Positions 1 to 52,429 of a stretch of 52,429 nucleotides of DNA are shown piece by piece. The notes under the pieces were generated by a model. The model did no database searches. It had not been told where the DNA came from and was given only the letters and a program-made list of their open reading frames with translations. Numbering within the stretch: position 1 is the first letter of the stretch; every line of letters begins with the position of its first letter. This DNA comes from Elsinoe ampelina (taxonomy: Eukaryota): assembly GCA_010093995.1 (NCBI GenBank), contig ML992501.1:1217047-1269475 (forward strand). The letters are read 5' to 3'. Made by a program: the position numbers and the translations under genes.

Positions 1-259
1 AGGGGTGGTGGGGATGGCGTGGTGGATTGTCGCGGCGGTGAGCGCGTTGGGGTGTGGAGCGAGTTTTTATGTGAGGAATGGGAGTGGGCATGAGATATTT
101 TTGGAGGGCGAGGAGGAGGAGGTGCAGGGTGGGCAGGGGCAGGGTCAGGGTCAGGGACAGGGAGGGCAGGGCCAGGGTCAAGGGACTGGGGCGGGGATGA
201 GGCAGGTCAGTGGGATGAGTAGGAGGGATAGTGTGGCGGGGCAGCAGCAGCCGAGGTGA
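1..259 (+). CDS. 3' end of a membrane protein, probably an MFS transporter (last TM helix plus acidic/GQ-rich tail); 5' part lies outside the window
   Basis: Frame is open from the window edge: GVVGMAWWIVAAVSALGCGASFYVRNGSGHEIFLEG is a hydrophobic helix resembling C-termini of fungal MFS multidrug-type proteins; TGA at 257-259. Confidence 0.5.
   Translation, partial: GVVGMAWWIVAAVSALGCGASFYVRNGSGHEIFLEGEEEEVQGGQGQGQGQGQGGQGQGQGTGAGMRQVSGMSRRDSVAGQQQPR
131..184 (+). repeat. Imperfect (GGNCAG)n hexamer tandem repeat encoding a Gly-Gln tract
   Basis: gggcaggggcagggtcagggtcagggacagggagggcagggccagggtcaaggg, read directly. Confidence 0.8.
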
Positions 260-543
260 TGTGCTTGACAGAAGAGAAAGACTTGGAAGAAGGGAGGGGA
301 CTGGACATTGCATTGCGCGGGGTTTTGGAATATTGGGATTGGGCATGTAATCGTACAGAGGTAGAACAGAAAGAGAGTATGATGGGTCGTAGATTCGGTC
401 GTGATGAAAGGTGGAAATTGAGACCTCCAAGTTGTCTGTCGGGAAGGTGTCTACACTGGCTGAATCTTGGTCTCGGTGTGGTGCTTGCTCCGGCTCTTTC
501 TTGGGCGCAAGCGCAGTCGCAGGCGCAGACGTGTCAGCCAGGA

Positions 544-1088
544 TTAGCTACTCGTGACCATGGTCGTGGTCGGTGTCGTCGGCAATGCTTGAATCAAAGG
601 CCCTCCGAATCGAGATGTGCCGGGCGTCGTGGCCATCTGCGGCGGGGGTGCGCTCGCTGGGCGAGGCGGAACGATGGAGGCAATGTCGATTACGTGCTCG
701 CGAAGTGCAAGCGGAAGAGGAGTGGCGGCCTGCCAAGTTGAGGCTCCGCGCAGCGGGATGAAGTTGTGTCCCAAGGAAATCGTGGAGTGCGAGGAAGCTT
801 GCCCTGACGATGCCATGGTACTGGAGTGGGGCAGCCCCGGATAAGGTGCGGCTCTGGGGGAATTGGCATTGGGATTGGCATGGTTCGGCAAAATGGTCGT
901 CGTGTTGTTGGCGACTATGTTGTGTCAGATATAGCTCATGATAGGGATGTTGTGAGATATCTACATAGTGGCCAGATATAGTGCTTGAACAGATAGCCCA
1001 AGGGTAAAAGAACGATGGAGGTGACCAATGTTGCGAGAGCCAGGTAGGCCTCGGTGCTCCATGATTGGTTGGTGGGGATGGGCGACAT
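544..1088 (-). CDS. Hypothetical ~164-aa single-pass membrane protein (2 exons; intron 915-964)
   Basis: ATG at 1088 (MSPIPTNQSWSTEAYLALATLVTSIVLLPLGYLF). A 50-nt intron GTAGAT..CTGAC..TAG joins it in frame to the Pro/Ser/Thr-rich ORF ending at 544. Confidence 0.6.
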
Positions 1089-1659
1089 GGTCGGCTTGAT
1101 CTTTGTAAATGTATGATTGACTCTCAGGTATGTGTTCTGCGGCTGCGATACTGTACTATCTTGTTCAAAAATTGTTGGAGGACAGTTCACGTTTGTTGAT
1201 GGGGGCTTGATCTTATCATATATACTGCCTGCGTGGTGTGGCATTTTGTCGTGAAGGCCGGGCAAACGCCCTGACCTGCGAACAACTTGTGGCTTCACAA
1301 GACGAGACAACTTGACTTGGCGATTGAGGCAGTGCAACGAAAATCCGGGGCAAATGGGGTCAATCGGCGGGTGTTTTTTCTCTTGCCTACAACATACTGG
1401 GGACTGGAAGTCGCCAAGGCAGCAATACATCGAAATCGTCTTCGGCATTAGGGGCTTTGCCAGCAGTGTTGCGCAAGCTACGCTGACAGGCAGTGGAAAA
1501 TCACAATCAAGCATAGGCCGAGCATTTGACGTCCACGTTCACTGATGCTCCCAGCTTGACACGTCTGCAATGTCTGATGGGCGGGGAGAATAAAGACCAC
1601 TCACCGACCAACTTCATTTGGCCCCTGCCTCATTCGGATTCATCCTTCAAGAGTCATGC

Positions 1660-4177
1660 TCATATCTCCTTCAAGAACCCAACCTCAATCAGCCTGTCCG
1701 CTGGCACTTCTAGATCCGCCATTTTTCCCCTCGTGTTCTCCCTAATCCAGAGGAAAGCCCACAGCAAGCCTGCTCTGAACCATCCCGTACCCTCCTTCGT
1801 CTTCATCTGGCCCTTGCCTAGAACATACAATGCACCGCCCGCAAATGCCTTGTCCAGCCTCGTCACCTCCTCCGCCGCCGTCGTCGATGCAGCTCCATAC
1901 TCAGTCACCCCATCTTTGCCCTCCCTCGACTCCACAAAGCCCCTGACCTGCTGATACAACACCGCCGCCAGATCCCCACTCACCACCACATCATTATACC
2001 CATGCCTCACCACCACCCTATAACAACCCGGAATCGCCAGCCTCGAAACACTATACCTCTCCTCCACCTCCACCCTCGGCCTCTCCAACGGCCTCAAATG
2101 AAAGAAAACCATCACCTCGGGCAACGCCGCCAACTTGAGCGCAAACTGGCTAAACACCGTCGGCGTCGTCTCGCCCGCCTTGTCAAAGAAAACCCCCATG
2201 CCCTTGATCTTCGACAACCCCGTCCCCTCAAACCTCTCCGTCAACTGCAGTCCCCCCTCCCCATCCGGCCTGATAAAATGCGACGTGGGAAACCGATCCT
2301 CCGCCTCAGCCAACCACTGACTCTCCTTCCCAAACCGCCATATCAAAAACACAACCGCGATCAACGCCGCCATGGCCAGCGTGAACCACGCCCCACGCGG
2401 CACCTTCTCCAGCGCAGAAGAGAGGTACGCGCCATCGTGGCACGCGAAGACCAACCAGGGCAGGAAGACGAGGTGGGGCGACATTTGCCAGACGAAAACC
2501 GCGGCGAGGGCGACCATGCAGGTGTCGAAGAAGGTGACGAACATGACGCACACGCCGTAGGCGTTGCCCAGGCTGGTCGTGTTGTTGTAGATGGAGGCGA
2601 CGAGGATGCAGCCGAGCATGAGGAGCCAGTTGGCAAGCGGGATGAAGAGTTGGCCGTGGAAGGTCGGGGAGGTGTGGATGATTTTGAGCTGGGGGATGTA
2701 GGAGAGTTTCATGGCTTGGGCGAGGAGCTGGGAGGGGGGGGCAGGTTAGTGATGGGTGGTTGGGGGAAGGGGGGACAGGGGGAGGAGACGTACTTGGAAG
2801 GTGGCCGTGATGATGGCTTGGGAGGCGACGATTGCGGCGAGGATGGCCATTACGAGCGACGGATAGAGCATGCCTGGGGGTACGGCGTTGAAGAACGGGT
2901 TGGAGTAAGCGTCAGGGTGTACGCTGATGTAGGCTGCTTGGCCGATGTATGCGAATAGGAGGCACGGGTAGGCGTAGCAGAGCCAGGAGAGCTGGATCGC
3001 TCGCCTGCTGAATGCGCCGAGGTCGGCGAAGAGGGCTTCGACTCCGGTGAAGGATAAGAGGACGCCGCCAAGTTGGCGCCAGCCTTGGTGACCATTGCGG
3101 ATGAGGAAGTCGAAGGCGTAATATGGGTTGAAGGCCTTGAAAACGCCGGCGTCAAACATGGCAATGTTGTAGATGCCGAAGGCGAGGTTGAAGGCCAGCC
3201 AGATGATGACGATGGGCGAAAATGCGAATGTCATCTTGGAAATGCCGAGTGGTTGAATCGCGAACAGGAGGACTAGGATAGCGTTGGTAACTCCGAGAAT
3301 CACTGGCTTGGTGATGGTGGGTTGGACGACCTGAATGCCTTGCACAGCACCTAGTACGGATTGAGCTGGTGTCAGGACGCCGTCTGCAATGACCATTGTG
3401 ACAGCCAAGATGCCCACCACTTGAAGTAGCTTCTTCACAAACTTGCTGTGCTCGATGCCTGAGCGGAGATGCTTCCCGCCGCTCTTTAGATCTCCAGTGT
3501 TCACACGCTTCATTTCGACCATGGTCGCTTCTCGTGGGTCTCGACGGGTGATGTTCAACTACCACGGTCAGCCCTGCCTACAAGTGGCCAGCTGAAACTT
3601 ACGTATCGACAGAGCAATGAGTATGTGCTGAAGCTGCCACCTTCTCCATCGTTGTCTGCGTGAAGGATGATGAGTACGTATTTGATCGTGACCATAATCG
3701 ACATGGACCAAATGATGAGCGACAGAACACCGAGCAGATTCTGCTTCGTCGGCGCTTCGCTGAAGGTGGAAGAGTAGACGTAGAGCGGAGAAGTTCCAAT
3801 ATCACCGTAGATGACACCGATCGACTGGTATGCCAGCCACACGAGATAGCGACCCTTGAATTCCTGGTTCATCTGTCAGGTATCCCCCTAACATGTGGAC
3901 TCTGACGTACTTGCTTGTGCCCAAAATCTCCTGGTGTCCTCAATCCTGGGTCCTCGTCTGCTAGATCACGGTCTCCATTCTGCTGACGGAGCACGAATGA
4001 AGGTCGGCTTGTGCGGCGCATATTGACCACGCCATCGTCTGTCAAAGTGGTGGCTGATCTGGCGAGAGGATGGTTCTCATAGATACTGCGCTCTTTGGGA
4101 TGATCTGCAACATCATCGTCCTGTCTTGAGGTCTTTGGTTGTTTCGAGTCGTCCGCGATGCGAATTGTCGTCATCAT
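1660..4177 (-). CDS. HAK1: HAK/KUP/KT family K+ transporter, ~786 aa (introns 2728-2793, 3559-3602, 3864-3910)
   Basis: Family motifs GVIYGDIGTSPLYV, DNDGEGG, DGVLTPAQSVL, FTGVEALFADLGAF, ASQAIITATFQ and LGNAYG. Three canonical introns restore a single frame. Confidence 0.93.
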
Positions 4178-4977
4178 TGAACGGGAAGGATGATCGAAAG
4201 TGTTCTCTATGTCGGGCGCACAGAAAGGAGAGGAGGGGTATTAAACAACAGTATGACAACAATGAGCACAGGGCTCGGCACTTTATAATGCAGAAATCAA
4301 AATTGACACGCACACAGCCACGTGCATACGTCGAAAGGGACAAACTTACTCAAGAGACGAGGAGTCCCGACCATTGGTGCGCAATAGGCGAGCAGATAAC
4401 GAGGAAGTAGAAGCGTGTTCTTGATAGGCCAGTATTTGCCCGAAGATCCAGTCCTGGTCTGGCGTGCAGCTCACAAGGTAAGCGGTGTTGGCTTACCATG
4501 GTCTATTACAAGACAAGATCCGCCCAAATGGACGACCGCAATGGTAATTGGACACACTGTCATGAAAATTGTGAGACGATATGCAGTCGAGTGTGGGATG
4601 CGCTATTTTCCAAAATGCCTCAGACGCTGTAACGTTGGTCCGGCAAGGCGGAGATGGTGTAGAAAGGTTCGAGGAATGTCTAGCGCATTGGTCAAAGTCA
4701 GTCGGTGGGGTAAAGATCAATCTCCGTCTTGCCGGGAGAGAGCCGCACCATCATCTCTTCCTCCACTTGTGAATGCATCGAATTGATACAAAGGTGACGT
4801 GGTTGCCATACTCTCAGACGAATTGCCGACATGCAAGAATCTGAAGAATAATACCAAAGTGAGTGTAAGTGGGCTGAGGAGGCCAGACAAATGGCCGTGA
4901 TCGATACCAAGCCCCCAAAGGCTTCGAAATTATGCTTGTTGAAAGCTTCTCGCCGCTGCTTGTTAACTGCACTTCTT

Positions 4978-6768
4978 TCATACTCGAATCAAACCCCAGA
5001 CCCCCAATGGATCCTCTCTGCCTGAACCGCGGCTTCGCTCCCTCTCCCTCTCTTCGCTCTGCAATTTCTTGACTCTCCGGACCAATAGTCCTACCACGAG
5101 CGGACCAAGGATGGTGCAGAGCAGGATAGCCCAAGTAACCACCAGAAAGAGATCGGAACTTCCACTGGCTGGCTGCTCGCCTCCAGCAAACACTCCTTGA
5201 CTTTCTGCCAACGAAGAGATGAGGAAGCCAATCTCGCCACGTGCGACCATAGCGCAGCCCAGGATGTACGACGGGTACAGGCTCAATGGTTTGGGGATAG
5301 CGGGTTGACGCTTGCGCGAGATATTCGGGGGTACTATCTCGGACGTCTGTTCTGGCGGGGCCGTGGCGGCTGTAGCAGATTGAGCGGTCCCTTCCGTGGA
5401 TCCTCCCTCCGCAAGAGCAGCCGGCACAGTGGTAGCTTTGCCTTCGCGCTTGGAACCCCCTGAGCTCTTCGCGTCTTTCGCTTTTTTGGAGGGATTAGGA
5501 ACAAGTCTCTGCACCACGGCGGTAACGCCTAGGGACGAGTTGAAGCGGACAAGCCAGAGGCCGCATACCAGTTTGCCGATTGTCATGAGAACACTGTAGA
5601 CAAGGCCACGCCAGACGATCGAGCCGGTGAAAAGCTGAGTGATAGGGATGCTGAAACCGATTGAAGCAAAGAAGAATGGGCGCAAAATCCGTTGGATGGC
5701 GGGGTGATGGTAGTGATGGTAAACGGCCATCCCAGTATTCTGCAGAGCCTCCTCGTGGCCATATTCCGTGCTAGGCTGTGGCAAGGACGACGCATCTTGT
5801 GATTGCAAACCTGAGTCAGAGGGTGAAGCGCGCACAGCGTTCATTTCCGTAGTCGCAACCACGGGTAAGGAGTCCCACCAGCTAACGACAGCTCCCGCGA
5901 GGTAAGCTGCGAACAGGATACTGGTCCCAGCGTAGTATGCACCGACGCTCAGACCAATCAGAAGCAGTGTGTGCATGGCGAAAGCGGTCTCTCTCAGCTT
6001 CAGTATGCTTTCCATCCCGGTCCCTGCAGACCATAAATTCAATAAGCGCCTTCCCGGCACGATGACCCATCTACAGATTGCAGGTACCACAACGGCCACT
6101 GCCAAGCTGACAAAGACGGGTCGAATGATGGTGCTTGCGGAGAAACCACCGTCACTAGAAGAGCTGAGGTTCTCAATCACTTGAATCATGACGAGACCAA
6201 CGACGTCATCGATTATGGCCGCACTGCTGAGGATAACGCCCAGCTTGGTCTCGGACAGACCACTGGTACTGAGCACCGTAAATGTGGTACCAAGACTGGT
6301 CGCACATAGAGCTGCGCCGGCAGCGAATGCCTGCAGAGGACCAATGGGTAGCATTGCCATAAGACTGAAGGAGAGCCCCATCGGTGCTGCAATACCAGTA
6401 ACTGCCACCAAGACTGACAAATACAGGTTCGATTTGAGAGTGGCAATACTGGTGCTGAGACCGCCCTCGTAGACGATAAGTACCAGTCCTAGATATCCCA
6501 ATGTCTGGATGGAGACTTGCAGATCGAGGTCCAGCCATTTTGCTCCAGGTTGACCGTAGAGAATCCCAAGAAAGATCTGTCCGATCAGGCCGCAGTAGAT
6601 GAAGCGATCGAGAATGGAGTTGAGCACGTTGAGAAACAAGATCAGAGACGTGACGATCAAAAGGAGCACTGTAGCTGGCTCGATGTAGGTGAGGGAGGTT
6701 GCGTCCGGTGAGGTTGCAGTGGCTTCCATGCTGGCGGGACGTATATATTGTATCGGACACGTTGCCAT
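4978..6768 (-). CDS. CPA2-type cation/H+ antiporter (Na_H_exchanger family, NapA/KefB/KHA-like), 596 aa, intronless
   Basis: Many TM segments, with motifs ATSLGTT, AAIIDDVVGL, FFFASIGF and MVARGEIG. Confidence 0.88.
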   Translation of the reverse strand: MATCPIQYIRPASMEATATSPDATSLTYIEPATVLLLIVTSLILFLNVLNSILDRFIYCGLIGQIFLGILYGQPGAKWLDLDLQVSIQTLGYLGLVLIVYEGGLSTSIATLKSNLYLSVLVAVTGIAAPMGLSFSLMAMLPIGPLQAFAAGAALCATSLGTTFTVLSTSGLSETKLGVILSSAAIIDDVVGLVMIQVIENLSSSSDGGFSASTIIRPVFVSLAVAVVVPAICRWVIVPGRRLLNLWSAGTGMESILKLRETAFAMHTLLLIGLSVGAYYAGTSILFAAYLAGAVVSWWDSLPVVATTEMNAVRASPSDSGLQSQDASSLPQPSTEYGHEEALQNTGMAVYHHYHHPAIQRILRPFFFASIGFSIPITQLFTGSIVWRGLVYSVLMTIGKLVCGLWLVRFNSSLGVTAVVQRLVPNPSKKAKDAKSSGGSKREGKATTVPAALAEGGSTEGTAQSATAATAPPEQTSEIVPPNISRKRQPAIPKPLSLYPSYILGCAMVARGEIGFLISSLAESQGVFAGGEQPASGSSDLFLVVTWAILLCTILGPLVVGLLVRRVKKLQSEERERERSRGSGREDPLGVWGLIRV

Positions 6769-7227
6769 GAATCGCTAGAGATGCCTTGACTCGTTCAGAT
6801 CGGGAAACGAAGCAAATTGGACGCTGATGTCCGTGGCATTCGTAGCACAAGGTGGACTGCAGAATCCATCAAGCGGACTTCAGCACGGCAGAAATCCTGT
6901 GATGAATTGAGATGTCGAGTTGGACGAAAATGATGCCATAGGTTGCGAAGAACACGCCCAAGATCGTTGCTATTGTGAGATCAAGTGTATGTTCGATGTT
7001 GTAGACAGAACAAAGCGTGAAGAGGCCTCGTCTACTGTCATCTTCACTTGAGGCAACGAACAAATCTATCCGCGCCAGCTGAGTCAGCATCAAGTGGCCA
7101 GCAGCAAAGCCGCAAAAAATGGTATACGGCTAAACCCCGGACAAAATTGCTCCTTCGACCTCAAGACTTGGCCGCAACTCGACCTCTCCACCAAACCCAC
7201 TGCCAGCCACCATCTCTCCCCGTTAGC

Positions 7228-7714
7228 ATGGCGAAGAAAAGTCAGTATCTCCCCAATCCCCAGTCTCCTCTCAGCATTCCACCATCTCAGCCCTCCTCGC
7301 TCTCCCCATCTCCACCCCTCGTACTCTTTCCCTCTCAGCATCCTTCCCCCAATGCCACTGCGCGACAAACCCACAACATCCCCTTTCCGCCACCAACCCC
7401 TCCTGCGACCACAATCCCCCCTTTAGCACAACCCACTGACAACCCCAAGACAAATCCCGCACCATCCCCGTGCGCCTCCTCAGCATGGCCGCGACAGGCT
7501 TCTACTACACCTTCGTGCGACCCCGTGTCCATCGCCCGCTGAGCATGCTCAAGTACGACCCTGTCGGTACGTGACCCGAACACCTAGGCATCCGAGATGG
7601 GGGAGAAGAAAGCTTGGGACGGGGAAATCAGGGCGGGAAGACTGGGAGCGCAAGAGCTGACACGGTGCAGTCAAGAAGAAGGTCTTGTTTTTGGAGCAGA
7701 AGAGGGGGAAATGA
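7228..7714 (+). CDS. MRPL39: Mitochondrial ribosomal protein bL33m (YmL39), 57 aa (exons 7228-7240, 7450-7566, 7671-7714)
   Basis: Spliced product [57 protein letters not shown] has the L33 signatures (LxSxAxTGF, KYDP, VLF). Introns are GTCAGT..CTGAC..AAG and GTACGT..CTGAC..CAG. Confidence 0.93.
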
Positions 7715-8132
7715 GGTACGATACGAGCAGGAGGCTAAGGCAGCGAGTGCGCTGTAGGCATGGAGGAGGTTGGAACATGGCTATCGAGGGCTGAGGTGCT
7801 GCGACCAAGGACGGATGGAGCTGGAGAACGAGAACGGCGCGTACGACGGCTTCAGGCTGGCGACCTTCGAGGGCTGAGCTGGGGAAGCGCTGTACAGAGG
7901 TCACGAAGTTTTGTTTCGACGGGATGATGTTCGTTCAAAGTCATCTGAATGCATAGCGAAGGCGTATTTGGGCTACTGAAATGCAAATCTACACAGATGC
8001 CGCGGTAAAGATGCATCATTCATGTCCGTCCATGTTCCAGCATTGGTCCTTTCTCTGTCGTCTCTGGCCCGCTTGCCAGGGCCGCACACAGCAACCTTCC
8101 TCTCGCTCCTCGAAGCTGTACGATAACTACCT

Positions 8133-11100
8133 TCACTTGTTCAAGGCCTTGTCGAATGTCTGCGCATACTTTGGGTCTGCGGATATTAGTACGCCATTCA
8201 TCCTACCATGGTGGAACATACCATCGTTGTGGCGTCTTCTGGGCTGACGCGATGCGCTGGCAAAACCAAGCTCAAAGTTGGGCCTCGAGAGCGAGGTGCC
8301 GCTTAATGGTGTGCCAGTCTTGATCGGTACTGCTGACTTCCTGCGTGTGTTCTTTGACGGCTTGTCCGGGCTGTTGGGCTTGGAGCTTCCTCCATTTCTG
8401 ACCGGCAAAGCTGGTCGCTTATTGATCTTTGGTAGTTGGCCTGGCTTGTCACCGCTCTCCGTTGGACGAATCTGGGACGGCTGAAAGGCGCTCGATGGTT
8501 CAAAGCTTGATGTCGCGGGGTTGTGCTGGCTGTAGCTTCCGATGTTAAACGTGAGATCTTGTGAAAGCTCGGTCTCCCCCAGATCCTTGGGGCAACTATG
8601 TGCCTCCCCAGTGACCTTGCGTGATGCTTCATTGCCAGCAGAGGCGTCTACAGGTGATCCTTGTGATAAAGAGAAGTCGCCGTCGAAGAGAGAGTGCTGA
8701 GAGCTGATTTGTCTCTTGATACCGCTGTTGGCAACAGCCGAGGAAGGGCGATGATCCTTTTGGGGAGTCATCGGCCTATTCGGCCCAACAGTGCCGCTTC
8801 GTTGAACCTCAATATCTCCCTCCTCTTCAAAATCATCGCCATCAACGTCGTCGTCATGCTCATCTTGATCACCAGTGTCGTCGATGACCAATGCCTGATC
8901 TTTGGACATCCCATGCTTCATCTTCTCTAGGTAGGACTCCAGCTCGATGCACTTCTGGACCAGTCTCTCGATCTCCTTAGAAGAGGCCTCCTTGCCTGCG
9001 GCTGCTTCAGATTCAAGTTCTGTGATGCGTTGTTGGAGAGTACTAGATTCACAAGCAGAGCCGTTGGTCGTGAGCTGCTTTCGAACACAGACGATCTCAT
9101 TGAGTACGCTCTGGTGATCGCTTTGGAGCTTTCTATGCTCATCACGAAGTAGAGCCAGATCTTGAGCAGCTTTGGTTGCCAGCTTGTTGGCCGACGCTTT
9201 TGCAGCCTCGGCCTTACCGATTGCCTGCTGAAGTCGATCTCTCTCGTTGGTCAAGATCTTGTAGTCAATTGCGAGGGTGTCGTACAAGTTCTGTGTGTGT
9301 GATTGCTTGCTTTGTATCCCCTCATGGCTCTCTTTCAAAACAGTCACTTGGGATTTGAGAGAATGGACCTCGGTCGTGTGTGAACGATGCTGGTCGTCTT
9401 GTAATCTCTGCACGTCACGGTCTTTCTGAATGATGAGACGGCAGAATTCGTCTTGTATCTATCACAAGTTAGACACCACATTGCCAGCCCAATGATCAAC
9501 ATACCTCTCGACGTATTGCACTGACGTTGACTGCTGGCTCATGTGCAGGATTACGATCAACAGCCTGCTGCAAAGCTTCAACTTTGTTCTGGAGGGCCTC
9601 GGTTTCTTTCCTTGCTTCGGACAAGAGGGATTCTGCTGATTCGACTAGCCGCTGTTTCAACGCAGCTTCAGCCTTCCAATCCGCTAGCCCAGCGCGATGG
9701 GTGGCTGCTTCCGTCTTGACGGACACGTTTTCGTTTGTAAGCCTCAGGTTTTCTTTCTGGAGGAACTGCTTCTCTTGGATAGTGACCTGAAGGTCTCCAG
9801 AAGCTATCGTGAGATGACTTTGTAGATCCTGAATCTGACCCAGATGACTCTTGAGCTCGGTGTCTTTCAGCCTTAAAGCCTCCGTCATAGTCGACAACGC
9901 CGCGGTGTTCTCAGTAAGCTTCTTGACATGCTCGGCAACGGGTGAGAAGCTTTGAGCCATAGTGCTGTCCACGCTGTTCAAGAGGGTCTTGATCTTATCG
10001 ACAAGGTCATCGACAGCCAGTGGAGCCGGCGGGTCCTGTGGGACGGGCCTAGTGAAGTCAGTGGAGTACGGAAAACAAAGGGAAGGCTCGCACCTAGCTA
10101 GGAGCTCCGTGACATCTTTCTGTATCGAGCGAAGCTGCGGCAACTGTCTTGTGAGATCCTCTCTGAAGGCCCCTCCGAGCCTTTCGATCGTGTTGAACTT
10201 ATTGGACATTTGAGCCAGCTCTTCAAGGGTGGCCTGTCTTTCGGTAGAAGTGGCTTTTGCAAACGCATCATCTAGTTTCGAGGTGAAGGACTTGCGTAGT
10301 TCTTCCAGCACGCCGTTAAGCTGCACCCAGTCTGGCTTCAGCTGCTCGATCATCTCTCTAGCCTGGGTCGCTTCGGTAGTTCTGTTTTGCAGTTCTGACT
10401 CGACCATCCCTTTGTCGCGGGTCACATCTTGTAGTTGTTTGGTGAGGGCGAACAATGCTTTCGCATGTTGGCCTTGGACATGCTCGAGATGAGCCGGAAA
10501 CTTGATCAGCTCTGCGTCCAGACCATCAATGTACTGAGCAAGGTCAATACTAGCAGCTTGGGCTTCCATCAATCTCTTTTGGCACTCTGACAGGATGGAA
10601 TGAGCATCGGCTAAGGCCGTCTTCTGATCGAGAAGATCTTCCGATAGTGATACATTCTCCTGACCAAGACCTGACAATGTCGCCTCGGCGGTAGCGAGCT
10701 GGGCTCGTAGCTCATTCTCTTGCTTGACGATCTCTTGAAATTGCTTCTGCATTCGTAGGTTTTGCTTTGACAACTTCTGGCTGTGAGTGGCGTAATGTGC
10801 GAGTTTCTCCTTTGCCCAGGCCATGATCTGGCCCTTCCATAAGTCCATGTTGGCAAGGAAATCTCGTTCGAATGCTGGAAAGTTCATTTGAGCTATGGAT
10901 TGTTCCAAGTCATCAATGTCAAGAGAAGCCAGCTTGACGATGTCTTCATCAATCCCACTGAAGGATGTTGCGCCTCGATTGGCGTCATGCACAGTAGAGT
11001 CAATTTCAGACGAATCATCGACCGCGGTGTCGTCGTACTCGCTGCGAGTATCACGCTGGATTTGCTGCGGGATTGGTCTACCCAGAGCGGCTGGTTGGTC

Positions 11101-12053
11101 TTTAGGCATAGAGCAACGTTCATGCGACTTCTCACTAGACGTGACGTTGGAAACAGTCATGTCATGTTGCGGGTCATTCTCGATGGAAGGAGCGATGACA
11201 TTCATTGATGGAGACGCTTGGTCGGTGTCCTCACAGCTTGGCAATGAGGAGCCTCTTGAACTTGAAACGGCCGCAGATTGGTTTACGGCGGCGATGGCAT
11301 CTTGGCCTGCCCCCGGCCAGGTGGTCTCGCCGTCGACGGACATGGAGGTTAGCGGCTCGTTCGTTCGTTGTTGATTAGAATTCGGGCAGTCCTTTACGTG
11401 GTCCAGCACGACAGATCCATCGGCCCTGAGTGCTCCGACAGTCGGGACCTCGTTCAGAGCTTGAGAATCATTTGTGGAATCAGAATCTTCAGCCGCCTTT
11501 GTCAGCCCGTTGGCGAAGTCGAACATAAAGGTGCTGAAATGATCATTGTCGGTATCGGTTTTTCTTTTCTTTCCGGGACGTGGATGAGCATTGTTCGTTG
11601 GCGGTGGTGAAAAGTGGACTTGATCGTAGCCATGACTTTCGGGCCGGAAATCCTTGCGTTTCGCTGGCACACAAGCAATTCTCGTCTCGGTAGCTGGGGA
11701 TCGGGAACGAGCTTTGTCTTTCTGCTTCAGGTCCTTCATCGTCTTCTTTACGATAGCAGCTTTGCCCGGGTCGGACTGCTTGGCTTGAATAGATGGGTGT
11801 GGTAGAAAAGCGAACCCTGGTGTATCCAAAGCATCGCTGTCGAAGTTCAGTTTGAAGAGCTTGGTTGGCAACAATCCTGCATTGGTTCCAGTAGATACAT
11901 GGACTGTGGTGGCAGTCTCAAAGTGGCCAGCTGTACCAGTAGACTCCAGTGACATCGTGGGCTCATCAGCCAGTGAATGATCATCGTCTATATTCTGATT
12001 GGAATGTCAGAGGATGTATGTGAAGTCATTGAACAAACACTCACTTCATCCAT
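8133..12053 (-). CDS. Uncharacterised ~1274-aa coiled-coil protein (introns 9459-9504, 11995-12044)
   Basis: Microexon ATG GAT GAA, then GTGAGT..CTGAC..CAG and GTATGT..CTAAC..TAG introns, join the 819-aa and 426-aa ORFs in frame. The centre is L/E/Q/K-rich with heptad character; both ends are low-complexity. Confidence 0.78.
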
Positions 12054-12549
12054 GATGAACGTCAAGACACTAACTCAGTGTCAAGTCCGACGTGTGCTCA
12101 ACACTCCGTTGAGGTCAGCTTCCACTGAGTGGAGCAAGACGAGCGAGCAGGAAGGCCGGTTCTGTCTACCGTGTTCAGATCTTCTCACAAGTCGGTGATG
12201 ACCGGCAAGTTTCGAGAGTGTAGAGGTCCTTTCGATGTGAAGATGGTATTGTGGTGTTGAGCTCGAACTTCTTGATTTGCTGCCTTGAGTGCGTCCCAAT
12301 CGGGAAGTCGCTCACTTTCGAGCTCAGAAGCCAACCGACTACAATTGGAGATGAAGGATGCAATGACTGTTGCGACGTACGGTTGGCTGATCATAACTTC
12401 TATGAGAAAGTCAGCTAAAGGGAAGGTAACAGTGTGAGCTCTTTGCGCTGTACTGTGCTTGAGTTGTAAGGTCAGCATTGGAGTCTTAAAGATATCACAA
12501 AAACCATTCACGAACGAGAGGGCATATTGACCTGCTCTTGTATTCAGTC

Positions 12550-15500
12550 TCACGTATTTTGCTCAGTCGTGGTGTTTGCCTCGAGCAATGCTTTCAGGTT
12601 GCCCAATGTCTTTTCCAGCACCTGACATGCACCTTTGCTTATGAGTGATATTCCGTCCCGCTTCTGCATCTCTGTCGGATCACCTGCTCTGCTTCTCCTG
12701 AGCATGTCTTCACCGTATTCGATTACCTTCTTCAGTAACGAACCTCCAGCACTTGTCACGTACGTCTTGCGAATGATATCTTCTAGTCCTTCTAGGCTCA
12801 GATCTTCTTTGGTTGAGAGGACAGAGGAGAGGGCATGCTCCAGGAATCCATGAGATTGGAGTAGTACTCGCTCGTTGTAAGCCACACTCTGTGTGTCGGT
12901 GCCCGGAATGTCTCGTTTGCCCTCGTATCCAGGTTCGTCTGGAGATGTCAGTCAAGCTCTTTCTCAGACAGATTTGACTTACTATAGAATGGCTCGGGCA
13001 CAAGAATCAGGGACTGAACGCTAATCAGCGCTTGCAGTAATGTGCTTTGTCCGGGTATCCAGCCTTCGGTCTCCTGCCCGGGCCAAGTATTGAGCAGACT
13101 GAGACACACGTTCCCATCTTCGTACAAGTTCGGGTTGATTTTGGTGTTTCTTGCAAAGCTGCCGGTGGTCCAATGATGGAAGTGAAATCGAGGTGGCTTC
13201 CTGGGGAAACCCTCTGGTAAGAGAATATCAAATACGAAAGGACACTCAGCGTATGGTGTGCCTGACGGGCCGATGATGAGAGCTCTGAGCAAGTTGCAGT
13301 GACTCTCCCATGATCGCACAAAGATACCTGCAGGCATGGACCCTTCACTGTTCAGTATCGCATGCTCTTTCATCACCTTCCGTAGCGTTTGATTGGCCAG
13401 TGTATCTTTCTCCTCATAGTAGCGATGTCCAACAGGGACGGTGCCATCGAGCAGAGCATATGCCGGGATACTCAATGTGCTTACCTCGACTTGGTTTGCT
13501 AATGTCGCTGTAGAGATGCTCATTTTGTCTCCAGATTCTCCATTCGCTTCATCATCCGTGCTCCAAGCACTGTCGTTGTCCATACTGGAGTCCATTGGCT
13601 GCCCGTCTACCAGGTACTCCACCGTTCCTTGACGGCCGCCCATCATGATCACACCGTCAGTCTTATCATTCTCCTCTTCCGAGTCAAGATCGAGATCCAT
13701 GTCATCTGTCGGATCAAAAATTGGATTACCATCCTCATCATATCCTTCTTGTTGCTCAATGAATTCTTTCTCAGCAACTCGTTCTGGGTCCAGAGCAAGG
13801 CTGATCTGATCGATGGAAGCTCGAACATTACGTGGTTGCTTAGAGAGCCCCAATCGAACTGTGTATGTGGCATCCATATGGTTTTCAATTACATGTCCAA
13901 GCCAGGCGTTAGGATCGGCAGGGCCTGATTCAATGTGGTAAGGCCCTGCAGCGTAAAAGACGCTATCAAGGAAGCCGATGTCGAGCCCGAAAGGAACAAC
14001 CAAGTCGTATATGCTCAAAGCTTCTACATCGTGCGCAAGCTGGCCAAATAGGTAGTCGGGCAAAGCCAAATATTCCTCCTTGGTGTCGAGATGGAGAGTC
14101 GGATTGCTGAACCATCGCACTCGAGCAATGCATTCATCCGCAATGACTGCTTGGACTACGCCGGCCTTTCTGGGAATCTTATGCCTACCGTCGGGGCTGA
14201 GATGAGTCTCCCGGGTGCAGACAATATCGCCTGGGTACAGGTCCTCTTCCGTGAAGTCAGCGTAGATGACATCTATGGCTCGTTCTTGTGTGATTGATCC
14301 GTTCTGCCACTGCACTCGAACCGAAGTCCGACTGTCCACGACTTCGAAGACGTTCATGTCATAGCCGAGATTGGAAGCGCGAGGCTGATCGAAGAGCCTC
14401 GAGCTGTCTGGAACATTGCCGTATTTGCCGCGCGCAGTTTCCACGTTGAGAAAACCAACTCGTGGGCCGCAGATCGCCCCAGTATCAGGATCACATGTGA
14501 ACTCCGTTGCGTTTGTGACCATTGACGGGTGAGCAGTGAAATGCTGCATGTCGTAGAACAAGTACTGTCCTGATTCGATTTCGTCCAGACCAATGACTTC
14601 CTCTGGGAAATCTTCTGGAGCAACAGACGAGATGTCAAGTGTCCTGTTAGATTGCCAGTCTACTGTCATCTCAATAGGACGGATCTCGACAACCACTCCC
14701 AGAGGTTCCGTGTTTGGATCATAGGCACCGAACAGCCAACGACCCAAGCGCAGATCAGACTTCTTGACGGCGACCAGATCACCGTGGTAAAAAGTGCTGT
14801 ATAGAGTCTGTGCTGCGGGCTTTGAGATCCTCACCTCCGGAGAAAGTGTGACGACGGTATTGTTCAACAGTCGCACAGTGACTTCGTCCAAAGTTGACCG
14901 GATGATACCAGCCCAGTCATGATACAAAACAGGATCACCAGTCTGGTGTTCGATCGGGGAACGCAAGTCGTAAAGATCGACACCAGGGATAAGGACAGGT
15001 GGTGATAGTCTTTCTACCCCAGCAACTGATGCTTGATTGACCGGAGCGACTTCATTACGCCCCCCATGTTCCATCCTGCTTGACAATGAGCCTGGGAGAC
15101 CACGACCGTTTCGCGTCGGTGTCTGACGTGCGTAGCCATTGGACTGATTCCCAGCTGCTTTGATCTCTTCCAACGTGTCAAAATGTGCTGGAATAGAAGG
15201 CCCATTGTCGCCGGACCGTATCAAGGAGGTTGTTTGTATGGTGCATTTCGTCTCCGCCTTGAGGACTGTGCCCCGCTGTTGGCCGTCACTAGCTTTGACC
15301 ACGAGATCGCCCACCAGCAATTGTCGATTGAGGAGCCTCAAAGTGCTGGAAGGGACCAATTCGGGGAATCGCTTCGTCTTCCATCGTACCAGAACGGTCT
15401 CAGGAGGAGGATGGAATTCTGATTGCTCCAATATCAGCCTCGCTGAGTGCAGCGCCGGGTGGTAAGTGACTATGGGATCTTCTTCGACGAATGTGGCGGC

Positions 15501-15587
15501 GAATTCATCGGAATCTGCGCTGGTGGCAAGGACATGACCTTTTGATGATGAGATTATGTCTTCGACCAGGTCCCAGACAGAAAACAT
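12550..15587 (-). CDS. UBE2O-like large E2/E3 hybrid ubiquitin-conjugating enzyme, ~997 aa (intron 12939-12982)
   Basis: C-terminal UBC domain: IIGPSGTPY, NPNLYEDGNVCLSLLNTWPG (catalytic Cys), and EPFYNEPGYE after splicing. Large N-terminal region with V.WQ.G motifs typical of the UBE2O family. Confidence 0.88.
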
Positions 15588-16013
15588 CTCGCTCGCATTC
15601 TGATGTGCTTCCAGTGTCGTGTCTTGCCAGGGCGTGGCGATGGTGGCGCCTGTCCCGTTAATAGTTCGAGGGTGAATCGCTCAGGTAGCAGCGATGGCGC
15701 GTGTGGCGAGTAAGTCTAGCTATGATAACGAGAGACTACAAACTCCGATAAGACTGGCGCGCGCTTGCGATTTTTCTGGCTAGGTGACACAAGTTCAAAG
15801 TGGTGGTCGAAGGCAGAAGTGCACGTGGAATTTGGGAAAGCTTCAAATGTTCCATTTGACTTTAGCATCTACTCCTCTCCCTTTCACTCGACATGCACAA
15901 CAACCCGCATGCCACGCGCCCTTGAAGCAGCCTCCGGTCGGGAAAGATAGCGACCTCTTCGTCGAAACCAGACTCGTAATTACGACTGAGATTCTGCGCA
16001 GACACCATTCACA

Positions 16014-17549
16014 ATGGCAGACTCCTTGCACGAGCTCCTCCTCCCCCACTTGACATCAACCACCTCCACCACTGTAGTCACCGATTCGACCAATCCTACT
16101 GTGCGATCCTATCTTGACAGGCTAACGACACTGTCATTGAGCCACCTGACCACCACCGAAGAGGCTTCAATCACACATACCTCGCAAACGAACTTCCGAT
16201 CCTTACAAGCGCTTTCCAAACGATCACATGGCTCCATTACTAGCGCTGCGGACCATCTCAACAATCTGCCGAATCTTTTTGAATCACTCCGTGATCAGAG
16301 CAAATCAATACAGAATTCCATGACAAGTGTAGAAGCATCAATCAACGACTTCGCCCAGAAGTATGAACGAAGCACGGAGAATGAGCTATTGGAAAGGCGG
16401 AAGACCGCGGCTCTCCTCAATCGAAACACTGAAAGAGTTGGAAACATCTTGGAGCTACCTACTTTGCTAGAAAGTACCGTGAATAGCTCTGCATCTTCTA
16501 CCGGAGCGGGTGCGACAGTCTCTGCTGGGGCCGGCTTGTCTGGCTATGCATCTGCGCTCGATATTCACGCACATGTCCGTCGGCTGAAGTCACTCTACCC
16601 GCAATCAGATCTGGTTGCAGGTGTCTCTGACCAAGCAGATTCGGAGATATCAAACATGATCACAGTACTCATTGCGACTTTGCAAAGTCCAGCGCTGAAG
16701 CTAGCTGTAGCTATGAGGACAATTGGGTGGTTACGAAGAGTCGCCCCTGACTTATCGAAGGTCAGTGCTGTGGGAACACCTGGTCAAGGATACGGGCAGA
16801 GCAACATTAGTCTTACGAATGTCAATGATGAAGGCGCACTGGGATCCCTCTTTCTGGTCTGTCGGTTGGCAACCCTGCGTCGAACACTGGAAGCACTTGA
16901 ACCTCTGAGACAACTGGCTGAGCAGGAGAGTACCAGTCGTCAATCTCTCGCAAGACAAAAGACTCCGGAGAGATGGTCCGGCGGCGTCCAGAGCGAAAGA
17001 TATTTGAAGAGGTTCATCGAGATCTTTCGAGAGCAGAGCTTCGCGATCGTCTCTATGTACAGGAGTATTTTCCCCACAGCTCTCCCTGTTCCTGGTTCAA
17101 GTCCTGCCGACAGAAGAGAGACAGGTCTGGATATCAGCAAAGCCAACGGGCAACAACTTCATGAAGCTTCGATATTCGACGCGAGAGCGTCTGCATTGGC
17201 AACCTTCGTCCCGGATCTGGTAGAAATGCTTCTCCATAATCTGCGCCAATTCTTACCCAACGTCTCCGAAAGGTCATCCCGGGACAGCTTATTGTCACAA
17301 GTTCTGTTCTGCGCAGGTTCGCTCGGAAGACTTGGAGCCGACTTCGGTCTATTCCTTGCTCTGCTCGAGGAGGATTTGCAGGATGTTGCAGAATTGGCGG
17401 GCGAGCCGGAGTGGGTGGACGCGATGAAGAAACACAGAGTTCAGGCCAGTCGCTTGGAAGTACTCGCAAGCGGAGTAGGGGCTGGTAGAAAAGGAAGTGC
17501 CCCATCTGTGGATTCCAGACCACAATCGCCTTCACTTGCAGCAAGATGA
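16014..17549 (+). CDS. COG8: Conserved oligomeric Golgi complex subunit 8 (Dor1 family), 511 aa
   Basis: Motifs ILELPTLL, YASALD, MRTIGWLRR, YLKRFIEIFREQSF and LLSQVLFCAGSLGRLGADF. Confidence 0.88.
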   Translation: MADSLHELLLPHLTSTTSTTVVTDSTNPTVRSYLDRLTTLSLSHLTTTEEASITHTSQTNFRSLQALSKRSHGSITSAADHLNNLPNLFESLRDQSKSIQNSMTSVEASINDFAQKYERSTENELLERRKTAALLNRNTERVGNILELPTLLESTVNSSASSTGAGATVSAGAGLSGYASALDIHAHVRRLKSLYPQSDLVAGVSDQADSEISNMITVLIATLQSPALKLAVAMRTIGWLRRVAPDLSKVSAVGTPGQGYGQSNISLTNVNDEGALGSLFLVCRLATLRRTLEALEPLRQLAEQESTSRQSLARQKTPERWSGGVQSERYLKRFIEIFREQSFAIVSMYRSIFPTALPVPGSSPADRRETGLDISKANGQQLHEASIFDARASALATFVPDLVEMLLHNLRQFLPNVSERSSRDSLLSQVLFCAGSLGRLGADFGLFLALLEEDLQDVAELAGEPEWVDAMKKHRVQASRLEVLASGVGAGRKGSAPSVDSRPQSPSLAAR

Positions 17550-17845
17550 CCGATAGCATGAGCAAAAGAGAAGTAGCAGTAGGAAGGACCAAGCATGACA
17601 GAGCCGTGTTCATCGCACCACTGACAAAGGTAAGTCGCGCGAAAGTAGGTCATTGCTCTTTCCTGCAACAATGTCCGTGGCGCCAAGTCGCATCCACCTC
17701 ACCCAATGACGCGGTATGGTCACGAAGAAACATGCGAGGGCGAGGATATCTTTTATCTGCTGATCACCAGTATTGTCCAAATTATTCCTCGGCACACTTG
17801 TATGACACAAGCGTCGGTGTTCAGTCCCGGCGATATTCTGCCGCT

Positions 17846-19766
17846 ATGCATGCGCTTATCAAGTCTGCATTAGTGACCTTGGCTCTACTTCTCCCTGCTG
17901 CAGGAGCACAAATCACTTCGCTCACGCCGCCGCCGCCGTGGGATATCCGCACCGGACCATACTCTTTCAGCGAGTATCACACTACAGACCTGCCTTGCCC
18001 GACAATACGAAGCACTTACGATTGCCCCGCGTGTGCCAATGGGCTCTTCTCGTTCATAACGCCGCGTGGCTATTCAATCTCAAGCCCTTCCGTTGCAATA
18101 TACGATGACCGCAGTCAGCTGGTATGGTTAAAGGAGACCGATGGACAGGCCTACGACTTGAAGGTGCAAGAGGTGGAAGGGCGACAATACCTAACATATT
18201 GGACCGGGGATGATCGAGTGCGTGGACATGGATCTGGAGAATGGGTTGTGCTGGACTCCAGCTACGAAGAACAAGGCAGAATTGGCGCCCTCAATGGTCT
18301 CACAGCCGATCTACACGAATTGGTCATTACTCCAGAAGGCACGGCACTGCTAACAGTGTACGAAGCCCGAAAAGTTCCGTCCCATGCAGTCGAAGAGAAT
18401 GAACGTGAGACTGTTCATATTTGGGATTGCTTGTTCCAGGAAATTGATCCGGTTCGGAACACATTGATCTTCCAGTGGAGAGCATCAGATCATTACAGCA
18501 TCAGCGACACTTTCCATGACCAACTGGATACTGGTACCGCCGACGACCCATTCGATTGGTTTCATATCAACAGTGTTCAGAAAGATGTTCTCGGCAACTA
18601 TCTCATTTCTGCGAGATATACACATTCGATCACTTACATCGAAGGAAAGACTGGCCGAGTGCTGTGGATACTTGGTGGTAAGCGCAATTACTTCAAGGAT
18701 CTCAGCGGCGGTGGTGCGGTAAACTTTGCATAGCAGCACGACGCACGATTGCACAGCCTTGAAGCATTTCCACAAACGATGCACGAGCTTGTTGAGGATC
18801 AATCCATGATGCTACACAAGCGGCAGAAGCAGCTGTTAACCTTATTCGACAATGGTGCGGAGGACTTTGTGCACGACCGGGAGTACTCCCGCGGTATGCT
18901 GCTGGAACTCAGCTATCCCGCGACTCGCGATTCCAGCCTGAATACACAAGAACGAAGTGGCTTGTCCCCAGACAGAGACTACACAGCACGTCTCGTTCGG
19001 ACCTATGTCCATACCGAAAACATATCCAGCAGCAGCCAAGGCTCGATGCAACTCATCGAATCACCCACGCTTGGCGAAGACCCTACGGTTCTGATCGGCT
19101 ATGGCTTCAATGCAGTCTAGACGACCTTTGACGCCAATGGCACCGTCCTCTGTGATTCTCGATTCGCCCCGGACGAAACATGGGAGACAGGTGATGTCCA
19201 GTCCTACCGCACCTTTCAAAATCGATGGATCGGCAGACCGAATACTGATCCTACAATCACGCTCTCTGCGAACTGCAGCGAGGACGCAATCTTTGTCAGC
19301 TGGAACGGTGCAACAGAGGTCAGACAATGGCTACTACAGACATCAATGAACCCTGACGGACAGCACTGGCTTCGTCGGACTTGGCGAGATATCATCTCTG
19401 TGGAGAGGGAAAGCTTCGAAACCAGGATCGACTTCGACGGGAGGATCGTCTTTCAGTGGCTCAGAGTTGTGGCTCTGGACCGCAATGGACATGTCGTCGG
19501 GACTTCGGCGCCATTGGACATCGGGCATGAAAGGGTACAATCCGCTTCTCATCGCTCTGAAGCACGTCGCTGACTTGTCACAGGCTAAGCATCTCCCCAA
19601 GCAAGCTGCTGTCACCGCCATACACACACACAAGCTTTTCATTTTCACGAACATCGTTATTCCTTGTCTTGCGCTCTTGGCCGTCGTCGGATGCTTTCTC
19701 ACTAGCTGCATTCGACTCTTCAAGAGGGGCCAGTACCAGAATGGTCCGTTGCTTAGGGCATACTAA
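17846..19766 (+). CDS. Fungal arylsulfotransferase (ASST)-family protein, ~623 aa if read through; two in-frame TAG codons (18731-18733, 19118-19120); intron 19535-19583. Either an editing-dependent gene or a young pseudogene
   Basis: Signal peptide MHALIKSALVTLALLLPAAGA. Motifs TPRG, YLTYW, DLHEL, FQEID, FHINSV, NYLISAR, WILGG, FA*QHDAR, LFDN, SQGS, GYG, SYR, VSWNGATEV and FET. C-terminal TM helix after a GTACAA..CTGAC..CAG intron. Confidence 0.88.
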
Positions 19767-20121
19767 GGAAACCATGCCATGAATAGGGAGGTTTAATGGG
19801 CGGGAACGAGGCAGAGTACGGCAAGTGTATTCTGCACCAAGTAGGTTACACTTCAGCAGGAGATCACTTGTATTCAATCACGATCATCTGTACCCTCCAT
19901 TTCAACCGCACGCAAGATCCCCAAAGAAGAGCAAAGAAAGACAGAAGCACTCCCATTCGCCAAACAGAGTCTATGTGAATAAGCAGCCCGGAACGCCAAA
20001 CCGTACTCCAACAAGCAGCCCAACTCTTCCCTTACCAGACCCAATCTCCACTCCAGCCAATCCAAGCGTATCCCGGCTTCCCGCCTCAGCTCCAACCTCA
20101 CTCCCCCCTCTCCAGCTCACT

Positions 20122-20715
20122 CTACCTCCTATTAGAGCCCTCACTCCCCGAAGGCGAATTCAAGAACGTGGTCCCTGGCGGCGACGGACTATTCAGGAAA
20201 GTCTGCGGCGGCGACGGCGTCCCATCCGCCAAAAACGTCGGAGGCGGCGTCGTCGACGACCCACCTCCCTGCTGCTGTCCCTGCTGTCCACCTTGTCCCT
20301 GCTGTCCACCTTGTCCTTGCGCTGGGGGCTGACCCGGGAATGGGAACCCGTGGAGTGTGCCCTGCTGGTTGGGCGGCTGCTGGGCGGCGTTCTGCGGCGG
20401 GCGTGGGGGACCGCCGGTGATTTCTTGTACGCTGCTGCCGGAGCCGCCGCCGATTGTGGAGGGGGTTTGGACACCGCTCGAGGTGGATTTTGTGCTGCCT
20501 GAGGTGGTGGCGCCGGGGTCGGATTTGGGAGGGGAGCTGGTGTGGGATGGTGGGTTGCCGAGAGGTGAGATGGGGCCGGTGGGGTTGACGGTGCCGGTTG
20601 GTGGTGGGGATGGGGTGCCGGGTGGGGGCGTTGGTGTGCCGCCGGTGTTCTGGCGGGCTGGGGCGGCGGCGGCAAGGCCGAGGAGGGCAAAGGCTGCGAG
20701 GGTGGTGTACTTCAT
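20122..20715 (-). CDS. Small secreted Pro/Gly/Ser/Thr/Gln-rich protein, 197 aa
   Basis: Signal peptide MKYTTLAAFALLGLAAA, good start context (ATCATG), low-complexity repeats, no Cys. Confidence 0.75.
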   Translation of the reverse strand: MKYTTLAAFALLGLAAAAPARQNTGGTPTPPPGTPSPPPTGTVNPTGPISPLGNPPSHTSSPPKSDPGATTSGSTKSTSSGVQTPSTIGGGSGSSVQEITGGPPRPPQNAAQQPPNQQGTLHGFPFPGQPPAQGQGGQQGQGGQQGQQQGGGSSTTPPPTFLADGTPSPPQTFLNSPSPPGTTFLNSPSGSEGSNRR

Positions 20716-22699
20716 GATCGATGGTTGGGCTGGACTTGTTGTGGTTGTTGTGGTTTGATGGAGTTTGCTGCTTTGTCTGGCTTCTGTATTCCATGGCTAG
20801 AAGATGACTTATATCGTGCTATGATGGTCATGATGTCTGTCAAGTTGAAGTTGACAGCTTCCGACTCGATCATGCTGTTGACAAAGATTCTTCCTGCTAA
20901 TCCCACGATGTGGGAAAACGTAGACTGAGAGGATGAACATTCGTGGAGTATTGGTCGAGTCTGCAAAGCTGTCGTCATCAGGTTCATGCGGCTCCCAGTG
21001 GGTGTCGCTTTCGGCGCTCGGCCTGGGATCCATGATAAAACGGCCACGCAAAGGACGGCCCTGCTCACCAGCACCGCGATACATGGGTACTGCATTACAT
21101 CGGCCTGGCCAATGGGGATAAGGTCCGAGATGGTTCCGCGGGCAGAGCAGCAGAGAATCAGCGTGCAGACGTAATGCACCTCAGGAACGGGCCTGACAGC
21201 ATGGCATTTCGCTGTCCAATCGTTCTTGAAGAAGAGTGGGGGAGGAACGAAACCGTAGGCATAGTCCTAGCCTACATTGACAAAACGAGACATGCCCACC
21301 GACTTACCAGTCTTCGACTCATGATTTGGGGCTCAAGAGATCCGTGCCAGCGGATATCAGTGGACCTGGTCGAAGACCTGAACTGCCTGAAACCTTGAGC
21401 TCCAGTATTCTGGTATATGGCAATACAATCGACGAGAAGTTCCTCATTGTCGAGCTTGTCAAATTTGCGGCCAATTGAACGGCAACGTCGTTGCCTAGAG
21501 CTCAGGAGATTTTGTTGATCGCGTGACCGCAAGATGTATATAGAGCTGATGAAGGAGTTGAGGTCCAGGATGCATCGGCCGTTCCCAATGGGTTGCAAGG
21601 CTGGACACGTCATGATTCCGTCACAGCCTCGGACGACCATCCATAATCTTCGAACATTGTTCTATCCATGGATCACATAAATGACACATTGCAAGCATCC
21701 CATAGTAGTATACAGAATACTAGTCATGAATTCCGCTCCGCATGTTTGAGTCTCACCCGGGAGGCCTGCGCGATTTTATCACGGCGTCTCGCCTGATTGT
21801 ACAACGAGATCCAGTGAGGCGCCAACGAGCTAGGGCCGTGTACAGTATCTCTCATTTACATACACAAGAAATCCAGCTGCAGAGGTGAAACGCCTCTTAA
21901 TCAGCGCAGGCAGGACTCCTCTTCGTAGGCTTGACAGCTTGTCTGGCGAGCTGGATGCTCATCCTGCTATGGCTCCAGCTCCACATCTCCACAGCCGGAA
22001 GACCCGGCAGCTGGCACCCCGGGTACTGAGGGGGGACCTCTTTCCTCTCACTGCCTTGCGGTAGCTGCCGACCGTACGCGATCGTTGGAAGGTCGTGTCA
22101 CGATCGTACTGATCGACCAGTATAGGTTGCTGGCCACGACCGGATCAGTAAGATGGCTTCTGCAGCGAAGGCGGGCAATGCTGGCACTCTATCTTGGCTT
22201 ATTGCTGACAGCAGTATGATCCTGACAGCGGGTGCTCAAATCACAAAAGGACAGCTCCCAGCCTAAGCCAGCAGTCGGGCCGATCACCTGGTATGCGGTC
22301 TGCTGTTGTGGTGGAAGGAAGCGGCATCCGAGATCATGCTTACGGTCTGTTTCAAGGCATTCAATGCAAGCTATCAGCCGCTCCAGTCATTGAGAATTGG
22401 TTCTTCTATCTGTCTTGATTTGCTGCCGGGCTACTTTGATAGGCATACGAACACATTCCAAGATCCACCATAGGAGTTCTGCCACGCGACCAGAGGTTCG
22501 TCGAATGATATGTCAGCTCCACTGGAAGACACAAGCGATGGAAGACGACATCGTTGTTTGTACAGTTGTGATCATTCACGTATCATGATATCTCGATTTA
22601 GCATCTAGAATCTATGTACACCCCTCCAGCGCCAAACAGCGCCAAGATCGCTGCCAACCACCACCCACTCGCCTGTCACCTGTCCAGACCTGACTTTGT

Positions 22700-25600
22700 T
22701 CAGAACTGTATCTCCCCAAAATCAAACTCCTCACTCTCCATCTCCCCCTCTCCACCACACACCATCCCCTCCATCCCCGCCTGCGCCGCCATCTCAGTAT
22801 TCAAATCCTTCAAACGTCCCATATAATCCACCTCATCCGCCCTCCCCTTGCCCTTCCCTTCCGCCCCTCTCCATGCCCCTTGCTCCTGCCCCTCTCTCGA
22901 CGAAGCCATCACCGGCCCCTCCATCATCTCCGCATTCAACCACTGCATCGGATCCAGCTCCTCCTGTTCCTGCGCCGAAGCCGTCGCGAACCCCGCGGGA
23001 AAAGGGTCAAACATGCACACGTCCCCCGTCATGGGGGTGTGGAGCATATGGGTACCGCTACTGGGCGTCTGGGTGCCGGTGGCTGTAGCGCTGAGGTCCA
23101 TGCCGGACATGCCAAAGTCGGACATCATCTGGTCGAGTTCTTCGGGCGTCAACTCCCCGGAACCTGGTCCCGAGCCGAGGTCTTGAACGGTGGGTATGCC
23201 ATAGGGGGTGTTGTCTTGGTTTTGGGAGGACGAAGCAGCGACTTCTTCCGCGATGCGTTGCCATTGCTCTTCTTCATCCGGGGTGAGGGAGCTGCCTTCT
23301 TGCGCGAGACTCCATTGCGCGGCGGTCATGTTGGCGGTCTGGCAGCCGACGTCGCGCGCGAGGATGGGGTTGTTGGTGCGGGTCGCGAAGTGGGCGGCGC
23401 GGGCGGCGGGGATGGGCATTTCGTCGTAGGATTTGTAGGTCTTTTCGTAGGCGGAGAGGCCGTTGCGTTGGGCGTGGGACCAGAGGCGGAGGCGTTCTTC
23501 CGGGGTGCCAGCAGGGACGGGACACGGTACGCGGGCGGCGATGGATGGGTTTGCAGCGGAGGTGGGAGAGCCGGTATGGGGAGAGGTGAGGGCCTTTTGG
23601 GCGATGATGAAGGGGACGCACATGCCGAGGTCGCCGTAGAGCTCGAGGTCTTCGGGCACTACGTTACCCACTCCGCCGAAGGTGGTAGGGATGATGTCGA
23701 GACCGTGAGCTTTCTTGAAGAGGTCTAGCCATTCCGGATTGTCCGCGGCGGTCTGATTCCACGGATCTTCGGACTCGTAGACGATCTTTCTTGCCTGGTT
23801 CTGGATCATGTCATCCGTCACCACTTGACCAGCGTCGGCCTGTGCTTTGACGAATTGGCCGAGCTCAATGGTTAAAATCTCCCAACACGTGGCTCGGGTT
23901 GCATCTCTGCCGCCACTAGTCGCGAGGCCACAAGTGTTGGTCCACTCACTTGAAGGCCATCCCTCTGGATCATCGGGCGCAGCACCTGGCATCGGCGTTT
24001 GACGGTGTGAGAAATTACCTCTACTGGCACTGAAGGGAATGGGTGAGTCTCGCTCCATTCCTATCAGATATGGTGGCATGGCGTTTAGCACGTTCGCAGC
24101 GACGTTTGGGTCGAGGCCACGACAGCGCTTCCAGTCCCGCATATGAGCGCCCTCGCGGAAGTGTGCTGCGAGGTGATCGTTGCGCTCCATCCATGATGTG
24201 AAGCGGGCATCGCAGAAACCACACCGAGATTTGATGAAGTCGGCAGATGCCTTCCACGACTCCATGTTGGGTTGCATAGTAGTGTGGTGCATGGGCCTGA
24301 GATGCTGTCTTAAGTGGTCTTTCCGGTAAAATGTGCGCGCTTCCAGACCTTTGGATTCGCATTCGCTGTGTCCGTGGGTATCAATGTGTGCTCTTGATGG
24401 GTTTTCTTCTCTGCAGTAGACGCAGGTCTTGATACCAGTGTGAGGGTCAGTGACGACAGGTCCGAGTGGTGCACATATCCACTTCTCCAGAGACAAGTGC
24501 AGTGTCTTTTCGTGGCGAGTCCAGTCATATTTGGTCTTGAACGTGTCACAGCAGAATGTGCATTGGAAGATGCGCTTCTTGTCATCTGCCGGGTCTTTCC
24601 TCAAAGGAGCTCTGACCTTCCTTTTGCGCCGACGATCACGCTTGCCATGCAGACCGGAGCCGAATGAGTTGTAGGATCCGTAAGATCCTGATGATCCATG
24701 AGACCAGGCGATGGAGCTGGTAGTGCCTGACCGCGAGTTACTTGACTCCCGCCCTGTCTCTTGCGAGGTGACGGATTGTGCCGGCTTTGAGAGTGATGCA
24801 CTGCCAGACCCGCGCTCGACGGACTGGTCGAAGGTTGATGCGGAAAGCGGTCGTGGTAGGATACTCGAGGATTTGTTGACGGCATCTGCGATAGCCTCCA
24901 TAGGAGCCGGTTCGTTCTCGGGGGGCGAATGTTGCCAACGTTCGAAGGGATTAAGCTGGCACGGTCAACCCGAAACTTCTATGATGCAACTACAGGTACT
25001 TACGTCGCGCCACTCTTTGGCCATGGTTGCTGCTGGGACGGTGATAGGTTGGCTAGCAGTGAAAGATGAGTTGGTAGACAGGCTACGGCGGTTGCTTGGG
25101 CCTGGCGAGTAAGCCCGTCGAGTGCTCTTCCCAACCTTTGACCGACGCCGGTAGTTGGCGAGCCAGGTGGTGATCTGGTTGGACTTGAGACCAGTCTTCT
25201 TCTCCAGCTCTATCTTCTCCTCATCGGTAGGGTAAGGATGATCCTGATTCTCGTCGACCCAGTCTCTCATGACCTTTACGGCGGCACGGGAGAATCGGAC
25301 AGCAGACTTCTTGCCGTCTTTCCCATCATCTGAGGTAGGTGCTGGCGCACCAGTCTTGGAGCGAAGCGTGCGTGTACCTGTGTAGGCGCCACGCTCAGTG
25401 CAGACGTCCTCTTGGACAGTGTGTAATGTGTCGACATGTTGGACATACTTGCCAGTGGCATTGACAGCATCAACCCCAGTATCCTTGCGGGAAATGCTTG
25501 CGAAACTGCAAGGTCTGAAAAGGGAATTGCATGAAGTACATGTGATCTTGCCAAAGTACATGAAGCAATCTAGGCCCTTTGAGCGACAATACTCGCATGG

Positions 25601-25933
25601 CTGATCCGGCTTGACGAAGGTAGGGATCCAGTTCTCGAAGTTGGCATAGTCCTCGGCGTCTCTTTCGACGGTGTTGAATGATTTGTACAGGTCGTTCATG
25701 CCACGCAGGCCAGTTATGCAGGTGCAGCTGTAGTAGGTTAGTGTTTGACCTGTTAGCTCACTAGTCGAAACTCACGCTCCAGCATTGTCGACGGACGGAC
25801 ATCCTGCTACGTGTGGTAGATTGGAGAGTGCTTGAGCAGTAGGACTGTCTGCAGACTGTTGCAATTCCTGAGTGAGCAAGTGTTCAAGATCATGCTCGAG
25901 TGAGGGGTTGACGCCAATGTCCCCAGACGACAT
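22700..25933 (-). CDS. Fungal homeobox plus C2H2 zinc-finger transcription factor, ~1045 aa (introns 24956-25003, 25728-25775)
   Basis: TALE-like homeodomain (HPYPT..WLANYRRR), C2H2 fingers (FQCTFCCDTFKTKYDWTRHEKTLH; CGFC..HLAAHF), N-terminal six-Cys cluster, and LNPFERWQHSPPENE after splicing. Confidence 0.9.
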
Positions 25934-26529
25934 GCTGACGGTGACTGTCAATCGACGACTGACAATGCCGTCGACGCCCTGTGAATCACTCTTCCAGGAA
26001 TCAATTTGTCAAAAGGTCAGTCAACCACCGCCCTTTGACGTCCAGAATAGGATGAACAAGAAACTTGACAAACAAGGGCCCTACAATTGTTTTACCTCGT
26101 GGAGAAACAGTCATACTCACTCATCACTACCGGATTGATGATTCAATTTTGACTTGGCACGCCCTTTGGACTTGACATGCGGCTCTTCCGACACCGCTCC
26201 GAAACTGAGTGCTGACATCAAACTGTTTCAAGGCTAGTCTGGCCGGAAAAGAGGGCTTATCAGTCCAGTCGGCAAATCACGACGCGTAGAAAATCAAGCT
26301 TACAAAGACGATTTCTCCGTCTTCGCGTGCACAGAGGTATAATGGCAGAGACGCGTGGAAAGTCAAAGGCTTCACAACGTTTTCGTTTCTGGCTCCACAT
26401 GCTTCCTACTGCGCTTGATGGTCGCCACATGTGTACACGGGGTTCTGCAAATCCCAGGATTGTATACATCGTTGATTGGCGACTACAGACGGATCTTCTT
26501 GTAGGTCAACAACGTTCCAGCACCTCAGC

Positions 26530-28356
26530 TTACACTTTCTCCGCCACCCTCTGCTCCCCGCTACTCCTTCCCTCCTCCGAGATCTCATCTGGACTCCTGC
26601 GCGCATGGTGATCGTGGTGCTGCTGGTCGCGATGCAGGGTGCGAGCGATGAGGTCGTGACCGGCGACTTCGTCCATATCGGTGTCGTCCTCAATGTCAGT
26701 GGACTGACCCAGCCTCTCCGGTCCGATGAAGGTTAAGAGGACAATGTATCCCAGAACAGCACCCATCAAGATGGCAATGACCAAGCCATAGTCGTACCTC
26801 TTTGTCGTCCCCCGCGGCGGAAGTGGGAACTGCTCGGCGGCTGTCGCCTCAATGGTTGTAGACGCACTCGAGATCAAGTTTCCAAGCTGGTACGTTGTTC
26901 CGACGAAGAAAGTTGCGAGTCCAGGTGGGCTGAGCTCGATCATGTGCGAAGGAATGATTCCCCATCCTCCTTGCACGCCAAAAAGCTCGAAGAAAGCCGG
27001 GGCAATGATGGCCTTGGATCTCATGAAGCAGTAAGGGTAAAGGAAGGCACCCGCAATGATACAGGTGATGATCAGGGAGAGACGGCGGCCGATGATGGAA
27101 GACACATGGCCGAAGAAGATGCCTCCAGTCACTGCGCCCAGATTGGCGACAACTTGTGTCACTGTCACGGCGTTCTTGGAGAAGCCGAGCTGTGTCCCAG
27201 TGAAGGTTGGGTAAAGATCGGAGCTGCCGTGAGAGCTGAAGTTCATGCCAGTGAGTAGCCTGATTGAGGTCAGCAGGTGGCAACGTCGCCTCGTTGATTG
27301 TACAAACAGCACAAGATATCCGAACAGCAGCCAATGTCTCTTGATTGCGACCTTGCCTTCCTTGACATATGTCCCACCTGCACCACCAGCTTCTTCACGG
27401 ACCGCAAGACGACGCTTGTAGGCTTGTGTCTCTGGAAGCCACAATCGGAAAGCAATCAAGAGAATTGGCGGGCAAGCTGCGAACCAGTAGAGCGGTCGCC
27501 AGCCATGAGGAGTGGTGTCGACGAGACCACGAGCAAAGACGGTGGCGAGCAACTATTGTCATCGGTCAGTCAAAGACCTCATGGTTCTCACTTCATCAAC
27601 TCACGTAGCCAACAGAGTATGCCTGCTGGTAGATACCAGCCATGATACCGCGAGCCTCAGGCGGGCAGTCATCGAGAGCAGTACTGTCATTGTCAGTCCG
27701 CCACTTCTCCATCATGATCAGTACGCAATCTTACATGGCAGCTGTACCATACATGCCTCCCATGGCAACACCGTACAAAGCACGAACGGCAATGAATTGT
27801 CCATAAGTGTTGCAGAAACCAGTCGCGAGCTCGAGGATGATAAAGAGCGTGCAGCAAATCACATATGGCGGCTTGCGACCATATCGATCCGCAATGACAC
27901 CGAAGATGATGGCGCCAACACTGCGGGTCATCTGCAAATTGTCAGCAGAACCTCCACTTCCCTGGGTGAGTAGAGCCATACCAAAGAGCAAGTAATCCCC
28001 CAAGTAATATCCGCCGGCGGCCTCCCAAACGCCGCAGAAAGCGGCGCAATCGTCAAGCTGACCGTGAAGAAATCCAGCGCTGGTACGCATCAGCCCCAAT
28101 CCACCACTCGCACATCAGTATGCCTACCATCCCACATCCACGCCAAAAACCCCGCGATGAAGAACAACCACTGCTCTTTGTTCAACAACCGCATCACCGC
28201 AATCGGGTTCCGGACCGGCTTCATCGCCGGCTTGAGCGTCGTGAACCGCGTCCTGATGTACTCTCCCACCGTCATCCTCGGCGCGGCAATCCCGTGAGCG
28301 TGGGTGGTGAAGCCATCGTCGCCTTCGATGTAGTCCGTCGTGCCTTTATGGGACAT
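26530..28356 (-). CDS. JEN1: Jen1/SHS-family MFS carboxylate:H+ symporter, ~525 aa (introns 27260-27307, 27553-27604, 27684-27734, 27932-27981, 28080-28127)
   Basis: Motifs WDALDFFTVS, ITWGIT, ADRYGRK, RALYGVAMGG, GWRPLYWF, NFSSHGSSDLYPT and TYQLGNL. Five introns give one continuous frame. Confidence 0.88.
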
Positions 28357-29489
28357 GGCTGCGGCTGTCTGAAAGGTTCCGGCAGGCGTCGCAGAATTCA
28401 GCAGCCAGGAAGGGAGAGAAGAAGTAAGAAGGAGGGCACAGGGCGACATATGTACAAACCTTCTCCCCCTCCTCTTCAATCCGTCGATCTTGACCGACCA
28501 GAAGGACCCGCACGTCCTCCCACTAAGCCCCCATGGGGCGTCTGCTCACTCACCTCGCGCCAGACCAGTGTGGGACAGGCGCATAGTTGGCCCGCCCGAT
28601 CACTGCATACCCCGCAGATACAAGCACGGGACGATCTGTCACCTCGTGCAAAAACGGGCTACCAAAGCTGGAGATAGCGCGAGGAGAAGAACACCATGTG
28701 GATCTCTCTTCGTCGCCGGAAAATGTCCCGGGAAAAGACTGGATGTGCGGCTCCAGGCCAAGCTTTGGGGCGCCGTGGGGATAAGCTTTGACAAGCTTGG
28801 TCAAGCTCCAGGCTGGGGGACGGCAGGTCGCCTTGGGGGTTGCGTACCGTGATTGGGGATGGGTGGTGATGCGTGATGATGTAGGGGCTGTGATTGGATC
28901 TGGCCGTTAGGTGTGGGAGCTCGTGGGTCGTGAGAACCTTTTGCCGGCTTGAGGGTTGTGTGGTTTTGGATCTGCATTCAGGTTGGAGGATTCCACGTGG
29001 TGATGCTTTACAGCTTGCATAGAGTTCGGTATGACAGGTTTGAGATTTCGAGGTGACGCGGATCTTGTGTCTAGATTCTAGCTCAACCTCCTGTGTTATT
29101 AGAAAGGTCATCCTTGCGAAGCTTGACGATTCTCGTGTTGCTAAAGGACGAGTGTGGGGACTCCACAATACCTACTCAACCCCACAAGCAGGAATTGGCA
29201 TGGTGCCGATTATCCGAGAGTGACATGGCCATAAATTATGAATGGTGGCGCGCTAGACCAGGCACACAGATGCACGATGTATCTTAGTCGTGACCTTTTG
29301 GAGTGACCGAGACACATGCATTCCGCTTTCGTTATAGTTGTACATCATGCGCACACATCTCCAATGCCAAACTGAACGATTTCCTGACTTCCAAACAGCC
29401 CCCAAGCCTCGGAACATTGACGCACCAAGGATGGCTTAAACAGCTGTCCAGCAGCATGCAGTAAACAGGTGACAACGATAATCGGCTCA

Positions 29490-32400
29490 TCAAGCCTTCT
29501 CCTTCCCTCTCACCAACGCCATCCTCTCCTCCTTCAAAACCACCTCGGCCAACACCCTTGCAACCCAGTCCGCCTCAATCGGGCCCCTCATTGCCCTCAC
29601 CTCCTTCGGCGCCCGTCCCTCGCCAGCAAAAGCAAACCAAGTACCGTGTCTACCCCTAGTGTCCCAGCCCTTTGCTTGCTTTGCGCCTTCATCGCCCCAT
29701 TCGCCGTTCCGCTCTAGCCTGCTCCGCTCGGCATCGTCGACGAGGAGGTACATGAATGCGTTAATTGCGCGGAGATGGTCGGTCGTGAAAGTCAGTGAGG
29801 TGTGAAAGGTGGGACTGTCGTAGGTTTCGCCGATCATGGCCGTGAGGGAGGAAGAGAGTGGGACGACGGAGGTGCTTGGGACTATTGTGCTTTTCTGGTG
29901 GAGGAGGACCGAGTGCAAAAGGCGATGGAGGGTGCGGGCATGACACATTGTGAACGGATGACAGGGAGTCAGTAGCCCGTACTTGCGTCGAAGGCGGAGA
30001 ATAGCATCGGATGTGTTCGTCTCGGGGATTGAGGTGGAGTCGCGCACGACTGGATATGCTGCTGGAGAAGGGATGACGTCGGTGTCTGAAGGTTCTGCCT
30101 CCTGGATGCTTGGAAGTGAAATTCCGGGGTCATGCTGAGAGCTCCTCGCTGAAGAAGGACGTGTCAAATGCTGTTTGGTCGAAGGCGATGCGTCATCCGC
30201 AGAAGTCTGAGATGTGATTACCGACCAGAACGACGTGTTCATCCTGGATAACAAAGACTTTGGCCGCTGCGGTGTCGACTGCACGAGTGCAGGAGTAGAG
30301 ATCGGCTCTTCCTCGACGGCACCATCGAGCCCCTGTGACTGGACCGATTCTCCAAGTGGTGCATTGTCGTCGAACAATGAATGGTACTTCCGGGGCGACA
30401 AGACGGGTCGCGGAGTGGCGGCGGTCGACATGTGGCTACTGTCGTTGAACTTGACTCTAATCTTGGTAGGCGAAGAAAGGTTGAGGTTCTCAACGTAGCT
30501 ACGGGAGCCATTGAGGTAAGTGGTTTCGAAGCCCGATTGCTCGTCTTGATATTCGAACTCGGACTCAGAATGCGGCGATTGCTGGCCTGTCTCAACGTTC
30601 TGTCTTTTGTCTTGAGCCGCCATTTCGGACAACAATTGCCTCGTGTCAGAAGCGACACTAGCCCCATCGTGGTCTATTTCGCTCTCTTCAGGAGTATGCT
30701 GATCATGGTCTCCATCCTCGGATGTTTCGGCTCCTTCTTCCAATTCCATCTGTCGTGTGTGCGGAATAGGCTGATGCGCAACCTCGTGGCGCTGCGGTCT
30801 TGTGATATGGCGGTCGGGATTTCCAGAAACTGGACTACCTCCGATCTTGCTGCTCTTCAAGAGACTCTTCCTCAATGGAGAACTGAGTACAGCCGACTTC
30901 TGGGTGCTGTGTACACTGCCAGCTACTGGTCGCATCTTGATTGGGCTTCGGACCAGAGCCGGTCTTTTCACCGCAGACGAAATGACTGATTTGCCGGGAC
31001 TGCTGATGGGCAATAGCTCGCTCAGAGCACTGAGCTCCGTCGTATGTTGCGCTTTACGTCGGCCCTGGAACACATTCGGCAGATTGCTGTGCCAGAACAG
31101 TCCAGTGTCGTCACCGTCGATAGACCCAGCCTCAGAGAATGGGCTCAAAACTTCATCACTCAGGTCTTCTTCTTGGGCTTTCTCCACTTCGAAACCGGTC
31201 GTGATGTTCTGCTTCGCACCACTTTCATGAACGTCCTGAAATGAATCGTGCGGTTCTTCATCGACCTCGTCTTCGTCGTCCGTGGCGGGAGGTGTCACCA
31301 CGCCGCTTTCCTTGCCGGACGACTCGGCACTACTGACCTGACGTTGAATGACAGTTTCCGGCTCGGGAGAATCGCTGTAATAAAAATGGTTGCCAGAAGT
31401 CCTTCTCCAAGTTCCAGGTATTTTACTCCTGCGTGGTGCAGGGACTTGCTCGAGTAACGCTGAGACTTCGTCTTGTTGTTCTTCAACTTCGATCGATCGG
31501 CTGGCTTCTTCCTGCCAGATGTCTGCTTCCTCCTCGCCCGGGTTCGAACCCGAAGCTTCAATGCCTGATCTGACGTTGGTTCGATCTGGTTGCGAGACAT
31601 CACTGTCGTTCACGGATTCGCCTCCTTCGTGTAAGGGGTCGTCGTCATCATCGTCGTCATCTTCCAAGTCCTCCTCAGAATCGGACGGCACGACGATCAC
31701 GTTCGATCGGATTTGGGGTCGACTCTGCTGAGGGGAGGCGGTTGTGGTGGTCAATTTAGGTGGGGAGACAGAGTGTGAAGGGCCAGTTGGAGCCCAGCTC
31801 ATCAAGTCGTATGAGCGCCGGGAGATGTTGGTCGGTGGTTCAATGATTGATGGCTCATGCATCGAGGGTGAGATACGAGGATAAACGGGTGGACCAGAGC
31901 TGAGGGTTGATGCTGATTTGTCTTGGTCTCGATCGTCCGGAGTAGGCAGACGATGGTCTGACCGACACACTTCGAGTGCAGGATATGTGATACCGGAGCT
32001 ATTCGAATGTCCCTGTCGCGTATGTGACGAGCTTCCGCAAGACTCCCTATCCGCTATGGCAGCTCCCATCTGCAAAGACTCGCGCAATTGACGCCTAGTA
32101 TCTGCACTGAAGCCAGCAAATAAATTGCCTGAATTGACACTATCTCTGGAAGCCGTTGCCATTCTGTCTGGACTTCGCACAATGTCTTGCAAGACTTTGC
32201 CTGATCTGACGGCACTCTCCCGTAATGGAGTCATTAGCTGAGGGAATTTGATGAAGGACTGCAGGGGCGCATCTGGCTGCTCGGGAGACTGCATCAACTG
32301 GGGAGTGTGCAGAGGGAAGGACAGAGCCGGTGGTGAGGAGGGCATATACGACACTGAGACATTGGCAGCTTCATGTATCCCTTGCGGTACAGGTTTGCTT

Positions 32401-33167
32401 CCGGAAGATTGATGGCTGCTCAGAGAGTCGACAGATATCATACTGAACTCCTCGTTTTCGATGGTGGTGGCATCGCCTGGGGCAATATTTGGCAGGTCTT
32501 CGGCAATGTCGAAGTGGTCATCCTGATCAGCCATCTGCTCGCTACCATCCTTGTGATTCACGGTAGATGGACTGGGTGAAAACGATCTTTGCTGTCTGGC
32601 GCCAACTTGAATCTCCTCATCATGCTGAGTAGTGGACCCGAGTTTTTCGAACGCCAGAGTGGGTTGTGCAGTTTCTTGTGACTTTTGTGTTCGAGGCGAT
32701 GATGGCTTTGGGGCGGCATCCGTGGCCTCATCGTCACCGTCGTTGCAGCCCAGGGATCCTCCTCTGGAAGCACCAGCAAGCTTCGTTGACCTCCTGGTCA
32801 CCCTTCGAGGCGCAACTTGACTGTTCTGAGATATCACAGACTTTCGAGGCCGGCCTCTACGCTTGACCGGTGAGGACTGCATGTTGTCGTTGATGGGAAC
32901 TTTGGTTGTTTGTTTGCCGGCTTGTGCGGCGCGTCGTGTAACACTTCTGTCGATGCCAAATCCTGGTTCAGCCTCAACCGTGACTTTAATCTTCCATGGC
33001 GACTGTCCGTTTGGGTCCCTTGTATTGAGTACGATGGTCTTTGACGGCGAGATGAGATTGCTCGATTTTGGCCGTATAGGTGTGCCTGCTCGCTGCGGCT
33101 TTGCTGGAGACGAATCCGCTAGAATCGAGATAGGGTCAGGCGATGATGCAAGGTTGTCATTCTCCAT
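29490..33167 (-). CDS. Large, mostly disordered AT-hook protein, 1225 aa
   Basis: Long uninterrupted ORF with an AT-hook (KRRGRPRKS), SPWKIKVTVEAEP, many SP/TP sites and a small folded-looking C-terminus. Confidence 0.8.
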   Translation of the reverse strand: MENDNLASSPDPISILADSSPAKPQRAGTPIRPKSSNLISPSKTIVLNTRDPNGQSPWKIKVTVEAEPGFGIDRSVTRRAAQAGKQTTKVPINDNMQSSPVKRRGRPRKSVISQNSQVAPRRVTRRSTKLAGASRGGSLGCNDGDDEATDAAPKPSSPRTQKSQETAQPTLAFEKLGSTTQHDEEIQVGARQQRSFSPSPSTVNHKDGSEQMADQDDHFDIAEDLPNIAPGDATTIENEEFSMISVDSLSSHQSSGSKPVPQGIHEAANVSVSYMPSSPPALSFPLHTPQLMQSPEQPDAPLQSFIKFPQLMTPLRESAVRSGKVLQDIVRSPDRMATASRDSVNSGNLFAGFSADTRRQLRESLQMGAAIADRESCGSSSHTRQGHSNSSGITYPALEVCRSDHRLPTPDDRDQDKSASTLSSGPPVYPRISPSMHEPSIIEPPTNISRRSYDLMSWAPTGPSHSVSPPKLTTTTASPQQSRPQIRSNVIVVPSDSEEDLEDDDDDDDDPLHEGGESVNDSDVSQPDRTNVRSGIEASGSNPGEEEADIWQEEASRSIEVEEQQDEVSALLEQVPAPRRSKIPGTWRRTSGNHFYYSDSPEPETVIQRQVSSAESSGKESGVVTPPATDDEDEVDEEPHDSFQDVHESGAKQNITTGFEVEKAQEEDLSDEVLSPFSEAGSIDGDDTGLFWHSNLPNVFQGRRKAQHTTELSALSELLPISSPGKSVISSAVKRPALVRSPIKMRPVAGSVHSTQKSAVLSSPLRKSLLKSSKIGGSPVSGNPDRHITRPQRHEVAHQPIPHTRQMELEEGAETSEDGDHDQHTPEESEIDHDGASVASDTRQLLSEMAAQDKRQNVETGQQSPHSESEFEYQDEQSGFETTYLNGSRSYVENLNLSSPTKIRVKFNDSSHMSTAATPRPVLSPRKYHSLFDDNAPLGESVQSQGLDGAVEEEPISTPALVQSTPQRPKSLLSRMNTSFWSVITSQTSADDASPSTKQHLTRPSSARSSQHDPGISLPSIQEAEPSDTDVIPSPAAYPVVRDSTSIPETNTSDAILRLRRKYGLLTPCHPFTMCHARTLHRLLHSVLLHQKSTIVPSTSVVPLSSSLTAMIGETYDSPTFHTSLTFTTDHLRAINAFMYLLVDDAERSRLERNGEWGDEGAKQAKGWDTRGRHGTWFAFAGEGRAPKEVRAMRGPIEADWVARVLAEVVLKEERMALVRGKEKA

Positions 33168-33373
33168 GTCGTAACTTGTGTCGATGCGTGTAGAGCTCTC
33201 GGACTAGGTAGTCGCGCCCGTTGAGGTGTCACTGGGAGGAGTTTACCGACTAGGAGTGCAAGCGTAAACAGTGTCCAAGTGAGACCCGTGTGAGGTTTAT
33301 CGTCAGTCCATGAGAACCATGTCGAAGAGAGATCCTTTGCGATGAAAAGTCTAGATATCCCTTGCTAGACCCT

Positions 33374-33441
33374 GCGCGTGTTCGTGAGCTGTCGAATGTG
33401 TACCGAAACACAATTGACGTCACGTGAGAGCGCGAGTCGCG
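33374..33441. promoter_or_regulatory. Motif cluster in the 435-bp divergent promoter between the AT-hook gene and GEN1
   Basis: GCGCGT (33374); overlapping palindromes TGACGTCA (33415-33422) and TCACGTGA (33420-33427); inverted pair CGCGA-G-TCGCG (33431-33441). Function is inferred. Confidence 0.4.
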
Positions 33442-33602
33442 ACAGAATTCGGTCGTCACGGCAACCGCCACCCTCTTTGACTTTCTGCCTGAGCACCCCG
33501 CATATCACCTGCAGTCAACCACGACTCAAATATGTATGGCACGGGTTTCATCATGGCCATTCTCACATCGTGAAATCTGAGCAGCAGCTCCATCGAGGAG
33601 CG

Positions 33603-36301
33603 ATGGGGATTCATGGGTAAATTTCATCTCAAGCTCATCGCCCATTTCGTTGACACAGCGCAGAATCTACAAAGAGATCGGACCTGGACGAAGGGTGGCG
33701 CTGTCCAAGTACGCCGCTGATCACTACATTGAACACTCTCGACCTCTACGCCTTGCTATCGATATCAGTATCTGGCTATTCCAGATTCAGTCTGGCAAGG
33801 GAGGATCTAATCCTGCCTTGCGCACGTTTTACTACAGGCTACTCCGGATCCTTTCGCTCAACATCCATCCTCTCTTCGTTTTCGATGGTCCCAACAAACC
33901 GCCCTTCAAGCGGAACAAAAGAGTCGGCGGTCCGAATGTCAAGGTCTCAAGCATACCCGAGTTTCTCGCGAAGCAGCTTCTCAAACAGTTTGGCTTTCCC
34001 ATGCACCTAGCGCCTGGCGAAGCAGAAGCAGAATGCGCTTTATTGCAAAGAGAAGGAATAGTAGACGCAGTGCTGAGCGAGGACGTTGACACACTCATGT
34101 TCGGCAGTGGGACGACGATGCGCAGTTGGTCCCCAGAGGTTAGAAGCAGCAAGGTACCAACGCACGTCAACGTTTACGACGCAGACACCACAAAAGAGGG
34201 GAGTGGTCTGGATCGAGAAGGGATGATCCTGATTGCGCTCATGAGCGGAGGAGATTACATCCCAGAAGGAATACCCGGCTGTGGACCCAAGACAGCTTGT
34301 GAGGCTGCAAGAGCCGGATTTGGTGCGGAGCTCTGCCAGCTCAAGAAACGGGACGACGCGGGCTTCACAGAGTGGCGAGAGCGCTTGAAGCACGAGCTCT
34401 GGACCAACGAAAGCAAATTGTTCAAGCAGAGGAGAAGGCTGGATATCCCAGACGACTTTCCCAACAAAGAAGTACTTGGCTACTACACCACTCCTTGTGT
34501 CTCAGGACCGGAAAAGCTGGCGGCTCTTCGTCAAGGTCTTCGATGGGATATGCCGATCGACTTCCCAAGTCTCCGATCTTTCACCGCGGACGCTTTTGAC
34601 TGGCAGTGTATTGGTGGCGCAAAGAAATTCATTCGCAATCTGGCGCCCGCAATCCTTACTAGGGAACTGCGGCTACGCGCTGAGCAAGGCGCCAACGATG
34701 GCGATGATCTCGAGGTGCAAGCCTCAGCGGAAGACAAGTTGGTCAAAGCCATCCACGGCACACGAACCCATGCATCCACTGACAACATGACGGAGATACG
34801 AATCAGTTTCTTACCTATGGATATCATCGCGATTGATCTGAGTCAAGAACCCCCCGACGAGGAAGCCCCGGATCCGAATGATGACGATGGCGACTCTGAA
34901 GCACCTGTCAATGACGACGTCGAGATTGAGTCTAGCTGTCCGCCATCGCCACGCAAGAGAGGACCGTCCAAGTACAACCCTGCCGAAGTCGAAAAGATCT
35001 GGATGATGGATATATTCCTGCGTCATGGGGTCCCCTTGAAAGTTCAGGATTGGGAAGCTTCCCTCAAGGACGCAAGACAGACTCTTGCAGCCAGGCAGGC
35101 AGCTAAGACGGCCGGCAAGAAAAAGTCCAAAGCGGCTGGTGGGATGCCTAGGGGTGCTCTGGACCGATTCACTCGAGTCACGAAGCCCGGTGTGGCTGAC
35201 CCTTTGTTGGCAAAAGCGCCGTCGTCAGTACTCGAGAGCATCGATCTCTCTGGCATGCCCAGTTCCTCCGCACCGGCTCGCGTGAATACACCTGCAGAAG
35301 CCTCAGCACCGCCTCCACTTGCTGCGGCTCCGAGCGGACCGGTGTTTCGGCGTCTAGGGTATAGTCAAGCACGTCCAGTATTGGATGAAGTCGACCTTTC
35401 CACTCTTCCACAACCTAGTGCGGTGGTAATCCCTGTCAAGAAGAACACACCAGCGAAACGACTTAGCCCGGACCCGCTCTCGCCGGCTCCGCATCACCGA
35501 TCAAAGTCGGAGACGCCCAAGTCGAATCGATACAAACAGGCGACCATCATTGACCTGATGTCATCGCCGCTCGCCGTAAGGAAGCTCGACTTTGCTACGC
35601 CTGTAGCTAAGCCGACGCAAGCGGCCGACGAGGAGTCGATTCCTCCATTACCGGATACGGTCACCAAGAGAAGAAAGAAGAGTCCATTCAAGCGACATGA
35701 AACAGCTCCTGCAGGCTTGGGTGGCTTCGACGCTGACACGGAAGAGATGGATTTGTCTTGTGTCGGACTTCAGAACGACGGGAGCCAGGACATGATGTTG
35801 GAGGCTCGCATCGAGGCACCTACTGTACGGTCAACAGCACAACGACTGGGCGAGTCTCGTTCTAGAGCGACCGAAATAGTCGATCTCTCTCTATCATCAC
35901 CAGTGACAGACAACAGAGAGCCATCACGAGTGGCGGGTCCTTCTATGATCAAGGAAAGTCTGTTTGCGCCGTTTGTTGCAGCAGCTGTGCAGCCTCCACT
36001 GGAAGCTTCCAAGGGCACACAAGTGCAGAAGATCAAAAAGAAGCATTACCAGCTACGCGAATCACTCGAAGGTGCATGGAAGGAAGTGGAAGTTGAAATG
36101 GAAGTTGATTTGACCTCACACCCGGCTGGCATTGACAGCATTGGCGGAATCATGAAAGAGTTCACACGACCGCAAAGCGAGAGGACAGGGGCAGGGCAGG
36201 GCAATAGGCCTGCATCGCAGGCTGAGGCATCAAACAAGGACAAGGAGAGAATAAGATGGAGGAAGAGCGAAGTCGAAGTGCTCGACTTGACGGCTGATTG
36301 A
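33603..36301 (+). CDS. GEN1: XPG/Rad2-family Holliday junction resolvase GEN1/Yen1, ~883 aa (intron 33617-33663)
   Basis: Spliced start MGIHGIYKEIG, then LAIDISIW, FVFDGP, APGEAEAECA, SEDVDTLMFG and GGDY..GIPGCG (H2TH), followed by a long disordered tail. Confidence 0.9.
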
Positions 36302-37376
36302 AGTTTATGATACCCTGTTTGCGTTACGATTGTATAGATCTGGATGAGCAGTAAATGAATTACGAACAACATACCAGGAAACAGGGACGGACCATGTGCA
36401 TCTCATCTGTCATACTTTCGTATTATCCCCAACCCTCCGGAAGGTATAATTTTGTCGTGGCGTTTGCTAGGGCTGTCTATTGAAATGATTAAAAGCGAAG
36501 TCTGTTCAGCCGTCAGTGGCTTTTGTGGCTTTTGCTGCAAACTGAGCTTCCCCACCGGGGCTTCTGCCGAAAAGGCGGGCACCCGCAAAAATCACAAAAT
36601 CAAGCCTTTTGGGCCCCCCGAGAGCCACCGAGATCCTGCTCAGCCCTTTGGTTTCCCCGCAGCAACCAACCGGACACGACGCGATCCGGAGGGTGAGCTG
36701 GGATGGGCGCAAGCTGGAGGAGGCATGGAAGCGGTGCCGTAGGATGAAGAAGAGGGGACAAGACGATGAAGGAATATCTCACAAGCGGTCATGTCGCAAC
36801 CATCAGTAGTCGACAGCAGAGCCGCTGGTTGCTGCAGTCCAGGTGCATCCCAACCACGCATATGCAGGATGATGCGGGCACACGGCAGCAGAGCTGTCAC
36901 TTTCGCTACCTTTTTACCCGTGCAGCTACCGTATAGCTACAGCTCGCATCCGGGTCCAAGCATGACGCACACGCGATGTAAAATTACCGGCAGCGAGTCA
37001 AGGAGATGAAGCTCAATCAATCACGACCACAGCAAAAGTAGTAGCGACATCACAAGCGAACACATGACCGGCCTCCGGAATGCAATCTGAGCAAACGTCA
37101 CGTCCATGCTTGCCCTGACGATCTCCTGCCCCATCGAGACCAAACTTTACTCCAGTCCAGAGGCTCCTGCGGGGTTGACGACAAGCTCGAGGGTTTGCAA
37201 TTTTCAGAAGTGACCGCATCTCTACAGAGGCCGAGCTGGAGGCAGCCATGCAGTGGGGGTATGGCGATCCTCGTGTCTTCATAAGTCTGTGTCTAGCCGC
37301 TTTCCTGGCCCTGGTCCTGCTCTCCTCCAACCCGGTCCTGTCTCCCTGGCAAAGCACAGCAGACACTTCTTTCACA

Positions 37377-38748
37377 ATGCGCGGTCTCTCTGTCTCTTTG
37401 GCGGCTTTGTTGCCTGCCACTGCCCTAGCGCAGGCTCAGATCTCAGGTCCCATCTACGGGAACAGCACTCCTGTAGCCGACGCTGATGGCAAGTTCACCA
37501 TCACCGCCGAGGGTATCCGTGCTCAATTCATTCCCTACGGTGCCTCTATCTCGAATCTCTTCATCAACGATACTCAGGGTATCGAGAGGGACATTGTGCT
37601 CGGCTTCGACAATGCCAGCTACTACAGCGTCGACAAGCAGCACCCTCACTTGGGTGGAATCCCAGGTCAGTCCACCACCAGTCCGAGCGTACACAGCCCA
37701 CTGACCATGTCCAGGCCGGTATGCCAACCGCATCAAGAACTCGACCTTTGAGATCGACGGCGAGACCTTCAACGTCGTGCCGAATGAGAACGGAGGCCTG
37801 AACACTCTCCACGGAGGTACAAACGGATGGCAAGCAACCCTCTACCTCTCTCCCAGACTCACGCTAACTCCTCCCAGGGACTGGCGCAACTGGACCGTGG
37901 TCACCCACACCCCCAACTCCATCACCTTCTCCCTCATCGACCCCGACGGAGAACAAAGCTTCCCCGGCCAAGTCATCGCCTACGCCACCTACACCGTCAC
38001 CCCCTACCGCTGGCACATGCGCATGTCCGCCACCTCTACCCAACGCAAAACCCCCATCATGATGACCTCACACACCTACTGGAACCTCGACGGGTTTCAA
38101 AACCCCAACACCCCGACCGCCCTCAACCACACCCTCTACCTCCCCTACTCGGGCCAACGCATCGGCGTCGACGGCATCCTCATCCCAGACGGCACCATCC
38201 TCCCCAACCTCCCCGGCAGCGTCAACGACTTCTGGTCCGCCCCCAAGCAAATCGGCACCGACTTCGCCTCCCCCGAAGCCCTCGGCAACTGCGGCACAAA
38301 CTGCACGGGCTACGACAACGCCTACCTCGTCAACCGCGCCCAAGACGGGCCCTACGACTGGCGCGTCAAGGGACCCGTCGCCACCCTCGCCTCGCCCTAC
38401 ACCGGCATCCAGGTGGACGTCTACTCGGACCAAGACGCGTACCAGGTGTACTCCTGCGGCGGCCAGAATGGGTCCCTGGCGTTGAAGAAAACCCAGGGTT
38501 TCTTCGACGACGAGACCAGGCCCCGCGCCGTGCAAAAGTATGGCTGCGTCGTCATGGAGGTCGAGGATTGGATCGATGCGATTAATCAGCCTGAGTGGCA
38601 GAGGGGGAAGAAGAATATCTTTGGGCCTGGGGATGGTGAGTATGTCCTCGAGGCGGTGCATCATTTCAAGGTGAATCAGACGCTGGTGGATGAGTATAAT
38701 CAGGCGGTTAATGGGACGGGGAGTTATGGGAGGAGGAGGAGGTATTGA
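37377..38748 (+). CDS. Secreted aldose 1-epimerase (galactose mutarotase-like), ~424 aa (introns 37666-37714 and GC-AG 37830-37877)
   Basis: Signal peptide, DIVLGFD, GRYANRIKN, LHGG, SFPG, HTYWNL and GYDN. An alternative in-frame ATG lies at 37248. Confidence 0.9.
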
Positions 38749-39185
38749 GTATGAGTAGGAGGGGAAGGAAGCATGTGAGGGGAGAGGAGGGGTGGTTGTG
38801 GGTAATGGATAATGTTGATTGTATCTTCTGTGCCTCTTTACTATGTGCTTGCGTTGTGCGTTGACAGTACTCCTCGCCGCCGCTTCTTGTGTCTCGACTC
38901 ATGCTGTGTCACTCAATCACATTCAGGACAAACTTAAGAACTGGTCATCTCATTTCGTCTATTCATAGTCATGCTATGGTTCCGAAGCTATGCCTGCTAA
39001 TACTATGCAGTATAAGTATGCTCATTCCATTTCAGAACCCTATCAGGGCTGTGTCATAAGCAAAAGCACCTCGGTGCTGGGTATCCTCCCATAACGCCTC
39101 CCGTGTTCACCCGCCATGCTATGCAATTTCCAATTCCAGCAAGATCAGTATCGTCTGCCACCGTCCCTTCATCTCCTCTTTCATC

Positions 39186-42100
39186 TCAGTGGATTCCCGC
39201 CTTTGCATAATCCGCCTGCAATGTCTTCAGGTCTTCCGGCACATCCCACCCGTGAGTTCTGCATGCCCGCTTGTATGCCTCTATCGCCTCATGGACCCCG
39301 TAATCACTCGTGTGAGCCACACCACCATGGTTGTTTGTCGACATCATCAGACGAGCAGGTGGCTCGGTTGTCCCGATCGCGAGACGGATCTGCATCAACA
39401 CGGCGTCAATGGTGCTGACGCTGGTCCAGCCTGTGTTGGTGAGCAGCTCCATACAGAGTGCGCCGCCGATGGTGACATGTCCACCGCCGCCCTCTCTGAA
39501 GCCGAGGAAACGAGGGCGGATGATCCGGACAAAAGGTGGTTGGAAGGGATAGTTGGGACCGAATCGGATCTCAAACACGATCGAAGTGATCTTGGCTCGA
39601 TCCATGTCTCCAGCAAGAAGGATAGGTTGCCCGTTGGGCTGGACGAAGTTGTCAAATGAGTGCATCTCAACGATCCACTGGTACATATTCTCAATCTTGT
39701 CGGGGTCAATGTACCAACCGAGCTCGTGGGCAGGAGTGGACTGTTGCAGCTTAAGGAGCGTTTTGAAGTCGTTCTGAAGGCGCTTGGAATTGACAACGCT
39801 GGCATAAGTCGGCTCTGGCATCTGTGGGAGAGTCGAAAAGTCGAGTTGACCTGGACGGTACTTGGTCATGGCGAACAGATCGATCTTACTATCATTCCTC
39901 TGAGCTCCCAGTGTCGGCGACGGCTCGTCGTCAATCTCGATAACGTCGACCATATCGATCAATGCCTGCTGGTCCTCATCATCCGTGGCCACACTGGAAC
40001 GATCGTCGTCGTCAAGGTCCATCGGATCATCGCGGGTACCCGAGCCTCTGAGCGACTTCTTCACCATAGCCTTTGCGCTGCTCGACCTTGGACTCTTCCG
40101 CTTCCTGGGAGTGGCACCTGTCGCGAGCACTTTGGTGGCACTCTTGGGCAGCTCCAGCGCGCCTTCATTACCCTTTGGGAACATGGAAGGATCCAAGGGT
40201 AAAGGGTCATCGATCGTGGCCTCGATTTCAAGTAGGAAAGTTGTTGTCGATTTGACCTTGACAAATAGGTAGCGTGTCTGAATCCAGTCCAGGTTGGCAA
40301 TGACCAGGTGTGGTTGCGCCTTCACATACTCATCAGGAGCGTTAACAAGCTCGTTGAGAGAGAGGGCGGTGGTAATCTGCAAGATGGACGATGGCCAGTC
40401 GACGCCCCCCGGCGTAATACCACCATAACTGTGATAGCTCTGACAGTATCCAAGAGACGTCTGAAGCTCTTGAGAATGGTATACACCATCTCCGAAAGCC
40501 CGACCATTGAGCACATTCTTGAAGTGTAGCCCTTCACGGATGATTGAGTGCCAATTGCCGATGCGACTTCCATGCCAAGCAAAGATGGTTGGGAATCTGG
40601 AGTTGCGTCGTTGGGAGGTGCTGCGGACTTGCTGTAGGAATCGTTGCTCCTTATCCGGTGCACCCATGGCGAAGCGGAACTGCATCCAGCCCTTCATTCC
40701 CTTGACTCTTTCCTCCTTCTCGTACTCTCCTTCCGAATGCTTGGTCATGTAGGCCGGTATGTCCTGGCCATCACTGCCAGGTGGTGCTAGTTCGTCTACC
40801 TGAACAATGCAGGCCCTGTTTGACGCGACGATCCAGCGAAGGACAGAGGCAGCGGAGGGAGATATGCGATCGATCCAAGTGCCCAACCTTTTGTTGCCGG
40901 ACTGTTGGATGTACTGCTGCATCTCATTGACGTTGGGTAATGTATCGAGTAGAAACTTGATGGCACCTCGCTTGTTCTGATCGTCAAGAGTGTCTATGTC
41001 GACATCGTATTTCTGGACGAAAACATCGACCCATCCTTCTGCCGCCATCAAGGTTGGCGTGGTGTCTGCTTGTGGTGCATTCGGCCTGTAGGCGGGAGCG
41101 ATTCTTGGGTCGGGGGCATCTTGAGGAGTGATTGCGACACTGACGGGCTGGCCGACTTTGATAGTCGGGTAATATGTGGTCTCCGCGATGCGAAAATGTA
41201 GAGGGCGCGCAAGGCCTTGTTCAGGCCGGCAGACGACCCAATCGCCTGGGACGAATGGACAGGCAACGCTGGCATCGTCGAGGAGCATCTCCAACGTCAT
41301 CTGGTCGATCTTGGCTTTGTGCTCATGACTACCACGACCATCGTTCGAGTTCTTCCCAATCTTAGTGAGGTTTCCCGTATTGAAGTCGGTGAACGAGAAC
41401 GGGACTGTGATCGCCAATCCCACGGGAAAGTTCTTGAGAACACCATTCGCAGCGCTGCTGTAGCAGAATGAGATGAGCAGATCGATGACCAGTGGTTGAG
41501 TGATGATCTCGTGATCAATGCTTGGACCGAAGCCGAGACTCATATACTGGTAAAGGCACAGCGGATTGTCGCAGACGTACGGCTTGAGTGCTTCGATCTC
41601 ACTCGGTAGGGTCCGGTGACAGATCAAGCAAAATTCTGTGCAGCGGACAAAGTGGCGGAGCGCGAATTGCATAGCGACAAGTGGGAAAGATACAGACTTG
41701 TGGACGGATTTCGTGGTTGCCATGTGATCGGCCATCACGATGTCGGGAAATGCTTTGTGATCGCCACACTCGCCGATGCGCTTGTACTGGTCATAGCGGA
41801 GATCGTCGTGAGGTCGACCTTGGACATCGTTGTAGAACTGCTCAGCTCCAGCCCAAGTCAAGCCTTCGTCGCGGTACATCATGAGTTTGGCAAGTCGCTC
41901 GCCGACTAGGGTATTGATTGTACTTGAGATGAAAGTGTCGCGAGAATGCTGCTTGACACCAGTCCCAGCCTGGTCTTCCATATCCTTCTGCGTCATGACG
42001 AAAGTGTTGATAGCTTCTTGTTGAGAGGGCTTGTAGGTATCGCAGACCCTGAGTCGCACTTCAAACATGTTGCGCTTGCTTTGTTTGATGTCATCTGCAT

Positions 42101-42841
42101 TCCGATAGCCGTTGGGATAGCGTATGAGCAATGTGAGGTATTCATTTGGCCGCAGCTGCCACGCCTTCATGGCCTCTTGCGATATACCAAGCTTCTTGAC
42201 CTTGCAAGAGATGCTGATGATGCCGGGCGTGTTCTGAGTGAATATGTGACCGATGATGCCAACACGGAAACCAGCTTCCTTCACTGCGCGGAGGTCTTGT
42301 CTAATCTTGTTGGCGACGGGGGCGGGCATCGGTAGTCCAGAAGATGTGCGCCGGCCCTGGTCGTGAATAGGAGCATTGACATACTCTTCATCCGGATCCC
42401 AGGCTGATGCGTCGTCGGCATCGTCATTATCGTCCTCGGATTGCAAGTCGGAGTCCTGAGTATCCGAGTCGACTTTGTTCAAGGCGGTGCGGATGCATTG
42501 GAAAAGCTCTTGTATCGATTTCGAGGCTGTGCTTGGGAGGTGATCCTGCAAGACTTGCCCAACATGATTTGGAGTGTCGTCACTTGTGTATATCATGTAT
42601 TCATGGCGACTGGGGTAATCCGAGAGTTCTGTCAAGCATGATCAGCTCAGTCGGTCAAGTACAGCAGCTGCAAGTCACCATTGATCATGACATTCACGGT
42701 AGCTGGCTGGTCAAGCTTGTCGTGAGTTATGACGAATGTGAAAGTTCCGTCATCTTCACCTCGCTGCAGGTCGTAGATGTCGCCATTGGTGCTGGACGCT
42801 TGCGCAGACTCCAGATCCTGGATGAATTTCTTGCGAGGCAT
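39186..42841 (-). CDS. Fungal PARP/ART catalytic domain plus UBE2Q-like ubiquitin-conjugating domain fusion, ~1201 aa (intron 42629-42678)
   Basis: Cys cluster CTEFCLICH..PYVCDNPLCLYQY; ART motifs AWHGS..WHSIIREGL and GRAFGDGVY; E2 motif YPFQPPFVRIIRPRF..GGALCMELL. Confidence 0.88.
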
Positions 42842-43545
42842 CTTCGACAATGCTTATGTTGGCATGCTGATTGTGCAGAAAGCAGACTATGTTTTGTGTT
42901 TTGTTTCTTCTGTCTAGATTCAACGAGTTCGCAAGGTGAAAGTGAATGGGGAAAGTAGATGTGAGCTTGACGAGGTGAAGGAGGAAGAGTTAGGCGCCCA
43001 AAGTGAAAGACGTCAAAAGAAAAGTAGGCAACGAGTGATGAATGCAAGCAAGATAGATGCGAGCCGTTCCGCGGCGTACGAGTCACGGCGAATGTCGACA
43101 AAGTGTAAAGCGTTTACCCTTTGCTGGCGAATACTTGTAGTGGAAGCTTGCATGTGTAGAGAGAAGACGACGGCGAGAGGACAAAACGCGGCTGTTGCCT
43201 GAATGCCTCAGCACAGATTCACGTGTCGGGTTCACCTGCATGTGCGTCAACCGCTCCACTTCGAACAGAGCACATGGCTTTGGCCCCTCCACCAACCCGA
43301 ATCGATACTACACGGACACAGCCAGAATAATGAAGGAAGGAGAGAAGACATCTTTTGCGGGCGCAGAGAAAAGCAAGACGACTTTTGGCCGCTGACGTGG
43401 TCGTCCAATCGGATCGCTTCCTTCTCACGTCGGCATCGTTGGTGGCTCCCAAAGTAACTTACTCGAAGCTCCTTTGACACTCCGACTTTGGGCCATATTC
43501 GTACGAGTCGAAGGCACGCACGTAGAATCAGCTACCGCCTGCATC

Positions 43546-44526
43546 ATGGCCAATGACAGCGCCGCCAATGGACATCCGACCATGACTGTGAGGACAACGG
43601 TAACATCAGAGGAGATCCTTGAGCCTTTTGTACAATCCACCTTCGATCCGGCCGAATACCTTAACAGCGCTCTGCCATCGTTGGCTCTCACAGCTTCAAC
43701 ACGTGATCAGGGAGACCGAGCATCTTTGTCCAACCTATCATCCAAGACACAATTGCTTCTCTCGCAACTGAACGCCCAAACCTCTCGACTTTCGGACAAT
43801 CTCACTCAATTGACCGACGAAATCATCCGCAGCGGTAGCCGTCTTGCCTACGAAGTCGAGATCCTGCGTGGAGAGACCAATGGACTGTCAGAAGTATTGC
43901 TCGAGAAGCTACAGGACGACTTCTCGAAATTCGAGGTAAAGCAGGATCAATCACGTGACAGCACGGGCGGGACAGATGCCACCGAACCTGAGCATATCCA
44001 ACAGCTACGGACACTCACACGGGTGCGAGGGCGACTTGACGCGGTTATCAAGGTCTTTGGAGATGCTATGGAATGGCCAGTGCCACCTTCGGAACTTAGC
44101 TCTTCGCTCATATCAGTCACTGCACCAAACATAACCCCTGAAGAGCAGAGGAATCGGGAAGAGAAGGGAAAAGAAGCAGCTCAAAGGCTACGAGAAAACA
44201 TTGTCAATCTTCTCGAGACCGGGCGAACGCAAGAAGAAGGTGTGGCAGTTGCTAGCGAGAGGATCAACGATCTACGGCGTCTCGCTATCGTGTGGAAAGG
44301 CACTGCAGAAGAACGGTACAGGAATCGCTTCATTGATGGGCTGGCGAAGCTTGTGGAGGATGAGCAGAAGAAGATCGCAAAGCGGTCTGAGGGACGGAGG
44401 CAGGCGCCTACCATAGCTGTGCAGCCCGAACGACGGTCGAATGACCAGTCACGTGGTCCCAACGAGACCTCGTATGGTTTCATGAACAGTTTGAGGAAGA
44501 TTCGAGGGGACATATACATTGATTAA
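43546..44526 (+). CDS. Conserved helical protein, ~326 aa, probably a COG7-like CATCHR tethering subunit
   Basis: N-terminal FDPAEYLN followed by a coiled coil (RLAYEVEILR), as in COG/Vps51-type subunits. The gene is well supported; its identity is tentative. Confidence 0.55.
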   Translation: MANDSAANGHPTMTVRTTVTSEEILEPFVQSTFDPAEYLNSALPSLALTASTRDQGDRASLSNLSSKTQLLLSQLNAQTSRLSDNLTQLTDEIIRSGSRLAYEVEILRGETNGLSEVLLEKLQDDFSKFEVKQDQSRDSTGGTDATEPEHIQQLRTLTRVRGRLDAVIKVFGDAMEWPVPPSELSSSLISVTAPNITPEEQRNREEKGKEAAQRLRENIVNLLETGRTQEEGVAVASERINDLRRLAIVWKGTAEERYRNRFIDGLAKLVEDEQKKIAKRSEGRRQAPTIAVQPERRSNDQSRGPNETSYGFMNSLRKIRGDIYID

Positions 44527-45106
44527 TGCATGCATGATTATGTGCTCTCCTATATTGCGAAGATCGCACAATCGACATCGGTCTCATGTGACTCTCATAG
44601 CATAAGAATATAATGTCATCATCAAGCTCTGTGTAAATGATTTGTGATGGTTTTCGTCGGTGGCGTACCGCGATGGTGCAAGTATAGTATTGCCGTAAAA
44701 TCCGTGATGATGGCGGCGGTGATGTGATCTTCCAACGGCTACATCGACCTCTACTTGTACCAACAACGTTCAATATATTCATCGCTGCCAGCCTCTTGTC
44801 ACTACTCCGTCTCAATTACTCACGCGACAGGCCGTCACCAAAAGATATTCACCCAGCGTCTGCCGCCTCAGTCTTCAATCCGTCACAGAGAGGCAGCCTC
44901 ACACCTTCAAGCCCAAGTAGCGAGACTCGTACCTGCACAAGACCTAGCTTCGACCGACCACGGACGGAAAACTTAAGTGAAAGTTTCCAAAAATCCAAAG
45001 AGCAGGCGCAGGACACATATAAGACACCTTCACCGACTTCGTCACCCAAGCAGGCCTGCTGCACAACCTCTCTCCTCAGATTCCCCGGCATCCTCCTCAC
45101 ACTCGT

Positions 45107-45772
45107 ATGAGTGCCATGGCATCACATTCACCTCTTCGAGGTATGCCGGCGCCTGCCAGCCCAGCTACCTCATCGGCGGCACTCATCCTCGGCAAGCAGT
45201 TCAAGCAAATGCAAAAGGACAAGGACATCCCGGGAATCAGCTGTGGCTTGGTGGACAACAACATATTTGAGTGGGAGGTTATGCTCATGATACCCGATGA
45301 TTGCAAGGACTATGGAGGTATGTCATGTGCATGCTAGAAGCTGGGCAAGAGATACTAAGATCTGTTTAGGAGGCTGCTTCAGGGCAAAGATCACATTTCC
45401 TTCGGAATATCCACATATGCCACCAAAGATGAAGTTCGTTACGCCTATTTACCACCCGAACAGTAAGGACGCTCTTCGAATGTGTAGGTTCTAGTCTGAT
45501 CTCCCGCAGTTTACCCTTCCGGAGATGTGTGCATATCCATCCTGCATCCACCAGAAGAGGACAGATGGGGCTACGAATCAGCATCAGAACGATGGTCGCC
45601 AGTCCAAACACCAGAGACGATTCTACTATCAGTCATCAGCATGCTCAGCAGCCCGAATGACGAGAGTCCGGCCAACGTGGAAGCGGGCAAGCTGTGGAGG
45701 GACGATCCGAAAGAGTTCCGGAAAAAGGTGCGCAAGTGCGTGAGAGACAGCCAGGAGAGTGCTTGGGATTGA
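45107..45772 (+). CDS. Ubiquitin-conjugating enzyme E2, UBE2G1/Ubc7 class, ~188 aa (introns 45318-45369, 45463-45509)
   Basis: FPSEYPHMPPKMKF and YHPNIYPSGDVCISILHPP, plus the acidic loop EEDRWGYESASERWSPVQ and PNDESPAN. Confidence 0.92.
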
Positions 45773-46291
45773 GTATCAGATATCATGAATGCAACGTAAG
45801 AAAGTCACACGATCCTGCCATTGTCGACATTTGGCGTGTGAAGCTCTCTCTGGACATACGACTCATCCAGAAGCTTTGCAAGAAGCAAGTATACCTGTCT
45901 CGAAAAATGAGCACCTGCCTAGGATCCTCTACGAACCTTACCCACAAGATCTCGGAAGTACCGACGGTCGGAATTCATTGTCAGCTCAAGAGAGTTCGGA
46001 GTCCTGCTGAGAACCCAGCACTATCACTGTACAGTAAGTTCACAATTGGCCGGGAAGAATAACAAACCCTCGCAGTCTTTCAAATGTACGACCAGGACAG
46101 TGACGGTAAGTTCATAGCCGTTCTGGCAGCGCCTGTATATATATGATAGCAAGTGTCTCTCTCCTTTCTCCTTGTCGTTTACTAGACATATCATCACACA
46201 CTACATCCACATCTCTAATAATCCCTATCTCGTATCAAAAGAGAAGCATTCAAGAACTCCACTGGCATCGCATCGAGCATCTGCATCAACA

Positions 46292-46999
46292 ATGGCCCCA
46301 TCGTATAACCAAACGATCACCACAGCAATGACATATACCACCTCGCCGCACCTTCAGCCGGCACGAAGCTCAGCCCGCATCCACGAGCGCCGCCAGAAAG
46401 CCAGCAAAGCAACCACGCCACCTGATCGCAAGCCCCGTATCATCCTAAAGTGGACACGACCAAGCTCAACAAATTCCACGACAAGCAGTGGGCAGACGAG
46501 CCCCTCGAGCGGCCCGACAGCGAGTCCATCGTCGACCTCAGCGTTTAATGACGAATACGGCGGAACTTCCGCTGCTACTCCGCAAACGATCGAGTCTGCC
46601 AATCAGGAGATGGACGCTCAGCAACCTCAACGTACGGCTGGCTCTGGGATCAAGCTGAAGCTCAAATTCCCAGCCAAGCCTGAGGGCCGCAGTGGAATCA
46701 AGCTGAAGTTGAGCATCCCTGCTAGATCCGTCGAGAAGAGTGACTCTGAGATGATGAAAGAGGCAGCGAATGCTGCGAGGAGGGATCGCTTGGTCCGCAG
46801 GAGCATTGGCCATCTGACCATGGCGGCAATGGCTGCACATGCGAAGTTTGGGGTGAAGGAGGACGAGTCGGATTTGGCGGATTGGCCTGGTTGGGAGAAG
46901 GATGAACACGGGCGATGGTTGCGAGGCTACCATCAGCATCTTGAGGACTCGGGACACGACCTAAGTCAACAACGACGGCACGATAGCACGAACCCCTGA
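46292..46999 (+). CDS. Hypothetical basic/Ser-Thr-rich protein, ~235 aa
   Basis: Open frame with ATG in good context (ACAATGG) and an internal SGIKLKL duplication; no recognisable family. Confidence 0.55.
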   Translation: MAPSYNQTITTAMTYTTSPHLQPARSSARIHERRQKASKATTPPDRKPRIILKWTRPSSTNSTTSSGQTSPSSGPTASPSSTSAFNDEYGGTSAATPQTIESANQEMDAQQPQRTAGSGIKLKLKFPAKPEGRSGIKLKLSIPARSVEKSDSEMMKEAANAARRDRLVRRSIGHLTMAAMAAHAKFGVKEDESDLADWPGWEKDEHGRWLRGYHQHLEDSGHDLSQQRRHDSTNP

Positions 47000-47059
47000 G
47001 TCAATCCGATTCTCTCCCCTCACTACTACATAGACCCAACCTAAAACCCCAACACCCCC

Positions 47060-47602
47060 CTAACAAACCCTCCTCACCTCTCCCGTCCCCGTCTCATACA
47101 CCCACCCACTAATCTTCCCCCTATGCTTCAACCCCTCACACCCCCTCAAAAACTCCACATCCCTGCTCACGGCCCCCTCCACATCGCTCCCAAACACCTC
47201 AAACTCCACCCCCTCCGCCATCTCCCTCGCCTTCTCCCCCGCCTCCCCCACCTTGACCACCACCTCGTCGTCCTTCTCGAAATGGCTGAATCCGCAGTCC
47301 GTGTGCTTGATGAGCAGGATCTCCTCGGTTCGCAGACAGTGCTGCGACGCCATGAGGGACCGTAGGGCGTCCCGCGCCGAGCCCCCGCCGTTGCGGATGA
47401 TGTGCGTTGTGCCGGGCTCGATGCCTAGGGCTGGTGGGTGGGAGGGGAGCAGGCGGGCGTCCATGCAGGTGACGAGGGCGACGTGGTTGGTGGGGGCTGC
47501 GGGGAGGTGGCCCATTTTCGGGGGGATGGAGGAGGTGGAGGCGAATTTGGAGGCGGCGGTGGTGATGTGTTTGGTTGTCGGGGTTTCGGGTGGGGAGGCC
47601 AT
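47060..47602 (-). CDS. Beta-class carbonic anhydrase (clade D-like), 180 aa
   Basis: Zn-binding motifs TCMDARL and HTDCG, plus IIRNGGG and GWVYETGTG. Confidence 0.9.
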   Translation of the reverse strand: MASPPETPTTKHITTAASKFASTSSIPPKMGHLPAAPTNHVALVTCMDARLLPSHPPALGIEPGTTHIIRNGGGSARDALRSLMASQHCLRTEEILLIKHTDCGFSHFEKDDEVVVKVGEAGEKAREMAEGVEFEVFGSDVEGAVSRDVEFLRGCEGLKHRGKISGWVYETGTGEVRRVC

Positions 47603-47805
47603 GGTGGTCGTTGGTTGGTTTGGATGGAATGGGTGATGGAGAGAGAGATGAATGGTGTCTTAACGGAGTGGGACTTACTTTTGGAGGATAGGATGGGGGT
47701 AGATGAGGGGAGGAGGGCGAGAGTGGTCAGCACGATGCAATACTGATCTCATGGCGCGGGGCGGCAGAGAATCATGACACACATCTATAGATACTCTTCA
47801 TCATG

Positions 47806-48130
47806 TGTCACGAAGCCTTGTCGACTTGTAGTGTGAGCTACCGGCCATTTCACGCTGTCAGATCATGGATGCTGTGATGTGGGACGAGGATGGAGGGAAA
47901 GAAGATGCCCGCCGTCGTCGGCAAAAGCTGCCACTCACCGGCTACAGCTTCATGTTCGACAAACTGATCGCCAGGCGGCGGTCGACCTTGTTGTAATGGA
48001 AGGCTGGTACAGCTTCTCTGGTACTGAAGAACTGGTACTGATGAGTCAGCGCACGCACAGTAGATAAATCGGTTATTGTAACTCTCTGAATGAAACACAC
48101 GTCTCTCGATCCGATTTGCTAGTTATAACA
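47806..48130 (+). repeat. Putative 5' LTR (~325 bp) of the copia element
   Basis: Begins TGTCACGA and ends TTATAACA (TCGTGACA after three transitions), immediately before the PBS. Candidate TSD is TCATG (47801-47805). The 3' LTR is outside the window, so the left boundary is inferred. Confidence 0.55.
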
Positions 48131-48150
48131 GGTTATAAGCCCGGCGCTTC
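48131..48150 (+). other. Primer-binding site complementary to the anticodon arm of tRNA-iMet (half-tRNA priming type)
   Basis: GGTTATAAGCCCGGCGCTTC equals GGTTATGAGCCC.. with one TpG->TpA change, and is complementary to tRNA-iMet GGGCTCATAACC. Confidence 0.7.
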
Positions 48151-48705
48151 TATAAAAGCACTTAAAGCTGTAGTAAATTAAGCGTGTTATTATCAAAAGG
48201 ATTACTAAGCCGCCTATACTGAATTCTAGACTAGCTACATTAAGACAAACACTTATAGTAGCCCGCATTAACCCTTTAATTAAACGGTTTAAACGGCTTA
48301 AACAAGCTAATTACATTAATTAAATCAATAGGCCTTTAGCTAATTACTATTATTATATCTAGATTAGTAAAAATGCTCGAGACTTAGATTCTTAAGAGAG
48401 GAAGTAACTATAATACTTAGAGATTAACCCTTAAGGTAGCCCTCCTTAAAAAGGATATACTTAGATATACAATTTATAACATCGACTAGATACTAGTAGT
48501 TATAAAGCCTAAAGAACTAGCCCTAGATGCTAGTAAAGGCACTAAGGCAATCTATAAGGTTAGGAATAAGACCTAGTATAAGAATAATAGAATTGCTTAT
48601 AGTGTTATTATAATAAGGATTTATAAATCTATTAGACCTTACTATAGTATAACTTAGAAGACTTTAAAGGAACTTCTAGACACTATTAAAGCTATATTTA
48701 AACCT

Positions 48706-49025
48706 NNNNNNNNNNNNNNNNNNNNNNNNNNNNNNNNNNNNNNNNNNNNNNNNNNNNNNNNNNNNNNNNNNNNNNNNNNNNNNNNNNNNNNNNNNNNNNN
48801 NNNNNNNNNNNNNNNNNNNNNNNNNNNNNNNNNNNNNNNNNNNNNNNNNNNNNNNNNNNNNNNNNNNNNNNNNNNNNNNNNNNNNNNNNNNNNNNNNNNN
48901 NNNNNNNNNNNNNNNNNNNNNNNNNNNNNNNNNNNNNNNNNNNNNNNNNNNNNNNNNNNNNNNNNNNNNNNNNNNNNNNNNNNNNNNNNNNNNNNNNNNN
49001 NNNNNNNNNNNNNNNNNNNNNNNNN
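48706..49025. other. Assembly gap (320 N) inside the retrotransposon gag region
   Basis: Run of N. Confidence 1.
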
Positions 49026-52000
49026 TACTTATTATGTCTACTCTAATATAGATTACTTTAAGTAGCACCCTAAGAAAGTACTAAAGAGTTAAAGCAAAAG
49101 AGATAATAAAGACAGGTTAAATAATAAAGGTATAAAGGCTAAAGGTAAAAGTAACAAGTCAAAGACTAAGAAAGTTAGAGGTTAAGCAGCTATTAAAGAA
49201 TCTAGAGAACCTACTAAGGTAGGTAAATTAGATAAACGCTCTAACACTAATATTAATATTATTATACTAGTCTATAGGGTAGTAGCAGTGTCTATATTAT
49301 TATCCTTAACCTATAGTAAGAATAGAGCAATCTATAACTCTAGTGTATTAAGGCACTTTATTAAAGACAGGTTATAGTTCTTAATAATTAAGGTATATAA
49401 AGGTGTTCTTAAATTTAAATAAGCTATTAGCACAAAGAAGCTACTTAATACAGAAGTAAACATAGTTAGGCTTACCCTAACTAATAGCAAAGGCAAGAAG
49501 TTAATTATTAAGCTTTATAATTGTATATACTTACTATTATTACTAAATACCCTTATATCTAATCTTTAGAATAAAGAGGAACTTAGTATCTCTATAGTTA
49601 GCAAATCCTTAATAAAGGATAGAAAGGAAGTTAGCCTTATTAAACACTTTAAAAGAGTTAAATAGCTTAAGAACTTTAAAGTATATAAGCCTTAGGACTA
49701 TAAGGAATTACCTACAAGGCTAAAACCATAGAAGCTATAGGCTATAAGAGCAAATCTGGCTATTATAACCACTTAAAAGCTAATATTAGAAAGATAGTAC
49801 TAGAGGTTAAGCTATGCTAGTAACACTATTCTCTCTCTTACTAAAAGTTAAGCTATTAGATTAGAAGAACTTCAAATATTAGATCTTAGCTACTGTAAAC
49901 TATATGCTATATTAAAGATATAGAGAGTAGTATTAAGAGAACTAAGAGATGCGCTAAAGTGCTTACTAGATAAACTCTATCTAGACCTTATTAGTCCTAT
50001 TAAACTATAGTCAAGTAAGGGCTATAGATATCTTCTCTTTATAACATATAGTAAAAGTAAGTACAAGTTTGTTACTATTCTCTTCCTTAAGAGTAATACA
50101 CTAGTAGTAATTAAACTTATCTATATAAGGAACAAAATAGCCTATAACAAGCTTTTATTTATCTTTATCTCTAATAGAGGGGGTAAATTTAAGAACTATA
50201 AACTAGCAATAGCTATTTATCTTAAAGGGTAGAGATAGAACATCTCTACACCTAATACTTAATACTAAAATAGTAAATCTAAGGCTACTAACAAAGTAGT
50301 TATTCTTAGAACAAGGTGTATCTTTATTAATTATAGAGCACCCCTTAAACTCTAGTATATAGTTATAGAGTTTATAATCTATATTAGTAACAGGATTACC
50401 TACACTAAAACTAAGAAGATCCCTATATAAGAGCTAAGAAAGGATCTTCTTAATAATAATAGGCTAGTCTTATTAACTTACATTAGACGCTTCGGCTATA
50501 GAGCCTATATCTATAACTAACATATTTCTAAATTACACAAATTCTAAGCTAAAGCACTACTTAGTTAGCATATTAGCATATAGAACAACTTAACAACTAA
50601 TTACCTTATCTAGATACTCTATTAGTATTATACTTAGCAAGCCTAGAAGGGAAAGATTATTATATTACCCTATGTAACATTTAATAAGAATATAGTCTAT
50701 AAAGACTAAGTAACACAAGTTATTAAATAGCTATATATCCTATAGGTATAACAACCTAAGGCTTTATAGCTTTAGGGGGAGCAGACATTCAGTAGTAATT
50801 ATAATCAAGGCTATAGCTATAACTAACTACCCTTTAGTTATAAGAATCTATAAACTACTTAGGCTAAACAACCTTAAGTTAAACAACTAACATCTAACTA
50901 CCCTTCTATCCCTAGATATAAACAACAATTATCTACCTCTATTAAAGAATAGAAGGAGTAATACTAACATCCTAAACTAGATCCTTAACCTGTTAATAAA
51001 TAGGGGGAGCAACTTAATGTTACTAATTATAAAGGTGAAGACCTTATAACACTACTACCTAAAGTTATTAGTGAACTATATTTAACCTTTAATCCTATAG
51101 TTGATGTTAATTAACTACTAATATATATATAGAATAAGAATGTTAACTTCCTTATTACACTATTTAATATATAACCTCTAACTAGTAAAAGGAAGAGATC
51201 TCTCTTACTATAAGAAACTATTAGAAGGTCCCTTAAAACACATCGCTAGATTAATTATAAGAAACTTAACAATAGTAAGATTATTAGATCTATAGCTATT
51301 AATTTCAAGCTAGACCTACAAATAGTAAGAGATGTACTATCCTCTCCTAAAGGTTATTACTAGTAAGCTATAATAGAGGTAGAGTAGAAGGCTCTAACTA
51401 ACTCTAAAACCTTTTTAATTATTAAGAAATCTTAGGCACTAAGAGGTATTAGGCTAATAACAGGCAAATAGGTCTTTAAGACTAAGAGGCTTACTAATAG
51501 CAAAGTTAAAAGATATAAGGCTCGTTAGACTATAAGGGGCTTTACTTAAAGAGCAGGTATTAACTTTGTTAGAACCTTTATACTAATACTAAGAGCTAAA
51601 ACTAGGAGAGTAATCCTTATATATGCTCTTTATTATAACTAGGTTATTATAATAGTAGATGTAGTTACTACATTCCTTAGACTAGACATTAATATTAAGA
51701 ACTATATCTCCTACCTAGAAGGTATACTAATTCCTAGCAAACAGAATAAGCTTATTGTTCTTATAAAGGGCTTATATAGGCTTAAGTAAGCTACTACTCT
51801 CTAGTATAACGCTATAGTTAAGGCACTTCTATTACTTAGTTTTATTAGATCCTATAGTAATGCCTATCTCTTTATTAACAAGTATTACATAGTTCTTATA
51901 TATATTAATAACTTTAGGATTATTACTACTAGGTAGAAGTATATAGATAAGCTAGTTAAAGATCTTTATCTTAAGTTTCTAATAAAGATTATAAACTTAA

Positions 52001-52429
52001 ACCTCTTCCTTAGTGTTTAACTTTATAGAACTAAGGACTTAATTAAGATTAAGTAATTACACTACTTAAAAGAGAAGCTTAAAGGTTATAATCTTTACTA
52101 AGCAAGAACTGTAAAGTATCCTATTAATCAACTCTATAAACTAACTAATAGCTAAGTTAATGCTTAGTACTATAAGACATTTAATAGAATCATTAGTAAA
52201 TTACAATATCTAGCTAACAACACAAGGCCTAATATTAGCTATACCACTAATTACCTAGCTAGGTTCCTTTAGAATCTAACTATAGCTTATGTAGTTATAG
52301 CTAAGCAGATCTAGAGGTATATTAATAGAACTATTATAAAGGGCCTTACCTTTAAGAAGACTAATAGACTATTAGTTAACACAATTAAGGCCTACTCTAA
52401 CTTAGACTTTGCTAGAGATAGATTAACTA

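Follow-up and report, generated by a model that had tools for sequence, protein, structure and literature searches.

A transcribed arylsulfate-sulfotransferase-family gene of Elsinoe ampelina with two in-frame TAG codons is probably a young nonsense pseudogene

In a 52,429-nt stretch of Elsinoe ampelina DNA, hereafter the window, whose coordinates are used throughout, we found a gene of the arylsulfate sulfotransferase family that is interrupted by two in-frame TAG codons. We favor, with some reserve, the view that this gene is a young, still-transcribed nonsense pseudogene that was inactivated very recently. An earlier note, made from the DNA letters, had proposed that both UAGs are conditionally edited from A to I, yielding UIG (Trp) and a full-length enzyme in one stage only. 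We regard this as a possible but rather unlikely alternative.

The reading frame extends from the ATG at 17846 to the TAA ending at 19766. Its 623 codons show no indel and a single intron of 49 nt, and the frame is interrupted only at 18731 and 19118 (Table 1), exactly as the earlier note had read it. The intron, which that note had placed in frame, was found spliced out in RNA contigs from two runs and carries a CTGAC branch-like site 12 nt upstream of its AG. We counted 15 intact TGG codons, in line with the estimate of about fifteen, and the downstream motifs described as preserved (LFDN, SQGS, SYR, SWNGATEV, and FET) did fall on invariant or nearly invariant columns. At the N-terminus, where a signal peptide is probable, the AF2 model gave a helix at residues 2-14 followed by a low-confidence stretch. 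In exon 2, a hydrophobic stretch at ~19635-19712 probably acts as a membrane anchor, and this tail is conserved in the alignment of Elsinoe orthologues. The guess that the host might be a Eurotiomycete or black yeast did not hold: over the aligned parts, the public E. ampelina protein shows 100% identity, and the taxonomy is Dothideomycetes, Myriangiales. E. ampelina is the grapevine anthracnose fungus.

Table 1. Features of the sulfotransferase-family gene and its upstream neighbor (window coordinates)
Feature	Position	Strand	Basis
COG8/Dor1, 511 aa, upstream neighbor; rate calibrator and synteny marker	16014..17549	+	PF04124
Exon 1, codons 1-563	17846..19534	+	Frame open apart from the two TAGs; RNA contigs 17750-18286, 18398-18548, 18655-19533
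Probable signal peptide, residues 1-21, MHALIKSALVTLALLLPAAGA	17846..17908	+	By eye from the sequence
Public-model "intron", 51 nt, covers TAG1	18714..18764	+	P0003 against the window; RNA contig continuous; no CTRAC branch site
F-A-(TAG)-Q-H-D-A-R motif	18725..18748	+	Homologue alignment; PDB alignment ("sfawqhd" in 9kf6)
TAG1, codon 296	18731..18733	+	Letters unchanged in DNA contig and spliced RNA contig
Public-model "intron", 78 nt, covers no stop	18835..18912	+	P0003 against the window; unspliced in RNA contig
Public-model "intron", 72 nt, covers TAG2	19115..19186	+	P0003 against the window; unspliced in RNA contig
TAG2, codon 425	19118..19120	+	Letters unchanged in DNA and RNA contigs
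Sole real intron, 49 nt, GT..AG	19535..19583	+	Joint in RNA contigs, runs X3 and X4
Exon 2, tail with hydrophobic stretch, stop TAA 19764-19766	19584..19766	+	RNA contig extends to 19844

When both stops were read through, the translation matched PF14269 (Arylsulfotran_2) over residues 106-440 (E 7e-40, 137.7 bits against a cut-off of 27) and PF05935 (44.2 bits against 24.2). A PDB search aligned it with Cpz4 (E 1e-48, 28% identity), including the FAWQHD motif. The AF2 model (pLDDT 83.7, pTM 0.84) showed the beta-propeller fold of solved ASSTs, with Foldseek matches to 9kf6 (E 1e-38, TM 0.72/0.89) and 3elq (E 7e-10). Judged from its sequence, the read-through product is a member of the Cpz4-like arylsulfate sulfotransferase family. 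It has in common with the Streptomyces sulfotransferase Cpz4 (PDB 9kf4/9kf6) and the E. coli arylsulfate sulfotransferase (3elq) the fold and both Pfam families; it differs from them as a predicted fungal secreted or anchored form, and as one that is stopped twice. Three active-site His residues have been described in ASSTs. Among 20 homologues, H128, H157, H216, H240, and H260 were invariant and H298 nearly so; F294, Q297, H298, D299, and A300 were also nearly invariant, and the F-A-W-Q-H-D-A-R motif is conserved in Cpz4 as well. An active enzyme needs an uninterrupted coding sequence, and here two in-frame TAGs were present in both DNA and mRNA.

The earlier note had placed both stops at Trp positions. 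Among 59 homologues, the column of site 1 (codon 296) held W in 48, Y in 5, S in 4, and F in 1, the one gap being E. batatas; that of site 2 (codon 425) held W in 36, F in 15, Y in 6, I in 1, and M in 1. Both residues were W in all four other Elsinoe/Sphaceloma orthologues, and Tyr was found at site 2 of E. batatas. The claim thus stood within the genus, but family-wide site 2 is merely aromatic or hydrophobic. It speaks for editing that the gene, otherwise undamaged, has UAG in both places and that these are Trp codons at the level of the genus. In metagenome contigs, the site-1 motif gave 93 matches in its TGG form and none in its exact TAG form, so TAG at site 1 is not a recurrent natural state; this counts against editing and supports a pseudogene. 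Among the best 120 of 146 proteins with E <= 1e-20, there was no second-strain or truncated Elsinoe model.

Both TAGs were present in contigs assembled from sequencing runs; the earlier note had asked for a check in raw DNA reads. A DNA contig of depth 160, from a run that is possibly the source sample of the assembly and hence not independent, had TAG at both places and no difference over 2101 bases. A spliced RNA contig of 1141 nt (run X3, record 5; no run in the sequence listing is recorded as RNA) corresponded to 18655-19533 joined to 19583-19844, without any other letter or gap. As TAG was thus obtained at both places from DNA and from a spliced RNA contig sequenced separately, errors of assembly do not account for the stops. 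It is therefore most improbable that they are sequencing or assembly mistakes over a true TGG, the more so as the public annotators also routed their model around both stops.

The same contig bears on editing. It was the sole RNA contig to span both sites (X3, depth ~6, stage not on record), and it had A at 18732 and at 19119. With no differences and no gaps, it indicates that in this sample both UAGs were unedited and the in-frame "introns" of the public model unspliced. The RNA contigs also showed that the gene is transcribed at a low level and that its real intron is spliced. Three further runs with the same species label (X5-X7) shared almost no short words with the window, X5 giving no aligned contig, which says nothing about expression. 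An mRNA that keeps its disabling lesions, with no bypass seen in the X3 contig, is what a young nonsense pseudogene would give, and neither reads nor contigs showed editing. Yet the support from RNA is this one low-depth contig, contigs lose minor variants, and the RNA run is possibly from the genome's own strain. According to the relevant papers, fungal PSC editing is specific to the sexual stage or to stress, and unedited transcripts of Fusarium PSC genes also occur in hyphae. Because minor variants are lost and editing of this kind is stage specific, the X3 contig does not refute it; and since the Fusarium genes are also transcribed unedited, an unedited contig would be expected even if editing took place.

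The public E. ampelina model (P0003, 527 aa) contains three in-frame "introns" that were absent from the splicing of the RNA contig. If the stops are young, this model is an artefact in which conserved coding sequence was spliced away to hide them. A possibility was that these units reflect a bypass without editing, either by readthrough of UAG or by occasional in-frame splicing ("exitrons") giving a shortened protein without FAWQHDAR. TAG1 is followed by C (UAG-CAG), and a UAG-C context is leaky for translational readthrough. In addition, the segments 18714-18764 and 19115-19186 each form a GT..AG unit in frame. As a precedent, FgBUD14 has a PSC-bearing intron that is both edited and spliced. 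Against such a bypass, all three units were unspliced in the RNA contig, they lack the GTRNGT/CTRAC signals of the real introns of the window, and their splicing would remove a nearly invariant motif; two successive readthroughs would presumably give a negligible yield. We consider this explanation improbable.

A hint came from E. batatas, which was compared by its protein model alone. This public model omits the identical 17 residues, with boundaries equal to those of the 51-nt pseudo-intron of E. ampelina, and the Tyr codon at its site 2 differs from TAG by one step but from TGG by two. The identical skip would fit a bypass; together with the Tyr, it forms a single hint in favor of editing and counts against a pseudogene. 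If TAG1 were shared with E. batatas by descent, the pseudogene reading would fail. On the other hand, E. batatas carries D285G, S287H, and G289A at conserved columns directly upstream of the skipped segment, and in the alignment this looks like local relaxation of the motif rather than its maintenance, which argues against editing.

We then come to the constraint on the gene since the split from E. batatas. Differences between the two species affected 5 of 134 conserved columns versus 76 of 471 variable ones (Fisher 7.6e-5), and downstream of TAG1 only, 2 of 56 versus 42 of 260 (p 0.01). The p-distance ratio d(amp,bat)/d(amp,faw) was 0.363 for the sulfotransferase gene and 0.311 for the neighboring COG8, for which BLASTP listed identities of 92% with E. 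batatas and 75% with E. fawcettii. Polarisable derived residues numbered 8 in E. ampelina versus 16 in E. batatas, 57 others being ambiguous. E. ampelina deviated at 6 of 140 conserved columns, and the intact Elsinoe orthologues at 5-13 of 135-143. In the Elsinoe alignment, the E. ampelina gene thus showed no sign of relaxed constraint, be it excess substitutions, indels, or conserved-column changes. These comparisons point clearly to purifying selection on the gene, both upstream and downstream of TAG1, through almost the whole period since E. ampelina and E. batatas diverged. As the gene shows no decay, the stops must be either very young or bypassed. An old shared pseudogene, dead before the E. 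batatas split, is ruled out by the rate and the distribution of differences. The constraint itself cuts both ways: selection on both sides of TAG1 speaks for editing and counts against a pseudogene, which is tenable only with very recent stops, whereas the lack of excess change in the E. ampelina lineage fits lesions too young for decay.

How likely is it that two random lesions would both be of this kind? With two of two lesions being TGG>TAG and no other stop or indel in 623 codons, simple ts/tv models gave a probability of 0.006-0.024 that both would be TGG>TAG, given two nonsense mutations, and this counts against a pseudogene. The same chance rises to ~0.15, that is (17/44) squared, when only RIP-type CpA>TpA changes are counted. 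One transition at TpG/CpA suffices to turn TGG into TAG. The end of the window (48001-52429) has a strong RIP signature (TpA/ApT 1.86, (CpA+TpG)/(ApC+GpT) 0.40, GC 27%), so CpA>TpA mutagenesis has acted in the E. ampelina lineage. Both the type of change and the RIP-marked window end support a pseudogene. The gene itself does not look RIP-mutated: its indices (TpA/ApT 0.54, composite (CpA+TpG)/(ApC+GpT) 1.30) are like those of the rest of the window. RIP leakage as the direct cause of the stops is ruled out by these normal indices and by the 28 kb to the nearest AT-rich block. Collectively, the gene resembles the loss-of-function alleles and ordinary young nonsense pseudogenes of fungal pathogens in its single-transition stops, its retained transcription, its multi-copy family, and the RIP-marked DNA in the window; it differs from RIP-type stops in lacking a RIP signature of its own and any excess of G>A, which accounted for 2 of 8 derived substitutions in E. 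ampelina.

The rest of the window gave no trace of a correcting machinery. A scan of 22 large ORFs yielded no deaminase domain, and the window contains no tRNA gene. Both results argue for a pseudogene and against editing; a suppressor tRNA in the window is thereby ruled out. We also scanned the window for other in-frame stops with at least 100 open codons on each side. TAG 550(-) and TAG 27971(+) were rejected as further interrupted genes, the frames looking non-coding, as was TAA 2748(-), which sits within a canonical intron of a K+ transporter gene. There was no second TAG-interrupted gene in the window, and only ~0.1 would be expected even with editing.

As to what is known of editing in fungi, the papers document mRNA A-to-I editing only in Sordariomycetes and in Pyronema, one Pezizomycete. 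According to the same sources, editing was not found in A. nidulans (Eurotiomycete) or B. cinerea (Leotiomycete), the single species tested per class, and the Ame1-Tad3 interaction of the Tad2-Tad3-Ame1 machinery arose within Sordariomycetes. In the literature searched and read, we found no report of such editing in Dothideomycetes. The proviso of the earlier note, that the fungus might lie outside the classes with documented editing, therefore applies to E. ampelina. All this weighs against editing and supports a pseudogene. It should nonetheless be noted that, according to reviews, the classes with editing are still to be determined and pseudothecial fungi are so far unexamined.

The context of the two sites was in part favorable to editing. 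The preferred U at -1, to which the earlier note had drawn attention, was present at both TAGs, as was G at +1, and A occupies +3 at site 1; these features count against a pseudogene. Site 2, however, carries a C there, outside the preferred A/G of +1 and +3. A hairpin loop is likewise part of the preferred context. Both TAGs lay in predicted hairpin loops with flanks of 20 and 30 nt, TAG1 not with 40 nt, but this did not discriminate since 5 of the 7 UAG triplets of the transcript lay in predicted loops.

Two known systems offer a comparison. An in-frame UAG at a mostly-Trp codon in an otherwise intact gene is what marks PSC pseudogenes, and the E. ampelina gene has it. It resembles those of Fusarium and Neurospora in being intact, conserved, and transcribed apart from its UAGs, and in its U at -1 and G at +1. 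Two sites are also possible there: 6 of 71 PSC pseudogenes of F. graminearum carry two, and the TAGs derive mainly from TGG, a precedent that favors editing. Unlike them, the E. ampelina gene shows no A-to-G in the spanning contig and its host is a Dothideomycete; moreover, its enzyme family is not known to have a sexual function. The second system is OLD-ZAO, a Neurospora antiviral module in which an OTT_1508-like deaminase corrects a UAG in the adjacent zao transcription-factor gene. The module occurs beyond Sordariomycetes, Dothideomycetes being absent from the lineages listed there. A UAG-to-UIG change used as an on-switch outside the sexual stage would match the proposed reading, but the OLD-ZAO target is a zinc-finger gene beside the deaminase, whereas here it is a sulfotransferase homologue with no deaminase in the 22 ORFs scanned.

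Spelled out, editing would call for a Tad2/Tad3-type or OLD-type deaminase acting in a sexual or sclerotial stage or in a stress or virus response, and for a TAG1 older than the E. ampelina-E. batatas split. Elsinoe would then have restorative UAG-to-UIG editing, TAG1 would have been kept under selection, and site 2 would either have gained its stop in E. ampelina or have become fixed as Tyr in E. batatas. We hold this scenario to be doubtful.

The pseudogene that we favor would have a simpler history. It would start from an arylsulfate-sulfotransferase-family gene that is conserved in Dothideomycetes and has its E. ampelina orthologue here; the intact product would resemble Cpz4 and combine a beta-propeller with a signal peptide and an anchor at the C-terminus. 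A pair of very recent G-to-A transitions, each turning TGG into TAG, would have inactivated it. Transcription would continue at a low level, with the real intron spliced and both UAGs kept in the mRNA, and translation would end at codon 296, so that the FAWQHDAR motif, the anchor, and the greater part of the propeller would be missing. We infer that the stops are not bypassed, that they arose after the split from E. batatas, and that the product of 295 residues has no activity.

The locus is a cheap and sharp probe: it offers two defined adenosines in a transcribed gene that is under selection and untranslatable as written. It bears on an issue left open in reviews, namely, which classes edit mRNA besides Sordariomycetes and one Pezizomycete. 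If the editing reading were true, the gene would be the first "pseudogene" outside Sordariomycetes that depends on editing, which would suggest either that fungal mRNA editing originated independently a third time or that OLD-type deaminases reach more widely. If the stops are merely young, the result is an ordinary one: a crop pathogen that has recently lost a gene.

The arylsulfate-sulfotransferase-family (ASST) gene of Elsinoe ampelina ran in one frame from the ATG at 17846 to the TAA at 19764-19766, with zero frameshifts. This bore out the earlier note, which had described a single frame without indels and the TAGs at 18731 and 19118 (TAG1 and TAG2) as the only lesions. The read-through translation, whose first exon is 562 residues long, matched Pfam Arylsulfotran_2 (E 7e-40) as well as Arylsulfotrans, and aligned to Cpz4, a Streptomyces sulfotransferase of solved structure (9kf6; E 1e-48), the FAWQHD motif being kept. 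Its predicted fold was a propeller (pLDDT 83.7, pTM 0.84), which Foldseek matched to 9kf6 (E 1e-38, TM 0.72/0.89) and also to E. coli ASST 3elq. Judging from the sequence, a signal peptide seems to stand at the N-terminus, and the tail encoded by exon 2 may form a hydrophobic anchor.

Features of the ASST locus and of other genes in the window
Feature	Position	Strand	Remark
TAG1	18731-18733	+	in-frame stop, codon 296
TAG2	19118-19120	+	in-frame stop, codon 425
Sole ASST intron	19535-19583 (49 nt)	+	RNA splice
P0003 in-frame "intron"	18714-18764 (51 nt)		hides TAG1; unspliced in X3 RNA contig
P0003 in-frame "intron"	18835-18912 (78 nt)		hides no stop; unspliced in X3 RNA contig
P0003 in-frame "intron"	19115-19186 (72 nt)		hides TAG2; unspliced in X3 RNA contig
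P0003 long last intron	19448-19583		donor 19448 replaces 19535; unused in X3 RNA contig
COG8	16014-17549		neighbour of ASST gene (17846-19766); locus-tag synteny
HAK-type K+ transporter gene	1663-3558	-	
Homeobox_KN ORF and 754-aa ORF with Tc5-type HTH	22703-25771	-	same frame, one TGA (24965-24967) between
UQ_con ORF	12951-15680	-	large ORF, ubiquitin-conjugating domain
UQ_con ORF	39189-42641	-	large ORF, ubiquitin-conjugating domain

Both stops were present in DNA and in mRNA. A 50.3-kb contig (depth 160) from DNA run X2, possibly the assembly's own source, was identical at all 2101 compared bases of the locus. Run X3 gave three contigs there, one of which (1141 nt) corresponded to 18655-19533 joined to 19583-19844, with no other letters and no gaps. 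Because it joins 19533 to 19583, this contig originates from spliced RNA; the gene is therefore transcribed, with both UAGs in the mRNA as A. The same splice appeared in a contig from run X4, which carries another organism label. An artefact would be a scarcely credible account of the stops. The X3 contig also conflicted at four places with P0003, the public 527-aa model, whose in-frame "introns" and long last intron were thus unused in this RNA. These pseudo-introns lacked signals of the GTACGT/CTAAC type, as present in a real intron of the window, and as one of the three internal ones conceals no stop, spurious in-frame introns do occur in these annotations. No A-to-G change was seen at TAG1 or TAG2 in the X3 contig (depth ~6, from a run without stage record, maybe of the genome's own strain); at this depth, and since minor variants are lost in contigs, low-level or stage-specific editing could have gone unseen.

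The top database matches were Elsinoe proteins: P0003 was 100% identical to the read-through across the aligned parts, and the E. batatas model P0002 was 86% identical in a 20-sequence alignment. COG8/Dor1 lies immediately upstream, and locus tags indicated the same adjacency in E. australis, Sphaceloma murrayae, Dothideomycetes sp. NU459 and Neodothiora populina, so the gene is an old, syntenic orthologue. In E. batatas the two tags are ~800 apart, on a same-size contig, which suggests rearrangement or non-positional tags. A second X2 contig matched 18548-18603 (56 nt, DPFDWFHINS region) with 8 differences, and thus reflects a diverged paralogue elsewhere in the genome.

The gene showed no decay. 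Deviations at columns at least 90% conserved numbered 6/140 in E. ampelina, 7/134 in E. batatas and 5-13/135-143 in intact Elsinoe orthologues. Of the derived changes, 8 fell to ampelina and 16 to batatas, while 57 were ambiguous; ampelina was the slower lineage (Tajima test, p 0.10). Identity between the two was uniform, at 87.2% upstream of TAG1, 85.6% between the stops, and 85.4% and 88.5% past TAG2. Their differences fell at 5/134 conserved versus 76/471 variable columns (Fisher 7.6e-5), a depletion ratio of 0.23 versus 0.10-0.18 for intact-orthologue pairs; past TAG1 alone, the counts were 2/56 versus 42/260 (p 0.01). Divided by the distance to E. fawcettii, the E. batatas distance was 0.363 for ASST and 0.311 for COG8. 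Even identity, avoidance of conserved columns and a COG8-like relative distance ruled out death of the gene before the ampelina-batatas split. Hence the stops are of very recent origin, or they are bypassed. The likeliest reading, which we favour at somewhat better than even, is a nonsense pseudogene or loss-of-function allele that arose very recently and is still transcribed.

Among 59 aligned homologues, site 1 carried W (48 sequences), Y (5), S (4) or F (1), with a gap in E. batatas, and site 2 carried W (36), F (15), Y (6), I (1) or M (1); Cpz4 has W and Y, respectively. The Trp positions proposed earlier thus held for the four of four other Elsinoe/Sphaceloma orthologues, with W at both sites, but less so across the family at site 2. 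In metagenome contigs, the site-1 motif had 93 matches when written with TGG and 0 when written with TAG. With the TAGs reset to TGG, 17 of 225 single-base routes to a stop are TGG>TAG; the probability that two of two stops are of this type is 0.006-0.024, depending on transition weight, or ~0.15 if RIP-type CpA>TpA is the sole change type. RIP-type mutagenesis did act nearby: 48001-52429 has a classical signature (GC 27%, TpA/ApT 1.86, (CpA+TpG)/(ApC+GpT) 0.40). This AT-rich block (GC 12-35% per 500 nt) begins abruptly past 48000 and extends to the window end. The ASST gene bore no such signature (TpA/ApT 0.54, composite index 1.30, as in the remaining window), nor any G>A excess among its polarisable derived substitutions (2/8).

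The window contained no second TAG-broken gene and no tRNA gene, and no deaminase domain was found among its 22 large ORFs scanned. The HAK-type K+ transporter gene is unbroken, since its in-frame TAA (2746-2748) lies within a canonical intron (GTACGT...CACTAAC...CAG). The TGA between the Homeobox_KN and Tc5-type ORFs probably marks an intron, or separates two exons of one gene. One UQ_con ORF is UBE2O-like and the other carries an additional PARP catalytic domain.

Conditional UAG-to-UIG restoration was weighed against known editing. Passages of PMC11156358, PMC10041177 and PMC11087585 document sexual-stage A-to-I mRNA editing by Tad2-Tad3-Ame1 in Sordariomycetes and editing, probably independent, in Pyronema; among them are also statements that none was found in Aspergillus nidulans and Botrytis cinerea, and that the Ame1-Tad3 interaction arose within Sordariomycetes. 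E. ampelina belongs to the Dothideomycetes (order Myriangiales), not to the Eurotiomycetes as had been guessed, and the passages on Dothideomycetes covered by the analysis do not report A-to-I editing there; a passage of PMC7306014 names pseudothecial fungi as untested. According to passages of PMC10776026, F. graminearum has 71 pseudogenes with premature stop codons (PSC pseudogenes), 6 with two sites, their TAGs mostly TGG-derived; at some PSC sites, stops were also noted in further classes, for which the presence of editing was called "yet to be determined". Both ASST sites have G at +1 and, in line with the preference put forward in the earlier note, U at -1; +3 is the preferred A at site 1 and C at site 2. 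Predicted hairpin-loop placement was not discriminating.

P0002 lacks exactly 17 residues, equivalent to GAVNFAWQHDARLHSLE, with boundaries identical to those of the pseudo-intron hiding TAG1 in the ampelina model; at site 2 it has Tyr, which a single base change separates from TAG and two changes from TGG. Should this skip conceal TAG1 as well, the observed constraint would call for a bypass. Three substitutions at conserved columns immediately before it (D285G, S287H and G289A) speak against this and resemble either relaxation confined to that stretch or an independent lesion. The E. batatas hint, the all-TGG>TAG pattern and the persistent constraint keep restoration of the ASST mRNA viable, although we consider it unlikely; other bypasses of the stops seem more doubtful still.
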